Sequence record: OR062947.1 | From: Escherichia phage 348Ecol098PP | Reading direction: 5' to 3' (one strand) | DNA: 64,000 nucleotides | Part shown: positions 1 through 64,000 of the stretch, piece after piece | Numbering within the stretch: the first letter of the stretch is position 1 | How the letters are laid out: every line of letters starts with the position of its first letter | Translations under genes and position numbers: made by a program | Notes under the pieces: generated by a model | Databases searched by the model: none | What the model was told of the DNA's origin: nothing | What the model saw: only the letters and a program-made list of their open reading frames with translations

Positions 1-1212
1 GACAATAATAATGCCTTTACCATTTTCTGCCATGACTTTAAGCGCGTTACGTGTTTCAGTATCAACTTCACCTGATACGTAATAAACTTTTTCGTATCCA
101 AGCTCTTTAATAGCTTCAAATATTTCTTTACCGTGTGTAACGTGTTTAAACATTACAAAGGCGTTCTCGTCTTTCTTAGCCAATTTGACTGAAAGTTGAG
201 CAATCCACTTTGTACGTCGTTTTAGTCCGGTAATAATTTTAACTTCTTCTTGGTATGTTTTACCTTTTAATTTAACAGTGAATTCGTCCGGATAACGAAG
301 GAAAATACTATTAATCTTAAGCTCAGTTACCTGTCCGTCTTCCATTAATTTAGACGTGCTAACAGGACGGAAGATTTCGCCGAACATACCTACGTACTGC
401 ATTACATTGGCTTTTCCGTCTCTTAATGAGCCAGATAAACCGAATTTAAACATGCAATTATTTAATCCCGAGATGATTGAAGAAATACTTTTGCCTGTTG
501 CTAAGTGGCATTCATCGTTCATCATCATACCGAACTGAGAGAACCATTCTTTAGGCTGCTTAACTACCGTTTGCCACGTGCCAACAATAATTGGAGCGTC
601 GTTTTTAGATTTGTCCGCTTTATCAGCACCACCACCAATTTTCTTAATCATCGAATGACTAAACAAACGATAATCAACAAAATCATTAGCCATCTGGGTT
701 GTCAATGCTGTTGTAGGGACGATAATGAGAATTTTACCTTCATAGTTCTCTAGATAATACCGAGCTAAAAGTGCTTGGATTAGTGATTTACCTGCTGATG
801 TCGGAAGGTTTAAAATTCGACGACGATTAACTAGTCCTTCGTATACTGCATCTTTTTGATACCAATGTGGTTCGATTTTGGCGTTGCCTGAATAAATTTC
901 TTGTTTAGAAAGCCATGCGTCAAAATCTTCCCTGGTAAGGTCTTCAGTCTCAAAGATTTTAGGGTCAATCCATACAGAATAACTCATATTGTTACAGAAC
1001 TTTTTTATTTGTCCTACAAGTCCATATGGTAACAAACGGTTGTAATCTAAAAGACGAATTCTACCATCCCATTGCCCATAGCGATATTTTGGGTTAAATT
1101 TATACCCGTCAGCTTCAAAGCTAAAAAAGTCACGAAGTTCGTAAAACGTACTTTCGTCGCATTCAATGCGAACGTGACTAAAATCATAAAAATGTACTTT
1201 AATGTCAGTCAT
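1..1212 (-). CDS. uvsW: UvsW-type helicase, N-terminal ~404 aa (C-terminus lies beyond window start)
   Basis: Minus-strand frame open from ATG at 1212 to window edge; translation MTDIKVHFYDFSHVRIECDE...; Walker A LPTSAGKS and DECH box; adjacent to inh/hoc as in T4. Confidence 0.8.
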   Translation of the reverse strand, partial: MTDIKVHFYDFSHVRIECDESTFYELRDFFSFEADGYKFNPKYRYGQWDGRIRLLDYNRLLPYGLVGQIKKFCNNMSYSVWIDPKIFETEDLTREDFDAWLSKQEIYSGNAKIEPHWYQKDAVYEGLVNRRRILNLPTSAGKSLIQALLARYYLENYEGKILIIVPTTALTTQMANDFVDYRLFSHSMIKKIGGGADKADKSKNDAPIIVGTWQTVVKQPKEWFSQFGMMMNDECHLATGKSISSIISGLNNCMFKFGLSGSLRDGKANVMQYVGMFGEIFRPVSTSKLMEDGQVTELKINSIFLRYPDEFTVKLKGKTYQEEVKIITGLKRRTKWIAQLSVKLAKKDENAFVMFKHVTHGKEIFEAIKELGYEKVYYVSGEVDTETRNALKVMAENGKGIIIV

Positions 1213-1241
1213 GTCAAATTACCATGTAATAAATATAGTTA

Positions 1242-1249
1242 TATTTATA
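1242..1249 (-). promoter_or_regulatory. Late promoter TATAAATA (uvsW)
   Basis: Plus-strand TATTTATA 30 nt upstream of uvsW ATG on minus strand. Confidence 0.5.
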
Positions 1250-1262
1250 ATGAGGAAATACC

Positions 1263-1931
1263 ATGATCGATAAAGACTATATTGAAGAGTTACGTGCTCT
1301 TTCTGATAAAAAGGAAGCCAAAGCTAAACTGTTTGAATATGCGGAACAATTTGGTATTAGTGTTAAGAAATCAAAATCATTCGATAATATTGTTATTGAT
1401 ATCGAAGAAGCTCTTAACGCACTGGCTGATGAACCATTACCTGAAACTGATGGATTATCTATTACCGATTTAATTACCGCCGCAGATGATGTGGACGGTG
1501 TTAATTTCACCAACGAAGAAGTTAAAGAAGAAGCTATTCTGTTGTTTGATTCTCCAACAGAACAAGTTGAAGTATTAGAAGTTGTCGAACAAGAAATAGA
1601 ATTCGACCATGATAAATTTGAAGAAGCAATTACTCAGGTTGTTGAATCTGAAAAAGAGCCTGAGCCAGAAGTAAATAAAGAAGTAAAATTTGTTCTGCCT
1701 GAAAATTTTAGTCCTACACTCATTAAATTAGGCAAAGGCCCAGGGTATGTTACTGTTCCTTGGTGGATTTATCAATGGATAGCTGAAACACCTGATTGGA
1801 AATCTCGCCCAACCAGTTTTGAACATGCGTCGGCACACCAAACATTATTTAGCTTAATTTATTATATTAATCGCGATGGATCAGTTCTAATTCGCGAAAC
1901 TCGTAATTCTTCTTTCGTAACATTAAAATAA
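1263..1931 (+). CDS. inh: Inh-like protein (inhibitor of prohead protease), acidic; positional assignment
   Basis: 222 aa ORF immediately upstream of hoc, same orientation, as in T4; acidic central region. Confidence 0.5.
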   Translation: MIDKDYIEELRALSDKKEAKAKLFEYAEQFGISVKKSKSFDNIVIDIEEALNALADEPLPETDGLSITDLITAADDVDGVNFTNEEVKEEAILLFDSPTEQVEVLEVVEQEIEFDHDKFEEAITQVVESEKEPEPEVNKEVKFVLPENFSPTLIKLGKGPGYVTVPWWIYQWIAETPDWKSRPTSFEHASAHQTLFSLIYYINRDGSVLIRETRNSSFVTLK

Positions 1932-1940
1932 GGATAACTT

Positions 1941-3356
1941 ATGGCCTTCACTGTCACGTTATCTCCTCTAACTCCTACAGGGGTTATTGGAGGTTCACAA
2001 ACATTCACTGCTACACCCGCAGGTGAAGCTCCAGACGGTACTATTACATACGTCTGGACTGTAGATGATATAACACAGGGCTCTACAGCTGCTACAATGG
2101 ATTATACTCTTGCTTCTCCAGCAGGAACAAAAAAAATTAAAGTGGTTGCAACTAATACACTTTCTGAAGGAGATCCGGAAATAGCTGAGGCATCAACAAC
2201 TATCACTGTTAATAAGAAAGAAAATAATTCCACTATCACTGTTACTCCGGCTTCTCCAGCGGCAGTAGAAATTGGAACAGCAACAACATTCACTGCTAAT
2301 GTAAACAATAAACCTACTGGTGCTGCTATTGTTTATACATGGAAAGTTGACGGGGACGCTGTCGACGGTCAAAAACAATCAACCTTTGAATATACACCAA
2401 CATCTGAAGGAACTAAGTCTATAACTTGCTCTGTCACAGTGACTGCAACTGATTACGTTGATAAAACGGTAGAATCATCAGCGGTTTCTTTGACTGTAAA
2501 TAAAAAGGCTAATTCTTCAACGCTAAAAATTACACCAGAGTCTCCGACTACAGTCTTTGGTGTTCCTATTACTTTAACTGCAAATGTCTCTAGTGCACCT
2601 TCAGGTGCTACTATAACATTCCAATGGTCAATGGATGACAGTAATATTCCGGATGCAACTTCTGCTACGTATAAATTCACTCCAACCGAAGTCGGAAGTA
2701 AAACTCTTAAATGCACCGCATCTGTTTCTGCAACAAATTATGTTACAAAAGAAATTTCAGCAGAAGCAACAGTAGTAACTAATAATGCGACATTTAATAG
2801 TGCCGCCATTTCTTTATCTCCGTCATCAGTTAATACTACTGTTGGTGAAACTGCAACTTTAACAGCATCTGTTACTGGTGCTCCTGGTGATACTAATATT
2901 GTGTATTCTTGGAAGAAAGACAATGTAGAAGAAAGTAATTCTACTAATACTTATAGTATTGATACCTCCTCAGCTGGTACTCATACAATTAAAGTTGAAG
3001 CAGTATTAACTAAAGATAATTATACTTCAAAGACAATTAGTTCAACCGCTGAAGTTGTCATTGCTGAACGGGCTCCAGTTGAACCAGAAGGTGAACTACC
3101 TTATGTTCATCCTCTTCCACATCGTACTTCAGCTTACATCTGGTGTGGATGGTGGGTTATGGATGAAATACAAAAAATGACTGAAGAAGGTAAAGATTGG
3201 AAAACTGAAGATCCGGATAGTAAGTATTACTTGCATCGTTATACGCTTCAGAAGATGATGAAAGACTACCCAGAAGTTGATGTTCAAGAATCACGTAATG
3301 GATACATCATCCATAAAACTGCTTTAGAAACTGGTATCATCTATACATATCCATAA
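1941..3356 (+). CDS. hoc: Hoc outer capsid decoration protein with four tandem Ig-like repeats plus C-terminal capsid-binding domain
   Basis: 471 aa; four ~95 aa Thr/Ser-rich repeats each ending ...TVNKK/..., then a Trp-rich C-terminal domain; position between inh and rnlB. Confidence 0.7.
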   Translation: MAFTVTLSPLTPTGVIGGSQTFTATPAGEAPDGTITYVWTVDDITQGSTAATMDYTLASPAGTKKIKVVATNTLSEGDPEIAEASTTITVNKKENNSTITVTPASPAAVEIGTATTFTANVNNKPTGAAIVYTWKVDGDAVDGQKQSTFEYTPTSEGTKSITCSVTVTATDYVDKTVESSAVSLTVNKKANSSTLKITPESPTTVFGVPITLTANVSSAPSGATITFQWSMDDSNIPDATSATYKFTPTEVGSKTLKCTASVSATNYVTKEISAEATVVTNNATFNSAAISLSPSSVNTTVGETATLTASVTGAPGDTNIVYSWKKDNVEESNSTNTYSIDTSSAGTHTIKVEAVLTKDNYTSKTISSTAEVVIAERAPVEPEGELPYVHPLPHRTSAYIWCGWWVMDEIQKMTEEGKDWKTEDPDSKYYLHRYTLQKMMKDYPEVDVQESRNGYIIHKTALETGIIYTYP

Positions 3357-3360
3357 TCGT

Positions 3361-3389
3361 AAGGGGCTTCGGCCCCTTTCTTCGTTTTT
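3361..3389 (+). terminator. Rho-independent terminator after hoc
   Basis: Hairpin GGGGC-TTCG-GCCCC followed by T-rich run. Confidence 0.6.
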
Positions 3390-3444
3390 AAAGCATAAAA
3401 ACACAACTTGAGATTGATGTATATAATGGCACCAACTCGATAAC

Positions 3445-3651
3445 ATGAGATTGATTATGAGAACTGAGGTTGAAGTTTATACATTACATGAGGCGGGATT
3501 TTCATTCGTAGAAATTGCTCAAAAAATCGGTTTACAACCTAAAGAAGTTGGATTACTATGGACTAAAGCCGAGATAGCTCGGTCAAAGTTTAAAGCAAAA
3601 GAAAAAGTTGTATACCGTAAACGTTTGATTAACAAAAAGGTGAAGAAATGA
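3445..3651 (+). CDS. Small basic protein with helix-turn-helix-like segment (T4 24.3 position)
   Basis: 68 aa ORF; FSFVEIAQKIGLQPKEV resembles HTH; lysine-rich tail. Confidence 0.4.
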   Translation: MRLIMRTEVEVYTLHEAGFSFVEIAQKIGLQPKEVGLLWTKAEIARSKFKAKEKVVYRKRLINKKVKK

Positions 3652-3899
3652 GTTTTGCACAGGAATTAAGAGAAAGGGCTCTGGCCACTAAAGCTAATTT
3701 GTTGAGTGATTTTATTACTAACTTCTCTGTGATGGCAGAGAAAGCTGCTGACAAAGGTCAGACACAATTCACGTACTATCCATCAAAGAATGATTTAACT
3801 ATCACTGAGCAAGTCGGGCAGTGGTTACGTGATAATGGCTTTCAGTATAAAATTAATCACGACCAGCGTGATGGTCATTGGATAGAAATCAAGTTCTAA
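3648..3899 (+). CDS. Hypothetical protein (T4 24.2 position)
   Basis: 83 aa ORF, start overlaps previous stop (ATGA). Confidence 0.4.
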   Translation: MSFAQELRERALATKANLLSDFITNFSVMAEKAADKGQTQFTYYPSKNDLTITEQVGQWLRDNGFQYKINHDQRDGHWIEIKF

Positions 3900-3901
3900 T
3901 A

Positions 3902-3927
3902 TGCTTTACATTTTTTGATGGTATAAT
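3902..3927 (+). promoter_or_regulatory. MotA-box type middle promoter (TGCTTTA, 13 nt, TATAAT) upstream of rnlB
   Basis: aTGCTTTAca at 3902-3908 and TATAAT at 3922-3927. Confidence 0.5.
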
Positions 3928-4018
3928 GAATCTAGGTTCTATCCATTCAAATTAAACATCTGGTCGGAGACAGAGTCTCTGCTAATTATTTTGATATTAT
4001 TATTTATAATGGTGATTT

Positions 4019-5017
4019 ATGTTTAAGAAATACAGCAGTCTTGAAAACCACTACAACTCTAAGTTTATTGAAAAACTCTACACTAATGGTTTGACTACTG
4101 GTGTTTGGGTAGCACGTGAGAAAATCCATGGGACCAACTTCTCGTTAATAATTGAACGTGACAACGTCACATGCGCCAAGCGCACAGGCCCTATTCTTCC
4201 AGCAGAAGATTTTTATGGTTATGAAATCGTACTCAAGAAGTATGATAAAGCTATTAAAGCCGTTCAGGAATTCATGTACACAGCTCGAGCCGTATCATAT
4301 CAAGTATTCGGTGAATTCGCTGGTGGTGGAATCCAGAAAGGTGTTGACTACGGTGAAAAAGATTTTTATGTGTTCGATATCCTTATCAATACAGAAAGTG
4401 GTGATAATACGTATTTGACCGATTACGAAATGCAAGATTTCTGTAATGAATTCGGTTTTAAAATGGCACCAATGCTTGGTCGTGGCACATTTGATGCTCT
4501 TATCATGATTCCAAACGACCTTGATTCTGTCTTAGCCGCTTATAATGCTACTGCGTCAGAAGACCTTGTCGAAGCAAATAATTGTGTATTTGATGCTAAT
4601 GTTATTGGCGATAATACGGCAGAAGGTTATGTTCTGAAACCTTGTTTTCCTAAATGGTTGCCAAACGGTACTCGTGTAGCTATTAAGTGCAAGAACTCTA
4701 AATTCAGTGAAAAGAAAAAGTCTGATAAGCCTATTAAAACTCAGGTTCCATTAACCGAAATTGACAAAAACTTGCTTGATGTCCTAGCTTGTTATGTTAC
4801 ATTAAACCGTGTTAATAATGTGATTTCTAAGATTGGGACTGTAACGCCAAAAGATTTTGGCAAAGTGATGGGATTGACTGTTCAAGATATTCTGGAAGAA
4901 ACTTCTCGTGAAGGTATTGTATTAACATCATCCGATAATCCGAATCTTGTTAAGAAAGAATTAGTCCGAATGGTGCAAGATGTTCTGCGTCCTGCATGGA
5001 TTGAATTAGTATCATAA
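4019..5017 (+). CDS. rnlB: RNA ligase 2
   Basis: 332 aa; lysine-adenylation motif KIHGTN near N-terminus; position next to gene 24 as in T4; preceded by MotA-box type promoter. Confidence 0.85.
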
Positions 5018-5020
5018 CTA

Positions 5021-5048
5021 AAAAGGGACCGTAAGGTCCCTTTTTTTG
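5021..5048. terminator. Bidirectional terminator between rnlB (+) and gene 24 (-)
   Basis: GGGACC-GTAA-GGTCCC flanked by A-run and T-run. Confidence 0.65.
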
Positions 5049-5049
5049 T

Positions 5050-6333
5050 TTATTCATCTATAATAATTTTAGGCAATTTAACACCGAGTAAAACAGACAA
5101 GTCTGAACGTCCTGCCATTTTATCCATGTCCCCACCATCAATTATTCTCGCTTCTTTTTCGTCTTTTGCTACTGTGTAAGGATTTGCTGATAAAGCATAT
5201 CTAACCAATAATCCAATAGACGGTTGCAAGCTTTCTGGATCAACTACAACTTTAAATGCACCAACATGTTCCGGGTCATCTAAATCTACTCCTTCAGTGT
5301 ATGGAGCATAAAAGATGGACCCTACAATTTCTTTTTCGCCGATATTTTCTACAACACCCACAATAACATAATCTAACGGACTGTTGGTATCGCAGTAAAG
5401 AGGTAATCCATTTGCCAAGAATCCATAAGCATTTTGTGAAAGATACTTGTCATCTTCTGGCTTATGTTTTAACCAACCAGAAGCAGCAAGAATAGCAGCT
5501 GCACGAGCTGAGGCTACACAAAACGTTGCAGTATAAGTTGTCTCTTTTTGAATGTGTGATACCATTTCACACACCATTCGATATAATGAACGACCTGCTT
5601 CTGGAGCGGATGCATAGCTCAAGTCAATAAATCCAGTGTCAGTAATTCCAGTAACTTTATAACGTTTCGATACAGTAATTAAAGACTGAAGAATATCTTT
5701 ATTAATTTCATCAGCCATTTCAGTAGCAAGCAAATCTTCTAAGAAGTTAGGGGCATCAAATCCATTCGCTTCTAAATCTTGCGCTAATTCGACCGTGAGG
5801 CCAGTTTTAAGTTTACGAGATTTGACTGAAGTTTGCCATTTATTAATCTGGAATCTTGCATCAGAAATTTCGCTATCGGAGCTTTCAAATTTGCTTGTTA
5901 CCGCTGCATCTGAAAATAACCGTACCTTTAAATGAACGACTGCAATTTGAAGAGCTAATTCTAGATCACTTTCTTGAATATCTGCAAATGGTGTATCTTC
6001 TAACACCTTATAGACGATATTATTATATTTGAAAAAATCACCTTTATTTAGTGTGACTTTTGATTCTTCTGTGAGCTCAGTAATTTTTTCTCGGTCTACA
6101 TATCCAACTTCACCCGCATAAGTAGCACCAGTTTTAAATGTGAATTCATTATCTGGGTTAAGATATTTGATACCATAAAAAGCAGCAACAGGCTGATTAG
6201 TTCTTTGTGTTGCTACAATGTCAGAATATATTAATTTAGTCGTAGCGCGAGTCAAAGCAACGAGATTTGGGCGACCAATTGAGTTGCTAGTAGACGTTGT
6301 AGATTCACGCAATAATTTTTGGATTTTACTCAT
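5050..6333 (-). CDS. 24: Capsid vertex protein gp24
   Basis: 427 aa, same length as T4 gp24; synteny upstream of gene 23; late promoter at 6361-6368. Confidence 0.9.
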   Translation of the reverse strand: MSKIQKLLRESTTSTSNSIGRPNLVALTRATTKLIYSDIVATQRTNQPVAAFYGIKYLNPDNEFTFKTGATYAGEVGYVDREKITELTEESKVTLNKGDFFKYNNIVYKVLEDTPFADIQESDLELALQIAVVHLKVRLFSDAAVTSKFESSDSEISDARFQINKWQTSVKSRKLKTGLTVELAQDLEANGFDAPNFLEDLLATEMADEINKDILQSLITVSKRYKVTGITDTGFIDLSYASAPEAGRSLYRMVCEMVSHIQKETTYTATFCVASARAAAILAASGWLKHKPEDDKYLSQNAYGFLANGLPLYCDTNSPLDYVIVGVVENIGEKEIVGSIFYAPYTEGVDLDDPEHVGAFKVVVDPESLQPSIGLLVRYALSANPYTVAKDEKEARIIDGGDMDKMAGRSDLSVLLGVKLPKIIIDE

Positions 6334-6360
6334 TGCATTTTTTCCTTATGTGATATAGAT

Positions 6361-6368
6361 TATTTATA
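6361..6368 (-). promoter_or_regulatory. Late promoter TATAAATA (gene 24)
   Basis: Plus-strand TATTTATA upstream of gene 24 start. Confidence 0.6.
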
Positions 6369-6374
6369 AAGATT

Positions 6375-6434
6375 GTTTACAACGTATTTGGTACGTGATA
6401 CTATAGACTTATCAACTACAGAGGAGTAAACAAA
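6375..6434 (+). promoter_or_regulatory. Early promoter cassette: -35 GTTTAC, 18 nt, extended -10 TGaTACTAT, 5'UTR with SD GAGGAG
   Basis: GTTTAC 6375-6380, TACTAT 6399-6404; 6395-6440 identical to 42998-43043. Confidence 0.6.
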
Positions 6435-6704
6435 ATGACTAAAGCACGTTTCTTACGAGATACTTTAAAAGTTCTGGAAGCTGAAGCAGTTAAGTTAGTA
6501 GAAAAATATGGTGCAAAAGTTAATGGTAATGCCTTCAACAAAGTATGGATGAAAGTTGATTCTGAAGCTCGAGCTAAAGGTTATTGGGCCACTGATAAAC
6601 TTGCATCATTCAAAAACAAAGACGGTTCTCCAGCATATGTCCAAGAAGGTATGCCTAATTGGCAAAATATTTTGAAAACTTACATCGAAATTGCACAGAA
6701 ATAA
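6435..6704 (+). CDS. Hypothetical protein expressed from an early-promoter cassette, antisense to flanking capsid genes
   Basis: 89 aa ORF with SD GAGGAG, own GTTTAC/-10 promoter, followed by hairpin terminator; sits between genes 24 and 23. Confidence 0.5.
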   Translation: MTKARFLRDTLKVLEAEAVKLVEKYGAKVNGNAFNKVWMKVDSEARAKGYWATDKLASFKNKDGSPAYVQEGMPNWQNILKTYIEIAQK

Positions 6705-6707
6705 AAC

Positions 6708-6736
6708 CAAAAATGGGAGACCGAAGTCTCCCAAAA
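6708..6736. terminator. Bidirectional terminator between ORF 6435-6704 (+) and gene 23 (-)
   Basis: GGGAGAC-CGAA-GTCTCCC flanked by A-rich runs. Confidence 0.6.
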
Positions 6737-6756
6737 TAAGATTTAATCAATTAAGA

Positions 6757-8325
6757 TTAGATGCCTTTTACATATACACGGCGGAAGTAAGCGTTCTTAC
6801 CAAGGCTGTTCAGGATAGACGGCATACCGGACTGGATGCGAGCACCTGGAGCCTGCAGGGAACTTTCAGCAAACGGGTTAACACCGATACCGTAACGAGT
6901 TTTAAAGCCCATTACCGGCTGGAAGTTCTTAGGATCGGAACCACGCAGTGGGGTAAGTGCAACGTAAGGAGCATAGTAAATACCTGCATCCATTTCGTTA
7001 GCGCCTTTGTAACCAACGGTGAAGTAATCCTGTTTAGCATACTGGTCGATGTATACGCGGTATTTACCACCAAGTACACCGGCAAATACAGACTTAGTAG
7101 TGTCGGTATTAAAACCAGAAGCCAGACCCTGTGCAGCATAAGAAATACCAGTATCAACTGAAGCCAGTACGTTAACTACGTTACGGGAAGCGATAATGAA
7201 GTTACCTTCACCACGACCGGTTTGACGAGCAATTTCAACTGCTTCTTTATCAATCTGGAACAACAGAGATTTAAAGCTTTCACCGGCCCAACGAGCACCA
7301 CGGATATCAATCGGGTCCTGGAAGTCAAATACACCAGCTTTAGAACCCGGAGTCAGGGTCATACCAGATTTACCAACCTGTGCCGAGTAGTTAATCCAAT
7401 CAACAACTTCACGGTTGATTTCTAGCATAATTTCTGTAGCCAGAATACCGCTCAGTTCAGCATCAGCATCCATACCGTGTACTGCACGGAGGTCTTGTGC
7501 CAATTCGATGGAGTAAGCAGCTTTCAGCTGGCGAGATTTAGCTTCGATAACTTGTTTATCGATACGGAAGCCCATTTCGTTCCACGGGTTGTCGGTAGAA
7601 CCGTTGAAACCTTCCTGGAGTTCAGCGATAGAAGTAGCCATACCTTCAGCGATTTCTACCAGTGCACCAGCTTCCATTTGTTTCTTAACTTCTGCATCTA
7701 ATTTAGCTGCATCAGTTGCACCAGAATCAAGTGTTACGATAGCAGAAGCTTGCAGATATACAGTACCAGTTTCTTGGAAGAAGTGAGTATAGATATCACC
7801 TACAACAGTAGTAGTGTCAGCAGCCAGAGCTGGGAATTTCTTAGCAGCACCCTGTCCAGAGAACATCGCGTCTGGGGCATACATCGGATGGAAAGCTTCT
7901 TTAGCGCCAGCAGCGATAGGGTCTTTACCATATACTGCACGGAGAGCAAATACCTGACCGGTAGGGCTGTTCATAGGCTGAACACCACAAATATCAAAAG
8001 CGATCAGATTAGGAATAGCACGACGAACCATACCCATAACTGCCGGCCCAATTTGGGTTACTGCACCAGAGGTTTGACCTGCTGCGATGTTCTGAGCATT
8101 ATAACCGTGGTCACCACCAATTTCAGCTTCGGTCAAGAAAGAACCAAATGCCTGAGCGATTTTCTCGTCTTTATATTCAGGGGATACTTCGAAATCTTTT
8201 TCCTGGTTTTCGAAGATTTTAGCGATAATAGCCTGCTTGCTATTAGCGATTTCCGGCAGGCCTTCACCTTCCAGCAGTTCTTTCCATTTGTCTACGAGCT
8301 GAGCTTTAGTTTTGATAGTAGTCAT
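6757..8325 (-). CDS. 23: Major capsid protein gp23
   Basis: 522 aa; N-terminal MTTIKTKAQL...GLPEIANSKQAIIAKIFENQEKDF and body closely match remembered T4 gp23. Confidence 0.97.
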   Translation of the reverse strand: MTTIKTKAQLVDKWKELLEGEGLPEIANSKQAIIAKIFENQEKDFEVSPEYKDEKIAQAFGSFLTEAEIGGDHGYNAQNIAAGQTSGAVTQIGPAVMGMVRRAIPNLIAFDICGVQPMNSPTGQVFALRAVYGKDPIAAGAKEAFHPMYAPDAMFSGQGAAKKFPALAADTTTVVGDIYTHFFQETGTVYLQASAIVTLDSGATDAAKLDAEVKKQMEAGALVEIAEGMATSIAELQEGFNGSTDNPWNEMGFRIDKQVIEAKSRQLKAAYSIELAQDLRAVHGMDADAELSGILATEIMLEINREVVDWINYSAQVGKSGMTLTPGSKAGVFDFQDPIDIRGARWAGESFKSLLFQIDKEAVEIARQTGRGEGNFIIASRNVVNVLASVDTGISYAAQGLASGFNTDTTKSVFAGVLGGKYRVYIDQYAKQDYFTVGYKGANEMDAGIYYAPYVALTPLRGSDPKNFQPVMGFKTRYGIGVNPFAESSLQAPGARIQSGMPSILNSLGKNAYFRRVYVKGI

Positions 8326-8342
8326 TTGTGTTAACCTTTAAA

Positions 8343-9155
8343 TTAGAAACGAGATGCGACTTTCGCATATAAACTTACATTAGAATTCTGTTCTACCTGA
8401 GTTGTGGTAGTGTCAACTGCTTCGGCAACAAAATTAAGACCGGCAGCGTCATTGTCAACTGTATTTATACTTTCGGTAATAGCGGCTTCTTCTTTAGTAG
8501 AACCTTTAACCATTTCTACAATAGCAGTTAACTTAGTACCAAATGCGTCAGAATAATCCATACCTTCAACCAGGCCAATAACTTTTTCTTTCTGAGATTC
8601 AGTCAGGTCTTTTACGCTTTCATTAATAGCGGTTTCACGCTGAACGTAATTGATATATGCATCACGTTTGGTAACTTCTTCGAACAAACGAGCGGTTTCT
8701 TCTTTATGTTCGGCCAGCTCTTCTTCCATTTCTGCTACAACATCTACAGATTCTTCTGGAACAACAACGTTATGTTCAACAAACAGTTCTTTCAGACCAC
8801 CAAGCATGGATTCGAACAAATCAGCTTTAATGCCTTTATCAACTGCGATTTGGTTTTCTGCGAGCCATTCTTTTGCAAGATGGTCTAGGAATTTAGAAGC
8901 TTGTTCAGCCAATTTTTTATCAGCTTTCTCTTCAGCATCTTCTTTAGCCTTTTCAACTTCTTCTTCGGCCTTTTCGGCGATGGCTTTGATATGAGATTCA
9001 GCCAGTTTGACTGCTTCCTGCTTAACGGTGGCTTCGAATACAGTGCTGAAATTAGCTTTAACGTCCGGAGACAGTTCTACTGATTCGAAAACACTATTAA
9101 GAGCAACTGAAGTCTCGATGTTCTGAGCTTCTTTCAAAAGTTGTTCTTTGATCAT
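8343..9155 (-). CDS. 22: Prohead core scaffold protein gp22
   Basis: 270 aa, acidic coiled-coil, synteny 21-22-23. Confidence 0.85.
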   Translation of the reverse strand: MIKEQLLKEAQNIETSVALNSVFESVELSPDVKANFSTVFEATVKQEAVKLAESHIKAIAEKAEEEVEKAKEDAEEKADKKLAEQASKFLDHLAKEWLAENQIAVDKGIKADLFESMLGGLKELFVEHNVVVPEESVDVVAEMEEELAEHKEETARLFEEVTKRDAYINYVQRETAINESVKDLTESQKEKVIGLVEGMDYSDAFGTKLTAIVEMVKGSTKEEAAITESINTVDNDAAGLNFVAEAVDTTTTQVEQNSNVSLYAKVASRF

Positions 9156-9185
9156 TTTAGTGTCCTGTGGTTTAGATTACATTAT

Positions 9186-9193
9186 TATTTATA
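9186..9193 (-). promoter_or_regulatory. Late promoter TATAAATA (gene 22)
   Basis: Plus-strand TATTTATA upstream of gene 22 start. Confidence 0.6.
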
Positions 9194-9830
9194 ATGCTTT
9201 TAAACTCTCTGCGAGAGCTTTAAATGCTTCATCAGCACTGTTTTTGGTGGTTTCCACCGAATTTTCTGATTCTGATATTTGTTTAGGAGTAACCCAAGCA
9301 TCTGGAGCAGAAGGTCCCCATACGGCATCTACGCCGACGGTTAATTTAAATCCTTCGTTCACGATACGGTACCCTTTATTGGTGTCGGTTAAAGAACCAA
9401 GACCACGAGAGGAAACACCTGGAATCCAACCAGCTCGTATATTAGCAGCTAATTTATCACCGGGACCATGGTCGCCTTCAATAATTCTAGCACGTCCATA
9501 TACATCGTTTCCTTTCCACCACATATCTTCAATAATGATAGCGGCTTGCATAGGGTCAACATTTGCACGAGGTGGATGGTTTAATTCTCCAAGGGCTTGT
9601 TTGGTTGCGACTTGTTCTTTAATATAGTCACTTACTGCTTTTTCCAAAACGCGTTTAGGATATAAACGTTTATTTCGGTTAACAACCTCTGCCTGAAGAA
9701 AAATACCTTCTATATAAAGCCCTGGTTTTAAGCCAGAATCTTTTCCATCATGAGATTCCAACATTGGAACGCCATCAATAATCTCACCGGGTTGACCCCA
9801 AGTTTCAATAAGTAACTCGGGTTTATTCAT
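9189..9830 (-). CDS. 21: Prohead protease gp21
   Basis: 213 aa; size and synteny match T4 gp21. Confidence 0.88.
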   Translation of the reverse strand: MNKPELLIETWGQPGEIIDGVPMLESHDGKDSGLKPGLYIEGIFLQAEVVNRNKRLYPKRVLEKAVSDYIKEQVATKQALGELNHPPRANVDPMQAAIIIEDMWWKGNDVYGRARIIEGDHGPGDKLAANIRAGWIPGVSSRGLGSLTDTNKGYRIVNEGFKLTVGVDAVWGPSAPDAWVTPKQISESENSVETTKNSADEAFKALAESLKAL

Positions 9831-10255
9831 TAGCTTAATCCTAATGCTTTACGACGTTTAAGAGCCTTTTTACGCTTACGCAAGCCTTTAACTTGGCCTG
9901 AAGGGTTAGCTTTTTTAGCTTTAACGACCTTACGAGCGATTTGTCTACGTTTTGCTTTAGAAAGACCAGTGGTTTGGAACGCGTTACGTTCACGAGTTTT
10001 ACGGTCTTTAGTGCGGGTGACTTCACCACGAGAAGAAACATGTTTAACGATAAACTCATTTAACTGTTCTTCATTAATAATGGAAGCCATTGCAACAGCT
10101 AAATCCGTTTCAGTTTCAAGCATGTTCTCGATAATAGTATTTATATCGTCAATATCGAGAGCAGAAGACAATGCATCGATTCGGCCCTGTGCTTCAGGAA
10201 TAAGTGCTTCGACATTTTCGAGTACCAATTCATAAGATTCAGGGATAAGATACAT
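9830..10255 (-). CDS. 68: Prohead core protein gp68
   Basis: 141 aa, basic C-terminus, between 67 and 21. Confidence 0.7.
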
Positions 10256-10485
10256 TATTCATCGTCCTCATCATCTTCGTCTTCGTCGTCATCGCCTTCA
10301 TCAGCGTCGTCTTCCGAAGCTTTCTTTTCTTCTTCAGGTTCTTCGCCTTCAATCAAAAATTGAGACGCGATTTCTGCTTTGCGTGCTTCAATCAAACGAA
10401 CCGTTTTTTCTGCCATTGCACTTTCAAAAAACTTTCGAGTAGCAACGAGGTCGTTTGATTTAATAGCTTGAATTAAATCGTCCAT
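10255..10485 (-). CDS. 67: Prohead core protein gp67
   Basis: 76 aa with poly-acidic C-terminus [18 protein letters not shown]; between 20 and 68. Confidence 0.7.
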
Positions 10486-12056
10486 TAAAAATCCTCTTGT
10501 TCTTGGTCGGGGTCTTGGAAACGAGCCTCTTTCGACTCTTCTTCAATTTGCTTAGCCTCTTGTTCAATTTCCTCGTCAGACATCTGAAGAATATCTTTCA
10601 TAGCTGTTCTGTGAGAAATATATTTACCAATAAATGGTTCGGCCATCTGAAGCATATTAATGCGACGCTCCAGAATCTCAGCATCCTTTAATTCCGAGAA
10701 ATAACTATCCCGATGAAATTTTATCTTAATATTATTTATTTCATCATTCCACTCATCTTCTGTAATAATTCCTTTAAGAATTAAATTAGTTTTAAGCGGG
10801 TCTAGGAATATCTCTTCAAATTTATGTTGCAGCTCACGAATAAATTTACCAAATGACAATTCATCTCGTGTAATAGAAGTACCAGCATCAAACTGTATAC
10901 CGCCTTGGTCACTTGGAATACGGGTAATAGGAATACGTAAAGCCATATAAAGCGCATTACGGAACCAACGTACATCTTCCATATTTCCTGTATTATCTGC
11001 ACCCGGTAATGTATCAACTTCTGTTACTGCTTTACCATCACGTCGTTGTAACCAATAATCTTCGGTCATCGACATAATATGCTGCTGGTTTTTAATCTTG
11101 CCTGTAGTAGCATCATATGCAATACGGTTTTTCATCGTATTCATAACATGCTGCATATGTTCTGCTGCTTTTCTTGAAGGCATATTACCTGTATCAACGT
11201 ACCATACACGACGATCAGGAGCACGAGTAATACGATAAATTACGACGGCATCTTCAAGAAGTTTTAATTGGTTCGCTGGCTTAATAGCCCGATGCAAATA
11301 ACCGATGATATTTTTACCACAACAATCAACTAAACCAGAATGGGCATAAACAATCGCGGCTTTAGGGATTTTTATTTTTGTGCCAGCTTCATATATGCGG
11401 CCATCACAAGCATAAGATTCGTGTGATGTGTCATAAATGAAATATTCTTTATAACCCTTGACTATTTTAACACCGGCTTCAGTGGTTGTAATAACTTCAC
11501 GGACATATTGAACTTGACGTGGGTCTAAACGACGAAGCTCTTTAATACCTTCTTTAGGGCGTTTAGGGTCAATAATTTTATGGAAGAAAATTCGAGAATC
11601 TACATACCAACGCCTAAAATGGTCTGAACCTTTACGTTGGAAAGATAAATGATTCAACACTTCGTTAAATTCATCCAACATCATTGATTTTATATTTGGA
11701 CTAAATTTTGTGTTGTCTAAATTTATAGAAACGACTTCTGTGTCATCTTCGTATACGATAGCATCAGAAACTATTTCAGAGACTGCATTATCCACTTCAT
11801 AGTTCGTCATCAAATTTCGATACGTATCGATTAATTCACGGGTTGATTTGAGCCCTGGTTCTTGACTACCGAACATTCTCTGAAACATAGCATTATATGT
11901 TTGCTGTGCTTCATTTTCAGATACTTCGTATTCTTTAGCGCCGTCGTCTAATTTTGGTGTGGTGATAGATTCTAAATTTTCTTTTTCTTGGTCTTTGTAA
12001 TCACGTTCGTCCATTTTTGCCCATGGAGCAAACAAACTTAAGATATTAAATTTCAT
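10485..12056 (-). CDS. 20: Portal vertex protein gp20
   Basis: 523 aa; synteny; late promoter upstream. Confidence 0.9.
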
Positions 12057-12084
12057 TGTATTCTCCGAATGGGAATTATAGTTA

Positions 12085-12092
12085 TATTTATA
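12085..12092 (-). promoter_or_regulatory. Late promoter TATAAATA (gene 20)
   Basis: Plus-strand TATTTATA upstream of gene 20 start. Confidence 0.6.
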
Positions 12093-12140
12093 TGGACTTC
12101 TCCGTCATCACGGGAAGCTGGGGATTTCTCCCCAACCAGA

Positions 12141-12632
12141 TTATTCCCACCAATCAAGAGCAAGAGTTACTTCGAACGTTTCAATCTCGTTATTCGAATC
12201 CCAATCAAGAGATACTTCACCGACGTTAGTAGGCCACAAGCCAACAATTTCAACTTCTTTAGTGACCGTTTTAGCATCACGAGCAAATTGACGAACGATA
12301 GCGGACTTTTTATATTCAGCAGGTTTACCACCGGTAATTTCATTACCTTGTCCTGCTGCAATACCTTGCCAATCAACAAATTTCTGACGAATGCTATGAG
12401 CATCATCGTTCATTACTGTAATAGTCCAATCATCGAATGTACGATCACCGGCCACGTTAATTTTACGGTTCATATAAGAAACAGGAACCTTTTCAACGAT
12501 CGCAGCAGGAAGAGCCGTAGCACGACACTGGAAGCTAAAGTTTTGCCCAAGATAAGAGATTTCTACTTCGAACAGGTTAGGGCGAGCGAAATCACCTGAT
12601 TCGAAGGCACGAGTTACGTCATCTACAAACAT
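12141..12632 (-). CDS. 19: Tail tube protein gp19
   Basis: 163 aa, same as T4 gp19; synteny. Confidence 0.9.
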   Translation of the reverse strand: MFVDDVTRAFESGDFARPNLFEVEISYLGQNFSFQCRATALPAAIVEKVPVSYMNRKINVAGDRTFDDWTITVMNDDAHSIRQKFVDWQGIAAGQGNEITGGKPAEYKKSAIVRQFARDAKTVTKEVEIVGLWPTNVGEVSLDWDSNNEIETFEVTLALDWWE

Positions 12633-12704
12633 ATTAGCCTCTGTAGTAATATGGGCTTAGGATTAACCTGATGCCCATAGAATTAATTTTTAAACGATAT
12701 AGTA

Positions 12705-12712
12705 TATTTATA
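12705..12712 (-). promoter_or_regulatory. Late promoter TATAAATA (gene 19)
   Basis: Plus-strand TATTTATA between the gene 18 terminator hairpin and gene 19. Confidence 0.55.
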
Positions 12713-12732
12713 TGGGCTACCGAAATAGCCCA
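12713..12732 (-). terminator. Hairpin after gene 18
   Basis: GGGCTA-CCGAAA-TAGCCC between gene 18 stop and gene 19 late promoter. Confidence 0.45.
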
Positions 12733-12744
12733 TCAGGCGTCTTA

Positions 12745-14727
12745 TTAGGCACCTACAGCACCAATTAGTTCGTCGAAATCGGCACCCGTTGCTGTTGCTA
12801 CAAAGTTCAACGTAATATAATTTATCGAGCGGGCAGGTTGTAAGTAGAAAGTAGCTACAAATTCATTACGGTCGATAACTGCTGGTGTGTTATTGGTAGT
12901 ATCACAAACAACTTTAAAGTTATATACACCACCGAGAGCTTTAATACCCTGTAGATATTGAGAAGTCTCTGTACGGAAAGAAGAACGGGTAAATGCGTTG
13001 TTCAATTCAAACAGGCGATATTTAGATGCTGAACCAATGTTCGTTTTAACCATATTGAACAAACGACGAACGTTAATACGGTCAAATGGTGAAGGAACAG
13101 AAGTGGCAGTTTTATCACCGTACAGAACATACCCATCACCACCGGTACCAGTAACAGGGTTAATAGCTTCCTGATACAAACGATCACGCTGCGCTTGGCG
13201 AGTTTCAATTGCAAGCTTAATAACGTTAAGAATTTGTCCACGGTTATAACCGGCAGGAGACATCCAAGGCTGAGAAATATTGTCTGTGCGAGCACAAAGA
13301 CCAGCAATATCAGCAGCTAATGGAACCCAACGATTCACATCATTATATTTGTCATATTGATATTTATAGTTACCGTCAATAGCAGCATAAGTAGAACTTA
13401 CATTAAAGTTATTATCAGTGTAAGTTCCTGACGCAGTACGCCAATCAACCAGATTATCAACTGCACGATTAACAGGAATACCGACTATAGTTGCACGTGG
13501 TGGTGAGCAAAGAACCAAACAATCTTGGCGAGAATCACCAATTGCTACAACATGTTTCTGAACTGTAGAAGCAACTTCTAAAGATTCACCTGCACAAGAA
13601 CCAGCAATAAACAACTGCGCATTAACAGATTCACGGTCAGCAAACAAATCCCAAGCTTCCATTAAATCACCAGCGTCAACAGTTTCATTAGATGATAAGC
13701 CACCACCCAGTTTGATTACGCCAGAGAAACCTTTTGGCCAACCTTGTGCAGTAGCGAAAATATAATTGCTTGCGCCTTTAGCAAAGAAATCATCAATAAA
13801 GATATTACTACCATAAATATCGCGTTCACCACGTTTAGTAGAAAGAACCACACTCTGGACTACAGCATCGTTACGACGAACGATAATTGCATATTGGTCA
13901 TCAGTTTGTGGGCCGTACCCAAAGATTGCTTTAGCAGTAGATGCACGAGTACCACCATCAGGATAAATTTTTAACTGGGCTGAAGCACCTTTGTCATAGT
14001 CTGCTTTAGATACGATTTCAATTTCAAGCTGGTCGCCAAGTTCACCAGGATAAAGAGCAACTACGCCTGGGACACCATATTTTTTAATAGATTCTTGGAA
14101 AGTTAGAGAAGTAATAGCTTCTTCAGAAGTTTCAACTTCAGTTAACAGAATACCCGAATCGGTTACGATAGAACCAATTGTAATAACGCCAGAGAGACCA
14201 GAAGAAGAACTGGCAACTTCGGCGGTCCAGTTAGAACCCAATGCCGGATATTCATTAATTTCTTTTGCACGAGCAATAATTTTACCGGTTGGGATATAAA
14301 TGTTAAGAATTTTACCATCGACATCAACTGAAGTGACATAACCATCTGCTTCAACAGTTTCGGTCAAATACTTAACGATAATTTTATCACCAACTGCATA
14401 GTTACTACCAGCAGCAGAGATTGTGAATTCAATATTGCCTGCTACAGGAGATGAGTTCTTAGCAGTATCACGATCAACTGCGCGTACAACACGAAGGTCA
14501 TTACCATATTGAAGGAAGTTCATAGCAGACATGAAATAATCTGCTGTATCCGTATTAGGAGTACCAAACATATCAACTAATGCAACTTCATCAGTGATTT
14601 GTTTAATCTGGAATGCAGGTCCCCATTGGAATTTTCCAGCCAGGGCAGCAGTACCAGTGGAGTTATTAACTACAGTACTCTGTACGGTAGTTTCTTTGAG
14701 CTCAACGCCCGGAGAGAGAAGTGCCAT
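12745..14727 (-). CDS. 18: Tail sheath protein gp18
   Basis: 660 aa; synteny; late promoter 14755-14762. Confidence 0.9.
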   Translation of the reverse strand: MALLSPGVELKETTVQSTVVNNSTGTAALAGKFQWGPAFQIKQITDEVALVDMFGTPNTDTADYFMSAMNFLQYGNDLRVVRAVDRDTAKNSSPVAGNIEFTISAAGSNYAVGDKIIVKYLTETVEADGYVTSVDVDGKILNIYIPTGKIIARAKEINEYPALGSNWTAEVASSSSGLSGVITIGSIVTDSGILLTEVETSEEAITSLTFQESIKKYGVPGVVALYPGELGDQLEIEIVSKADYDKGASAQLKIYPDGGTRASTAKAIFGYGPQTDDQYAIIVRRNDAVVQSVVLSTKRGERDIYGSNIFIDDFFAKGASNYIFATAQGWPKGFSGVIKLGGGLSSNETVDAGDLMEAWDLFADRESVNAQLFIAGSCAGESLEVASTVQKHVVAIGDSRQDCLVLCSPPRATIVGIPVNRAVDNLVDWRTASGTYTDNNFNVSSTYAAIDGNYKYQYDKYNDVNRWVPLAADIAGLCARTDNISQPWMSPAGYNRGQILNVIKLAIETRQAQRDRLYQEAINPVTGTGGDGYVLYGDKTATSVPSPFDRINVRRLFNMVKTNIGSASKYRLFELNNAFTRSSFRTETSQYLQGIKALGGVYNFKVVCDTTNNTPAVIDRNEFVATFYLQPARSINYITLNFVATATGADFDELIGAVGA

Positions 14728-14754
14728 TTTAATTCCTCTTAATTTGCTTTATTT

Positions 14755-17071
<2,317 letters not shown>

Positions 17072-17080
17072 ATTTACCTC

Positions 17081-17905
17081 TTATTGTTTTCTAGGACCAG
17101 GAGGGGTTGGTGGAGTCGGGATTGGAATATCATGAGTATAAGTTTGTTCAACTTCGCCATTCCAATCTTGTGCTTCAACGTCTCTCGGTTTAATTTCTGT
17201 ATCAACTGATTCAAAAACACTGGCGGCTGTTTGAAGGTCTCGTTCGTTAGCATGAAAATCAAGATAAGTCGTTTTAATAAGGCCTTCAGCTGCGCCTACC
17301 GGAGGATACATCCATCCATTTACTTCAAATGTTAATGACCACTCTAAACGTCGACGAGATAAATTATCACCGTCTATTTGTTCATCCATTGCTGCTGCCA
17401 TCCATACGACTTTAATATCCCTTTCAAATGGAATATCCTGCCCATATTGCTCAATCATAGTCGTATTAAAATGCGGCTGAAAATATGGAATAATTTGCTC
17501 AACGATTTGGAACATATCATCTTCATAACGAGTAAAGATGCTCAGTTCAAAAATCATTTTAATTGGTGATGGGTTGTATTGGTCTACAATATCCTTAGTT
17601 GATTTACTCAAAAGAGAGTTATTCAATATATTCGTTTTAAACGTTGGGTTATAAACGAAATCTACCATTTGGAGATTTATACGTGGTAGAATAGTTTCGA
17701 CTTTAGCCACATCTTCTTGTGAGTTTATAGAGGTCCATTTATTAAGTTTCATCATAAAGTGCTCTTTAGATGCATACGTAATAGGAACTCTAATTAATTT
17801 ATTGCCTGTAGACAATTGACGGTTAACTTGGATATTTGAAAACAAATCGCCCATCATTGTGATATATCGCCTGAACGACGAGTTGTAAAAATAACCAAAC
17901 ATCAT
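17081..17905 (-). CDS. 15: Tail sheath stabiliser/completion protein gp15
   Basis: 274 aa, synteny. Confidence 0.85.
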   Translation of the reverse strand: MMFGYFYNSSFRRYITMMGDLFSNIQVNRQLSTGNKLIRVPITYASKEHFMMKLNKWTSINSQEDVAKVETILPRINLQMVDFVYNPTFKTNILNNSLLSKSTKDIVDQYNPSPIKMIFELSIFTRYEDDMFQIVEQIIPYFQPHFNTTMIEQYGQDIPFERDIKVVWMAAAMDEQIDGDNLSRRRLEWSLTFEVNGWMYPPVGAAEGLIKTTYLDFHANERDLQTAASVFESVDTEIKPRDVEAQDWNGEVEQTYTHDIPIPTPPTPPGPRKQ

Positions 17906-17954
17906 TTCTCCTAACCGGCCTTTCGACCGGTGTTTGCTTTATCTTATCTATTTA

Positions 17955-18719
17955 TTAATTCATAAACCCATCGTCAAATGGTGAATTTTGTCTACCACGG
18001 TTGTTAACTACTACATACGGCTCAACGTATTCACTTGCCTCTGAATTGATTTGCTCAACTTCAGAATATTCATCGATATTAATGTCATGGATACCGTCAA
18101 GATTTCTAACAGGGTTAAGTTCCAAGTCACTAAATTCAGGTATATTGATACCTTCATTTTTCTGAAGCACCGGATTGATTTCTTCGCCAGAGTAAATAAA
18201 CTTGCCTGCAGTAATTTTACGAATCGCATTTTTACCTACTTGATAGAATGGGTCATATGGTTCAACCCAGTTAATCTCAAACAAACTGTTGTCCATTGGG
18301 AAGTATATTAAATCACCTTCCTTGGGCTCCTGATTGTTGACCTGGTGTTTGAAAAGACCCGGGTTAATAGATAATGTAACTTCGTCTTGAACTTGCATTC
18401 CGAAGTTGCTGAAGAACGATTTCGCTCCTTCATAACCTTCAAAAGAGTTCAGATATGCAGCAAATTTCCATGCTTTAGTAAATTTATTTTTAAGGTCCTC
18501 ACCAAAGATAAGGTCCACAGCAACATATTCACGTGGAACATAAAAACATTCAATACCGCGCATCTGTATGCTTTCTGCCACTAGAACATCGGCTAATGTC
18601 TGACTATTCTCATAATTATTAAAATTGACAAATGGATTGAGGATTTCAGTCTCATTTGTCTGAGAATACCCACCACGATTTTCTAGCTTGGCGAAAAGAT
18701 TTTTATCATAAGTTGCCAT
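17955..18719 (-). CDS. 14: Neck protein gp14
   Basis: 254 aa, synteny. Confidence 0.85.
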
Positions 18720-18720
18720 A

Positions 18721-19647
18721 TTAACCTACCAAAATACCTGCAGGAGGGTCCAGTAAATATAACTCTTCTCGTAAAGCTTCTTTCTCTAAACGAGCTTCTT
18801 CAATTAATCGAACACCATCAACAGTGACGCCACCAGGTAACATCATACCTTGATGTTTAGCAAGAATTTGTCCATTAAGCTCTTTAGCTAATGCAGTTGC
18901 ATAATCTTTAACCCAGCGGTTGTTATATGCGCCTTGTTTAGTTGCAGGATCTTCACCAACTCGACGTCCTACCAAATTATGGTCTGGATTATCATAACGT
19001 TCAGAAATAGACCATGAATCACGAGGACCAACCTGACCGTACCCTACTGTATTTCCTACCATCTTATGGGTCTCGATATAAGAGCGAACATACGATTCAA
19101 CGATAATGACATCTTTCTGTCTAAAGTTACCCATTACTTTTAATTGCTCGTTTGCAGAGTTAAACCAAAAATCTGGAAGAGGAGCAATCATATCTTGAAG
19201 CATACCCATATAAGATACTAATTGAGAATAATACCCGAGGTCAGCGCCAAAAGCGTTCGGACCGTAGAATTTACCACAATTACTACCCATACCACCTGAA
19301 ACACCTGCCATTCCTAAAAGGAAATCAGTGAACCATGGATAAGTTGCATTACCATCCATTGAAGTAATAGAGCCAACATTTGTTCTTATAATTCTTGTTA
19401 CAGCAAATACGTTAGAACCGCGCATATCAAATACGCCGTGACGGTATTTTTCTTCGTCATCAACAAAAAATACATGGAAACCTTTATTCAACCCGTCAAA
19501 ATGGTATTCGCCATAAAGTTCTAACGCTCGTGAAATACAATCATAAATTTGGTCTGTAGTTAATTCAACATTTACAATAGGAGCGCCTAAACGACGTAAT
19601 ATTACGTCCTTTAATTCTTTAGGGTTTTGTGCATTATAACCTGACAT
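18721..19647 (-). CDS. 13: Neck protein gp13
   Basis: 308 aa, synteny. Confidence 0.85.
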
Positions 19648-19679
19648 ATAAATCCTTTAGGGCCCGAAGGCCCTTTTCA

Positions 19680-21128
19680 TTAAGCTGTAGGAAGTTCAAC
19701 CCATGCACCATCTTTGCGAACATAGAATTTACCGTCTGAAGGAGCATCTTCAATATATCCAGCTTCCTTAAGAGTTTGGATTTCAGCTTCTGCAGCGGCC
19801 AAATCAGTTTCAAGAGTAGCAATTCTAGAAGTTAAACCATTAATTGTCGTATCATGACTTTTAACTGTAGGCAATATACCACGTTCTTCAACAGTCGAAC
19901 CATTTGGGTTGGTGCCATTTATAAGAGTATTTAATGTGTTTACAGAACCCTTAATTCCTGTGCTATTAGTCCCAACATCAGTTTGAATGTTCTGAATGTC
20001 ATTACTCAGCCCACTGATAGTTCCTTCAAGCTCTCGAGTACGATAAAGCAAAGAGCCGTCTGGTTCCGGTTTCCCGCCTGAAGCGTCAACACCGACTACG
20101 TTATTTAACCATGACACATTAAAACGCAATCCTGACGAAGAATCAGAGCCGACAACAGTGTTCAATGCTCCGATAGCATCAGTATTGAGTTTAATACGTC
20201 CTTGGATTGTAGTAGGCAAATCATCAGCGCCAATGGCAGTTTCTACTGTAGTCAAACGAGGTTTAATACCACCTGATTGATTGAGCTCAAGATTAATGTC
20301 ATTTATTGCTGAACTATTTGCATTAGTTGTAGTAATAATAGAAGTCGTATTAGGATACCCAATAGACTGTTTAATGCCGTCCAAGTCAGCATTTTGACGC
20401 GACAAAGTTAAATCAATACCGGAAAGACGACTAAACACTGGAGTAGTGAAAGAAGTACGAGGTCCCATTTCTTCGCGTAAGCGTTCGACTTCAATAGTTA
20501 AAGAGCCGACGTCAGAATCAGCAAATTTAGTTTCTAAATCGGTTAAACGAACACCATGGTCGACAATTACAGAGCTATTAGTCATAATACGGCGTTTCAT
20601 ACCAGTACTATCATTTCCTGGAGTAGGAACCCCATTAATATCTTGACCAGTATATTGTCCTAATTCGTTTTTAATCCAAAGCAGGTCGCTACGAACCGTT
20701 CTATAAACTGAATCTGTTTCCTGATTATAAACACCAATATCAACAGTATTCGCATCAATATGTTCATTCAAATCATTCAATTCACTAGCATGGGTTTGAA
20801 CTGTGACTTTAATGACATCAATATCTTGGGTGTTCTGGCCTATCTGTGCAAGAGCATCAACATCCCCGGAAACATCTAAAATACCTTGAATAACTTTGAT
20901 ATCTTCATTGGCCGTATTCAAAGAAGATGCTATAGTTTTAATATTAACATCTAACGCTTCTACGTTACGTTGAACTTCAACAATAGGACGGTTCATTACA
21001 CCTTCAGAACCGTATTTTGTGTCAGCACCTGTTATTTCTTCATCGTTTTTAATCCATTCAATACGACTCTGACCCGCGTCTGGCGGGCCGTCAACATATG
21101 GTAAATCTACCAGAGTTATATCAGCCAT
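19680..21128 (-). CDS. wac: Fibritin (whisker antigen control) with C-terminal foldon
   Basis: 482 aa; C-terminal GYIEDAPSDGKFYVRKDGAWVEL matches the T4 foldon pattern; segmented coiled coil. Confidence 0.9.
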   Translation of the reverse strand: MADITLVDLPYVDGPPDAGQSRIEWIKNDEEITGADTKYGSEGVMNRPIVEVQRNVEALDVNIKTIASSLNTANEDIKVIQGILDVSGDVDALAQIGQNTQDIDVIKVTVQTHASELNDLNEHIDANTVDIGVYNQETDSVYRTVRSDLLWIKNELGQYTGQDINGVPTPGNDSTGMKRRIMTNSSVIVDHGVRLTDLETKFADSDVGSLTIEVERLREEMGPRTSFTTPVFSRLSGIDLTLSRQNADLDGIKQSIGYPNTTSIITTTNANSSAINDINLELNQSGGIKPRLTTVETAIGADDLPTTIQGRIKLNTDAIGALNTVVGSDSSSGLRFNVSWLNNVVGVDASGGKPEPDGSLLYRTRELEGTISGLSNDIQNIQTDVGTNSTGIKGSVNTLNTLINGTNPNGSTVEERGILPTVKSHDTTINGLTSRIATLETDLAAAEAEIQTLKEAGYIEDAPSDGKFYVRKDGAWVELPTA

Positions 21129-22711
21129 TATTTTACCTTAATGATATAGTTTAAAGAAATATTCCATGGACGAGTTTCATTTCCAATTAATTCTGGACGA
21201 TTCATGGTATATTTAGAGTTACGCTGAGACGCTGGATCAATTTCATATCCTTCGTTAGTAAAATATGAACGGTTATCCCAGTCAAGTCCTTTACGAGTAC
21301 CAACAAAGTTTGAACGACGAGTATTACCAAATGCACCGGAATCGTCATGTTCACCAAAACCACCAGCATGCTTATGATATGACATCTGTTGTTTTTGCAC
21401 TTCACCAACATATCCACCGGTACAACCTACCGCCAGACGAGGCTTACCGAATTGGTCATTACCATTAACATTAGGGTTAGTTAAATGGTTACCACGACCT
21501 GAGCCGCGAACAAATAATCCACGCATATCAGGCAAGCCTGGGTTAGAAGAGCTACCACCATATCGTGTCCCAATTCTAGAAGCATATACCGGACATTCTG
21601 AAGCAGAAACGGTCCCACCGTGGCAGAAGCGCCAATCAGAACTCGGTAAACTATCTGCAGCCCACATTGTAATAGCGCCAACTGGAAGAATTCGGTCTAA
21701 TTCATTTTGAGTCACAATACGATTGCCTTGAATATAACCACCAGTCATATTGACATTACCAGTTATATTAGCTCCACCAGAACCAACCGTCAATGTATTA
21801 TTAATGCGAAGCGTGCCATTAATAGTTTGTCCGCCTCGTTGGTGGATAACATCAGCATTCCAAGCAAGGGCAGAAGAACCATCACCACCTGATTGGCTAC
21901 CAGCTTGTGTAGTTAAACGAACAACTCCACGTAAAGAAGTTGTAGCACCACGCCCGTTTAATGTTGCGCCGGTCACTACAACTGAAGAGTTGTTACTATT
22001 TACTTCAGTCTGTGTCCCTAGTTTAACGACACCTTTATTAGTTTCTGATGCTACTGAATTCATAAAGGTATAAGGTGAAATTGCATAGCCTTCACGCAGG
22101 GTGCCTTGTTGTGCTTGTGCAACTGTAGCTAAACGAACAACACCTGTAATAGATTCGGTGGCGTCACTATTATTTGGAGCAATTTGTGAAATAAGTTTAA
22201 TTGCTAATTGTTGTGTTTTTAACGGGGTCATTGCCGTTGTATCGTCAGAACCAGCTAATGCCGCAGCAGAAGTTGAAATTTTAATTACACCATTTGTTGC
22301 TTCTGTTGACACTTTTGTCTGAAATACATTGTCTATTTTTTGATTCAATTTAAGCGGAGTAATTGACGCATCGTCAATAGTTCCTGTTACTGCTTCATCT
22401 TCAGTAGCATAACGAGTTAAGCCATATTGAGTTTCGGTTGCATTAGGATATTGTAGACGAGCATTCAGTGTTGCCGGAGTAACAGCTTTACTATTATCTA
22501 ATCCATCAATAACTTCTTGTGGAGTAGCTATTTGAATAATTCCTGGTGTAGTAGTTGTTGCTTCCGGTACGCCATTAACACCTGAAGGAGAAATAGCAGC
22601 TAATGCGGCTTGGACATTAGTGACTGTATCTGGAAAATTCGACCCTGTAGGGTCGAATTCAACGTAAATGGATTCGTTTGAAACGTGTTGGTATGTATTG
22701 TTATTACTCAT
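21128..22711 (-). CDS. 12: Short tail fibre gp12
   Basis: 527 aa (same as T4 gp12), synteny. Confidence 0.85.
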
Positions 22712-23385
22712 GAGGCTCTCACAAAGTGGTAGAAAACGGTAGGAGTATCATGGTTATCAAGAGTAACCGTTTGGGCACCTAATAAATTCCATGTTCCGTA
22801 TCCGGATTTTGCTTCAGACAAAATTTCTTGCGAAATTGTTACACCAAACGAAGCATATGTTGGCAACACATGACGTTGGTTATCTAAATATGTCACCTGA
22901 AGTTTATTACCTTCAGACGGATGGTCTTTATAAGAAGAAATAGCGATTTGATTAGCAATGGCTTCTTGTAAAGCTATACGAACTTGTGCCGTTAATTCGT
23001 TATCAGTCATACCGATTGTTGCTTTAACAGCAAGTCCAAATACGTTAATAACGACCGGCGTTCCAGGGGCCAAAGTATCGTCGAGAACATCACCGGAAAA
23101 AGTCCAATAATCAACTTGTGCTGTACCTTCAGGCGATATGCCTGAAGTGTTTGTGACAACAGTACCAATATCGGCTCGTGCCATATTATGGACATCATTT
23201 ATTGCAGATTCTACGTTAGCATCATAAAAACCGCGAGCTAACTGAGAAATAGTCACGGAACCTACAGCTTGGTTGTTTAAAACATCAATTTGAGATGGAT
23301 TTTTTCTGTAATTCAAAAAATCAGCATGGCGGGAAATAACTCCCGCCTTTGTATTAAGTACAGTCATTATGCAATCCTTACCCAA
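22708..23385 (-). CDS. 11: Baseplate wedge protein gp11
   Basis: 225 aa, synteny. Confidence 0.85.
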
Positions 23386-25172
23386 CGGTATACAGTTATA
23401 GATGGCTGAATATTAGTTATAGAACGTGCTGGAACATGAGATCCGTTAGTCTTTGCATAGTCTTCACGATATTTAGTGTAAATAGGACCTTCTTCATCTG
23501 GGTCGTATTGGCAACCGCCTATAATTACTGTACCATTATCATCAGAAATAAGAACCTTTTCATCGGTTTGTGTAGCTGGTAAATCAGCATTTTCTAATGT
23601 GATGGATGTTACACCAACGGTACCACCTGCGGTATGAGTAGGGTTATTATTGACGTCGAGGTCATTATTATTTAATGCAAAATTAGGATCCGACGCGTCG
23701 TCATTCCAACCTGCTAATACTTTGCCTTGTCCCCAAATTTTCCACGAACCAAAACCTAAATAAGTGGCCGGATTATTAGGGTTAACCGCATTTTCGTAAA
23801 TAGTCCCGACAGGATAAATTGTGTCAAATATTGCTGAGATAGTCGAGAATTCACGTTCATACTTAGGAACAGGTTCTACATTAGGCCATCCAATTTTATC
23901 GAAATCGGTTAATGCAACGTCACCAGTAATTTCAATGTTAGACCCTTGAGAAACATATTTCTCATCAGCGACATCAAGAATTTCTTCCATTTCAAGAAGA
24001 GTTCCTAAATCGTTATTAAACCATGTGATGGTAATAATGTCTTGGTCTTCAAATTGACGGTCAAACAGAATTGCGCTAGGGATATTATCGGTATATTCAA
24101 TCGCGTAATCTGTATACGATTGAGTCCATGTCCCACCGAGATTAGCGCATGACTCTTCAGAATCAGCATCCACACCTTCACAACGGAAAATAGGAGTTCC
24201 AACAGTACCAGCTAATTCTTGGAGAATACCATTGAAGCGAACTTCTAACGAATTCGGGTTAGGTGGTTCCGTAGGATTAATACCAAATGCTGTAAATGGA
24301 ATAGACCTGAACGTACTCAAATCAGTGACGTAAATACTTCCATCAATAGACTTTTTAGCAGTCAATTTACTATCTAAAATGCGAACTTGGCGACGAGTAT
24401 ATGAACTACGCCACTGAGAAACACCATCTAGGAATGTCTCAATTTGTACAGTGTCCCCAACATTACATGGTTGGCGTAATCTAATATTAAATCCATCAAG
24501 TGCAACCAGTTCACCAGGATTAGCGCCTGGAGAACCAAAATCACTATTATCACTGAATACATCACCATAATACAATTCGTTGCCACGATGTTTTACGCGA
24601 ATGTTGTTAACGTTATAAGAGGTCCCGTTAAAAACATCCATGAAATCGGTCTGACCTTGGGTTTCAACCAGATATTCTCTACGAGCAACATTACTAATGT
24701 CAGAGCTAACTATTTTATCAATTTGTTTGTTCTTGATGTATTCCCAACGTCCAGGAGCACAATAAACTAATTCTAAATCAGAGAACTGAACGTTAATTTC
24801 TACCGGAGATGAAGAACCTTTAATCGTGTCCCCGTTTGCCGGAATTAAAGTAACAGGGTTAATGTTCCAAGTTGCAAATACGTCACGAGCACGAATAACT
24901 TTATTATAGTCTGCAATTGTACCTTTAGGAAGATTTACCGAAACTCGCCCAGAAGTAGTATTAATTGCATAAGATTTACCCCAAGCAGCCTTAAGATTAA
25001 GACCATCAGCCGCATCATAAGTCTTCCATGCGCCAGCGGCATAAGGAACTTCACCATCACCTAATTCATAATAGATTTCGTCAAAGTTCTCATTTATTTT
25101 TTCACCACCTCGACGAAGGTAATCGCCTTGTCCGTCATCAACGACGTTACCAATTTTAATATTTTGTTTCAT
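23367..25172 (-). CDS. 10: Baseplate wedge protein gp10
   Basis: 601 aa, synteny. Confidence 0.85.
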
Positions 25173-26044
25173 TATTGAGCGACCCCAATTTTCTGAGTTG
25201 AGATAATTTTAACTGCTGAACGTAATCCAATAATATCGGATGTAATCGTCATAGTAGCAAAGTTGTTAATAATACTAAAGCTAATATTAGCAATCTCGTC
25301 GGTTTCATCTACATTACCAACTCGCATTACTGCAAATTCGGTAGAAAGAACTTCTGAGTTAATTGTATCTATTAGAATATTTATTTCGCATGTTTTTATT
25401 TTTCTACCGTCGGCGGATTGGCATGTAACAAGCAATTTAGCCATGTTATAATCTGTGCGATAAAACAGAGGAATAGAAACTGTGTTTCCTGTAAGACCCC
25501 AAGTCCCATCGACAGGAGATTCTTTCTGCCCAAACATGCTATCAGTAGAATAATTCCATACTGAAGTTGGCCCATTAATTTCAACACAACGAAGAACAAC
25601 ATGGGTATAAGGGGTGGAAATAACAAGATTATTAAGAACACCTTTAATCGAACCATCGGTTACTTGGATACTTAAAGGATTGTTAACAGAAATAGACCCA
25701 TTAGAGTTTATGAATTCTACAGAGTCACCTAATTCAGGACGGTCAATAATAACAATCACACCGCCATCAGAAGCATCAATATCATGCATGGTGCCGGGTT
25801 TAATAGGAGTTTGATAATCGACCGCCTTTCCTTTTTGATAATAACCTGTAGCATGAATAGTTTGACCTGTAGGTCCGGTTCCATCTGCTACGGCCATTTT
25901 ACGTTGATCGCCAAATGCATTGTAAATAGCGTTGATATCGTCATTTATTTTATTACCACCGTCGAATAAGATATCACCTGTTGAGGCATTACCAATTTCG
26001 CCGGTATCGATTAATTGTTTAGGAGTTTGCTTAAAAAATGCCAT
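25172..26044 (-). CDS. 9: Baseplate wedge / long tail fibre socket protein gp9
   Basis: 290 aa, synteny. Confidence 0.85.
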   Translation of the reverse strand: MAFFKQTPKQLIDTGEIGNASTGDILFDGGNKINDDINAIYNAFGDQRKMAVADGTGPTGQTIHATGYYQKGKAVDYQTPIKPGTMHDIDASDGGVIVIIDRPELGDSVEFINSNGSISVNNPLSIQVTDGSIKGVLNNLVISTPYTHVVLRCVEINGPTSVWNYSTDSMFGQKESPVDGTWGLTGNTVSIPLFYRTDYNMAKLLVTCQSADGRKIKTCEINILIDTINSEVLSTEFAVMRVGNVDETDEIANISFSIINNFATMTITSDIIGLRSAVKIISTQKIGVAQ

Positions 26045-26076
26045 AATTCTGCCTTTTGTTGTCCGATATTATATTC

Positions 26077-26084
26077 TATTTATA
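26077..26084 (-). promoter_or_regulatory. Late promoter TATAAATA (gene 9)
   Basis: Plus-strand TATTTATA between gene 8 terminator hairpin and gene 9. Confidence 0.55.
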
Positions 26085-26089
26085 GATAC

Positions 26090-26115
26090 AAAAATGGGAG
26101 CCCGAAGGCTCCCTA
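26090..26115 (-). terminator. Hairpin after gene 8
   Basis: GGGAGCC-CGAA-GGCTCCC between gene 8 stop and gene 9 late promoter. Confidence 0.5.
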
Positions 26116-26116
26116 A

Positions 26117-27121
26117 TTAAAACATAAACAAAATGTTAATTTCTTCTGTTTGGTCCATTGCCATAATAACAGGTGGGCGGTTTTCCATATAAATCATTTC
26201 ACCAGAATGACGTTGCAGGTCTCTAGGGTCGTAATAATCCTTTTCTGCTTTAACATTAGGGTCATTTGGATTTTTCTTAGCTTCTAACGGGTTTGCGATA
26301 ATTGATATCTGTCTAAAACCCTTGTTACCAGGCAAAGCTGCCTCAGGGAAATAAACAGAATCAAAATATGCTTTAAACCGCATCGTATTAGCTTTAACAC
26401 GGTAAATCAAGCCGTAGTCATCTTGTTGCCAAGTTAAGTTATTTTCATATCCCCAACGGGTGGGGTCTTCTTTAATTTCTTCCGGCCATGGAACTACAAG
26501 ATATTCATTAGTGCAACGGTTAATTGACACATCGGCAGGAATCTCATAAAGATATTCCCAAATATATCCATCACCGGTTTCGATAACCCCATTAGCATCG
26601 CCTCTGCCTTCAGGAGGAGACATAGAACGAACAGACGGGGTCCATTTACCACCTAATTTAAGACATTCATCTTTATTATCTAAAGATTCTATTGAACAGA
26701 GCCCTACGTCAGGGACATCTAAACAACGGTAAATTAACCAACCGGCTCCAACTTCTGTCGCGTTATACGGAGCAGTATTACATGCGACTATATCGTTAAT
26801 TCTAAACGTGTAAGGGTCTGGATATCGCACATCTCCCCAATCACGTCTAGGAATAACAGAATCTAACATTGAAGGTAAAACTTTAACGGTGCCCATCATA
26901 TGGGTCCACATATCAGTAACGCCAAGAACAGAATCTGTAGGATAAGGTGGGGCGAAGCCCACCTCATTTTCATTTGACGCCCAAGGCTCTGAACGTCCAA
27001 ACGTAATATAAATGGAGTTCTTATCGTCTCCATCCCCAACTGAATTATAAAAATTCAGCATTTTCTCTGTTCTAAATTTTGATGTAACTATTGCACGATA
27101 GATAACACTTGAATCATTCAT
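26117..27121 (-). CDS. 8: Baseplate wedge protein gp8
   Basis: 334 aa (same as T4), synteny. Confidence 0.85.
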   Translation of the reverse strand: MNDSSVIYRAIVTSKFRTEKMLNFYNSVGDGDDKNSIYITFGRSEPWASNENEVGFAPPYPTDSVLGVTDMWTHMMGTVKVLPSMLDSVIPRRDWGDVRYPDPYTFRINDIVACNTAPYNATEVGAGWLIYRCLDVPDVGLCSIESLDNKDECLKLGGKWTPSVRSMSPPEGRGDANGVIETGDGYIWEYLYEIPADVSINRCTNEYLVVPWPEEIKEDPTRWGYENNLTWQQDDYGLIYRVKANTMRFKAYFDSVYFPEAALPGNKGFRQISIIANPLEAKKNPNDPNVKAEKDYYDPRDLQRHSGEMIYMENRPPVIMAMDQTEEINILFMF

Positions 27122-30100
27122 CTAATTTAACCTGTGGTGGATTCACGGGGTCTCTTGGATTTCCTACATTATCGATTAACCGTTGTTCAACCAAATCTCT
27201 AAATCTAGAGAATGTTGTTCCGGACGCATCAAATAATGGGCTCATCAGTTTACGTCGTTCCGATGGAAGTTGACCTTGAAATATGGAGTTATTGTTTTCA
27301 GCGTTATAATCTTCAGGTAATGGATAATCTTGACCAGCCATAGGGCCTATTTCATATATCGCTTTACCTGTAATAGGGTCAAACTCAACATTTCCTTGTG
27401 GGTCTAATTTAGCCACTCGGTCTGCATATTTAGTCGGTAATCCAGAATCCCACTTATAGTTTTTATATTTATTAATAATGGTTTCAACATGTTTAAGTGT
27501 TAATCCGGTGTTAATAAACATTGTGAGAAGGGTAATTGCGATAAATCCAAATCCAACCGGATGAACAAAACGTAATACGTCTGATTTCCAACGAGATGAC
27601 GGAAGTTTAGATTTAATCTTCATTACGTAGTATGCTCTACCACGATTTATGTAATCGATGTTGTTCTGAGAAAGCTCTTTACCTTTAATACCACGAACAA
27701 TTTCACCTTCAAAACTAGGGAGTCTTTCAGCTTTAACTTCCTGTCCTTGGATTAAACGACCTAAGAGGTTGTGAATTGTTACAGTCCATTGTAATTTACC
27801 TTTAGAGTAACTTCTCTCGATATACGTCACATTACAACGTCCTGTAGCGGTGTATATGGTTTGACCTACTAAATCTTCTGTCAACGAATCAGATTCAATG
27901 ATGATATCATATTCGGTCCCTGAACTGGATTCAATTTCAATTTCAACATCTTCGTTATAAAGCACTTTAAACAAGAATTTATATGATGCTTCAGTTCCTT
28001 TAGTTGAATAGAAGTCATAACTTCTTGATTCAAAGAAACGAGACACTAAATCACGTTTTTCAGCGTTTAAGTAAATGTTTCGTTTATAAATCTCAGACCA
28101 TAAATATTCCCACGCATGTTCTTCTCGCGGATATTGATTTTTAATAAGATTTAAAAGGTTGTTATAATGGGTCCCATAGCCATCAGAAAGATACTGAATA
28201 TAAGCCTCACAGAATGCTTCGAAGTTTGTATTATCTAAAAGATAAGACTCCGGCATCATTGTAGTGAGCAATGGTCGTAAATCTGGGTCCGCGATACCGT
28301 TCTCTTCCACAGGAGTCCATGTGGTATCTTTTTCTTGGTTTTGTAACGATGCTGTTAAGAATATATTAGTAGGCTTCCAAATTATAGAAACATTATCTCT
28401 AACACGATAACTAAAATCATAATAAGAAATAATCTCACCTGATGATTTATAGAAAATCATGCCAGATGCATATTTTTTAAATCCGGTGAAATCTACGTTA
28501 GGCATCACTATTGTACAGTCACCGTCCTTCCAATATTCATGAACTTCACGGTCTGAAGAACTAAGTGGATGATTCTCAATAACCTTAGTGTAAAGTAAAT
28601 CAGAATAAATTACAACGGCCTTGTCTGAGTTATTAATCCAACATCGAGTACCAGACTTTCTAGAATAACTAAAGAATGGCTCGGCATAGTATTCCATCGG
28701 TTGAGGAGTGAACGATTCCCATTGAGAGTCTTCGGTTGAAATAAATGCCATCATATGGTAATGTTTATCAGCCAACCATTCGCGAGGATACTCATATTTA
28801 GCAGCCCCGATTAAACCGTACTTGACTTGTGTTTTTGGGTCATCAACAATATCCGATTCTAGAAATTTAAAATTACTAGATGAAATAGATAACTCAACAC
28901 CATCAGTAGACATACTGGTGTACCCAGGTTCAATACGACGGCGTTCTTCTTCAGTATTACCAAACACACGTTTAAATGTGCCAGCATCATGGTCTAGAAC
29001 GTAAACACCCTTATCAGCAGAATCAACAATAGGAGTGGTCCTCGGGTCGTCATTAAGATTAACAACTTCACCGATAATCAGTGCAAATATTTTACCGCCG
29101 ACAGAATCCATTTTATAGCAAACTGCCTTAGGGTTACCTGTGATGTTAAATGTTTCTTGTTCAAACAAACGTTCGGAATATGTCGGAGATAACGGGTCTG
29201 AATCAATAGGGGCATTACTAGTTTTAATAAAACGAACTTTATCTCGAGCAGCAACGTATACATAATCGTCGTTGCAAACGATAGCTTCTGCAATACGTGA
29301 TACGTTAGCAGGTAATGATGCGTAGTTACCAAATATTTCTACATCATATCCTAAATTTAACTGGTCACCAATTTTAGCAAATGTTATATCTTGAGAACTA
29401 AATCTCACATCATCAGCAGACCAACGAACGTCGGTTGATTTACGGCCGTAAAATAATTTATCATACCCAAGAACATACGTGGTGTAATCTGTCTGGTAAT
29501 ACACTGTTCTTGATACAGGGTACCCTACACGGTCATTAAACAATTTAACCGATTTCCAGGTTTGTCCCTTATCATTAGAGACTTTAACCACGGGCTGATA
29601 CCGTTCAAACAAATAAAGAATTCCTTCGGATTCCATCAAATAAACACGGTTTATATCATGACACACCTGTTGAATCGAACCTTGAATTTCATGATACTCA
29701 TTTTCGCCAATAATGAAATTTTTAATAGATGAAATATCTGCATAAGCAGGGCTAAATTGGAACGATTCATTCATTAGAGCTGCCATTATAGTGTCGTTAT
29801 TAAAATCGACATAAGCCATGTTGTTATTTGTAAATTTTTCTCTAATAAAAGTGTTAGCCAATTGCATTTCAATCATATGTTGAAATGTATACGCGTTAGT
29901 CTGAAATGATTCAAATATTTCGGTATATACCCAATCAGATCTCTCGAAGCCTTCGGCTGCAGTTGATACACGAATAATATAAGAAGTTAATGGGTCTAAG
30001 CTACTTTCGAACCAGTTGCTATCAGGAGTATATCCTAAATTTATCCATCTGTAGCTGGCAGGGGGAATTATTTCCCCATCTGCCGTTTTAGTCTCAGCGA

Positions 30101-30212
30101 TTTCTACGAAATAGTAGAAATTAGCACCAACGTCATCCCAGCGTATTTGAACTTGGTTAGCGGACAACTTGGATATTCTGAGACTTGTGACTGCTGGCGC
30201 TTTTACTGTCAT
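27114..30212 (-). CDS. 7: Baseplate wedge protein gp7
   Basis: 1032 aa (same as T4 gp7), synteny. Confidence 0.9.
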   Translation of the reverse strand: MTVKAPAVTSLRISKLSANQVQIRWDDVGANFYYFVEIAETKTADGEIIPPASYRWINLGYTPDSNWFESSLDPLTSYIIRVSTAAEGFERSDWVYTEIFESFQTNAYTFQHMIEMQLANTFIREKFTNNNMAYVDFNNDTIMAALMNESFQFSPAYADISSIKNFIIGENEYHEIQGSIQQVCHDINRVYLMESEGILYLFERYQPVVKVSNDKGQTWKSVKLFNDRVGYPVSRTVYYQTDYTTYVLGYDKLFYGRKSTDVRWSADDVRFSSQDITFAKIGDQLNLGYDVEIFGNYASLPANVSRIAEAIVCNDDYVYVAARDKVRFIKTSNAPIDSDPLSPTYSERLFEQETFNITGNPKAVCYKMDSVGGKIFALIIGEVVNLNDDPRTTPIVDSADKGVYVLDHDAGTFKRVFGNTEEERRRIEPGYTSMSTDGVELSISSSNFKFLESDIVDDPKTQVKYGLIGAAKYEYPREWLADKHYHMMAFISTEDSQWESFTPQPMEYYAEPFFSYSRKSGTRCWINNSDKAVVIYSDLLYTKVIENHPLSSSDREVHEYWKDGDCTIVMPNVDFTGFKKYASGMIFYKSSGEIISYYDFSYRVRDNVSIIWKPTNIFLTASLQNQEKDTTWTPVEENGIADPDLRPLLTTMMPESYLLDNTNFEAFCEAYIQYLSDGYGTHYNNLLNLIKNQYPREEHAWEYLWSEIYKRNIYLNAEKRDLVSRFFESRSYDFYSTKGTEASYKFLFKVLYNEDVEIEIESSSGTEYDIIIESDSLTEDLVGQTIYTATGRCNVTYIERSYSKGKLQWTVTIHNLLGRLIQGQEVKAERLPSFEGEIVRGIKGKELSQNNIDYINRGRAYYVMKIKSKLPSSRWKSDVLRFVHPVGFGFIAITLLTMFINTGLTLKHVETIINKYKNYKWDSGLPTKYADRVAKLDPQGNVEFDPITGKAIYEIGPMAGQDYPLPEDYNAENNNSIFQGQLPSERRKLMSPLFDASGTTFSRFRDLVEQRLIDNVGNPRDPVNPPQVKLDE

Positions 30213-32182
30213 TGTGAAATAGGCTCCAAATCTATAGTTAAGTACTGAGGACGTAAGTCATTTTCGAATACGATTAAAGAACCATCCTTTGTAAAAATAA
30301 TATCATCTGCAGGGTCGGAATAAAGTTCAATTGTTTGAACTTCAAAACGGTCTGAAGTGAGGTCAATTTTAGCAATGTTCCAATAAATCGAATCGGCAGG
30401 ATAATTCACTTCACCAATTGAATAGTATTTGTTTCGTCCGTCAGTAACAGTAAGTTTATTAAAATCATTACCTGTATAAGGTTGTATATTTTCGTTTTCA
30501 ACAACATCACCGTCTGCAAATGGACCAATAATAACTTGACCTATGCCACGATCATTACGGTCAGAAGATACTATGCGAACACCGTATTTAATAGTTTCGT
30601 TTGCATTTTCTGGATTAGGTCTGTGCGAATCAAACGAGAATATATTAGATTCCATCGATCTATCTTTAATCTGATTATTGTATTTAATACCGGCCTCAGG
30701 CGTTTTATAGAAGTTTTGTACTTCGCGAACCATTTGAATAGTAGCTGAAGAACCAATAATAGAAATATCTGCATCATCGACATAAGTTAGCATTTTAGAT
30801 TTTGCAAACGATGAGTTAAAAATTTCTACATCTTCAATATAATATCGGTCAATTTTATTAATAATTTGCCCTTCAAGATATTGTTCTGATTCTTGGAGTT
30901 TATTCAACGCGTATGTAACTTTGATATTCATTTTGATAAACAAATAATCAGGCGAAATAACAACAGGTGTAATAGTCCCTAAGTTATAATCATTCAAATA
31001 GTTTTTGATATCATCACGTTGGACAGAAGTCAAATACAATCCAGATTTAGGCTTAGCAGCAATATATGCGTACCCTGGTTTAGATGAATCTGTGAATGTT
31101 TGAACCGCTTGAATAATAGAACCAAACCGCTCAGAAACGAATGTGTCATAGTCGGAAGCGGTTACACAACGTTGTTGAGTTTCGCGTTTAATTGTGCCTA
31201 ATTCGCGGATACGTTCAATATCTTCAGGGTCACCACCGCCGTCAGCCCCAACAAAGTCTGGGTTATTGCTAGGGTTCTCGTTAATATCGATTACCGTGAT
31301 ATTAGCTAATGTATCAGCATAAGAAAATCCTACGGCACCGTTAGCATCTGCGCCATTAGTAGAAATATACTCAATTACGATTTTAGAACCCTGAACAGGT
31401 TTAAGGCCACCAATATAGTTAGACGTTAACGCACCTTCTGACGTGTTAATAGAGATTTCGCCTTCACCAAAATAAAATTCGGTGTTCCCATCAACTGTTT
31501 CACGCATATAATAGATTGTTGACGTAGAACCAGCGTGAACCATCGACTTACGAGTCCAGTTAATCCATTCTGCTCCGTCAACATACAACTTAACCAAATT
31601 ACGGTCAATATTCTTATCACGAATAATGATAGGTTTTAATTTATCAAATGTTAATTCAGTGCGAACAATACGTCCTTGAGCTAATCGAAGACGTGGAAAA
31701 TATTGGTTATTTTTGTCTTTAACTACAATGACATCTTCAGTAGAAACAAAGTTATATGGGTTAACAGAAGTATCTTTAGCGTATGCTAAGAAACGAGTGC
31801 CACGTGGAATGGTGATATAGTTTCTATTTAATGCATCCGTACATGTGAGCATAATTTCTGTTTGTGCTGCTGATTTAGATGAAGGCAGATATCCGTTATC
31901 TTGAGCCGCTTGTACAACAGAACTACGCAAGTTTGCAGTACGCATAAAACTTTCATATACAGCGCTATTACTAAACTGTTGGATGTAAAGAGTGTTATAT
32001 GCTAAAAGGTCACACAATACGTTTAAGCGTGAACCTTCAAAATCATAATCAAGAAATTCATTCTGTCCATTGAGCCATTCGATAATGTTCTGTTTGATTT
32101 CGGCAAATGTGCCCCCGATAAAAATCTCGGGAATAGCATTCGCTGTTCGGGTTAATTGATAATTTACAGGAGTGTTTGCCAT
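30209..32182 (-). CDS. 6: Baseplate wedge protein gp6
   Basis: ORF track runs to 32239 but MANTPVNYQ... start at 32182 fits T4 gp6 N-terminus and avoids overlap with 5.4. Confidence 0.85.
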   Translation of the reverse strand: MANTPVNYQLTRTANAIPEIFIGGTFAEIKQNIIEWLNGQNEFLDYDFEGSRLNVLCDLLAYNTLYIQQFSNSAVYESFMRTANLRSSVVQAAQDNGYLPSSKSAAQTEIMLTCTDALNRNYITIPRGTRFLAYAKDTSVNPYNFVSTEDVIVVKDKNNQYFPRLRLAQGRIVRTELTFDKLKPIIIRDKNIDRNLVKLYVDGAEWINWTRKSMVHAGSTSTIYYMRETVDGNTEFYFGEGEISINTSEGALTSNYIGGLKPVQGSKIVIEYISTNGADANGAVGFSYADTLANITVIDINENPSNNPDFVGADGGGDPEDIERIRELGTIKRETQQRCVTASDYDTFVSERFGSIIQAVQTFTDSSKPGYAYIAAKPKSGLYLTSVQRDDIKNYLNDYNLGTITPVVISPDYLFIKMNIKVTYALNKLQESEQYLEGQIINKIDRYYIEDVEIFNSSFAKSKMLTYVDDADISIIGSSATIQMVREVQNFYKTPEAGIKYNNQIKDRSMESNIFSFDSHRPNPENANETIKYGVRIVSSDRNDRGIGQVIIGPFADGDVVENENIQPYTGNDFNKLTVTDGRNKYYSIGEVNYPADSIYWNIAKIDLTSDRFEVQTIELYSDPADDIIFTKDGSLIVFENDLRPQYLTIDLEPISQ

Positions 32183-32190
32183 TTTAATTC

Positions 32191-32484
32191 CTATTTTATA
32201 AAGACTTTTGACGAGGCCTGAGAAACAGTATCCCCGCATGAAATTGGGTCAGCCATTTGAACGGCCTTTTTACCTGTGACGTATACTTTAGATGTACGAG
32301 GTTCAGTAACACCTCCATGAGTCTCGTATGGTTTTTTAATTTCTGTATGAGGTGTTATTTGGTCTCCTGCCACAAGAACAGGAATACCGCCGGTGAACAC
32401 TTTAGATTGGGAAGCATTTATTACAGTAGGAGGCCATGCTTCATGACCTGCTGTAACGCACTTGTCGTAACTTAAGCCAGACAT
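32191..32484 (-). CDS. 5.4: PAAR-type tail spike tip protein gp5.4
   Basis: 97 aa from internal Met (MSGLSYDK...), same length as T4 gp5.4; between 5.1 and 6. Confidence 0.75.
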
Positions 32485-32486
32485 TT

Positions 32487-33002
32487 TCACGGCCTCACAT
32501 AAACATAGTTTCGTAATTGATGGGCCCATTTGCTCCAATTTCCTACTATAGTTTTTGTATAAACCTTAGTAAGAGTTTTTTGTACTGGAGCTGGTGGAGG
32601 TTCTGTACCAGAGTCACTTCTAGAACCGCCTGATGAACTTTCTTCTTGGTAGTTATAAATCATTTCAACCGTATAACTAAACACTTTACGAAGATTCTGA
32701 GGAGCTCTCCACAAATATAACTGTGTGGATTCATCTTTTGGTAAATCATCCCATGAAGATGCGGTTTCAAAATCATCATTTAATCGGTATTTCAATGCAT
32801 CCGAAGAAAAGCTAAACACACTTTCATATATTCCATATAAACGATTGCCATCTACCGTAATGCCTTGTGTCGGTTCATAATCTGTTATATTTATTGACAC
32901 TAAAGTTTCGGTTGTTTCTAACTGTGGAGTAAAAAGGACGTCAATAGACGCCCCTTCCATGTCTTCTCCTAAGTCGGTATTTAAAGGAAGTATTTGTGCC
33001 AT
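32487..33002 (-). CDS. 5.1: Hypothetical protein in gp5-gp6 interval (5.1 position)
   Basis: 171 aa ORF between gene 5 and 5.4. Confidence 0.5.
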
Positions 33003-33005
33003 ATA

Positions 33006-34739
33006 TTACCCAATATCAATACGAGATCCGTCAACAGTGTATTGTCCTGAAGCTACTGAGCTCATTGTAGACATTGTTTCTGCCCAATCCCCGGCAACAG
33101 TCATATCAACATTACCATTAACGGTCCATTTAACGTTTCCGTTGACAGTGTAATCATGATTCCCTTCGACCTGAGTTTTAGCATCACCTTTAACAAGAAT
33201 ATCTGCATTTCCGTCAACAACTATTTTGATATTACCCTTAACGTAAAGAGTTCCATCGCCTTCAACAGTTTTAGTTTGGTTACCACGAATAAAGATTGTG
33301 TCATTGCCGTCTATTTGATGGAGGCGGTCTGCCATGTTATAATATATTTCATTAGCACCAACGTTAACAAGCTTATCGCCAGAAATCAAGAAGTTCCCAT
33401 CGCCATTAGTGATGTCAAAAAGGTCTTCTACAGTTTTACGAGTACGACGCCCAGACGGAGAAACTTCCTCATATGACCCTGTTGGATGAACTAAGCGATA
33501 ACGTTCATTACCTGGAGTATCGTCAAATTCTTGGATATGACCACTTTCTGTTTCCATAGCATGAACGTATGGATACTCACCACGATAACTTGATTCCGGT
33601 TCTTTAAAAAGGATACGTGAATCTAATGGAACAGGAGGACCAGCCGGGTCTTCTGGATCGGTATTTCTAGTAACTAAATCAGCACCAACTCCTGGTGAAG
33701 GCGGTGTTTTAACAGGAACACCGTATGATTCCATGTTACCAGTTAAAATAATTGTTGTTACACGTGAAGCACGCCCTTTAGTCTGTTGGAACCATAATGA
33801 ATCGCGTCCAGATTTGTATGCAGTTTTCCAATCACCTGTGGCCATTGCTTTAAGCATAGTATTGAATTTTGCTACACCACCAACACCCATTTGGAAGCAC
33901 ATGTTTTCTAATGCCATTTGACGAGACCTGTTCATTTTAGCATAAACAGGACCTACTTTAGAATTAGAACGAATGTCTTTCTGCATCTTAGCAAGGTCTT
34001 TCTCAAATAACGCTGTTGCTTCTTCTAATGTAATAGTTCCGGGATTTCCTGTTACTTCACGCCCTACTTGATCGGATAACAATTTATTAATTCGAGACAT
34101 ATCTCGGGTCTTTTCCATTACGATAAGGTGTCCAATACCTACTGTAGGATATCCGAGATGGTCCCAATACACTTTATCACGAAGACCTTCGTCACGACGT
34201 AACATTTCTGTTATTGTAAAATTAGGGTCATCATCTTCTGGAATATTTGCTAAATCTGTATCATCTGGGTTTATACCATAATCCAAGTTGTTGTCTTGAA
34301 TTACGTTAGAGTTCGAATAATAACCAGCTTCACCACCTTGGTTTAATACGTTCGTATCATTACCTAAACGTCGTGGATACTGGCCTGTCGGGTCCGAAAA
34401 ACCTTCAAGTCTATTAGGCTTTTCACGTACGATTCCGCCGTATGTACCAAGTACGATCCCGTTTGTTTTCCATTTGTCTAAGAAATGACCATATACTCGA
34501 GTTCCTTCAACAGGACCTGTAACAGAACCACCAATACCTGACATTGATGCAGACGTAATAGGTTGAATAACAGTCATCCATGGAAGTTTTTCTGTAGGAA
34601 TACCCTGCACATCGCCTTGTACTCTCTGTGCGGGATGAAGTCCAACTACTCGCACTCGAACTCGCCCTTGTTTTAATGGGTCCATTCTGTCTTCGACAAC
34701 ACCCACGAACCAATTAAGGCTACTGCTAATCATTTCCAT
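33006..34739 (-). CDS. 5: Baseplate hub subunit and tail lysozyme gp5
   Basis: 577 aa; internal lysozyme domain DEGLRDKVYWDHLGYPTVGIGHLI similar to gene e lysozyme motif; C-terminal beta-helix repeats (VxGNxxxxV). Confidence 0.9.
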   Translation of the reverse strand: MEMISSSLNWFVGVVEDRMDPLKQGRVRVRVVGLHPAQRVQGDVQGIPTEKLPWMTVIQPITSASMSGIGGSVTGPVEGTRVYGHFLDKWKTNGIVLGTYGGIVREKPNRLEGFSDPTGQYPRRLGNDTNVLNQGGEAGYYSNSNVIQDNNLDYGINPDDTDLANIPEDDDPNFTITEMLRRDEGLRDKVYWDHLGYPTVGIGHLIVMEKTRDMSRINKLLSDQVGREVTGNPGTITLEEATALFEKDLAKMQKDIRSNSKVGPVYAKMNRSRQMALENMCFQMGVGGVAKFNTMLKAMATGDWKTAYKSGRDSLWFQQTKGRASRVTTIILTGNMESYGVPVKTPPSPGVGADLVTRNTDPEDPAGPPVPLDSRILFKEPESSYRGEYPYVHAMETESGHIQEFDDTPGNERYRLVHPTGSYEEVSPSGRRTRKTVEDLFDITNGDGNFLISGDKLVNVGANEIYYNMADRLHQIDGNDTIFIRGNQTKTVEGDGTLYVKGNIKIVVDGNADILVKGDAKTQVEGNHDYTVNGNVKWTVNGNVDMTVAGDWAETMSTMSSVASGQYTVDGSRIDIG

Positions 34740-35314
34740 TATGCAATCTCCATCTCACGAATCAAATCTGTGATAAACGAGTTTATATCTTCTTTTGCAA
34801 CAATTTTTATTTTACGAAGTTTTTCATTATCTAATACTGCCGCTTCATAAGTATCTACTGCAGCTAAAGGTCCTTTATATTGCGGATACTTACGAGCTTC
34901 ATCACCTTTATCGTACCACACTAAAGGCTCGTCCGGATATGAAACCAAATTGTAAAATTTCTCACGATTTTCATTAATATGATAAAGAACTTGGTCGCCG
35001 CCCGCATTAGCATATTTCTGAATAGAAGCTTGATAAGCTGCTTCCTGAGATGTAATCCAACCATAATACGGATCATAGTTATCATTACACATCAAAAGGA
35101 CCCAGTATAATTGAGGGTTGCCATAAATTATGTTTGCTAGTTCTTCAGGACGCGGAGAGCCTTTAATATAATAAGAACGTAATCTATAATTGGCAGCAAC
35201 ACGTTTAAAGTACTCTTTATAGTTACGAAATATGTCTGTCATAGGAATAGTAGGTGCATTCTTATTAACTGTTTTAGCACTATATCCTATTGGGTCGAAG
35301 AATGTAAATAACAA
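34739..35314 (-). CDS. 53: Baseplate wedge protein gp53
   Basis: 191 aa, synteny; late promoter 35357-35364. Confidence 0.8.
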   Translation of the reverse strand: MLFTFFDPIGYSAKTVNKNAPTIPMTDIFRNYKEYFKRVAANYRLRSYYIKGSPRPEELANIIYGNPQLYWVLLMCNDNYDPYYGWITSQEAAYQASIQKYANAGGDQVLYHINENREKFYNLVSYPDEPLVWYDKGDEARKYPQYKGPLAAVDTYEAAVLDNEKLRKIKIVAKEDINSFITDLIREMEIA

Positions 35315-35341
35315 GATAGTCTCCTTCCAATATGAAATTGG

Positions 35342-35349
35342 TATAAATA
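35342..35349 (+). promoter_or_regulatory. Late promoter TATAAATA (gene 4)
   Basis: TATAAATA 27 nt upstream of gene 4 ATG. Confidence 0.6.
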
Positions 35350-35356
35350 ATAATAC

Positions 35357-35364
35357 TATTTATA
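35357..35364 (-). promoter_or_regulatory. Late promoter TATAAATA (gene 53), divergent from the gene 4 promoter
   Basis: Plus-strand TATTTATA upstream of gene 53 on minus strand. Confidence 0.55.
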
Positions 35365-35375
35365 AGGAGGACAAC

Positions 35376-35825
35376 ATGGCCTACTCTGGTAAATGGGTCC
35401 CAAAAAATTTAAAAAAATACCGTGGAGACCATACCAAAATAACGTATCGTTCAAACTGGGAAAAATTCTTTTTCGAATGGTTGGATAAAAATCCAGAAAT
35501 TATTGCATGGGGTAGTGAAACAGCAGTAATTCCATATTTTTGTAATGCTGAAGGTAAGAAACGTCGATACTATATGGACATATGGATGAAAGATGCATCA
35601 GGTCAAGAGTTTTTTGTAGAAATAAAACCAAAGAAAGAAACTCAACCACCTATTAAACCGGTGAATCTTACAACTGCGGCTAAGAAACGTTATATGAATG
35701 AAATATATACCTGGTCTGTGAACTGTGACAAATGGAAAGCTGCCTCAGCTGTTGCTGAAAAGAGAAATATAAAATTTCGAGTTCTAACCGAAGATGGTCT
35801 TAGAAAACTCGGATACAAGGGGTAA
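35376..35825 (+). CDS. 4: Head completion protein gp4
   Basis: 150 aa from [10 protein letters not shown] start with SD AAGGAGG; ORF-track upstream extension overlaps gene 53 and is rejected. Confidence 0.8.
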
Positions 35826-35827
35826 TT

Positions 35828-36649
35828 ATGAGCATATTCCAAATTATATCTGAAGGCGTACAAGCCCCTAAGATTGCTCAGTCTATGAATGAAAGAAAAT
35901 GGATTGAGATAGGATTAGAATACAAGAAAGCTAAAGAGAAAGGAATCACTGCAAAAGCATTTGCAGAATCAAAAGGAATAAAATACTCGTCGTTTACATC
36001 TGCAATGTCTAGATATGCATCATCTATTAAGACTGCACAGAAAATTGAAACGCTTGAATCTAAACCTAAAAATAAACTCAATAAGCAAGAACGTCAACTT
36101 CTGATGATAAACTCGTTTCGCAGTTCAATACGAGAAAAGATTAGAAATGAAGGCGCAGCAGTAAACAACAAATCATCTAAGTGGTTTGTTGAAACAATTA
36201 AGAAAAGTGTAAAAGGTCATAAAGTAGTCAAGCCTACGCCAGGCAAAATTTATACTTACGTGTATGATGCTAAACATAAAGATACTCTACCGTATTGGGA
36301 CAGATATCCTTTGATTATTTATTTAGGATTAGGTAAACATAATTTGATGTACGGGTTAAACTTGCACTATATCCCACCTAAAGCACGTCAACAGTTTCTT
36401 GAAGAATTGCTGAAGCAATATGCTAGCACAACTACTATTACTAATAACACAAAGTTGAAGATAGACTGGAGCAAGGTGAAAGGATTTCAAGGTGCTGACA
36501 AAATGATTAAAGCATACCTGCCAGGCCACATTAGAGGAACAATAACAGAAATCGCTCCTAAAGACTGGGCCAACATAATCATGTTACCTACTCAGCAGTT
36601 TATGTCAAAAGGAAAACGTTTCTCTGCGAATACTGTTTGGAAATCTTAA
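35828..36649 (+). CDS. 2: DNA end protector protein gp2
   Basis: 273 aa, synteny 4-2-3-1. Confidence 0.85.
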
Positions 36650-36751
36650 TTCTATTCTCTTCCGTTCTTCTGATATTCTGTTGAACCAGATTAATGGAAG
36701 AGACCTAAAACCATTATACTGCATTTTTATTAAAGCGTTTTTGAGGTGCTT

Positions 36752-37336
36752 ATGACTCGTCCAGCGAGACAGATTTTTAACCAAACAAATATAACAAACT
36801 TTGTTGTGGATATCCCAGATAGTACACGAACTTCAGGTTTTGTGCTCAATGCCCAAACGGCTCCATTGCCAGGTGTGAGAATTCCTGTTGTTGAAACTGT
36901 GACAGGCACAATGGGGCTAGGACGTGCAATGCGTGCAGGCACCACATTTGAATATGACCCTTTTATTGTACGATTTATAGTTGATGAAGACATGACGTCC
37001 TGGATGAACATGTATAAATGGATGCTCAGCACTAATAATTATATAACCGGCCATAATACGGCCCACTCTGATGGTCCTGAGTTTGTTACTTTGCACATTT
37101 TAAACAACAATAAGACCGAAGTAGTTTTGACGGCAAATTTCTATAAACCATGGATTTCCGATTTGAGTGAAATTGAATTTAGTTACACTGAAGACTCTGA
37201 CCCTGCCGTTACTTGCGTAGCAACTATTCATTACGCGTATATGACGATAGAAAAAGATGGCGAAGTCATTGTATCTCAACAACCACGTCAAGCGGTCGAA
37301 TCTAAATCCATTTCTAGACACCCTTCCTTGCGTTAA
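36752..37336 (+). CDS. 3: Tail completion / sheath stabiliser gp3
   Basis: ATG at 36752 (MTRPARQ...), 194 aa; synteny. Confidence 0.75.
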   Translation: MTRPARQIFNQTNITNFVVDIPDSTRTSGFVLNAQTAPLPGVRIPVVETVTGTMGLGRAMRAGTTFEYDPFIVRFIVDEDMTSWMNMYKWMLSTNNYITGHNTAHSDGPEFVTLHILNNNKTEVVLTANFYKPWISDLSEIEFSYTEDSDPAVTCVATIHYAYMTIEKDGEVIVSQQPRQAVESKSISRHPSLR

Positions 37337-37389
37337 TCGCTTCTAGCTCCGTATGTTATAATCACTCATAAATTATATGAGGAAAACCT

Positions 37390-38124
37390 ATGGAGCTAAT
37401 CTTTTTAAGTGGCATCAAACGTAGTGGTAAAGACACTACTGCTGATTACATCAATTCAAACTTTAAATCCGTAAAATACCAATTGGCATATCCGATTAAA
37501 GACGCTCTAGCAATAGCCTGGGGACGTAGGCATGCTGAAAACCCTGATGTATTCACAGAGTTGAAATACGAATACTTTGAAGGCATTGGATACGACCGTG
37601 AAACACCATTAAATCTCAATAAGTTGGATGTTATTGAATTATTGGAAGAAGCGCTAATTTATTTGCAAAGTCAATATTTACCAATTAATAATGTTAAAGT
37701 ATTATCATCGTTAGAAGGTGGATATTCGTATCTAGATATTAAACCATATGAAGCCCTGCGTGAAGCTATAAATAATATCAACGACACATGGTCAATCCGC
37801 CGTCTTATGCAAGCCCTCGGTACGGATGTTGTCGTTAATTTATTTGACCGTATGTATTGGGTTAAACTTTTTGCATTAAACTATATGGATTATATTGGAA
37901 GTGATTTCGATTACTATGTCGTAACCGATACACGTCAAGTCCATGAAATGGAAACCGCTAGAGCGATGGGTGCTACAGTTATTCATGTGGTTCGCTCTGG
38001 TACGGAATCCACCGATAAACATATTACAGAAGCTGGGTTGCCTATTGAAGAAGGCGATTTAGTTATTACAAACGACGGCTCTTTAGAAGAGCTTTATTCT
38101 AAAATTGAAACAATCTTAAGGTAA
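37390..38124 (+). CDS. 1: Deoxynucleoside monophosphate kinase
   Basis: 244 aa; P-loop GIKRSGKDT; synteny 3-1-57A. Confidence 0.9.
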   Translation: MELIFLSGIKRSGKDTTADYINSNFKSVKYQLAYPIKDALAIAWGRRHAENPDVFTELKYEYFEGIGYDRETPLNLNKLDVIELLEEALIYLQSQYLPINNVKVLSSLEGGYSYLDIKPYEALREAINNINDTWSIRRLMQALGTDVVVNLFDRMYWVKLFALNYMDYIGSDFDYYVVTDTRQVHEMETARAMGATVIHVVRSGTESTDKHITEAGLPIEEGDLVITNDGSLEELYSKIETILR

Positions 38125-38128
38125 TAAA

Positions 38129-38814
<686 letters not shown>

Positions 38815-38827
38815 TTTTCACAAAACA

Positions 38828-38857
38828 GTTTACATAAAGATGATGGTGTGTTACTAT
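38828..38857 (+). promoter_or_regulatory. Early promoter GTTTAC / TGTTACTAT
   Basis: GTTTAC 38828-38833, 18-nt spacer, TACTAT 38852-38857. Confidence 0.55.
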
Positions 38858-38891
38858 CATCCTATCAAATAAACAGCCTCAAGGAAATAAA

Positions 38892-39203
38892 ATGAAAACT
38901 TATCAAGAGTTTATCGCTGAAGCTACTAAAGCCGATAAAAATTTTATTATTAACACCACCGGTCCGTTAGATGATGAATACGCTAATGCTATTATTAAGT
39001 CAATTTCTAATCAAGGCGTTGAAGTAACAAATTTCGAATATAAGAAAAATGATACTTATATGATAATTAGTATCAAAAAAGGTTCAAAGGCTAAAATTAA
39101 ATCTGCATTTGGTGTTATGCGAGTCGACCAAATCGATAACCACGATTTTTCACAAACAGGGGCCAAACGCCAAAACACCATTTCTTCTAAAGGCATAAAA
39201 TAA
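38892..39203 (+). CDS. Internal-protein-like, capsid-targeting leader MKTYQEFIAE
   Basis: 103 aa; N-terminal 10 aa identical to the remembered T4 IP capsid-targeting sequence ending ...IAE (gp21 cleavage context); early promoter upstream. Confidence 0.6.
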   Translation: MKTYQEFIAEATKADKNFIINTTGPLDDEYANAIIKSISNQGVEVTNFEYKKNDTYMIISIKKGSKAKIKSAFGVMRVDQIDNHDFSQTGAKRQNTISSKGIK

Positions 39204-39241
39204 TTTACAACTTGATAGGACTACTATATCATAGTCCTATC
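39203..39241 (+). promoter_or_regulatory. Early promoter-like element inside a 10-bp inverted repeat GATAGGACTA / TAGTCCTATC
   Basis: aTTTACa 39203-39209; IR arms 39214-39223 and 39232-39241. Confidence 0.45.
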
Positions 39242-39264
39242 AAAATAACCAAATGGAACCTAAA

Positions 39265-39528
39265 ATGAAAACTTTCAACGAATTCATCTCAGAATCGTCT
39301 GGTGTGAAAATTAACAAAGCGGTCAATCAGGTTATTGCTGATATTCTTAATTTGTATAACATTGACTTAACTCCGCATATCACGCTTGGTAACAAACGAA
39401 ACTTTTTCATATTTGACACATCCGAACTTGATGAAAATCAGTTCAATAACATTCAACGTTTTGCGAATGATAAAGGTCTTCGACACGAGCCTGGTGGCTA
39501 TAAAAAATACGCAATATATTTGAAATAA
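39265..39528 (+). CDS. Internal-protein-like, leader MKTFNEFISE
   Basis: 87 aa from internal Met of ORF 39253..39528; CTS-like leader. Confidence 0.55.
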   Translation: MKTFNEFISESSGVKINKAVNQVIADILNLYNIDLTPHITLGNKRNFFIFDTSELDENQFNNIQRFANDKGLRHEPGGYKKYAIYLK

Positions 39529-39530
39529 AG

Positions 39531-39560
39531 GTATACAAGCCTATAGGGATATGTTATAGT
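39531..39560 (+). promoter_or_regulatory. Early promoter GTATAC / TGTTATAGT
   Basis: -35-like 39531-39536, 18-nt spacer, TATAGT 39555-39560. Confidence 0.5.
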
Positions 39561-39597
39561 AGTCCTATCAAAACAAATGAGTAAATGGAGAAATAAA

Positions 39598-39783
39598 ATG
39601 AAACGCGCTGAACTGATTCGTAATGTTGCTGTAGTAATTGCTTCAATGGCTTTTAGTTTTTCGATGTTTGTAGGATTCATTTGTGGACTACTGACAACAA
39701 CTGAAAACTCTATCTCATTGGTAGTAGCATTTCTAATCGGCTTAATCGCTATCGTTATGGATAAAATTGCAAAAGGTGAGTAA
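39598..39783 (+). CDS. Small membrane protein
   Basis: 61 aa from Met with SD GGAGAA; two hydrophobic helices. Confidence 0.45.
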   Translation: MKRAELIRNVAVVIASMAFSFSMFVGFICGLLTTTENSISLVVAFLIGLIAIVMDKIAKGE

Positions 39784-39784
39784 A

Positions 39785-40147
39785 ATGAAATATCACGTAT
39801 ATGCGGATTTTGAAGCAAATCCTTCTAAAGACCCCGATTGTCGTTTGATACGCAGACCATTTGATTCAGCAGCTCAAGCCTGGGCCTGGATTAAAACTTG
39901 TACTCCTTCTTACACTTTCTTTGAAGTGGTAGATGATAACGGTGTTCTGCATCCAGAACCTACAGAAACTATTAATTTCCTTCTGTTTGCAGGTTATGAC
40001 TGTTATCCTCTTGGCGGTATTGATGATCTTGTTGCTACAGGAAAAACTGTTGAGGCTCTTCGCGAAATCTACAAAAATGCTGAAGAAAATTTTGACTGGT
40101 ATCATATTGTTGATGCTCATACCTTTGAAATGGTGGAACATTCATGA
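39785..40147 (+). CDS. Hypothetical protein
   Basis: 120 aa from MKYHVYADFE with SD AAGGTGAG. Confidence 0.45.
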   Translation: MKYHVYADFEANPSKDPDCRLIRRPFDSAAQAWAWIKTCTPSYTFFEVVDDNGVLHPEPTETINFLLFAGYDCYPLGGIDDLVATGKTVEALREIYKNAEENFDWYHIVDAHTFEMVEHS

Positions 40148-40434
40148 TTCTTTACGCTAAAATAAAATCTGTCGAGAACGGATATGAAAGCGACCGTCGA
40201 GCGGCTAAAGCATTAGTCGATGACTACGGTATTTTGACTATTTTTGAGGTTGAAAAGGTTTACATCGACCGTTCGTCTTCACAGGTCAAATTACTATGGG
40301 AAGACCGTAAATTTAATACAGTGAACTTTGATTTCTTTATTGAAACCGAATCAGGTCCTGTTGAATATGATATTTTCAAGAATCCTTTGAAATTACGTTG
40401 CATTGAATATAATTACATTAATATGGTACGGTGA
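40144..40434 (+). CDS. Hypothetical protein
   Basis: 96 aa ORF, ATGA-overlap with upstream gene. Confidence 0.45.
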   Translation: MILYAKIKSVENGYESDRRAAKALVDDYGILTIFEVEKVYIDRSSSQVKLLWEDRKFNTVNFDFFIETESGPVEYDIFKNPLKLRCIEYNYINMVR

Positions 40435-40438
40435 GTAA

Positions 40439-40954
40439 ATGAATATTTGTTTAGGCAGTACAATTCCTAAGGGTTACGTAATTGATGTCACTACTTGGGA
40501 AAATGACGGCGACAACTATAAAACCAAAACATTATTTGGTGTAGAAGAGCATGAGCTCCAACAGTTTAAATATCTCTTGAAGAAATTTAAGAGTCGTCAT
40601 TCTAGCACTAAAGCTGAACGTTACTGTGGTAATACACCATTCAGTGATTGCTCGCTTTTAATCTATGAATACTTGGTTGAAGGACTGTTCTCAGACCAGC
40701 TTTATCCAGAATTCATTAAAAAGGTCTTTGGTATTGAAGTCGACCTTGGTGATAAATCTGAAGAAGACGAAGCCCGCGTATTCGACCTGTTCTTTGTGAA
40801 AGGCGATGAGGTATCTCAAGGACTTATTGATATTCTTGGCTATGCTTCTGAATACTACGACTATGATTTCTTGCGTGTAGTTGAACGTGTTGAATTCGCT
40901 TATATTGAAGAAGAAATTGTTTTGCCGACTGTTAAAATGATTGATTTGCTTTAA
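40439..40954 (+). CDS. Hypothetical protein
   Basis: 171 aa ORF. Confidence 0.5.
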   Translation: MNICLGSTIPKGYVIDVTTWENDGDNYKTKTLFGVEEHELQQFKYLLKKFKSRHSSTKAERYCGNTPFSDCSLLIYEYLVEGLFSDQLYPEFIKKVFGIEVDLGDKSEEDEARVFDLFFVKGDEVSQGLIDILGYASEYYDYDFLRVVERVEFAYIEEEIVLPTVKMIDLL

Positions 40955-41033
40955 GAATTATGTGTTATTATTAATTCATACCCTCTATTACCAAAGGTGC
41001 TCTAAAGTGCCTTTCATAATAGAAAGTTATTTA

Positions 41034-41107
41034 GGCCCTGTAGCTCAACGGTTAGCAGCAGTCCCCTCATAAGGGAAAGGTTACCAGTTCGAATCTGGTC
41101 TGGGTCA
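41034..41107 (+). tRNA. tRNA with anticodon CAU (Ile2/Met type; T4 tRNA-Ile uses CAU)
   Basis: Hand-folded cloverleaf: acceptor GGCCCUG, T-arm ACCAG-UUCGAAU-CUGGU, anticodon loop CUCAUAA; one acceptor mismatch and a weak outer anticodon-stem pair; no encoded CCA. Confidence 0.55.
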
Positions 41108-41113
41108 TATATT

Positions 41114-41189
41114 CGAGGCATAGCTCAGAAGGAAGAGCAAGGACCTTCTAAGTCCTAGGTCGTAGGTTCGATCCCTACTGTCTCGACCA
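41114..41189 (+). tRNA. tRNA-Arg (anticodon UCU)
   Basis: Hand-folded canonical cloverleaf: acceptor CGAGGCA/UGUCUCG, D-arm GCUC-AGAAGGAA-GAGC, anticodon arm AGGAC-CUUCUAA-GUCCU, T-arm GUAGG-UUCGAUC-CCUAC, encoded CCA. Confidence 0.8.
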
Positions 41190-41207
41190 ACTTTAAGTGA
41201 GGAAAAT

Positions 41208-41552
41208 ATGAAAGGCAATATTTATCTGGTAGTTCATGATTTAACGTTTTATTTTAACGAATATGATACAGTTATTTCTCATCGATTGATTAATTCGCTG
41301 TATCAGCATGCCGATTACATTTATGTTCAAAATGAATTTGGACATTGGAAGTTCATTAAAAACCGTTCTGGGTTAACTAGTTTTGAATACTTTGATCGCA
41401 AAGACCTTTTAAACGAAATCCCATTGCAACATCGGTTCCAGAAACGCGAATCATTATATTATTGCCGTCATATACCAAACGCCGAATGTGTTAATGAAGC
41501 GATTAATCTATGGCGTCGGCGTCGAGAGCAAATTGATGATATGCCAAAATAA
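41208..41552 (+). CDS. Hypothetical protein within tRNA region
   Basis: 114 aa ORF between tRNA-Arg and structured RNA region. Confidence 0.45.
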   Translation: MKGNIYLVVHDLTFYFNEYDTVISHRLINSLYQHADYIYVQNEFGHWKFIKNRSGLTSFEYFDRKDLLNEIPLQHRFQKRESLYYCRHIPNAECVNEAINLWRRRREQIDDMPK

Positions 41553-41559
41553 GAAGCCG

Positions 41560-41812
41560 GGTCGCTACCGGTAAGTCGTCGGACTGATGTTCCCTGAGTA
41601 AGGACTGGTCTTAATAAATCTTTATGATTTGTTAATATCCCCTTACATCACAGCAGAAACGGCGCACAGAATTATCGATTCGAGGAAATATCTTTGCCGT
41701 AAGCCGAGTAGCGTTTTTGACGGAACGTTCGGATATGGTCGAGATATGGCCTTTTAAAAATATTGAGTAGCGTCAACTACTTAATAACCGGGTTCGAATC
41801 CCGGCGTTTCGT
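41560..41812 (+). ncRNA. Candidate stable small RNA(s) with tRNA-like 3' end (comparable to T4 RNA C/D species)
   Basis: ~375 nt ORF-free region; canonical T-arm CCGGG-UUCGAAU-CCCGG at 41788-41804 with 7-bp acceptor pairing (41721-41727 with 41805-41811) but no canonical anticodon arm; followed by terminator. Confidence 0.35.
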
Positions 41813-41851
41813 ACAAACACTTACTTAGTAGGTGGAAACCCCGACAAGGTA

Positions 41852-41884
41852 TATAGCCCCTTCCGAAAGGTTGGGGCTTTTTTG
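41852..41884 (+). terminator. Rho-independent terminator after tRNA/small-RNA region
   Basis: AGCCCCTTCCGAAAGGTTGGGGCT + TTTTTT; same module as 57113-57145. Confidence 0.65.
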
Positions 41885-41892
41885 TATAAATA
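41885..41892 (+). promoter_or_regulatory. Late promoter TATAAATA upstream of the 208-aa CTS-bearing gene
   Basis: TATAAATA 36 nt upstream of ATG 41928. Confidence 0.55.
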
Positions 41893-41927
41893 TAGTAAAC
41901 AATAAACCTACTTTCTAAGGACCGTCA

Positions 41928-42554
41928 ATGTATACTTTTAATGAATTTTTAGCCGAAACGGAAGTAATCACCGAAGCCGGTGTACGTATGACAAAAGAGA
42001 AATGGCAAGCTGCTTACGATGCTATTTCTGGTACAAAAACTAGTACAGAGTTTTTCAAAAACGTTCAAGCCATGTACGGTATCGACACTTCCAGCCAAAA
42101 AGAATATTACAGAGCTTCTAAAGCATTCAAAGATATTGTTAGTGGTGGTGTTTCTGCTAAATCGGGTTCGCCTAAAGTAAAACCTGCTCCTACCATTCCT
42201 AAACCTGCGACCCCTAAAGCAATAGCAAAACCTGAGCCTAAGCCGGAAGTAAAAGCAACTCCTAAAGCTCCTGCTCTTAAGTTTGATACTTCTAGCCTGG
42301 AAAAAAAATATAAACAACTATCTTCGCTTGTTCGCGATATTGAATCCGATACATCTTCACTCGTTCGTGAATTCAATAGTCTTCGTAATGGCCAACATAT
42401 CAACAACCTTGATACCCCGGACCTTTATCGTCTTTATTTGACTATCGAAGGTTTGAAGTACACTCAACCACTTCACGACGCGATTAAAGAAAAACTTCGT
42501 CAGGCAGGTCGTTTGGCTGCTGACGCTGCTCAGTATGCAAAAACTCGTAAGTAA
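41928..42554 (+). CDS. Internal-protein-like (large), leader MYTFNEFLAE, proline/lysine-rich linker
   Basis: 208 aa; CTS-like N-terminus; PKVKPAPTIPKPATPKAIAKPEPKPEVKATPKAP linker; TATAAATA late promoter at 41885-41892. Confidence 0.55.
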   Translation: MYTFNEFLAETEVITEAGVRMTKEKWQAAYDAISGTKTSTEFFKNVQAMYGIDTSSQKEYYRASKAFKDIVSGGVSAKSGSPKVKPAPTIPKPATPKAIAKPEPKPEVKATPKAPALKFDTSSLEKKYKQLSSLVRDIESDTSSLVREFNSLRNGQHINNLDTPDLYRLYLTIEGLKYTQPLHDAIKEKLRQAGRLAADAAQYAKTRK

Positions 42555-42555
42555 A

Positions 42556-42585
42556 GAATGGGGACTTCGGTCCCCTTTAGGGGGT
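42556..42585 (+). terminator. Rho-independent terminator
   Basis: GGGGAC-TTCG-GTCCCC then TTTAGGGGG. Confidence 0.55.
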
Positions 42586-42606
42586 CTATAACTTACTGAA
42601 AAAGTT

Positions 42607-42635
42607 GTTTACTTCTTCCCTAGATGTGTTACTAT
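42607..42635 (+). promoter_or_regulatory. Early promoter GTTTAC / TGTTACTAT
   Basis: GTTTAC 42607-42612, 17-nt spacer, TACTAT 42630-42635. Confidence 0.55.
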
Positions 42636-42663
42636 AGACCTATCAAAACACGTGGAGAATATT

Positions 42664-42969
42664 ATGAGTCTTTACACTGAACTGAATAAAAAATCTGAAG
42701 AATCCGCTGAAACTATTTTTAAAAACGTGCAAAAGCGTATTTTAGAAAAGATGTATAACACTGCAGCTAAAGGTGAAAAATCTTGCCGGTTTCCGATTAG
42801 GTGTTCTTCAGATTTATGCGCAAATACTATTGAATGGCTGGAAAGTGAAGGTCTTACAGTAGAGAAAAACCCGGCGACTTCTATTGACGGCGAATCATAT
42901 ATTAGTATTTCTTGGGATAAACCACGTATGAATGAAGGACACTACAAGTTGTTAAGTTGGAAAAATTAA
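42664..42969 (+). CDS. Hypothetical protein
   Basis: 101 aa from MSLYTELNKK with SD GGAGAA; early promoter upstream. Confidence 0.45.
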   Translation: MSLYTELNKKSEESAETIFKNVQKRILEKMYNTAAKGEKSCRFPIRCSSDLCANTIEWLESEGLTVEKNPATSIDGESYISISWDKPRMNEGHYKLLSWKN

Positions 42970-42978
42970 AAATAATGA

Positions 42979-43007
42979 TGTACAAGCACCAAGGATGGTG
43001 ATACTAT
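42979..43007 (+). promoter_or_regulatory. Early promoter TGTACA / TGaTACTAT (duplicate of 6395-6404 -10 region)
   Basis: TGTACA 42979-42984, 17-nt spacer, TACTAT 43002-43007. Confidence 0.55.
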
Positions 43008-43043
43008 AGACTTATCAACTACAGAGGAGTAAACAAAATGACT
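42998..43043 (+). repeat. 46-bp exact duplicate of 6395-6440 (promoter -10, 5'UTR, SD, ATGACT)
   Basis: gTGATACTATAGACTTATCAACTACAGAGGAGTAAACAAAATGACT at both loci. Confidence 0.8.
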
Positions 43044-43202
43044 ACTTTAATTATTTGGTTCGATGAAAATGAAGAAACATACTGTGTGAATATTGGTGAA
43101 AGTCCAATGCCTGAATTTGAATCCTCAGATAAAAACTCTGTTGTATCTTGGGCTGAAGGTTATAAAGCAGCTAAAGGTGACGTTGAAATAATTTACATCT
43201 AA
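43038..43202 (+). CDS. Small hypothetical protein (54 aa)
   Basis: Below ORF-track cutoff; preceded by the exact promoter/5'UTR cassette also found at 6395-6440. Confidence 0.35.
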   Translation: MTTLIIWFDENEETYCVNIGESPMPEFESSDKNSVVSWAEGYKAAKGDVEIIYI

Positions 43203-43220
43203 GTAAGTTTATGTTATAGT
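43191..43220 (+). promoter_or_regulatory. Early promoter ATTTAC / TGTTATAGT
   Basis: -35 43191-43196, TATAGT 43215-43220; followed by AGTCCTATCAAA box. Confidence 0.5.
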
Positions 43221-43248
43221 AGTCCTATCAAATCAAGAGGAAAACAAA

Positions 43249-43476
43249 ATGGCTAAAGTTAGTATTGATGTCGTTGATTATGAATACACCGAAGAAGTTA
43301 TTCGCAACCGTCACCCTGAAGTTCGTATCGATTCAGCCCAAGATTCCAAGTTCTGGACAACTGAGCTTAATCTGAGTGGTCCTTATGAAGCTGTTAAGAA
43401 GTTCATGGTTGAAGAATACTGCGAAGGCATGCACCCGGAAGACGCCAAGTTTTATGTCAATTTGATTAAAAAATAA
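43249..43476 (+). CDS. Hypothetical protein
   Basis: 75 aa ORF with early promoter. Confidence 0.45.
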   Translation: MAKVSIDVVDYEYTEEVIRNRHPEVRIDSAQDSKFWTTELNLSGPYEAVKKFMVEEYCEGMHPEDAKFYVNLIKK

Positions 43477-43511
43477 TTTACAAACTCTTGAGAGCAGAGT
43501 ATAATGCTCTC
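43477..43511 (+). promoter_or_regulatory. Promoter TTTACA / TATAAT with GAGAGC/GCTCTC inverted repeat around the -10
   Basis: TTTACA 43477-43482, 17-nt spacer, TATAAT 43500-43505; IR 43490-43495 / 43506-43511. Confidence 0.5.
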
Positions 43512-43546
43512 ATTGGATAATAAACCACCAATTGAAAGGTAATAAT

Positions 43547-44140
43547 ATGAACACACTGAAGAAACTTGTCGAATTCATCCGCACTAAATTGGGTACTGCT
43601 ATGGCTAAAAATCTGACTGTCGAAGAACAGTATAACGCAGCTGCAGATAAGTTGATTACCCAAATCAAAGAACTAAAAACGGCTTCTGTTAAATCTATTA
43701 ATGAAGAAAAACGTATTCGCGAACTTGTTAATGAAAAGAACAAGCAAGCCGCTTCTAAGGAACGTGAAATTCGTAAGCTCCTGGCCGAAGGACAAGATGT
43801 TACCATGCATGCTAAGCTTGGTCTTCTGTATCGTCGAACTGCCGAACAACTTAATACAAAAGCTGACGGGTATGCCGCTATGCGAATTGAAATTGCTCGT
43901 AAGGTGGTTGAACTTGATGATGCTCGTCAGAACCTGGCAATCAAACTCGAATACATTCGTGAAACTCGAGCAGCCAATGCCCTTGGTATCTCTACGGCCG
44001 ATGATGTAATTGAAATCGCTGCACTGACTAAGGTTGATATCGAAGACACTCTGACTCGTGTTGAAACGTTCAATGGCACTCCAGCAGGTGTCGAAACCAC
44101 TTCTGCTGATGTACAAGAATATATTAACTCTTTGAAATAA
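43547..44140 (+). CDS. Coiled-coil protein with PspA/IM30-like character
   Basis: 197 aa from [10 protein letters not shown]; long amphipathic heptad pattern; segment pattern reminiscent of PspA (weak, by eye). Confidence 0.35.
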
Positions 44141-44148
44141 AATAATAC

Positions 44149-44170
44149 GGAGGACTCCGGTCCTCCTTTT
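44149..44170 (+). terminator. Rho-independent terminator
   Basis: GGAGGAC-TCCG-GTCCTCC + TTTT. Confidence 0.55.
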
Positions 44171-44189
44171 GGATAATAAAGGAGTTAAC

Positions 44190-44792
44190 ATGCGAAACCA
44201 AAATAATGATATTGACTCAATGTTCGAAGAGTTCCGAGATAAGGTAAATCCACCTACGTCTTTAGTTGATTCATTACGATATGTTGCAACCGGACGTAAA
44301 TGGTACTGGTCGTCTTCTTATGAGACCACCGAGAAAACGGCTAGCCATAGCAGAAAATCTTTATTAGCCCCAGGTATTATGATTCATGATATCGGAGCTA
44401 TTGCTAAACTAGTTGCAGATCATGATATTAGATTCACCGATTTCGTTGCTCCTACATGGTCTGTTTGTTGTTTAAACACTGAATTGGAATATATCAGCGA
44501 ACGCTCTGAAGATTATTATGGTTTTAGAGATAAGCTTCTGAGGTCTAATATGTTTTATATCGATACAGAAGTTCTAGTCGATAATAAAAAATATTACTTT
44601 ACGTTAATCATCGATTCTGAAACTATGTATGAAGGCAAGCCTTTGCTTAAAAGAGTTGATGCTTTAAGTGCTATTGATGCGCTTTATGAAACCATGGTTG
44701 TTAGTCCTAATTTCACTAACAATTTAATCCTTGAGCAATTTATTATGGAATGTAGAGAATATGTCAAAGCCAACCCTGTACATGCCAAGTAA
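44190..44792 (+). CDS. Hypothetical protein with C-terminal FIMECR tail
   Basis: 200 aa from MRNQNN; ends ...EQFIMECREYVKANPVHAK. Confidence 0.45.
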   Translation: MRNQNNDIDSMFEEFRDKVNPPTSLVDSLRYVATGRKWYWSSSYETTEKTASHSRKSLLAPGIMIHDIGAIAKLVADHDIRFTDFVAPTWSVCCLNTELEYISERSEDYYGFRDKLLRSNMFYIDTEVLVDNKKYYFTLIIDSETMYEGKPLLKRVDALSAIDALYETMVVSPNFTNNLILEQFIMECREYVKANPVHAK

Positions 44793-45153
44793 GCCCTGGG
44801 CATACGAATACAAACGTAAATTAATCCCAAACGAAGTACTATTTGGCCCTATTTTAGCTTTAGCATTTTTAATCTTTATGATTATAGGAGCTGTTTTAGA
44901 TTCTAGTGAAGTTATATCGTCTGATGCAGTGTTTTTACTTATTATAGCTGGGTCGTTTATTGTGCCATTTTTATTAATGCCTATTAATTGGGTGGGATAT
45001 TGGTACCAAGGACGTCATCACAGAGCTAGAGTACGCGAATGGAAAATTCAATGTGCAAAAGCAAGAGCTCAATATGACGAGGCTGTTAAAAAATATGAAT
45101 ATGACGAAGCCATGGAATTCGTTAAGGAGATAAGATGCAAAAGCCTGAACTGA
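44761..45153 (+). CDS. Small membrane protein with C-terminal EFVKEIRCK tail
   Basis: 130 aa from ATG at 44761; two hydrophobic helices. Confidence 0.45.
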   Translation: MSKPTLYMPSKPWAYEYKRKLIPNEVLFGPILALAFLIFMIIGAVLDSSEVISSDAVFLLIIAGSFIVPFLLMPINWVGYWYQGRHHRARVREWKIQCAKARAQYDEAVKKYEYDEAMEFVKEIRCKSLN

Positions 45154-45162
45154 ATTTATGCT

Positions 45163-45192
45163 GTTTACGCTTCTCAAATGATTAGTTATAAT
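45163..45192 (+). promoter_or_regulatory. Early promoter GTTTAC / TATAAT
   Basis: GTTTAC 45163-45168, 18-nt spacer, TATAAT 45187-45192. Confidence 0.5.
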
Positions 45193-45255
45193 GAACTCCT
45201 AGCTAGACGTGAAAATGAAACAATCGAAAACTTTATTAAGGAATGTAGAAAATGA
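45178..45255 (+). pseudogene. Vestigial 25-codon ORF retaining the ENFIKECRK tail
   Basis: MISYNELLARRENETIENFIKECRK; contains the -10 of the promoter for the next gene, so likely a remnant 3' end. Confidence 0.3.
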
Positions 45256-45557
45256 GTAAGATTATTGAAATTAAAGTACCAGAGTTTAATGATGCCAAAT
45301 CCGCTTCAGATGCAATTTATAAACTTCTGAATCAAGCTGAACGTATCGAAGAAGAAGCAACAAAGATCGCAGACCAATATGCCGTATCATTTTCTGTAGG
45401 TGATTATGGTAGCGGTCGTACTTATTATCCTAAGGGTGAAATCGTATCCCAGTGGATGAAAAATGAAATTGAAAATAATGGTGGCGATGTTAAGCGTGAA
45501 GGTAATGGTTACGTTATTACTGAAGGTGCTTGGGTTTCGTCTTCTGCGTTGTGCTAA
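45252..45557 (+). CDS. Small protein, WVSSSxxC-tail family member 1
   Basis: 101 aa; ends GAWVSSSALC. Confidence 0.5.
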   Translation: MSKIIEIKVPEFNDAKSASDAIYKLLNQAERIEEEATKIADQYAVSFSVGDYGSGRTYYPKGEIVSQWMKNEIENNGGDVKREGNGYVITEGAWVSSSALC

Positions 45558-45566
45558 GGAATCATT

Positions 45567-45839
45567 ATGTCTAAAGAACAAACCGAACTGGCTGAAGCTG
45601 TAGCAAAAATCTATGCAGCTATTGAGGCTGCCAAAGAAATTGCTGATAAACAAAACACAACATTCGACTTGCACCCAGCTTATGGTATGGGTGGAACCTA
45701 TCATTCACCCGGACATCTTAAAGCCGATCTTGAACGTTGTACAAAAAACGGCTATGCTGAATGGGCTGACGTTTACCAATACGACTACAACCTGAGCCTC
45801 GAAACTGGTGGTTGGGTCGCATCTTCTCACACTTGCTAA
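45567..45839 (+). CDS. Small protein, WVSSSxxC-tail family member 2
   Basis: 90 aa; ends GGWVASSHTC. Confidence 0.5.
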   Translation: MSKEQTELAEAVAKIYAAIEAAKEIADKQNTTFDLHPAYGMGGTYHSPGHLKADLERCTKNGYAEWADVYQYDYNLSLETGGWVASSHTC

Positions 45840-45848
45840 GGAAACTAT

Positions 45849-46046
45849 ATGTCTCGTGAATTAGATTGTGCTGTACGTACCGCAGTAGCTGCCCTGGAAA
45901 ACCTGTTCCAAATTGCAACAGAAGAACGCGAAGAAGTTACATTGTGGATTGAAGATAACGCAGGTCTGAATCTCCAGGACGCGATCTCATTATCCCACAA
46001 TAGTATCACTGTTCAAGGCTGGGTATCATCTAGTTATTCTTGCTAA
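45849..46046 (+). CDS. Small protein, WVSSSxxC-tail family member 3
   Basis: 65 aa; ends QGWVSSSYSC. Confidence 0.5.
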   Translation: MSRELDCAVRTAVAALENLFQIATEEREEVTLWIEDNAGLNLQDAISLSHNSITVQGWVSSSYSC

Positions 46047-46050
46047 AACA

Positions 46051-46088
46051 GTTTACAACAAGATAGGGCTATGTTATAGTAGTCCTAT
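46051..46088 (+). promoter_or_regulatory. Early promoter GTTTAC / TGTTATAGT with imperfect IR ATAGGGCT / AGTCCTAT
   Basis: GTTTAC 46051-46056, TATAGT 46075-46080. Confidence 0.55.
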
Positions 46089-46108
46089 CAAATTAAATGG
46101 AGTCCACA

Positions 46109-46348
46109 ATGATTTATTACGAAAGTATCGGAACCAAAGTGGTTGCTAAAACCATTACTCGTGAAAAGTTTGCAAAGATATTCGATATGCGTTATAAAAA
46201 ATCTGAACACAAAGGCATCCGATTCGAAGATGCGCACTGTACAATTTGCCCTTATAATGAAGACATAAACGGTACAATCGTTCCATTGGTAGAGGCTTCA
46301 CACGATGACCTCTGGGATGAATATGATATCGCATGTCGTGAAATTTAA
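46109..46348 (+). CDS. Hypothetical protein
   Basis: 79 aa from MIYYESIG with SD GGAG. Confidence 0.4.
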   Translation: MIYYESIGTKVVAKTITREKFAKIFDMRYKKSEHKGIRFEDAHCTICPYNEDINGTIVPLVEASHDDLWDEYDIACREI

Positions 46349-46376
46349 GTTAATGAATTAATCCGAGGAAAATATT

Positions 46377-47333
46377 ATGATGTTAGTTATTGGTTCTCGT
46401 GCACTTCACTATCACGGTCTTATTGATTCTAGCGCTATCAAAAATAGTGATTGGGACTTTATTGCGGACCAAGGTTCTTGGAATGCATTCAAAAATCAAA
46501 TGATGGGTGTATATGTTCACCAAGATAACCCTAATGTTCAAGTTTTCAAATGCTTCCATAATGGACGCGAAACTCATTTTGAAGCATATATTGTTCCGGC
46601 AATCACTAATGTCCGTGAATTAGTCGGTGAACTCACTCCTGAAGATTTCACGTCTTCTTATGACCTTTTAAAATACGCCAAGAAAAATTTGACTAAAGAC
46701 CGTTTGAACGGGTTTTACTGGGCAACTCCTGAGATATGTCTTGCAATTAAGATGTCTCATCGTTTCAAGAAAAATAATCCATTCTTTTTAAAGACTATGA
46801 ACCATATTCAGTATCTTCGTGGTAAAGGTGTTACACTGAACGATGAACTTACTGAAATTATGCTGAAACGCCAGAAAGAAACCTTGAACTATGCTCACCC
46901 AGTTCTTGACACTTCTAAAAGTGCGTTCTTTAAAGATGACATCTATACATATGACCATGATACTATTCATGAAGCCATTGCACTAACAGACCGTCCAGCG
47001 TATACATTTTATATGAAAGATGGTTCTGAAGTCATGACCTCACGCGAGAAGTTCGAATCGTTACCCGAAATGATTAAACTGGCTGGTGTATACGAAGAAT
47101 CATGTGTACTAGCATTAGAACGTTCTCAAATTCCTAATGACTTTAAAATTAACCCTGAAGCCAGTTTTATGATGGCATTGGAAAAAGTCTGTACAAGCAT
47201 CACCTCCGGTTGGTTCCGTGAATACGCATACGAGAACTATTATGAAGTAGTGGCTATGTATCATAAGCTCGGCAAAAATGATTACGTCAAACGTTTCAAA
47301 CAAAATTTCCATATGGTAAAACCTTTCAAATAA
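46377..47333 (+). CDS. Hypothetical protein (318 aa)
   Basis: Long ORF; N-terminal IGSRAL...SDWDF loosely resembles a nucleotidyltransferase motif (weak). Confidence 0.45.
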   Translation: MMLVIGSRALHYHGLIDSSAIKNSDWDFIADQGSWNAFKNQMMGVYVHQDNPNVQVFKCFHNGRETHFEAYIVPAITNVRELVGELTPEDFTSSYDLLKYAKKNLTKDRLNGFYWATPEICLAIKMSHRFKKNNPFFLKTMNHIQYLRGKGVTLNDELTEIMLKRQKETLNYAHPVLDTSKSAFFKDDIYTYDHDTIHEAIALTDRPAYTFYMKDGSEVMTSREKFESLPEMIKLAGVYEESCVLALERSQIPNDFKINPEASFMMALEKVCTSITSGWFREYAYENYYEVVAMYHKLGKNDYVKRFKQNFHMVKPFK

Positions 47334-47345
47334 CTTCACAAAACT

Positions 47346-47383
47346 GTTTACGCAATTATAGGACTATGTTATAGTAGTCCTAT
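47346..47383 (+). promoter_or_regulatory. Early promoter GTTTAC / TGTTATAGT inside IR AATAGGACTA / TAGTCCTATT
   Basis: GTTTAC 47346-47351, TATAGT 47370-47375; IR arms 47357-47366 and 47374-47383. Confidence 0.55.
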
Positions 47384-47403
47384 TAAAACATGAGGAGAAT
47401 ATT

Positions 47404-47709
47404 ATGAAATTAGGCGAAACCAACCGAATTGGTCTTTTAACAATATTTGCATCACCTTTTTACGCAACTCTTTCTGTTGCAGTATTACAAAAGGCTTACA
47501 GTATGGATGGTGTTCCTGGTTTTGTATTCTTATCACCGTTTTTATTATTCGTCGGAGCTTTGTTATTATATGCCACGACTAGTTTCGACCATAATGTCTG
47601 GGTCAATTATAAATGTAAATTGTCCGAAGAAGAACACGCAGAAGCTCGTAAAAAAGCTATTGAATCTACCAATCTAGAAAATTTCATTAAAGAATGTCGA
47701 GGAAAATAA
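47404..47709 (+). CDS. Small membrane protein with C-terminal ENFIKECRGK tail
   Basis: 101 aa; two hydrophobic helices. Confidence 0.5.
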   Translation: MKLGETNRIGLLTIFASPFYATLSVAVLQKAYSMDGVPGFVFLSPFLLFVGALLLYATTSFDHNVWVNYKCKLSEEEHAEARKKAIESTNLENFIKECRGK

Positions 47710-47710
47710 T

Positions 47711-48397
47711 ATGAATAGTTCTAAAGTGTTTAATAGTCAAGCTCGTGCAGTAGGTGGTTTTGCTCATGCGATTAAAAACGACCAGATTAAAAACGAGCCT
47801 ATGTTCTTTAACTGCGATTTGAATTTTGCTTTTGATAATGGTGGTCCAATTACTCGTAGCTTTATCATGAACTTGCCAGATGATTGGAACACCGACCAGG
47901 TTGTATTTGATTCACGAGTCCACATGCTGATGCCAGGTTGGTACCCTGCTATTCCTGGATATCACCATGACGATGTTCCACGCCCTGATATTCCAGTTGG
48001 TCAACACTTTATTACTGCAGGACAACCTGACTATGACAATCCTCGTTATTTGTCTGAACATATTCTTGGTCTTGTTAACGCTGATGTGTGTCCTACTCAT
48101 TTTGCAACAGGAACTGCAGAGTTCAGTCAGATTCCTGATGGCGAACTTATCTATCGCCAGTGGCACAAAGAAGTCCTCGAAAAAATTGAAAAAGGTGAAC
48201 TAGAGAAATGGGAAGCTCCAGATCGTACTCTTCTTCAGTTTGATTGGCAAACATGGCACACTGGTTCTCGTGCAATTAGTAACGGATGGCGTTGGTTCGG
48301 ACGTGTATCTCGTAATACAGACCGAGTTAAAAAGATTACCAATGAAATTCGTGTCAACGCTCAAGTTTATCTGGAATTCCCTATGGAAGGCTGGTAA
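47711..48397 (+). CDS. Hypothetical protein (228 aa)
   Basis: Starts 2 nt after previous stop; His-rich PGYHHDD segment. Confidence 0.45.
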   Translation: MNSSKVFNSQARAVGGFAHAIKNDQIKNEPMFFNCDLNFAFDNGGPITRSFIMNLPDDWNTDQVVFDSRVHMLMPGWYPAIPGYHHDDVPRPDIPVGQHFITAGQPDYDNPRYLSEHILGLVNADVCPTHFATGTAEFSQIPDGELIYRQWHKEVLEKIEKGELEKWEAPDRTLLQFDWQTWHTGSRAISNGWRWFGRVSRNTDRVKKITNEIRVNAQVYLEFPMEGW

Positions 48398-48876
48398 TGA
48401 TTAACAATAATATAGACGATGGCAATGAAGGTATTTCGTATTATTCAGTAGATTGGACAGGATGTCCATCCTACTTAGTGAAACATATTTGCCAAGAATT
48501 TAAAATCGACCAGCCAGCAGGTATTATCGTGAACAGATACATTAATGGATATCAACCTATCGATGAAGTAATACGAACAACTCAAGCTGAGCTTGAAAAG
48601 TTTTTCAATAAGTGCCAATGGATAACAGGATGGATTATATTTGTACCGTCGGTATGGTTTTTCGGTACTAAGGTGAGTTCTTTCGGTTTTGTTGATATTA
48701 TTGCTATCTTATTAGCATCTACTATCGTAAGTATTATTGGTGGTATTATTGGTGGAGGTACTGTAGGCATCATTATTAATCTTGTTAAAAGTAGTTTACA
48801 GGAACGTAAAGACAAGATAAAAGCCAAGAATAATGAAGTTGAACGTTTTATTACCGAATGCAGGAATTTGAGATGA
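48397..48876 (+). CDS. Membrane protein with C-terminal ERFITECRNLR tail
   Basis: 159 aa; Gly/Ile-rich helices IIGGIIGGGTVGIII. Confidence 0.5.
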   Translation: MINNNIDDGNEGISYYSVDWTGCPSYLVKHICQEFKIDQPAGIIVNRYINGYQPIDEVIRTTQAELEKFFNKCQWITGWIIFVPSVWFFGTKVSSFGFVDIIAILLASTIVSIIGGIIGGGTVGIIINLVKSSLQERKDKIKAKNNEVERFITECRNLR

Positions 48877-49109
48877 GTATAGCAATTTACGTTAAATCAG
48901 AATCATGTGATAGTTATCTGTACACATACGATAAAGATGTGTCAGAAGAAAAAATCAAAGACGACCTTAATATGGACCTTGATATGTTCTGTCCTATTGC
49001 AGATTACAAACTTGCGGTCTCTAATAGTGAAAGTCCATCTAAAGAAACGCGCATTGAAGAATTTATGTCCGAATTAATGGCCAAATCATGGGACCGAGAT
49101 GATGAGTAA
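48873..49109 (+). CDS. Hypothetical protein
   Basis: 78 aa from ATG overlapping previous stop (ATGA). Confidence 0.4.
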   Translation: MSIAIYVKSESCDSYLYTYDKDVSEEKIKDDLNMDLDMFCPIADYKLAVSNSESPSKETRIEEFMSELMAKSWDRDDE

Positions 49110-49557
49110 GAAAAATAAAGTGAAAGAACTATCAGCCGGTATTATTTTCCTTACCGAAGATAAAGAGTTATTCATGGGGCGTGTAACTGGTTCTCGTCCT
49201 AAAGGTGCATTAGCTCATCGGTGGGATATTCCTAAAGGCCGTGTCGAACCTGGCGAATCTCCTATTGAAGCCGCTATTCGTGAATGCGAAGAAGAAACTG
49301 GGTTTACACAATATGACCCTGCCTTCCTGAAAGACTTAGGTGAACGTCATTACTCAGACAATAAGAATATTCATCTGTTCCAATATACCATCCCTGTAGA
49401 GCACGAGCAATTCAGAAACAGTGTTTGTAATTCCTATCATACATTCCCAGACGGACGTCAGATTCCTGAATTTGATGCATTCGCTTTAATTAAACCTTCT
49501 CAATGGGAATATGTAATGGGCAAATCATTATATAAGGTGCTCACTACCCTCCTATAA
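49099..49557 (+). CDS. nudE: Nudix hydrolase
   Basis: 152 aa; Nudix box GRVEPGESPIEAAIRECEEETG; immediately upstream of e as in T4. Confidence 0.8.
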   Translation: MMSKKNKVKELSAGIIFLTEDKELFMGRVTGSRPKGALAHRWDIPKGRVEPGESPIEAAIRECEEETGFTQYDPAFLKDLGERHYSDNKNIHLFQYTIPVEHEQFRNSVCNSYHTFPDGRQIPEFDAFALIKPSQWEYVMGKSLYKVLTTLL

Positions 49558-49565
49558 GTAATAAA

Positions 49566-49589
49566 TACCTCCTATAAACGTGGGAGGTA
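49566..49589 (+). promoter_or_regulatory. Gene e translation-initiation hairpin: IR TACCTCC / GGAGGTA with TATAAAcg in the loop
   Basis: Arms 49566-49572 and 49583-49589; right arm is the SD of e; loop carries a late-promoter-like box. Confidence 0.5.
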
Positions 49590-49591
49590 TT

Positions 49592-50080
49592 ATGAATATA
49601 TTTGAAATGCTTCGTAATGACGAAGGTCTTAGACTGACTTTATATAAAGACACTGAAGGCTTTTGGACGATTGGCATAGGCCATTTAGTAACAAAGAACC
49701 CGTCTTTAGCCGTAGCTAAAGCTGAACTTGACAGAATGATCGGTCGTAAATGCAACGGTACAATTACCCTTGATGAGGCTGAAAAGCTATTTAATGAAGA
49801 CGTTGATAAAGCCGTTCGCGGAATCTTGGGTAATGCTAAACTTAAACCGGTATACGATTCTTTAGATGCAGTTCGTCGATGTGCATTGGTCAATATGGTC
49901 TTCCAAATGGGTGTAGCAGGCGTCGCCGGTTTTACTAATTCTCTTCGTATGCTTCAACAGAAACGTTGGGATGAAGCGGCAGTAAATCTAGCCCAATCTA
50001 AATGGTATCGTCAGACACCTAATCGCGCGAAACGCGTAATCTCAACATTTAAAACAGGAACTTGGAAAGCGTATATATGA
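49592..50080 (+). CDS. e: Endolysin (T4 lysozyme)
   Basis: 162 aa from [32 protein letters not shown]...; close match to remembered T4 lysozyme. Confidence 0.95.
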
Positions 50081-50358
50081 AAACATATAGTGAATTTTTA
50101 TCAGAATCTATTCTTAACGAAGCTACTGACACATTTGCAACTAAGCTAGGTGCAGCTTTGGTTGAAGCTGAAAGTCTATTAGCACGTATTTCTGAACTTG
50201 CTAGTAAGATAGATACTCGCAAATTTGAGCGCACCAGTGATATCGTTAAGCTTGAAGCCTTATTGCGTATGTGCGATAAACCGGAAGAAATCGCTAAGAA
50301 CGGCTCGCTGATGAAACAACGTCTTGAAAAATATATTTCAGGCGCTTCAGAAAAATAG
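50077..50358 (+). CDS. Internal-protein-like, leader [10 protein letters not shown]
   Basis: 93 aa; start overlaps e stop (ATGA); CTS-like leader. Confidence 0.55.
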
Positions 50359-50359
50359 T

Positions 50360-50413
50360 GTTTACTTCCTCCAAGGGTTTTGATACTATACATTCATCAA
50401 CTACTTGGAGGAA
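50360..50413 (+). promoter_or_regulatory. Early promoter upstream of denV with 10-bp IR TTCCTCCAAG / CTTGGAGGAA pairing the -35/-10 spacer with the SD
   Basis: GTTTAC 50360-50365, TACTAT 50384-50389; IR arms 50366-50375 and 50404-50413. Confidence 0.6.
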
Positions 50414-50416
50414 ATT

Positions 50417-50830
50417 ATGACTCGTATCAATTTAACACTTGTTTCTGAACTGACCGACCAACACCTTATGGCTGAGTATCGTGAATTACCACGCGTATTT
50501 GGTGCAGTCCGTAAACATGTTCAAAACGGTAAACGTGTAAAGGATTTTAAAATCTCTCCAACATTTATCTTAGGCACAGGTCACGTAACATTCTTTTACG
50601 ACAAACTCGAATTTTTACGTTTACGACAAATCGAGCTAATCGCTGAATGTTTGAAACGTGGTTTCAAAATCAAGGACACGACAGTCCAGGATATTTCCGA
50701 CATCCCTGCCGAATTTCGTAATAATTATGTCCCGTCCGAAGCGTCCATTGCGATAAGTCAAGCGCGCTTAGATGAAAAAATTGCTCAACGTCCGACTTGG
50801 TACAAATACTATGGTAAATCAATTTACTAA
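50417..50830 (+). CDS. denV: Endonuclease V (pyrimidine dimer DNA glycosylase)
   Basis: 137 aa from [12 protein letters not shown]...; close match to remembered T4 DenV. Confidence 0.93.
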
Positions 50831-50836
50831 GGAAAA

Positions 50837-51097
50837 ATGAAAATGTATCAAGAATTTATCGTTGAAGCAGATGCCAAAGGTCCTAAATTTAAAGTTAAAG
50901 CTTTCATTGGTGATGCGGAAGACTTTGGCTCATTAAAACGTAATGGGTATTCTTTCTTAGGTGGCAATGGTAAAGAAATCAACACCTATGCAAAACGTAG
51001 TGAAATTGCTTATGTTGTAGCAAGTCCTAAAGTAGATGTTGACGATATTGGATATGATTTTAACAACTTCGGAATTATTTCTGGCGGTAAAGCTTAA
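50837..51097 (+). CDS. Internal-protein-like, leader MKMYQEFIVE
   Basis: 86 aa; CTS-like leader. Confidence 0.55.
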   Translation: MKMYQEFIVEADAKGPKFKVKAFIGDAEDFGSLKRNGYSFLGGNGKEINTYAKRSEIAYVVASPKVDVDDIGYDFNNFGIISGGKA

Positions 51098-51100
51098 ACG

Positions 51101-51130
51101 GTTTACGCTTAAGTATTAATATGGTATAAT
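51101..51130 (+). promoter_or_regulatory. Early promoter GTTTAC / TGGTATAAT
   Basis: GTTTAC 51101-51106, 18-nt spacer, TATAAT 51125-51130. Confidence 0.55.
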
Positions 51131-51161
51131 TACTCTATCAAAACAAACAAGGAAACAAAAA

Positions 51162-51476
51162 ATGAAAACGTATAAAGAATTTATTGCAGAATCCGCCAAC
51201 CAACGCGTTGAAGGTGGTTATATTTGGATTGAACAAGTTGAGCCACCGAGCCGCACTTCTACAGGTAAATGGAAAATTACTGTTGACGGTCCTGGCGGTA
51301 AACGTAGGACTCTTAAAGAAATTAATGGGTACTATGAAGAAGCTCTTTCGGATGCAGGAACTTACATGATGCAAATCATGATTAAAAACCCTGAAAACCG
51401 TTTTGCAGCTAAAGTCTTCCGTCGTATTGGTAATAAACTTTATGATGCATACTCTAAAAACTTCCCTAAAGAATAA
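51162..51476 (+). CDS. Internal-protein-like, leader MKTYKEFIAE
   Basis: 104 aa; CTS-like leader; early promoter 51101-51130. Confidence 0.6.
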   Translation: MKTYKEFIAESANQRVEGGYIWIEQVEPPSRTSTGKWKITVDGPGGKRRTLKEINGYYEEALSDAGTYMMQIMIKNPENRFAAKVFRRIGNKLYDAYSKNFPKE

Positions 51477-51501
51477 CATAAATTAAAACAATAGGAACAA
51501 A

Positions 51502-51831
51502 ATGAAAACATATCAGGAGTTTATCACTGAAGTTACATTATCTGCGGAACAGAAAGCTGCTATCGAAGAAGGTAAAAATCCCAAAGTAACATATAAAGTA
51601 AATAGTAAAGGCGTTTTTGATGGCTTGGTTCAAGACCCTGAATTGAAAAAAGTTCTTTCTAAAACTAATGCGTACTTTGCTCCTAAATTTAACACAGCCG
51701 GTGTACTTATTGGATTGGATGTATTCAACTCTAAAGGTGTTCTATCTAATGCCTTTGGTTATGCCGCTAACAAAATTACCAAAGCCGCATGGGAATCCAA
51801 TACTAAACAAGCTCAAAAGCCTAGAGTATAA
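51502..51831 (+). CDS. Internal-protein-like, leader MKTYQEFITE
   Basis: 109 aa; CTS-like leader. Confidence 0.6.
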   Translation: MKTYQEFITEVTLSAEQKAAIEEGKNPKVTYKVNSKGVFDGLVQDPELKKVLSKTNAYFAPKFNTAGVLIGLDVFNSKGVLSNAFGYAANKITKAAWESNTKQAQKPRV

Positions 51832-52003
51832 TTCTTGCCTAATAAAGGGAAACGCAACCTCTCCTTATGAACGTCGAGTCCTCTAAGTGATGTACCTTTT
51901 CCAACCTGTAATAAGGTCGAGCGCAATGCGGTAATGGGTTTACATAGCGAGTCGAAGGACCTAACATGTGCCATGGAATGGCCCAAACCTTAAGAGAAAT
52001 AAT

Positions 52004-52543
52004 ATGAGAACATTTTTAACTGGTCCTTATCTATCCCTGATGAATGCTTTTACACACCATTCTGATGCTAGAGTAGAAGAAATTTGTAAGAATGGTTATG
52101 TCCCACCATTTGAAGACGTACTCAAGCAGTACTGTACACTTCGTTTAGACGGTGGCAGACAATCAGGTAAATCAACCGCAATAACTAATTTTGCTGTTAA
52201 TTGGCTGTATGATGGTGGAACAGTTATTGTTCTTTCTAATACTTCAGCTTATGCTAAAATTTCTGCTGGCAACATTAAAAAAGAATTTTCTCGTTATTCT
52301 AGCGATGATATTCGATTCCGTTTATTTACTGATTCTGTTCGTAGTTTTATTGGCAATGAAGGTTCTAAATTCCGTGGATTAACGCTTTCTCGTATTCTGT
52401 ATATAATTGACGAGCCTATTAAAGCTCCTGATATGGATAAGATTTACAATGTCCACATTAAAACAGTACAGCACTGCTGCAAAAGCAAATATTGCATCGG
52501 CGGTAATGCTCGTCCTCAATTTTTTGTGATTGGAATGCAATGA
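52004..52543 (+). CDS. Small P-loop NTPase
   Basis: 179 aa from MRTFLTG; Walker A GGRQSGKST, Walker B-like ILYIIDEP. Confidence 0.45.
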   Translation: MRTFLTGPYLSLMNAFTHHSDARVEEICKNGYVPPFEDVLKQYCTLRLDGGRQSGKSTAITNFAVNWLYDGGTVIVLSNTSAYAKISAGNIKKEFSRYSSDDIRFRLFTDSVRSFIGNEGSKFRGLTLSRILYIIDEPIKAPDMDKIYNVHIKTVQHCCKSKYCIGGNARPQFFVIGMQ

Positions 52544-52848
52544 TGACCACTATTGAAGTTTTTGAGTATTGTTATAACAGCCCAGTATGCAATAAAAGGG
52601 CTCTTGTAGAAAATTATGAGATTTACCATTTTAAACCTAAACGATATCGTTTGACTAAAGGTCCGTTCGCAGGGCAGCAGGTTCTTTGTACTGCTCCTAA
52701 TGCACGGTTGATGACTAGTATTCCGCATTTCAAAATGGAATTTATTGATGGGCCATTTAAGGGATTAATCACTCAAAGTTTAATGGCGTTTAATTCCGAC
52801 CCATTTTTGATTAAAGAACAATCTTGGATAAATTTATTTTCTAATTGA
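52540..52848 (+). CDS. Hypothetical protein
   Basis: 102 aa, ATGA overlap with upstream. Confidence 0.4.
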   Translation: MMTTIEVFEYCYNSPVCNKRALVENYEIYHFKPKRYRLTKGPFAGQQVLCTAPNARLMTSIPHFKMEFIDGPFKGLITQSLMAFNSDPFLIKEQSWINLFSN

Positions 52849-52854
52849 GGTTAT

Positions 52855-53217
52855 ATGAAAGCATATCAAATTCTTGAAGGTGCACATAAAGGCACTATTT
52901 ATTTTGAAGACGGTACTCAAGCCCGGATTATTGTCTCTAAGACTTTTAAAGAAGACTCTATTGTAGACCCGGAAATTTTCTATGGTTTGAATGCCCGTGA
53001 AATTGAAATTGAACATCAACCTAAAGTTAAAATTGAAGGTGGTCAACATCTGAACGTTAACGTTCTGCGTCGTGAAACTCTAGAAGATGCAGTTAAGCAT
53101 CCGGAAAAATATCCGCAGCTGACCATCCGTGTATCCGGTTATGCAGTTCGCTTTAACTCTCTGACTCCAGAACAGCAGCGCGACGTTATCGCTCGTACCT
53201 TTACTGAGAGTCTATAA
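52855..53217 (+). CDS. Autonomous glycyl-radical cofactor (GrcA/YfiD-like; T4 tk.4/Y06I type)
   Basis: 120 aa; C-terminal ...[60 protein letters not shown] contains RVSGY glycyl-radical motif. Confidence 0.8.
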
Positions 53218-53441
53218 TGGCTAAATTGATTATAGAAGGGTCTGAAGATGTTTTAAAATGTTTTGCCGCCTGGTTTAGTTGCTCAGGCGAGCAATCATTC
53301 ATTGAAGCATTTAGAACGGGTGATATTACTGGAAAATATCCGTCAACCGATATCACTGTACGCGGATATGGTATTAATGAGCCTATCCAATTGGTCGAAT
53401 ATGACCTTGCCACCGATGAGGAAATTCCTTATGTCGATTGA
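53217..53441 (+). CDS. Hypothetical protein
   Basis: 74 aa ORF. Confidence 0.4.
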   Translation: MAKLIIEGSEDVLKCFAAWFSCSGEQSFIEAFRTGDITGKYPSTDITVRGYGINEPIQLVEYDLATDEEIPYVD

Positions 53442-53697
53442 AGACATCAAAGGCTACAAGCCGCATACCGATGATAAAATCAGTAAAGTGAACGCTATTA
53501 AAGACGCAGAAGTCCGTCTTGGATTGTTGTTTGATGCTCTGATTGAAGAAGCATATATCTTGAAAGAAAACGAAACAGAGCAACAAACCAAAGAAGATAT
53601 GGATGCAGTGCAGGCTCTTAAGTATGCTAAGCAACATCTAAAAGAAGCCAGCATGTGGGCATGTCGTGCGGTATTTCGACCTGAGGAAAAATACTAA
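53431..53697 (+). CDS. Hypothetical protein
   Basis: 88 aa from MSIEDIKGYK with SD GAGGAA. Confidence 0.4.
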   Translation: MSIEDIKGYKPHTDDKISKVNAIKDAEVRLGLLFDALIEEAYILKENETEQQTKEDMDAVQALKYAKQHLKEASMWACRAVFRPEEKY

Positions 53698-53912
53698 TGG
53701 CTTCTACTATTACTGGGTTATTGGACTTTCAAGAAAAGGTCAACAAAATTTGTAGTGAATACTTAAAGTATCTTGAAGAAGACCTTGAAGATTGTAAGGA
53801 AGAAGGCGAAGAAGACTATGCTGACCAGCGTCGTCGCCAAATCGAAGAGATGAGGCATTTCGCCAATATGGTATCTAAAGAATCTTGGGCTTTAACTCCA
53901 TTTTATCAATAA
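53697..53912 (+). CDS. Hypothetical acidic protein
   Basis: 71 aa ORF. Confidence 0.4.
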   Translation: MASTITGLLDFQEKVNKICSEYLKYLEEDLEDCKEEGEEDYADQRRRQIEEMRHFANMVSKESWALTPFYQ

Positions 53913-53916
53913 AGTA

Positions 53917-53967
53917 GTTTACTTCTCCTCTAGTTGTGTTACTATAGACCTGTCAACTAGAGGAGAA
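53917..53967 (+). promoter_or_regulatory. regB early promoter with perfect 14-bp IR TTCTCCTCTAGTTG / CAACTAGAGGAGAA (spacer vs SD)
   Basis: GTTTAC 53917-53922, TACTAT 53940-53945; IR arms 53923-53936 and 53954-53967. Confidence 0.65.
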
Positions 53968-53973
53968 ATCAAA

Positions 53974-54432
53974 ATGACTATCAATTCAGACGTTTTTATC
54001 CGCCGTAATAAACTCCGTCGAATCTTTGAAACGGAGTTCCGCAAAATAAATGCCGGTATAAAAGATGCTGCAAAGTCTCTTGGACTACCAGGCTTTCATA
54101 TCAAGTATTCTCAACATCTCTTAGATCGTGCCATCCAGAGAGAAATAGATGAGAATTACGTTTTTGAATTATTTCATAAAGTAAAAAATCATGTTAAAGA
54201 AGTTGCAGAATTTTTATCAATGCCGGCACGTCCAGATGTTGATGAAGATTTTGTCGAAGGTGTCGAATATCGCCCAGGCCGTTTAGAAATAACTGATGGA
54301 AATCTTTGGTTAGGACTTACAGTTTGTCGCGAAAATCCAGCATTCAAAATGAAGACTCTTCAATGCAGAATGGCTATTATTAACAGTAAACGACTACCAG
54401 GAAAAGCTTCTAAAGCAGTGATTAAAATCTAG
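53974..54432 (+). CDS. regB: RegB endoribonuclease
   Basis: 152 aa; MTINSDVFIRRNKLRR...YSQHLLDRAIQREIDE...RLPGKASKAVIK matches remembered T4 RegB. Confidence 0.9.
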   Translation: MTINSDVFIRRNKLRRIFETEFRKINAGIKDAAKSLGLPGFHIKYSQHLLDRAIQREIDENYVFELFHKVKNHVKEVAEFLSMPARPDVDEDFVEGVEYRPGRLEITDGNLWLGLTVCRENPAFKMKTLQCRMAIINSKRLPGKASKAVIKI

Positions 54433-54440
54433 AGGTAAAC

Positions 54441-54983
54441 ATGAGAAAAGCACTACTCGCTGGTCTATTTGCTCTTTCGTTATCAGCACATAGCTCCGAG
54501 CATACTTTTAGTAATGTCCAACTCGATAACTTGAATTATGCTTATCAGTTTGGGGAACAGTTTTCTAAGGACGGAAAATTTAAAACGCATGAAAATATGC
54601 ATAAGAAAGGACTTGGATACATAATGGCCGCAATACTATGGCAAGAATCATCTGCCGGTATTAATCTTAAAGATAAGAAAGGTCACCATGCGTATGGAAT
54701 GTTCCAAAACTATCTACCGTCAATGAGGGCAAGAATTAACCAGCTTGGTTATAATATGACTGATGCCCAAATTAAGAAAATGCTATCTAAGCGGTCTAAT
54801 TCAGCCAGATGGGCTTATATCGAATTTTCTTATTGGTTAAATATACATAATGGGGATATAAGAAAAGCTATATCCTCATATAATGCGGGATGGAAGACAA
54901 GTGCTGGAAGTAAATATGCTTCTGAAGTCCTAGAAAAGGCTAATTACCTTAAATCAAATAAACTACTGGAAATAAAAGAATGA
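54441..54983 (+). CDS. Secreted lytic transglycosylase (SLT-domain) protein
   Basis: 180 aa; N-terminal signal peptide; SLT-like motifs WQESS, AYGMFQ, YNAG. Confidence 0.55.
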   Translation: MRKALLAGLFALSLSAHSSEHTFSNVQLDNLNYAYQFGEQFSKDGKFKTHENMHKKGLGYIMAAILWQESSAGINLKDKKGHHAYGMFQNYLPSMRARINQLGYNMTDAQIKKMLSKRSNSARWAYIEFSYWLNIHNGDIRKAISSYNAGWKTSAGSKYASEVLEKANYLKSNKLLEIKE

Positions 54984-55327
54984 CCAAAATGTTGGCTTTA
55001 ATAGTTGGCTTGGTTTCATTTAACGCTCTTGCTAATACTACATATACTGATGTAACGGAGTATACAAACAGAACGGCGTCTGATTATTGTGGTAAAAGTC
55101 AAGAGTGTAAAGTAGATTTTTCACAAAAATTGTTATATGCGTATAAAGACGGAGAAAAAGATGGGGCGTCTAGTAGGTTCAAGGCGTCTACCTTAATTAA
55201 AAGATACTATAAAAAATGGCAAATATTAGAATGCTCGGTGGCGGAACCTAAAGATAAGGCAGCATGCAATTCTATGGTGGACCGTCTAGTTGACTCTTAT
55301 ACTAGAGGACTTGCAGCAAGTGATTAA
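54980..55327 (+). CDS. Predicted exported/periplasmic protein
   Basis: 115 aa; signal peptide MTKMLALIVGLVSFNALA; 4 Cys. Confidence 0.45.
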   Translation: MTKMLALIVGLVSFNALANTTYTDVTEYTNRTASDYCGKSQECKVDFSQKLLYAYKDGEKDGASSRFKASTLIKRYYKKWQILECSVAEPKDKAACNSMVDRLVDSYTRGLAASD

Positions 55328-55784
55328 AAACTATATCAAGGGCGATATTGTCGCCCTGTTTTCTAAAGGTAATAATATTGCTCATGGGTGTAATTGTTTT
55401 CATACAATGGGCGCTGGTGTGGCAGGACAATTAGCAAAGGCTTATCCAAAAATTCTGGAAGCCGATAAACTTCAAACCGAATTCGGAGACGAGTCTAAAC
55501 TCGGGACTTATTCGGTTTATGAAAAATATTTTAAGACCCATAAAGCTTATTGCTTTAATCTTTATACACAGTTTGAGCCGGGACCTAATTTTGAGTACTC
55601 TGCTTTAATGAATTGTATAATAGAATTAAATGAATTCGGAAAGAATAAGATAACAAAGCCTGTAATTTATATGCCAAGAATTGGTGCAGGTATTGGTGGT
55701 GGAAACTGGGACGTCATCGAAGAGATTTTAGATACGTATTCTACTAAACTAGAAATTGTGATTGTTGATTGGGAACCTAAATGA
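55320..55784 (+). CDS. Macro-domain protein (ADP-ribose binding/processing)
   Basis: Macro-like motifs GDIV...IAHGCNC...GAGVAGQLAKA and IGAGIGGG; start uncertain (GTG 55320 or TTG 55290). Confidence 0.5.
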   Translation: MIKNYIKGDIVALFSKGNNIAHGCNCFHTMGAGVAGQLAKAYPKILEADKLQTEFGDESKLGTYSVYEKYFKTHKAYCFNLYTQFEPGPNFEYSALMNCIIELNEFGKNKITKPVIYMPRIGAGIGGGNWDVIEEILDTYSTKLEIVIVDWEPK

Positions 55785-55963
55785 AATTAACTAAAGAAGA
55801 GAAAGCTAAACTGTTCGAACTTATCCATGACCTATTGGATGAGCAAGCAGCCACCAATGCGTACGATGAATATGCTCCTTTAACAGATGAAGAATATCAA
55901 GCATTGATGGAATCATTTGACAGGAAAGAACAAGAACTCATTGACTACGTGAATTCACTATAA
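55781..55963 (+). CDS. Hypothetical acidic protein
   Basis: 60 aa ORF overlapping upstream stop. Confidence 0.4.
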   Translation: MKLTKEEKAKLFELIHDLLDEQAATNAYDEYAPLTDEEYQALMESFDRKEQELIDYVNSL

Positions 55964-55972
55964 GGGACTCTT

Positions 55973-56554
55973 ATGGCTAGTTTAATTTTTACATATGCCG
56001 CTATGAACGCTGGTAAGTCTGCTTCATTACTTACTGCCGCACATAACTATAAAGAACGTGGCATGGGTGTATTAGTTCTTAAACCGGCTATTGATACTCG
56101 TGATTCAAAGGGTGAAATAGTCTCTCGTATTGGTATTCGTCAGGATGCCAATATAATTACAAAAGACATGGATATCTTTGAATTCTATAAATGGGCTGCA
56201 GCACAAAAGGATATTCACTGCGTATTTGTTGACGAAGCTCAGTTCTTAACTACTGAAAAGGTGTATCAACTTAGTCGTATTGTTGACGTATACAATGTGC
56301 CAGTAATGGCATATGGACTACGAACAGATTTTAAAGGTAATCTATTTGAAGGTTCTCAAGCATTAATGGCTATTGCCGATAAGCTTGTTGAACTTAAAGG
56401 TGTCTGTCATTGTGGTAAAAAGGCCACAATGGTAGCTAGAGTCACGGAAGATGGACTTCCAATTACAGATGGCAGTCAAATTGAAATTGGTGATACCGAT
56501 AGATATGTGTCATTATGCCGGAAGCATTGGAATGATTTGACAGGGTTGTTATAA
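55973..56554 (+). CDS. tk: Thymidine kinase
   Basis: 193 aa; P-loop AMNAGKSA; C-terminal Cys cluster; size matches T4 Tk. Confidence 0.9.
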   Translation: MASLIFTYAAMNAGKSASLLTAAHNYKERGMGVLVLKPAIDTRDSKGEIVSRIGIRQDANIITKDMDIFEFYKWAAAQKDIHCVFVDEAQFLTTEKVYQLSRIVDVYNVPVMAYGLRTDFKGNLFEGSQALMAIADKLVELKGVCHCGKKATMVARVTEDGLPITDGSQIEIGDTDRYVSLCRKHWNDLTGLL

Positions 56555-56581
56555 ATACTAATATCTAACCAAGAGGTATAT

Positions 56582-56794
56582 ATGCAGCAATTAAACGAAA
56601 GACAACTTCGTAATCTTACTGTAACCCAATTGGATGAAATCCGAAGAGAATTAGGACATTCTATTTCTCATTTAAACGAGGATATCCGTCAAACTGGTTC
56701 TAAAGCTGATTATACACGCAAGCGCAAGCTGGAAAAATACCTCACAGATGTTAAGGCCGTCCAAAGGCGAAAAATAAATACTGGCCAAAATTAA
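56582..56794 (+). CDS. Hypothetical protein (T4 rI.-1 position)
   Basis: 70 aa ORF between tk and rI. Confidence 0.45.
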
Positions 56795-56806
56795 CAGGAG
56801 GCCTAT

Positions 56807-57109
56807 ATGGCCTTAAGAGCGATAGCTGTCATGGCGATGCTGGGGTTTTTTGCAGCAACAACTCCTATCGTTGGTACTGCATATATCGACCCATATTTTG
56901 ATAACTTTATGGAATCAGGGATTAAAAACGTATATACTTTGTTTGAAATTCAAAATGTCGAGAATTCTGAAAAATTCTATAAGTATATGGCAAAGCATTA
57001 CAAAAATAGCCCCTGTGATGATGCATTTGAATGTCATGAACAAGGCATAAAAACTGCCAGACAATTTGCCGAGTTCATGAAAATAAAATTAGAGCCTACA
57101 TCTATCTAA
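56807..57109 (+). CDS. rI: Lysis inhibition regulator RI (antiholin)
   Basis: 100 aa; signal-anchor MALRAIAVMAMLGFFAA then DPYFDNFMESGIKNVY...; resembles remembered T4 RI. Confidence 0.8.
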   Translation: MALRAIAVMAMLGFFAATTPIVGTAYIDPYFDNFMESGIKNVYTLFEIQNVENSEKFYKYMAKHYKNSPCDDAFECHEQGIKTARQFAEFMKIKLEPTSI

Positions 57110-57112
57110 TTT

Positions 57113-57145
57113 ACTAGCCCCTTCCGAAAGGTTGGGGCTTTTTGG
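57113..57145 (+). terminator. Rho-independent terminator after rI
   Basis: Same hairpin+T-run module as 41852-41884. Confidence 0.65.
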
Positions 57146-57154
57146 CATCTATCA

Positions 57155-57206
57155 GTTTACTTCTCCTCAGGTTGTGTTATAGTAAACCTTACTTACTAGA
57201 GGAGAA
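57155..57206 (+). promoter_or_regulatory. Early promoter with IR TTCTCCTC / GAGGAGAA (spacer vs SD)
   Basis: GTTTAC 57155-57160, TATAGT 57179-57184; IR 57161-57168 and 57199-57206. Confidence 0.55.
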
Positions 57207-57210
57207 CGTT

Positions 57211-57390
57211 ATGTCACGTAAAGAAAAAATTTCTAAGTTAATGTTTTTGATTGAAGAGTACGCTAATGCGGTATCTGATTGGGAAAATGCTCATGGTTGC
57301 GAAGATGGAGACATCGACATTAACAGAGCTATGAAAAAGATGGCTGATACGCACACCGAATTGCAAATGTATGTTAACGAGATTATGTGA
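57211..57390 (+). CDS. Hypothetical protein
   Basis: 59 aa from MSRKEK with SD GAGGAGAA. Confidence 0.4.
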   Translation: MSRKEKISKLMFLIEEYANAVSDWENAHGCEDGDIDINRAMKKMADTHTELQMYVNEIM

Positions 57391-57397
57391 GGACATT

Positions 57398-57607
57398 ATG
57401 CTTTACGATTATACTGGAAAATCTGAAGACGGTGTACTTGAACTTTTACCTGAAAGTGCTGAAGATGATGATATGACGACGGTGATGTTTTGTAAAAATG
57501 GCCCTGGGGATAAGGGATGGATTTATCTTCGTCAAGAAAATGACTTAATTGTTTTGGACCCTAAACAAGTTGAAGAACTTTATCAACATTTAAAACACAA
57601 TCGGTAG
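57398..57607 (+). CDS. Hypothetical acidic protein
   Basis: 69 aa from MLYDYTGK. Confidence 0.4.
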   Translation: MLYDYTGKSEDGVLELLPESAEDDDMTTVMFCKNGPGDKGWIYLRQENDLIVLDPKQVEELYQHLKHNR

Positions 57608-57645
57608 TTTACAACTTGGTAGGACTATGTTATAGTAGTCCTACC
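57607..57645 (+). promoter_or_regulatory. Early promoter inside IR GGTAGGACTA / TAGTCCTACC
   Basis: GTTTAC 57607-57612, TATAGT 57631-57636; IR 57618-57627 and 57636-57645. Confidence 0.55.
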
Positions 57646-57664
57646 AAAACAAATGGAGAACAAA

Positions 57665-57775
57665 ATGAAACTTTTGCTTATCGCTTATGTTGTAGTACAA
57701 TACAATTATCCGATGTTTACGTATAACATGGTAAATGGTATAATGAATCTTATTGAAGCGAGTATGGTAAAATGA
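57665..57775 (+). CDS. Possible 36-aa hydrophobic peptide
   Basis: Short ORF MKLLLIAYVVVQYNYPMF... directly behind an early promoter stem-loop. Confidence 0.25.
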   Translation: MKLLLIAYVVVQYNYPMFTYNMVNGIMNLIEASMVK

Positions 57776-57887
57776 CCTGTGAACAAGCTAATAAATTGAT
57801 AGATCTTATTTAATTTTTATAGAAATCAGGTTGATGCTCGTCAGAATTATTTGGTGAATTTTGTTGAAACTTTAATTGGTGAATAAT

Positions 57888-58418
57888 ATGAAAACTGTAA
57901 TTGAAACGACTGAGTTGTTTGGTGATTTATGTATCGAAAAACGTGGTTATGCGTACGTTCTGACGCAAGAAGATGATGTTGTTACTATTCTTCCTATGGA
58001 ACTAGACAAGATTTTGAAACTCAATCCACCTGGTCATGCATCTGTAATTAACATTGATGGAGACCTTCAAGTTCGTTTTTATCACGGACTTTATAGCGGG
58101 GTTAATATCGAAACCGAAGATGAATGTTTTTCTATTAATAATTGGAAAACATTTGTCACTAAGGTGAAAGAATTCATGGAATCTGAAACAGCCAAAAAGG
58201 CCAAACTTCAATGGGCTAAATGCCGTAATGCTTTTATTACAAATCAGGACCGCCCTGACTATACAACAGTCCTGGGAGTTAATCCTTCTTATGAAGATGG
58301 TGATGTCGTAGTTATTCGTCAAATTGATGACCTTCGTCAACATATCATTACATTAGACAAAGATGAAGCAGTTGCTCTTAAAGCTTATCTTGATTCTATT
58401 ATCCCGACTTTGAAATAA
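57888..58418 (+). CDS. Hypothetical protein
   Basis: 176 aa from MKTVIETTE. Confidence 0.45.
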   Translation: MKTVIETTELFGDLCIEKRGYAYVLTQEDDVVTILPMELDKILKLNPPGHASVINIDGDLQVRFYHGLYSGVNIETEDECFSINNWKTFVTKVKEFMESETAKKAKLQWAKCRNAFITNQDRPDYTTVLGVNPSYEDGDVVVIRQIDDLRQHIITLDKDEAVALKAYLDSIIPTLK

Positions 58419-58427
58419 GGAATTATT

Positions 58428-58901
58428 ATGATTATCAATGAAAACTCTTGGCACTTTAAAATTTATGCAGCGTTCAATAGTACATGGAATCGTCCGAAAA
58501 CGTTGTGTGCTTATTTTTGGAAAACGTTAATCCCGGTATTGGCTGCTTCAATTATTGGATTTGCGATTTTAGCAGCAGTCACAATCATTGGCCAGGAAAT
58601 TTTAACTAAATTCTTTGTTTTTAGCAGTCTATGGACATTAGTTCCAGCCTCAATTGGTGTAGGCATTTTAATGGTAGCAGTCATGGCTTTTATTGCTACT
58701 GGGTTGGTAATTGGTCCGTCTTGGTTGTTAGACAAATATAACGACAGAAAATATTATAAAGAAATTGAGCTCATTGCACAAAACCAAGAACGAATTAAAA
58801 ATGGACTTGAGCCTATTGAACGTAAGAAATCATTAATAGGTGAATACCTTAAAGCTCGTAAAGAAAAAGTCTGTCCTACTCTTGAATATAAGGCTAAATG
58901 A
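58428..58901 (+). CDS. Membrane protein
   Basis: 157 aa with 3 predicted TM helices. Confidence 0.45.
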   Translation: MIINENSWHFKIYAAFNSTWNRPKTLCAYFWKTLIPVLAASIIGFAILAAVTIIGQEILTKFFVFSSLWTLVPASIGVGILMVAVMAFIATGLVIGPSWLLDKYNDRKYYKEIELIAQNQERIKNGLEPIERKKSLIGEYLKARKEKVCPTLEYKAK

Positions 58902-59887
58902 TGAAAACAATTATGAAAGGCTACTTTGGTAGCCACCTTTATGGAACGTCTACTCCTGAATCTGACGTCGATTTTAAAGAAATTTATGTCCCTCATGCTC
59001 GTGATATCTTGACCGGTAACGTTAAAGAACACATGAGCAAGAACACGAATAACACATCTTCTAAGAACACAAAAGACGACGTGGACCATGAGTTGTATAG
59101 TCTCAAATATTTCTTTAAACTAGCTGCGGATGGTGAAACCGTCGCATTAGATATGCTTCACACTCCACCAAGTCTAGTAGTTAAATCTGATTTGCCTGAT
59201 GTATGGAAGTATATTCAAGATAACAGGTCTCGTTTCTATACCACTAACATGAAATCTTATTTAGGGTATGTCCGTAAGCAAGCTTCTAAATATGGTGTCA
59301 AGGGTTCTCGACTGGCTGTTCTTCGTCAAGCCCTTAAACGTTCTAATGAATGGGGACAATACTTTGATAATGGTGCAGTAATTCGTTTATCACATATGAA
59401 GAATGTTCTGCCTGTAGGTGAATTTGCTTCGTGGGTTGAAACCGAAAACGAGAAAACAGGTAAGCAAACATTCTATAATCTGTTAGACCGTAAATTCCAA
59501 GACACATTAACCAATAAAGAGTTCAATGCCATCCTGGTTAAACTGGAAGAGAACTATGGTGAACGTGCTCGTAAGGCAGAAGCTAACGAAGGTATTGACT
59601 GGAAAGCATTGAGTCATGCATGTCGTGGTGGACTTCAACTATTGGAAATTTACAAAACCGACGACCTGGTTTACCCACTTCAGGATGCTCCATTTATTCT
59701 CGATGTTAAGCTTGGTAAACATACATTTAAAACTGTACAAGAATTCCTAGAAGATATCGTTGACCAAGTTGAACAAGCATCAGAACAAGCCGCTAAGAAC
59801 GGTATGCAACAAAAAGTAGATATGAGTTTCTGGGATGATTTCCTTGAGCAAGTCTATCTCGAAAATCATAATTCTTACTATAAATAA
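58898..59887 (+). CDS. Nucleotidyltransferase-fold protein (pol-beta-like GS...D.D motif)
   Basis: 329 aa; N-terminal YFGSHLYGTSTPESDVDF and later ALDMLH (third acidic residue); ATGA-coupled to upstream membrane ORF. Confidence 0.5.
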   Translation: MMKTIMKGYFGSHLYGTSTPESDVDFKEIYVPHARDILTGNVKEHMSKNTNNTSSKNTKDDVDHELYSLKYFFKLAADGETVALDMLHTPPSLVVKSDLPDVWKYIQDNRSRFYTTNMKSYLGYVRKQASKYGVKGSRLAVLRQALKRSNEWGQYFDNGAVIRLSHMKNVLPVGEFASWVETENEKTGKQTFYNLLDRKFQDTLTNKEFNAILVKLEENYGERARKAEANEGIDWKALSHACRGGLQLLEIYKTDDLVYPLQDAPFILDVKLGKHTFKTVQEFLEDIVDQVEQASEQAAKNGMQQKVDMSFWDDFLEQVYLENHNSYYK

Positions 59888-59918
59888 ATAGATAAATAAC
59901 CCTTAACTTGAGGTAAAT

Positions 59919-60200
59919 ATGAAAAAATTAGTAATTGGTTTATTCGCAGTAATGATGGCATTCTCTGTTGGTGCTACCACAGGTGCAGCCGGCGGTAGTG
60001 CAGGAGCTGGTGGTAACCAGTCTTCTGGGCCTTCCAACGGTTCGGTAAATGCATCACATTCTCAGGGTATTGAGAACATTAAATCAAGCTATATTAATAG
60101 CACGGCCGGACAAGCAACTGAAGCATGGTCAAAGGGCCGAGTAGTTACTCGCTCCGTATTCTGTGATATGCCTAATTATGTTGCTAAGTGCGATAAGTAA
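59919..60200 (+). CDS. Small secreted Gly/Ser-rich protein
   Basis: 93 aa; signal peptide MKKLVIGLFAVMMAFSVGA; followed by terminator. Confidence 0.45.
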   Translation: MKKLVIGLFAVMMAFSVGATTGAAGGSAGAGGNQSSGPSNGSVNASHSQGIENIKSSYINSTAGQATEAWSKGRVVTRSVFCDMPNYVAKCDK

Positions 60201-60203
60201 ATG

Positions 60204-60235
60204 TGGGGACCTTCGGGTCCCTTTAGGGGGTTAAA
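60204..60235 (+). terminator. Rho-independent terminator
   Basis: GGGGACC-TTCG-GGTCCC then TTTAGGGGG (related to 42556-42585). Confidence 0.55.
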
Positions 60236-60251
60236 ATATTTAAAAAAGTAG

Positions 60252-60279
60252 TGTACATGCTTTTAGGATATGTTATTAT
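60252..60279 (+). promoter_or_regulatory. Early promoter TGTACA / TGTTATTAT
   Basis: -35 60252-60257, TATTAT 60274-60279. Confidence 0.45.
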
Positions 60280-60317
60280 AGACCTATCGAAACGAAATGA
60301 GTAAATTGGAGAATAAA

Positions 60318-61298
60318 ATGTTCAACGTTCAAATCAAAAAAGGTATCTATCGTAATAACGAAATCTCTGGTTCTTATGTTGCCACAAAGACCTGGTTCCC
60401 GGCAAAGCTTAATCCTGAATGTTCCCACTTAGGTGATGGTAAAATTTTCGTTATTATTGATGGTTCTGAACGTGGAGTATGGGTCTTCAAATCAGACATC
60501 GTAATGGAAGGAGTTGAGACATCACCAGTTGCAGTTGTTGAAAGCACTGAAGATATGAAAACTCGTATCAACAAACGCTTTAAAGTAATGAACATGATGA
60601 CGAATGGCATTATCGATGGCAAAATTCGTTCACTCATTATTTCAGGTGCAGCCGGTATTGGTAAGACGTATTCTCTGGATAAAGCACTTAATAATGCTAA
60701 TGATAATGGTTTCATCAAATACAAAAGCATTAATGGTAAAATCTCTGGTATTGGCCTTTACGAACAACTTTGGCTCAACCGTGATGCAGACAGCGTTCTC
60801 TTAATCGACGACGTTGACGTATTCTCAGATATGGACATCTTGAACCTTCTTAAAGCAGCATTAGATACAGGCGATAAACGCAAAGTTTGTTGGAGCACTG
60901 CGTCATCTTATCTCGAGGATAAGGGTATTGATAAAGAATTTGAGTTTGAAGGTACTATCGTTTTCATTACAAACGTTGATATAGATAAAGAGTTAGAACG
61001 GGGTTCGAAACTTGCTCCACACCTTCAAGCTTTAGTATCTCGTTCAGTGTATCTCGACCTTGGAGTACACTCTAATGAAGAGATTATGGTTCGAGTTGAA
61101 GATGTAATATTATCTACTGACATGATGCAGAAACGTGGTCTGACGGATGCAGAAACGTATAAAGCATTGTCCTGGATGAAGGCTAATGTATCTCGTCTTC
61201 GCAATGTATCATTACGTACCGCTCTTTATGTAGCAGATTTTATTTCAACTGATAAAGATGGTTGGGAGGAAATCTCTGAAGTAACTTTACTGAAATAA
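60318..61298 (+). CDS. AAA+/P-loop ATPase with N-terminal ~100 aa domain
   Basis: 326 aa from MFNVQIKKG; Walker A GAAGIGKT, Walker B VLLIDDVD, sensor-1-like FITN. Confidence 0.5.
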   Translation: MFNVQIKKGIYRNNEISGSYVATKTWFPAKLNPECSHLGDGKIFVIIDGSERGVWVFKSDIVMEGVETSPVAVVESTEDMKTRINKRFKVMNMMTNGIIDGKIRSLIISGAAGIGKTYSLDKALNNANDNGFIKYKSINGKISGIGLYEQLWLNRDADSVLLIDDVDVFSDMDILNLLKAALDTGDKRKVCWSTASSYLEDKGIDKEFEFEGTIVFITNVDIDKELERGSKLAPHLQALVSRSVYLDLGVHSNEEIMVRVEDVILSTDMMQKRGLTDAETYKALSWMKANVSRLRNVSLRTALYVADFISTDKDGWEEISEVTLLK

Positions 61299-61435
61299 GC
61301 TTATAGGAAGTTCTGAGGTAACAAAAGCCATAAAGATGAATAATCATATGGCTTACCTCAAAGAAGGACACCAGGAACCTACTGAGGGCATAGAAATATT
61401 TAAAATAATGATGTACAAATCAAAGAGGATATGTT

Positions 61436-61723
61436 ATGGATTTTATGCAAAAAATTAAAGCCGCAGTCGAACTGTATGCTCATCGTATGGTTAGTTCTAC
61501 GATGCAATATAGTGAGGAGGTTCGCCAGGACTCTTCCTTGAAAGGAAAAACTAAAGCCTTAATTACCTTAGATCGTTTGCAAAAGAATGCCATAGAGATG
61601 CTCCAGTACGACAAGGGTGTATATAAGAAAGAACAGGAAGAGAAACTTAAATCTGAAAAATTACAAAAAATCCCGAAGTCTGTTTGGTTCAGTGGAAAAA
61701 ATACCGAAAAAAGTTTCTTTTAG
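61436..61723 (+). CDS. Hypothetical protein
   Basis: 95 aa ORF. Confidence 0.4.
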   Translation: MDFMQKIKAAVELYAHRMVSSTMQYSEEVRQDSSLKGKTKALITLDRLQKNAIEMLQYDKGVYKKEQEEKLKSEKLQKIPKSVWFSGKNTEKSFF

Positions 61724-61725
61724 TT

Positions 61726-61760
61726 GTTTACAAGGTCTATGGTTATGTTATTATAGACCT
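61726..61760 (+). promoter_or_regulatory. Early promoter GTTTAC / TGTTATTAT with IR AGGTCTA / TAGACCT
   Basis: GTTTAC 61726-61731, TATTAT 61749-61754; IR 61733-61739 and 61754-61760. Confidence 0.5.
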
Positions 61761-61781
61761 ATCAACTACTGGAGGTAAAAC

Positions 61782-62309
61782 ATGAACGCTAAAGATATTT
61801 TCAACCTGGTAAATTATAACGACGGTAAATTTAAATCTGAAGCACAAAGCAAGTTCTTTAATGACGTTGCTTATGGTAACGAGATTACCGTGGACGGAGG
61901 TCAGATTTTCAAATCTCGCTGGAATTGGATTGTTATCATCGATTCAGTTGGAATTGTGGAAGTCTACAAAAACACTAACAAAAAACGTACATTATTCTGG
62001 TCTCGTGAAACTAACGAGCAGTACAAAAAGGATAAAGCATCTCGTTTATCCAAAGTAACCCAGGAAGATATCGACTTCATCAAGAAAGATATCGAGATGT
62101 ACGAAAATTTAATTGCTGAAGACCAGGCAGTACTCGATAAGTTTGATGAAATTAAAGCTTCTCGTGAAATCCCTGACTTCATGAAAGAAACAGTAAACGA
62201 ACGATACGCTCTCACTTCAGAACGTATTGCAAACTATACAAAACAGAAAGCAGAACGTATTAGTACTCTTCGGAAATTTGAAGAACGTTTAAAGACGGTT
62301 CACGCATAA
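61782..62309 (+). CDS. Hypothetical protein
   Basis: 175 aa ORF behind early promoter stem-loop. Confidence 0.45.
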   Translation: MNAKDIFNLVNYNDGKFKSEAQSKFFNDVAYGNEITVDGGQIFKSRWNWIVIIDSVGIVEVYKNTNKKRTLFWSRETNEQYKKDKASRLSKVTQEDIDFIKKDIEMYENLIAEDQAVLDKFDEIKASREIPDFMKETVNERYALTSERIANYTKQKAERISTLRKFEERLKTVHA

Positions 62310-62311
62310 AC

Positions 62312-62336
62312 GCTTTACCCAAGGACGGGTTATAAT
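62312..62336 (+). promoter_or_regulatory. MotA-box type middle promoter (cGCTTTA, 12 nt, TATAAT)
   Basis: GCTTTAC at 62312-62318 and TATAAT at 62331-62336; spacing too short for a -35/-10 sigma70 promoter. Confidence 0.4.
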
Positions 62337-62371
62337 GGTTTTGAGTTCCAATTCAATCTGAGGAAATAGTT

Positions 62372-63367
62372 ATGAGCATTACATCTGATGCGGTAAAACA
62401 TGAAATTAACGGTTTATGTGCTTCACAGATTAAAGTGTGGTTTAAAGACCATAACGATCGCAGAGCACTTAATTATGAACAAATTGCTATCCAAGTTCAT
62501 CAATTACTGGTTAGTAAATTTGATTTTCATATGCCGTCTGAAATCTATACTAATCTGCCGCGAGCACTTATTAAAGCGTGTAAAGGTTATGGAAAATCAA
62601 TGGCTGATGGAATCTTCAGCGCGCTGAATAAACTTAACGTTCTGTCGATGATTAACTCTAACAACATCCTGCGTAATCTAGGACGTACTGATTTGTTCGG
62701 CCGTGAACAGTGTAAAATGCCTTTGAAATGGATTGTTGCTCATCTTAACGAGAACCAAACACGTTTTATGGCCGTAACAGCACGCTTACAAATGGGCCTA
62801 GATCGTCAGATGAACTTTAAAACTCATCCACGTTATTCAGGTTCAACTGACTTTTATAAATGTGAGCTTCAAAAGGTTGCAGGTAAAACTGTCTTAGTAG
62901 TTCGTGTAACGTTTGAAGGACGACGTCAAGGATATTTTGACATAATCGGCTCCGGGCTTAAACATTGTGGATTTATCGACGAAGTTGATATCAAGCGAGA
63001 CGGCATTGGATACCGTATTGGATATGTTTGTACTCTTAAAGAAGAGATTTCAGGACCAGCACCAGGACTAAAAGACGTTAGATATAAAGACGAGCTCGTT
63101 GAAGAAATAAAAGAAGTTGAATATGATATCAACCAAGAAGATGCTCTTAAAGACCTTATTGATGAACCGAACCAAGACGTTATTCCTGTTCAGAAATTTG
63201 AATCAAAACATGCTGAGCAAATCAAATACTTTGAAGCTTTGATTAACGAACTTAATGTAACTATTCAACAGACTGACGATGAAATCTCACGATTAGCAGG
63301 TTTAAACGGTAAAAATAAAACAGAACGAGCTAATCTTATTCAGGTAGTAAAACTTCTTAAGGAATGA
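62372..63367 (+). CDS. Hypothetical protein (331 aa)
   Basis: Long ORF behind MotA-box type promoter. Confidence 0.45.
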   Translation: MSITSDAVKHEINGLCASQIKVWFKDHNDRRALNYEQIAIQVHQLLVSKFDFHMPSEIYTNLPRALIKACKGYGKSMADGIFSALNKLNVLSMINSNNILRNLGRTDLFGREQCKMPLKWIVAHLNENQTRFMAVTARLQMGLDRQMNFKTHPRYSGSTDFYKCELQKVAGKTVLVVRVTFEGRRQGYFDIIGSGLKHCGFIDEVDIKRDGIGYRIGYVCTLKEEISGPAPGLKDVRYKDELVEEIKEVEYDINQEDALKDLIDEPNQDVIPVQKFESKHAEQIKYFEALINELNVTIQQTDDEISRLAGLNGKNKTERANLIQVVKLLKE

Positions 63368-63396
63368 TGTACAACCAAGGATGGTTGGAGTATAAT
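63368..63396 (+). promoter_or_regulatory. Promoter TGTACA / TATAAT (17-nt spacer)
   Basis: TGTACA 63368-63373, TATAAT 63391-63396. Confidence 0.5.
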
Positions 63397-63422
63397 AAAT
63401 TTTTCAACATGAGGAATATAAA

Positions 63423-64000
63423 ATGGCTTTTATTACACGTAGAGAACTTATCAAAGAATTTACCTCGAACGCATATACTCCAGGACCTAATCCTATCCGT
63501 ATGCCTGTAAAGACTCCTGAAGAGATTGAGGAAATCTGTTCATATTATGGGATTACTTCTCGTAAGTTTACTCAATTTGAATGCGTTACTAACACACCCG
63601 TTAAAGAGTTCATTAAAAATGGCGAGTTCAGCCGTTTATTGGCCAAACAGAAACTTCGTAATTTTTGTATTGGCGGTGAAGGACAATATTTCGCTAAGCA
63701 GTTCCGGAATAACCTTAACAATCTGATGGCCATTGCTTCTCGTATTCGTCCTCAAGCAATTAACATGAAACATTTGAAATATACTTACGATAAGTTGGAA
63801 ATCATGGTTATCAGTGAGAACGAGTTCACTCTCACGTATAAACCTAAGAATGATAACGTTGCTCGTGTATTCCACCAAGCGTTGGAAGTTTTAGGTGATA
63901 ATATTCACCAGATTAAAGCAATTTATTCTCGTGAGCTTAATATTATCGACCCTATCAAGAATAAGGGCCATATCGCTATCCAAGCTCGTGTATCTATTGG
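63423..64000 (+). CDS. Hypothetical protein, 3' end beyond window
   Basis: Open frame from ATG 63423 (MAFITRRELIKEF...) to window end; SD GAGGAA. Confidence 0.45.
   Translation, partial: MAFITRRELIKEFTSNAYTPGPNPIRMPVKTPEEIEEICSYYGITSRKFTQFECVTNTPVKEFIKNGEFSRLLAKQKLRNFCIGGEGQYFAKQFRNNLNNLMAIASRIRPQAINMKHLKYTYDKLEIMVISENEFTLTYKPKNDNVARVFHQALEVLGDNIHQIKAIYSRELNIIDPIKNKGHIAIQARVSI

Follow-up and report, generated by a model that had tools for sequence, protein, structure and literature searches.

A T4 NrdC.11 orthologue of the RlaP nucleotidyltransferase family in a Mosigvirus and its predicted role in RNA repair

Gene arrangement at the locus

Within the 64,000-nt stretch of Escherichia phage 348Ecol098PP that we analysed (OR062947.1, hereafter the window), three plus-strand open reading frames had been described as a tightly coupled operon ending in a nucleotidyltransferase (NTase) gene. 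All three exist exactly as described: ORF1 (57888-58418, 176 aa), which begins with ATG and has an alternative TTG start 4 codons upstream that is also open; ORF2 (58428-58901, 157 aa), encoding a small membrane protein; and the NTase gene, ORF3 (58898-59887, 329 aa). They are genes of a Mosigvirus, an RB69-like T-even phage, with ~97% nucleotide identity to sequenced isolates. Their tight coupling is likewise borne out, with a 9-nt gap between ORF1 and ORF2, an AAGGA preceding the ORF2 ATG, and an ATGA overlap between ORF2 and ORF3. A second ATG of the NTase frame, at 58901, corresponds to the 328-aa form found in many database records. We also observed that the 329-aa protein is widely mis-annotated as 'thioredoxin'.

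Upstream of the cluster, on the same strand, lie two putative promoters of T4 early type. The nearest to the genes, TTTACG-17-TATAAT with a TG (57716-57744), was recognized by consensus match alone. The other, TTTACA-17-TATAGT with a TG (57608-57636), matches the consensus at 10 of 12 positions, has an extended -10 element and overlaps a 10-bp hairpin (~57616-57645); the annotation of phage SA79RD marks the counterpart of this hairpin as a terminator. A late-promoter-like sequence, TATAAATA, falls on the plus strand within the end of the NTase gene (59880-59887), where it would give the next gene a promoter of its own, and its equivalent is also annotated in SA79RD.

A terminator scan of the plus strand from 57000 to 61600 returned zero terminator-like sites. 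By eye, we located a plus-strand hairpin at ~60205-60224 (GGGACC-TTCG-GGTCCC followed by TTT), which has too few T residues to appear in the scan output; SA79RD, 97% identical, has an annotated terminator at the matching place. Upstream of this hairpin is a plus-strand gene for a Gly/Ser-rich 93-aa protein with an N-terminal signal-peptide-like segment (59919-60200; phrog_2243, E=4e-38), labelled 'signal-peptide domain-containing protein' in related records. Because the first hairpin with a T-run lies past this gene, the transcription unit is probably not one of three genes ending in the NTase, as had been proposed, and probably includes the 93-aa gene as its fourth and last member.

The ORF1 product belongs to the T4 y05I/MobD.1 family (phrog_1502), which Pfam labels a putative transcription factor. 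It carries both Pfam domains (PF24449, E=1.1e-40; PF24448, E=2.5e-19), with T4_y05I_N at 138.7 bits (cut-off 24.9) and T4_y05I_C at 69.8 bits (cut-off 27), and is 46% identical to T4 MobD.1. A MobD.1 gene occurs at only 13/80 viral NTase loci and the 93-aa gene adjoins it in only one of the 80; the three-gene arrangement itself is kept only in close relatives. We found no sign of a function shared by MobD.1 and the NTase. The two genes upstream of the NTase gene are its co-transcribed neighbours. An NCBIfam search with five proteins gave no match other than one sub-threshold chance match.

Identity and predicted structure of the nucleotidyltransferase

The 329-aa protein matches the Pfam family PF10127 (RlaP, RNA-ligase-associated Pol-beta nucleotidyltransferase) at 47.3 bits (gathering score 23, E=2.8e-12), a match that spans residues 7-140 and only positions 23-147 of the 249 in the model, and it matches phrog_388, 'nucleotidyltransferase', at E=3e-125. 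Over its full length it is 78% identical to T4 NrdC.11 (Y05H, NP_049709; annotated 'nucleotidyltransferase'), whose gene occupies the same position between mobD.1 and nrdC.10. The two loci differ in the upstream gene, which is the mobD HNH homing endonuclease gene in T4 and the membrane protein gene here. Judged by sequence, the 329-aa protein is thus the orthologue of T4 NrdC.11 and an RlaP family member, an identity that the preliminary description missed. The NTase finding is real, yet it concerns an already described family and not a new kind of enzyme: a December 2025 preprint lists T4 NrdC.11 in PF10127, within SSN cluster 5 (PMC12776372).

The best 120 homologues are all at least 98% identical to the NTase. 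For our alignment we took 128 diverse relatives (33-52% identity) from 50%-clustered representatives, 127 of which match PF10127. The minimal GS-x9-11-D-x-D signature described for this protein is present as G11-S12-x10-D23-V-D25 (58928-58972, plus strand). G11 is found in all 128 relatives and S12, D23 and D25 each in 127, a near-invariance that argues against a chance match. The downstream acidic residue described along with this signature has three conserved counterparts, D61 (123/128), D63 (126/128) and D85 (124/128). D61-V-D63 (59078-59086, plus strand) coincides with a strand at residues 62-68 of the structural model and is the candidate for the third catalytic carboxylate, which by the pattern of the Pol-beta fold is probably D63. 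Together, these residues fit the Pol-beta catalytic signature, in which hG[GS] and DxD are joined by one more conserved carboxylate and which in RlaPs is described as having 'three strictly conserved aspartic acids'. Many basic residues, largely of the helical domain, are likewise invariant or nearly so (K27, K131, R138, R223, K236, R243 and K271).

An AlphaFold (AF2) model of the NTase (pLDDT 94.3, pTM 0.85) consists of an NTase core (~1-115) that includes helices 69-77 and 81-87, a helical domain (119-300) into which a beta-hairpin is inserted at residues 177-201, and a terminal helix (309-328). The Pfam match and this confident model bear out the Pol-beta-fold NTase, with an intact catalytic motif and a following helical domain, that had been described. 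The order of parts is the same as in the crystal structure of PfRlaP, compared by description alone; in the RlaP architecture the last helix folds back to pack against a pair of NTase-domain helices (PMC12776372). Searches of a set of PDB chains that lacks the PfRlaP structure, with the NTase sequence and with the 128-sequence profile, returned nothing meaningful, and Foldseek of the model against the same kind of set gave no match at E<=1e-3, with TM-scores of ~0.3.

The phage protein resembles the Pseudomonas RlaPs (PfRlaP and PaRlaP) in its PF10127 membership, in its GS...DxD core, which has another conserved Asp as its third, and, as far as the model predicts, in its succession of NTase domain, helical domain and terminal helix. 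It differs in having a C-terminal domain that is larger than in the Pfam model and that carries the beta-hairpin insert, and its substrate choice may for this reason differ from that of the Pseudomonas enzymes. The two groups also fall into separate SSN clusters, 1a for the Pseudomonas RlaPs and 5 for the phage clade (PMC12776372).

Profile searches also bear on other roles open to an NTase of this fold. At E<=0.1 the protein does not match PF01743, the CCA-adding/poly(A) polymerase family, nor do the 128 relatives at E<=0.001; no Pfam model for CD-NTase/SMODS or other signalling synthases matches the NTase or its relatives; and PADLOC found no match between the 329-aa protein and the NTases of defence systems. 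A signalling-nucleotide or CCA-adding role thus has zero sequence-family support. It is also very improbable, in our estimate, that the enzyme nucleotidylylates a protein or small molecule, as aminoglycoside nucleotidyltransferases do, or as MNT antitoxins do in AMPylating HEPN toxins. An MNT-type Pfam model is touched by only two of the 128 relatives, the HEPN motif Rx4-6H is absent from the NTase, which places it outside the MNT-HEPN group, and the Foldseek comparison described above gave neither a significant E-value nor a close fold. RlaPs, moreover, left E. coli proteins unlabelled (PMC12776372).

A predicted fill-in step in tRNA repair

The first RNA-repair system to be discovered was that of T4 Pnkp and Rnl1, which 'heal and seal' tRNA in a counter to the PrrC anticodon nuclease and form the pathway that we predict the NTase to feed. 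This pathway includes no nucleotide addition, and excision of the RloC type is expected to defeat it: RloC removes the wobble nucleotide, damage that has been proposed to escape Pnkp/Rnl1 repair (PMC2610378). Ever since the 2008 description of RloC it has been asked whether phages can also undo such 'smart' damage, the removal of a nucleotide from tRNA. NrdC.11-type RlaPs, which occur in thousands of phage genomes, would be obvious candidates.

RlaP activity, which is Mn2+-stimulated and shown for PfRlaP and PaRlaP only, adds one or two NMPs onto an RNA 3'-OH; DNA and protein are not acceptors (PMC12776372). The bacterial RlaPs accept all four NTPs and any single-stranded RNA with a 3'-OH, with a cleaved-tRNA mimic as the preferred substrate and, in PfRlaP, a preference for the anticodon-side over the acceptor 3' end (PMC12776372). 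They restore aminoacylation to tRNA missing one anticodon-loop nucleotide, with the authors' caveat that untemplated addition gives the correct nucleotide in only a fraction of molecules (PMC12776372). Because the product ends in a 3'-OH, it suits 5'-phosphate ligases such as those of T4 (PMC12776372). Iyer et al. 2021 predicted that RlaP fills in RNA ends in phages (PMC7824862). T4 without the nrdC.11-mobD.3 segment is viable on laboratory hosts (PMC9825161); an accessory anti-defence function would fit this observation but gains no positive support from it.

We put at about 0.65 the probability that the NTase, as an NrdC.11/RlaP orthologue, adds one or two NMPs at the 3'-OH of broken RNA before ligation, an activity predicted by analogy with the Pseudomonas enzymes. 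A phage polynucleotide kinase-phosphatase would act first, generating 3'-OH and 5'-phosphate ends. The NTase would then bind two metal ions through D23, D25 and a further carboxylate, probably that of D63, and transfer one or two NMPs from NTPs, template-free, to the 3'-OH. It would favour the 5' half of a tRNA that has been cut in the anticodon loop and has lost a nucleotide, as after wobble excision by RloC. Once filled in, the break would be sealed by a 5'-phosphate RNA ligase (Rnl1 or Rnl2), turning the classical T4 'heal and seal' into 'heal, fill, seal'. This substrate, and a role against nucleotide-excising tRNases, are predictions for the enzyme of the present phage.

Gene neighbourhoods of relatives are consistent with this reading at the level of the clade. 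Among 80 bacterial loci encoding full-length relatives (33-52% identical), RtcB, Pnkp-ligase, Hen1 or Ro60 lies within 5 kb in 16, mostly on the same strand, and 64 have no RNA-repair neighbour within that distance. The RtcB linkage of these bacterial NrdC.11-clade members is one they share with the Pseudomonas RlaPs, which are encoded in an rtcB-rlaP-rtcA operon. In one viral contig (L082), the genes for the NTase, an RNA ligase and Pnkp (kinase and HAD phosphatase) are contiguous and overlapping, so that all three activities sit in one operon; in a second locus (L059), metallophosphoesterase, kinase and NTase genes occur together with Rnl1 upstream; and in two more (L069 and L079), RNA ligase genes lie 1-2 kb downstream of the NTase gene. 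Linkage to RNA ligase and Pnkp thus extends beyond the Pseudomonas clade to the phage RlaP clade. The neighbours of NTase relatives are RNA ligases and end-healing enzymes rather than defence or signalling genes. Taken with the absence of CD-NTase or signalling matches in Pfam and PADLOC, this leaves without support the manipulation of host nucleotide signalling that the preliminary description had entertained.

The present locus does not itself show this linkage. In 76/80 viral loci, as in this phage, the NTase gene is not beside a ligase or Pnkp gene, and the nearest ligase gene in the window is 54 kb away. That gene (4019-5017, plus strand) encodes RnlB, a 5'-phosphate RNA ligase of the T4 RNA ligase 2 family (PF09414, E=4.3e-24; PF18043, T4_Rnl2_C, E=6e-23) that might act after the NTase as its partner. 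The T4 enzymes are found in this phage type, with a PseT-like Pnkp and RnlA encoded in the 97%-identical SA79RD. In contrast to the Pseudomonas arrangement, then, the phage NTase gene lies outside any ligase operon, and the phage ligases are 5'-phosphate (ATP-dependent) enzymes rather than RtcB. Apart from an antisense shadow ORF within the NTase gene itself, the only conserved neighbour in distant viral loci is a NUDIX/cytidylyltransferase protein, encoded 3 kb upstream in 13 of them.

A different form of tRNA repair, in which the NTase rebuilds or completes CCA on phage or host tRNAs, appears improbable to us. Its substrates would include, for instance, tRNAs shortened by a defence nuclease and phage tRNAs whose genes lack CCA. 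An Rfam search of the window found two tRNAs and nothing else, of which tRNA-Met (41034-41107) lacks an encoded CCA, as had been claimed for the phage tRNAs, and tRNA-Arg (41114-41189) does not, its 3' end being CGACCA. The tRNAs of T4 are matured by the host CCA-adding enzyme, which counts against such a role for the NTase. Like class II CCA-adding/poly(A) polymerases (PF01743), the enzyme falls in the Pol-beta superfamily and would extend RNA 3' ends without a template, but it differs from them in its C-terminal domains. When given total RNA of E. coli, RlaPs do label tRNAs and rRNAs of full length, and they take all four NTPs (PMC12776372); CCA, however, is not writable by untemplated addition of 1-2 nt of any base with little NTP specificity, and PfRlaP disfavours the acceptor end. 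The relatives, furthermore, adjoin ligases, Pnkp and Hen1, enzymes that act on internal breaks. Because there is no CCA-adding/poly(A) polymerase family match, any repair by the NTase is probably not CCA addition to tRNAs of the phage itself, and more probably the fill-in of 1-2 nt where an RNA has been broken; the tRNA-repair role first proposed does fit the family.

We regard it as similarly improbable that the NTase places short tails on host or phage transcripts or RNA fragments and so changes how stable they are, in a process separate from ligation repair. The use of any single-stranded RNA with a 3'-OH by bacterial RlaPs (PMC12776372) would permit such tailing, as would the lack of linkage to repair genes in this phage, and the early region that holds the NTase gene also encodes the RegB endoribonuclease (53974-54432). 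Addition by RlaPs nevertheless ends at 1-2 nt, which is short for a decay tag (PMC12776372), and the recurrent neighbours of the NTase are ligases and end-healing enzymes, not RNases or degradosome parts.

The small membrane protein and RNA-repair genes

The ORF2 product (phrog_944, E=4.9e-53) had been described as having three transmembrane helices. Its hydropathy profile has two hydrophobic blocks (~33-55 and 71-100), and an AF2 model based on 31 homologues places one long helix at 26-62 and another at 68-124 (pLDDT 82.8). Because of these two blocks and two helices, two transmembrane helices are more likely than three, with both tails probably on the same side. Both tails are conserved in homologue alignments (NSWH...LCxYFWK at the N-terminus, Y[IL]KARKxKxCPxIE at the C-terminus), with C27 and C149 invariant. 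A Pfam search assigned the protein to no family. We also considered whether it might share a family with PseT.3, a membrane protein encoded between pseT and rnlA, and rejected this (hhalign probability 0.2%).

The pairing of an NTase with a membrane protein raises the thought of a Hailong-like module, in which a HalA channel and the oligo-dA-synthesising NTase HalB would make a signal or oligonucleotide, or of a counter-measure to a defence signal. We consider this highly unlikely. At 15% identity to HalB and with no PDB chain matched at the sequence level, the NTase has no sequence relationship to the Hailong enzyme and falls outside that family, and RlaPs do not extend DNA (PMC12776372). The membrane partners are likewise unrelated, as the ORF2 product matches neither HalA nor any solved channel. 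PADLOC gave no defence match for either protein, and overall nothing beyond a weak match to a transmembrane region. Nor is the pairing obligate or conserved: the NTase occurs without the membrane gene in T4 and in 80/80 bacterial loci, and the membrane gene often lies beside RNA ligase or Pnkp genes where the NTase is absent.

Homologues of the membrane protein are present in 1120 phage records. The gene accompanies the NTase in 39 of 80 viral loci, directly adjacent in 11, and precedes it in T2, T6, RB32 and Mosigviruses, at the place taken by the mobD homing endonuclease gene in T4. It may serve the RNA-repair modules of phages as an accessory component, hitherto unrecognised, and with NrdC.11 it could form part of a membrane-associated 'heal-fill-seal' by which T-even phages overcome RloC-type, nucleotide-excising tRNases or imported tRNase toxins; this reading is to us a tentative suggestion with the odds against it. 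The fresh lead here is the recurrence of this membrane protein among RNA-repair genes in unrelated phages, which flags it as a possible member of RNA-repair modules. Its repair partner differs by phage: the RlaP NTase in T-even phages; Rnl1, a kinase and a phosphoesterase in Pakpunaviruses; and PHA02142-type or Rnl2 ligases and Pnkp in others. Counted across the family, a gene for RlaP, an RNA ligase or Pnkp is found nearby in 44/79 viral loci.

Gene layout and transcription signals

The window derives from a T-even-type phage, and its region 57600-60300 is 97-97.6% identical in DNA sequence to many Escherichia phages; the annotated relative vB_EcoM_SA79RD (hereafter SA79RD) is classified in Mosigvirus, the RB69 group. 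The three ORFs lie exactly where the preliminary description had placed them. ORF1 (57888-58418, 176 aa) belongs to the MobD.1/y05I family and matches both of its Pfam domains (E=1e-40 and 2.5e-19), ORF2 (58428-58901, 157 aa) matches PHROG 944, 'membrane protein', and ORF3 (58898-59887, 329 aa; the NTase) matches PHROG 388, 'nucleotidyltransferase' (E=3e-125). All three are genuine genes and have numerous homologues. A 9-nt spacer containing an AAGGA ribosome-binding site separates ORF1 from ORF2, which in turn overlaps ORF3 at ATGA. The equivalent region of T4 reads mobD.1 - (mobD) - nrdC.11 - nrdC.10, with T4 MobD.1 46% identical to ORF1.

Two sites matching the T4 early promoter consensus are found upstream (57608-57636 and 57716-57744), and a terminator-like hairpin (GGGACC-TTCG-GGTCCC-TTT, about 60205-60224) follows a gene for a 93-aa protein at 59919-60200; the SA79RD annotation carries the same promoters and terminator. 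The transcription unit probably starts at either early-type promoter-like site and runs through the 59919-60200 gene to this hairpin, rather than ending at the NTase as first proposed. The 93-aa product is Gly/Ser-rich, with a signal-peptide-like N-terminus and a weak, sub-threshold YbgS-like Pfam match. Its gene has its own late-promoter-like TATAAATA before it (a consensus match at 59880-59887, likewise annotated in SA79RD) and the terminator hairpin after it; of the 80 viral loci retrieved for comparison, just one has this gene beside the NTase.

Overlapping the first early-promoter-like site is a perfect 10-bp hairpin (GGTAGGACTA-N-TAGTCCTACC, 57616-57645) that SA79RD annotates as a rho-independent terminator. 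Sequence support for that annotation is not obvious, and the hairpin has no T-run on either strand. Further downstream, 60297-61298 encodes the NrdC.10 orthologue (333 aa, P-loop GAAGIGKT), which is termed 'helicase loader' in some records, has only sub-threshold AAA/STAND Pfam matches and lies downstream of the NTase in 32 of the 80 viral loci. The RegB endoribonuclease (53974-54432; PF10715, E=6e-69) and the Macro-domain protein Tk.4 (55290-55784; PF01661) are encoded 3-4 kb upstream. Removal of RNA 2'-phosphates yields ADP-ribose-1''-phosphate-type products, on which Macro domains act; with RegB and Tk.4, the early region thus holds several RNA-end-related functions.

Family and fold of the nucleotidyltransferase

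We put the probability that the NTase is an RlaP-family RNA nucleotidyltransferase at about 95%. It is 78% identical to T4 NrdC.11, and its residues 7-140 match PF10127, 'RlaP, RNA repair pathway DNA polymerase beta family', at 47.3 bits (gathering score 23). The family is large: 3703 proteins reach E<=1e-3 in a 90%-clustered database, and at 50% identity there are 3098 clusters, with 724 at E<=1e-30. The 128 representatives that we aligned share 33-52% identity with the query, and 127 of these match PF10127 independently. The motif claimed from the sequence is present as G11-S12-x10-D23-V-D25; across the alignment G11 is invariant, and S12, D23, D25, N57, D61, D63 and D85 are nearly so. Near-invariant positions in the C-terminal half form the motifs Y124-x3-Q128-x2-K131-Y132-x3-G136-x-R138, Y220-G221-x-R223, D234-W-K-x2-S-H240-x2-R243 and K271-x-G273, among which basic residues are frequent.

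AlphaFold2 gave a confident model (pLDDT 94.3, pTM 0.85): roughly residues 1-115 form an alpha/beta NTase core and 119-300 a helical domain, into which a three-stranded element is inserted at 177-201, and the last helix spans 309-328. Together with the PF10127 match, this model bears out the Pol-beta-type fold originally assigned. A Foldseek search against solved structures returned no match at E<=1e-3, the top matches being kanamycin nucleotidyltransferase, the NTase-like protein 3c18 and Hailong HalB at TM-scores of about 0.3; among predicted viral structures, many phage 'nucleotidyltransferases' match the NTase. Neither sequence nor profile searches found anything in the PDB. For nucleotidylylation of the MNT/HEPN or antibiotic type, the resemblance is one of fold only, and weak, and the absence of an Rx4-6H motif from the NTase argues against the MNT/HEPN type.

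The protein is already known, as the orthologue of a named RlaP member, T4 NrdC.11, and the biochemistry of bacterial members was reported in late 2025. The name RlaP was given to PF10127 by Burroughs and Aravind because its proteins are encoded beside RNA ligases, and 'T4NrdC.11' is placed in its SSN cluster 5 (PMC12776372). Carruthers, Fatma and Huang (preprint, 30 December 2025) describe two Pseudomonas RlaPs that prefer Mn2+ and add 1 or 2 NMPs onto RNA 3'-OH ends from any NTP, and from dATP too; DNA, proteins and 3'-phosphorylated RNA are not substrates (PMC12776372). On a cleaved-tRNA mimic RlaP prefers the anticodon-side 3' end, and its action before ligation on a tRNA lacking one anticodon-loop nucleotide partly restores aminoacylation (PMC12776372). 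The RlaP structure combines NTase and helical domains with a terminal helix that packs back against the NTase domain (PMC12776372). For NrdC.11, a literature search by name found no report of an assay; on laboratory hosts, T4 can dispense with the nrdC.11-mobD.3 block (PMC9825161).

In many GenBank and UniRef records (e.g. phages F27, moha, mogra and AV111) the NTase goes by the name 'thioredoxin', a label that probably spread from its gene name, nrdC.11; it lacks a thioredoxin domain and is a PF10127 nucleotidyltransferase. An antisense ORF of about 80-117 aa lies inside the NTase gene at 51 of 80 viral and 54 of 80 bacterial loci (L006-L165). Its presence tracks conservation of the NTase reading frame, and it is most simply a shadow ORF and not a gene.

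RNA-repair linkage and proposed role

We clustered and Pfam-identified the neighbours of full-length NTase relatives (33-52% identical) at 80 bacterial and archaeal loci. RtcB, the Pnkp ligase domain, the Pnkp-associated methyltransferase Hen1, Ro60/TROVE and an HD protein recur. RtcB, Pnkp-ligase, Hen1 or Ro60 lies within 5 kb of the NTase, mostly on the same strand, at 16 of the 80 loci, and at 11 of the 48 with at least 3 kb on both flanks; we infer, roughly, that chance would yield less than one locus in 80.

Most distant viral loci, in the sample of 80, have no conserved neighbour. In one uncultivated viral contig (L082), the genes for the NTase (5962-6993), an RNA ligase (6994-8295) and, at 8292-9179, a T4-type Pnkp that has both kinase and HAD phosphatase are contiguous and overlapping, and the stretch 5962-9179 is a complete 'fill, seal, heal' operon. 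At another viral locus (L059), metallophosphoesterase, kinase and NTase genes follow one another and an Rnl1 lies upstream, while two more (L069, L079) have RNA ligases 1-2 kb downstream. The window encodes RnlB (Rnl2 family, 4019-5017), SA79RD has genes for a PseT-like polynucleotide kinase/phosphatase and RnlA, and Rnl1 homologues occur in 1827 phage records. Given these bacterial and viral neighbours and the partner enzymes in this type of phage, the RNA-repair association holds for the NrdC.11-like clade itself, beyond the assayed Pseudomonas clade.

The analysis shows that the NTase belongs to the family, retains its catalytic residues and has two domains, the helical one conserved and basic, and that close relatives are linked to repair genes. 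We consider the full tRNA-repair scenario for NrdC.11 (heal, refill, seal) reasonably probable. In the infected cell, a tRNA would be cut by a host nuclease and Pnkp would make 3'-OH and 5'-phosphate ends. Through the untemplated addition of 1-2 nt onto RNA 3'-OH ends described in the literature, NrdC.11 would then restore the nucleotide taken by a 'smart' RloC-type nuclease, and Rnl1 or Rnl2 would seal the break. The 3'-OH of the RlaP product suits 5'-phosphate ligases (PMC12776372). A part for the phage enzyme against nucleotide-excising tRNases is already proposed: Iyer et al. (2021) predicted that phage RlaPs refill nucleotides lost to RloC-like nucleases before ligation (PMC7824862). [quoted passage not shown]

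The preliminary description, confirmed as an observation, was thus partly right in its interpretation, namely in the fold and in one of the two roles offered. Family and repair-gene linkage favour tRNA repair; a signalling-nucleotide role finds no support, Pfam and PADLOC both giving nothing. A CCA-adding role is not supported either: Pfam yields no such family match for the NTase or its 128 relatives, and the end preference and low base specificity of RlaP oppose it (PMC12776372). The window has only two tRNA genes, 6 nt apart within 41034-41189, and the lack of encoded CCA ascribed to them is true of tRNA-Met(CAU) and not of tRNA-Arg(UCU), which ends in an encoded CCA.

The membrane protein and its neighbours

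ORF2 had been read as spanning the membrane three times. Its hydropathy shows two hydrophobic blocks, and an AlphaFold model from 31 homologues (pLDDT 82.8) contains long helices at 26-62 and 68-124, plus a short strand at each terminus, making two transmembrane helices likelier. The family has no Pfam model and an informative name in no source searched; tblastn finds it in 1120 phage records. A variable transmembrane core lies between conserved tails, marked by NSWH...LCxYFWK at the N-terminus and Y[IL]KARKxKxCPxIE at the C-terminus; C27 and C149 are invariant.

The membrane gene accompanies the NTase at 39 of the 80 viral loci, all from enterobacterial T-even-type phages. At 11 of these the two genes are directly adjacent; at the others, inserted genes put 0.4-1.8 kb between them. 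MobD.1 accompanies the NTase at only 13 of the 80. The three-gene unit is specific to close relatives, and we see no evidence of a shared function for MobD.1 and the NTase. In T4 (L001), the mobD HNH homing endonuclease (16430-17209) occupies the exact place of the membrane gene in T2, T6, RB32 and the window phage; tblastn found no trace of the membrane gene in T4 40-62 kb.

Pairing of an NTase with a membrane protein also characterizes the Hailong operon, and with HalB among the best structural matches to the NTase (TM-score about 0.3) a Hailong-like module deserved a look. Against it, PDB sequence and profile searches show no sequence relationship, and the membrane protein matches neither HalA, nor any solved structure, nor PADLOC. 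Nor is the pairing obligate: T4 has mobD instead, and the membrane gene is present at none of the 80 bacterial loci and often occurs without the NTase elsewhere.

Among 79 viral loci collected with the membrane-family profile and not de-replicated by lineage (L003, L166-L244), 31 have an RlaP NTase within 6 kb and 13 more an RNA ligase or Pnkp/kinase gene that is on the same strand and no more than 6 kb away, or 44 of 79 together; Pfam identifies Rnl1, Rnl2 or PHA02142-type ligases, Pnkp kinase-HAD or AAA_33 kinase at those 13. The groups concerned (T-even, Pakpunavirus, Aeromonas T4-like and uncultivated contigs) are unrelated, and by a rough estimate some five independent lineages show adjacency versus about one expected. 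This joint movement with repair genes across phages suggests that the membrane protein is functionally linked to them, an association that is the sole element for which we found no description and that may be new. The membrane gene lies right beside, or almost beside, a repair gene at four Pakpunavirus loci, at L201, L206 and L222, and in the Aeromonas-type T4-like phages L219, L227, L231 and L243; Aeromonas-type phages have the membrane gene beside ligases and nrdC.11 at another place on those contigs. The genes around the homologue of Pseudomonas phage YS35 (Pakpunavirus) run HD - metallophosphoesterase - two small genes - membrane protein - Rnl1-type ligase - AAA_33 kinase.

Follow-up and report, generated by a model that had tools for sequence, protein, structure and literature searches.

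Putative promoter-stem-loop units as probable crossover sites in the early gene region of an RB69-like phage

The sequence motifs recurring in the early gene region of Escherichia phage 348Ecol098PP (record OR062947.1; the whole analysed stretch of 64,000 nucleotides is called the window below) are, with a probability that we put at roughly 0.8, parts of about 21 promoter-early stem-loop units (PeSLs), between which crossovers would have swapped early genes and left hybrid units behind, the site at position 61407 being a degraded unit. The mosaic pattern noticed in the preliminary description of this sequence is real and had been correctly interpreted, and it is of an already known kind.

By its sequence matches the window belongs to an RB69-like T4-type phage (Mosigvirus): the final 6 kb matched about 150 Mosigvirus (RB69-like, Straboviridae) genomes from end to end at an identity of at least 98%, and the mobD-nrdC region was 98.5% identical to Mosigvirus genomes. 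The part between 38 and 64 kb, placed via annotated relatives, represents the hyperplastic region of early genes and includes 57B, the internal protein (IP) genes, tRNAs, e, denV, regB, tk, rI, mobD and nrdC.11 to nrdC.5, all on the plus strand. The ORF at 60318 is nrdC.10 and the ORF at 61436 is nrdC.9, which matched Pfam family DUF7203 (E = 1e-22) in an alignment running from profile position 13 onwards. Two tRNAs were the sole matches of an Rfam scan, with none in the 61300-61440 spacer. The genes for tRNA-Met and tRNA-Arg are located at 41034-41189 (the AV115 annotation has tRNA-Asn instead of tRNA-Arg), and the ORFs flanking them (40439-40954 and 41208-41552) vary in their presence among the relatives.

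A pattern scan together with the list of exact repeats revealed about 21 units of the T4 early-promoter type on the plus strand, each consisting, in this order, of an AT-rich tract, a -35 box, a spacer of 16–18 nt, a -10 box, a start region, a leader with GGAG and an ATG. The pattern TTTACW or TGTACA, 16–18 nt and TAnnnT was matched in 21 units, which makes them predicted promoters. The -35 sequence was GTTTAC, with TGTACA in four units and TATACA in one, and the tract preceding it contained A/T-rich runs, such as AAAATATTTAAAAAAGTA and AAAATTAAAAATAATG in the -35-anchored sequences. The -10 box varied between TACTAT, TATAGT, TATTAT and TATAAT, usually with TG on its 5' side, while the start region AGnCCTATCAA was conserved across the units and was followed by a leader of 20–30 nt ending in GGAG; the family core in a gap-free alignment, TGTTAyWATAGnCCTATCAA, was highly conserved. 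All 21 units ended in GGAG or GAGG plus the ATG of a plus-strand ORF and were placed between neighbouring genes. A profile of the -10/leader half found (E<0.01) 14 sites in the 38–64 kb region and one at 6388, and no site in the 7–37 kb region, about 30 kb of late genes; since the profile was derived from these very units, only the absence elsewhere is informative. We infer that the units would have both promoter and terminator activity.

Compared to shuffled controls, 8 of the 21 units folded with z <= -2 (range -2 to -6.7) and a ninth reached -1.6. The hairpin arms flanked the -10 box in most of the folding units (TAGGACTA/TAGTCCTA, AGGTCTAT/ATAGACCT and GAGAGCA/TGCTCTC), and an inverted repeat around the -10 box was present in about half of the units, several others retaining the 3' arm only. 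A single-register pairing test with all 21 units gave a modest difference (59% paired vs 55% in the shuffled set), with registers differing among the units; one hairpin register common to the whole family was weakly supported and was rejected.

The individual units differ in the parts that they have in common with each other. The motif AATGATGTACAA indeed occurred in exactly three exact copies (0.023 expected from a base-composition model), as had been reported, but two of the coordinates had to be corrected: the copies start at 42974, 61407 and 63363, not at 61411 and 63364 in the last two cases. Those at 42969 and 61402, extended on the 5' side, have 17 nt in common. In two of the copies TGTACA (42979 and 63368) was followed, as described before, by 17 nt and a -10 box, TACTAT and TATAAT, respectively. 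The first of these copies belongs to a chimeric predicted promoter before the RB69ORF145c homologue (e42979; 42949-43044, plus strand): its 5' half, with the AT tract, ATGATGTACAA and the hairpin CACCaaggatGGTG, resembles the sequences at 61402 and 63363, while the -10 box, leader, SD and first codons make up its 3' half (42998-43044), which 6395-6441 repeats without a difference. The second copy belongs to an intact predicted promoter before nrdC.5 (63338-63425, plus strand; AATGATGTACAA, hairpin CAACCaaggatGGTTG and TATAAT). The twin of 42998-43044 lies within the early promoter and leader (6346-6441, plus strand) that precede an ORF of 89 aa, and the 47 identical nucleotides shared by the two sites extend from the -10 box into the third codon. 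This ORF, together with its own early promoter (6346-6704 for both), is located on the strand opposite to the late genes 24 (5050-6333) and 23 (6757-8325), as an island between them that is present in about 120 relatives and missing from some.

The leader AAATGAGTAAAT(T)GGAGAA(T)AAAATG was found, in agreement with the preliminary description, at 39575 and 60295, preceding the start codons at 39598 and 60318. The corresponding module AAATGAGTAAATGGAGAAATAAAATG occupies 39575-39600 in a predicted promoter with a TATACA -35 and a TATAGT -10 box (39502-39600, plus strand) and 60295-60320 in the predicted nrdC.10 promoter (60222-60320, plus strand; TGTACA and TATTAT), upstream of which a putative terminator hairpin GGGGACCttcGGGTCCC is located at 60205. 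An ATG without SD within the AAATGAGTAAAT module (39577 and 60297) is in frame with the true start 21 nt downstream, and mechanical ORF calls lengthened the genes at 39598 and 60318 by 7 codons. The second leader had been given as ATCAACTAC(A/T)GGAGG for four genes; literally it matched only at 61761, and what is common to the sites at 6411, 43014, 50396 and 61761 is the 9-mer ATCAACTAC, followed by 1–3 variable bases and then GGAG before the genes at 6435, 43038, 50417 and 61782. Units with leaders of this kind include the predicted promoters of denV (50331-50419, plus strand; leader ATCAACTAC), with a spacer TTCCTCCAAG that pairs with the SD-containing CTTGGAGGAA (z = -5.3), and of nrdC.8 (61697-61784, plus strand; leader ATCAACTACTGGAGG), with the hairpin AGGTCTAT/ATAGACCT around the -10 box. 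The genes behind the common leaders are unrelated, as had been claimed: BLASTP comparison of the downstream proteins gave no hit below E=0.07. The predicted frd.3 promoter (e43192; 43162-43251, plus strand) has kept the 3' stem arm TAGTCCTATC without a matching 5' arm, while a single predicted promoter at 47316-47406 (plus strand) has the perfect hairpin TAGGACTA/TAGTCCTA. Further plus-strand members of the family (span 38799-57655) have their -35 boxes at 38829, 39204, 42608, 43477, 45164, 46052, 51102, 51939, 53918, 57156, 57608 and 57716.

The units share 20–90 nt of near-identical sequence, so that the very active homologous recombination of the phage could cross over between them, and we infer this to be the mechanism of exchange. 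A crossover between two units, whether these lie in the same genome or in different phages infecting one cell, would delete, insert or replace the intervening gene and leave a hybrid unit in its place, which would account for -35 halves, -10/hairpin halves and leaders being found in differing combinations. The window was compared with six relatives (RB69, JS09, SHSML-52-1, AV115, mogra and ECO111 5-P), and the main weight of the argument for a probable exchange is borne by the hybrid junctions. The window has e42979, ORF145c, e43192 and frd.3, while SHSML-52-1 has no ORF145c and a single hybrid promoter directly before frd.3, with the 5' half of e42979, including the AATGATGTACAA -35 box, the -10/leader of e43192 as the 3' half, and the crossover within TACTATAGAC/CTATCAA. 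At the site corresponding to window position 47345, JS09 has two units around an extra 66-aa ORF (in the left one, the leader AAATGAGTGAATGGAGA represents the module found at 39575 and 60295), whereas the window has one hybrid unit. The -10/leader part of the nrdC.10 unit was joined to GTTTACTTT in RB69, ECO111 5-P, AV115 and SHSML-52-1 and to AAAATATTTAAAAAAGTAGTGTACA (GTGTACA) in the window, the break at 60258, just 3' of the -35 box, separating the -35 and -10 halves. Before the gene at 39598 the window has the AAATGAGTAAAT leader, and SHSML-52-1 has a ATCAACTACTGAGGAG leader (of the ATCAACTAC...GGAG type) and another promoter. Finally, in phage LF82-2 the promoter of 6346-6426 stands before a different 88-aa ORF and an annotated homing endonuclease, and the identity stops right after GGAG.

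In addition, the divergent relative ECO111 5-P (L002) has a 216-aa ORF (4155-4811) at the unit matching window position 47345 and an 80-aa ORF (19757-19999) between nrdC.10 and nrdC.9; a Pfam search for a homing-endonuclease role assigned neither of these two inserted ORFs to a family.

Among the six genomes, 17 of the 46 distinct breakpoint edges fell within units (p = 1e-8), which make up 7.25% of the region. With a null restricted to non-coding sequence the enrichment was weak (14 of 23 breakpoints in units vs 40% expected, p = 0.04), so that much of the raw enrichment is an intergenic effect, which may in part reflect the survival of rearrangements with ends between genes. This marginal value is what would be expected if genes had been gained and lost via homing endonucleases, microhomology-mediated or illegitimate recombination, with the units as bystanders and the intergenic breakpoints as those that merely survived. 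The homing endonuclease annotated beside the alternative ORF in the g24/g23 island of LF82-2, the many breakpoints within ORFs or at gene overlaps of the ATGA type, and the comparison of RB69 with the window at 61299-61435, where only an AAA microhomology was seen, point in the same direction. We nevertheless regard such an origin of the pattern as unlikely, since at several junctions the two units that flank a variable gene are combined into an exact hybrid, which is a signature of homology-mediated crossover, the overlaps at junctions reach 29–30 nt, and PeSL-PeSL mini-circles were demonstrated experimentally in RB49/phi1 (PMC2839356).

Crossover between units would not be the only process acting in this region. 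About half of the breakpoints were located inside ORFs or at tightly packed boundaries without a promoter unit (40432, 47994 and 55777), and whole genes were lost or replaced in relatives at such packed or overlapping boundaries (40432-40944, 47994-49224 and 55773-55973), which suggests that a second, PeSL-independent mechanism is also at work. Three IP-type genes (38885-38914, 39253 and 51162-51190) have an N-terminal MKT(Y/F)xEFI targeting sequence in common, and breakpoints of the relatives at the end of this stretch suggest that coding homology can serve as a crossover site as well. A GC-rich putative terminator hairpin TAGCCCCTTCCGAAAGGTTGGGGCTTTTT at 41854-41882 (plus strand) has an exact 29-nt second copy at 57115-57143; both copies are located at rearrangement breakpoints, three relatives breaking at the first. 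At the second site ECO111 5-P has an insertion of about 600 nt between two copies of this hairpin.

The order of the remaining parts identifies the site at 61407, a hot spot of rearrangement, as a truncated promoter unit. Just 3' of the nrdC.10 stop codon there is a hairpin without a T-run (61315-61359, plus strand; GAGGTAA..AGCCATA...TATGGCT TACCTC), annotated as a terminator in the SA79RD record, and the fold of 61290-61450 gave z = -2.2. Downstream of this hairpin come AAATATTTAAAATAATGATGTACAA, a spacer and GGATATGTTAT: the AT-rich tract with the -35 block AAAATAATGATGTACAA occupies 61402-61418 (plus strand; TGTACA at 61412-61417) and exactly repeats the 17 nt of 42969-42985, GAGGA is found at 61423-61427, and the spacer/extended -10 block GGATATGTTAT (61427-61440, plus strand) ends with the relic -10 TATGGA (61435-61440). 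Bases 2-4 of this relic are the ATG of nrdC.9 (61436), with GAGGA 8 nt upstream. Within the window the 11-mer GGATATGTTAT occurred in three copies only, at 61427 and, as part of intact promoters, at 39547 and 60266, where it stands 14–15 nt from the -35 box; its position at 61407 at the same distance as in the intact promoters places the break inside the -10 hexamer. The alignments of the site to e39532, e60252 and e42979 likewise started at the AT tract and ended inside the -10 box, and a generic promoter scan, which called 60252, 61727 and 63368, made no call at 61412. The preliminary description was right that this copy is without a usable -10 box (TGTACA, 17 nt, TATGGA) but not that it is fused directly to the SD; its "deletion derivative" holds in so far as a promoter truncated down to half of its -10 box is present, which may have arisen by deletion or by insertion.

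The nrdC.10/nrdC.9 junction had three forms among the window, RB69 and ECO111 5-P. RB69 has 50 nt between the two genes (…ctgaaatgaggaaattATG) and no window-type spacer, while ECO111 5-P has there the additional ORF of 80 aa, and the three forms differ in the first ten or so codons of nrdC.9, homology returning at 61469. The intact hairpin, AT tract, -35 box, spacer and GGATATGTTAT block, together with the missing -10 box, fit a degraded PeSL. Rearrangement would have left all of these parts and the first half of the -10 box in place, with homology ending within the -10 box, so that the old spacer now provides the SD (GAGGA) and the old -10 box the start codon of nrdC.9; this reuse is suggested by the positions of the elements. 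The window-type spacer of 137 nt was conserved to 95–100% in 143 phage records, which says little, given an overall identity of about 97% among these genomes. With the spacer as query, a distant blastn search matched this locus only and identified no donor context. A 40-aa ORF at 61336-61458 was dismissed as a hidden gene, its ATG being ATT in SHSML-52-1 and an indel in an A-run shifting the frame in three relatives, and the spacer is non-coding. The absence of both the MotA box TGCTT and the late TATAAATA from 61380-61440 led to the rejection of a middle or late promoter as well.

The same conservation, the kept AT tract, -35 box, TG before the relic -10 and T-A-T of the hexamer, and a region that folds better than shuffled sequences could also indicate a working, unusual promoter or regulatory element retained for its action on nrdC.9. 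This seems quite improbable to us: the relic -10 has no final T, transcription starting about 7 nt downstream would begin past the ATG and SD of nrdC.9, no middle or late promoter box accompanies the site, RB69 and ECO111 5-P manage without the spacer, and its conservation says little at the given overall identity.

The conserved inverted-repeat core around the -10 box (for example TAGGACTATGTTATAGTAGTCCTATCAA) might be more than a patch of homology and constitute a dedicated exchange site, its hairpin or cruciform being cut by a structure-specific nuclease of the phage. We consider this very doubtful; if true, the units would form a genuine cassette system comparable to integron attC sites, and the same hairpins would permit translation from the own promoter and not from read-through RNA (denV, regB). 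In the denV and regB units (50361-50419 and 53918-53976) a spacer stretch of 10–14 nt can pair without any mismatch with the leader, the GGAG SD included (TTCCTCCAAG/CTTGGAGGAA and TTCTCCTCTAGTTG/CAACTAGAGGAGAA, respectively), and the SD would thus be hidden in read-through RNA but not in RNA from the own promoter. An IMG/VR scan with the 15-mer AATAATGATGTACAA hit more than 100 unrelated contigs and was discarded, the pattern being too short for this database.

Whether the common blocks exceed what a promoter consensus alone would produce was evaluated by column permutation, in which each alignment column was shuffled among the units 1000 times, so that the consensus was kept and the linkage between columns was lost. 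For the -10-anchored block the longest shared run was 47 nt (shuffle mean 13.5, maximum 24), 21 pairs had at least 12 nt in common (mean 2.0) and 13 pairs at least 16 nt (mean 0.16), values attained by none of the 1000 shuffles; for the -35-anchored block there were six pairs with at least 12 nt in common vs 0.63 expected. The preliminary description would have been abandoned if generic consensus alone explained the blocks, and with sharing that the shuffles never attained this is not the case. Both comparisons that it had proposed, of the sequence with itself and with related genomes, revealed repeats far above chance and recombined blocks in the six relatives, and its picture of an assembly from interchangeable -35, -10/stem-loop and leader blocks is supported by the column shuffling and by the hybrids. 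The notion that strong selection, without any exchange of DNA, led each gene independently to one regulatory consensus (promoter, start region and RegB-sensitive GGAG leader), for which the family-wide conservation of the core, the single runs of 17–20 nt that consensus can attain within it (permutation maximum 24) and the RB69 early-promoter consensus already derived by Nolan et al. (2006) might speak, is already largely refuted by the shuffling and the hybrid junctions, as the identity between 6395 and 42998 extends into coding sequence, the pairs with at least 16 common nucleotides are far in excess, an identical AGTAAAT insertion is found in two leaders, and the hybrid units track gene presence and absence in the relatives.

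Exchange through such units would explain how small early genes can be gained, lost or swapped without broken expression, since a gene either brings its promoter and leader along or meets a ready-made set. In genome annotation, the units make cassette boundaries and relic promoters recognisable in the approximately 170 RB69-like phages sequenced so far, among them many candidates for phage therapy.

PeSLs were defined in RB49/phi1 by Arbiol et al. (2010; PMC2839356), where the stem-loops mostly lie between the boxes or over the -10 box and where promoter and terminator activity, as well as crossover mini-circles, were shown experimentally. PeSLs of T4/PST (TTTACW-N17-TAYWAT with AGNA...TCNT stems) and of KVP40/nt-1 were added by Comeau et al. 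(2014; PMC4122927). Like the PeSLs of RB49/phi1 and T4/PST, the window units consist of an upstream stop codon, AT-rich tract, -35, -10, SD and ATG, about half of them with a stem-loop at the boxes, and with their activity here presumed; they are also placed in hyperplastic regions by small ORFs and at indels or replacements between close relatives, with hybrids at the junctions. The T4/PST consensus with its AGNA...TCNT stem fits most of the window units (AGGAcTA...TAgTCCT); in contrast to the known PeSLs, many of them have a TGTACA -35, a TATAGT -10 and a strongly conserved AGnCCTATCAA start region. In the second class of degraded ("1/2") PeSLs in the legend to Fig. 5 of Comeau et al. (PMC4122927), the -35 and the stem-loop are intact and the -10 is missing. 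The sequence 61315-61440, with the same parts and located at an indel between relatives, matches this class; it differs in the apparent reuse of the 61407 remnant as SD and start codon, which that legend does not mention.

In T-even phages, the internal protein genes are flanked by conserved regulatory sequences (Repoila et al., 1994; cited in PMC2839356). The IP-type genes of the window (38892, 39253 and 51162) are similar in that their junctions in relatives fall at the promoter/SD and at the shared N-terminal targeting sequence. The window units differ in not being confined to the IP loci: they extend across the early region of 26 kb, and one is found in the cluster of capsid genes. With the morons of lambdoid phages and with integron cassettes the units have in common that small self-contained genes with their own expression signals are placed between existing genes; unlike these, they come without an integrase, an attC-type site or a difference in base composition and are apparently exchanged via ordinary homology. 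Nolan et al. (2006), who predicted 57 early promoters in RB69, argued that the novel ORFs of T4-like phages are not moron-like. Since a literature search located no description of PeSLs for RB69-like (Mosigvirus) phages, the finding amounts to the correct, renewed recognition of a known mechanism in one more lineage; it adds a T4-like group to the PeSL picture and leaves the picture itself unchanged.
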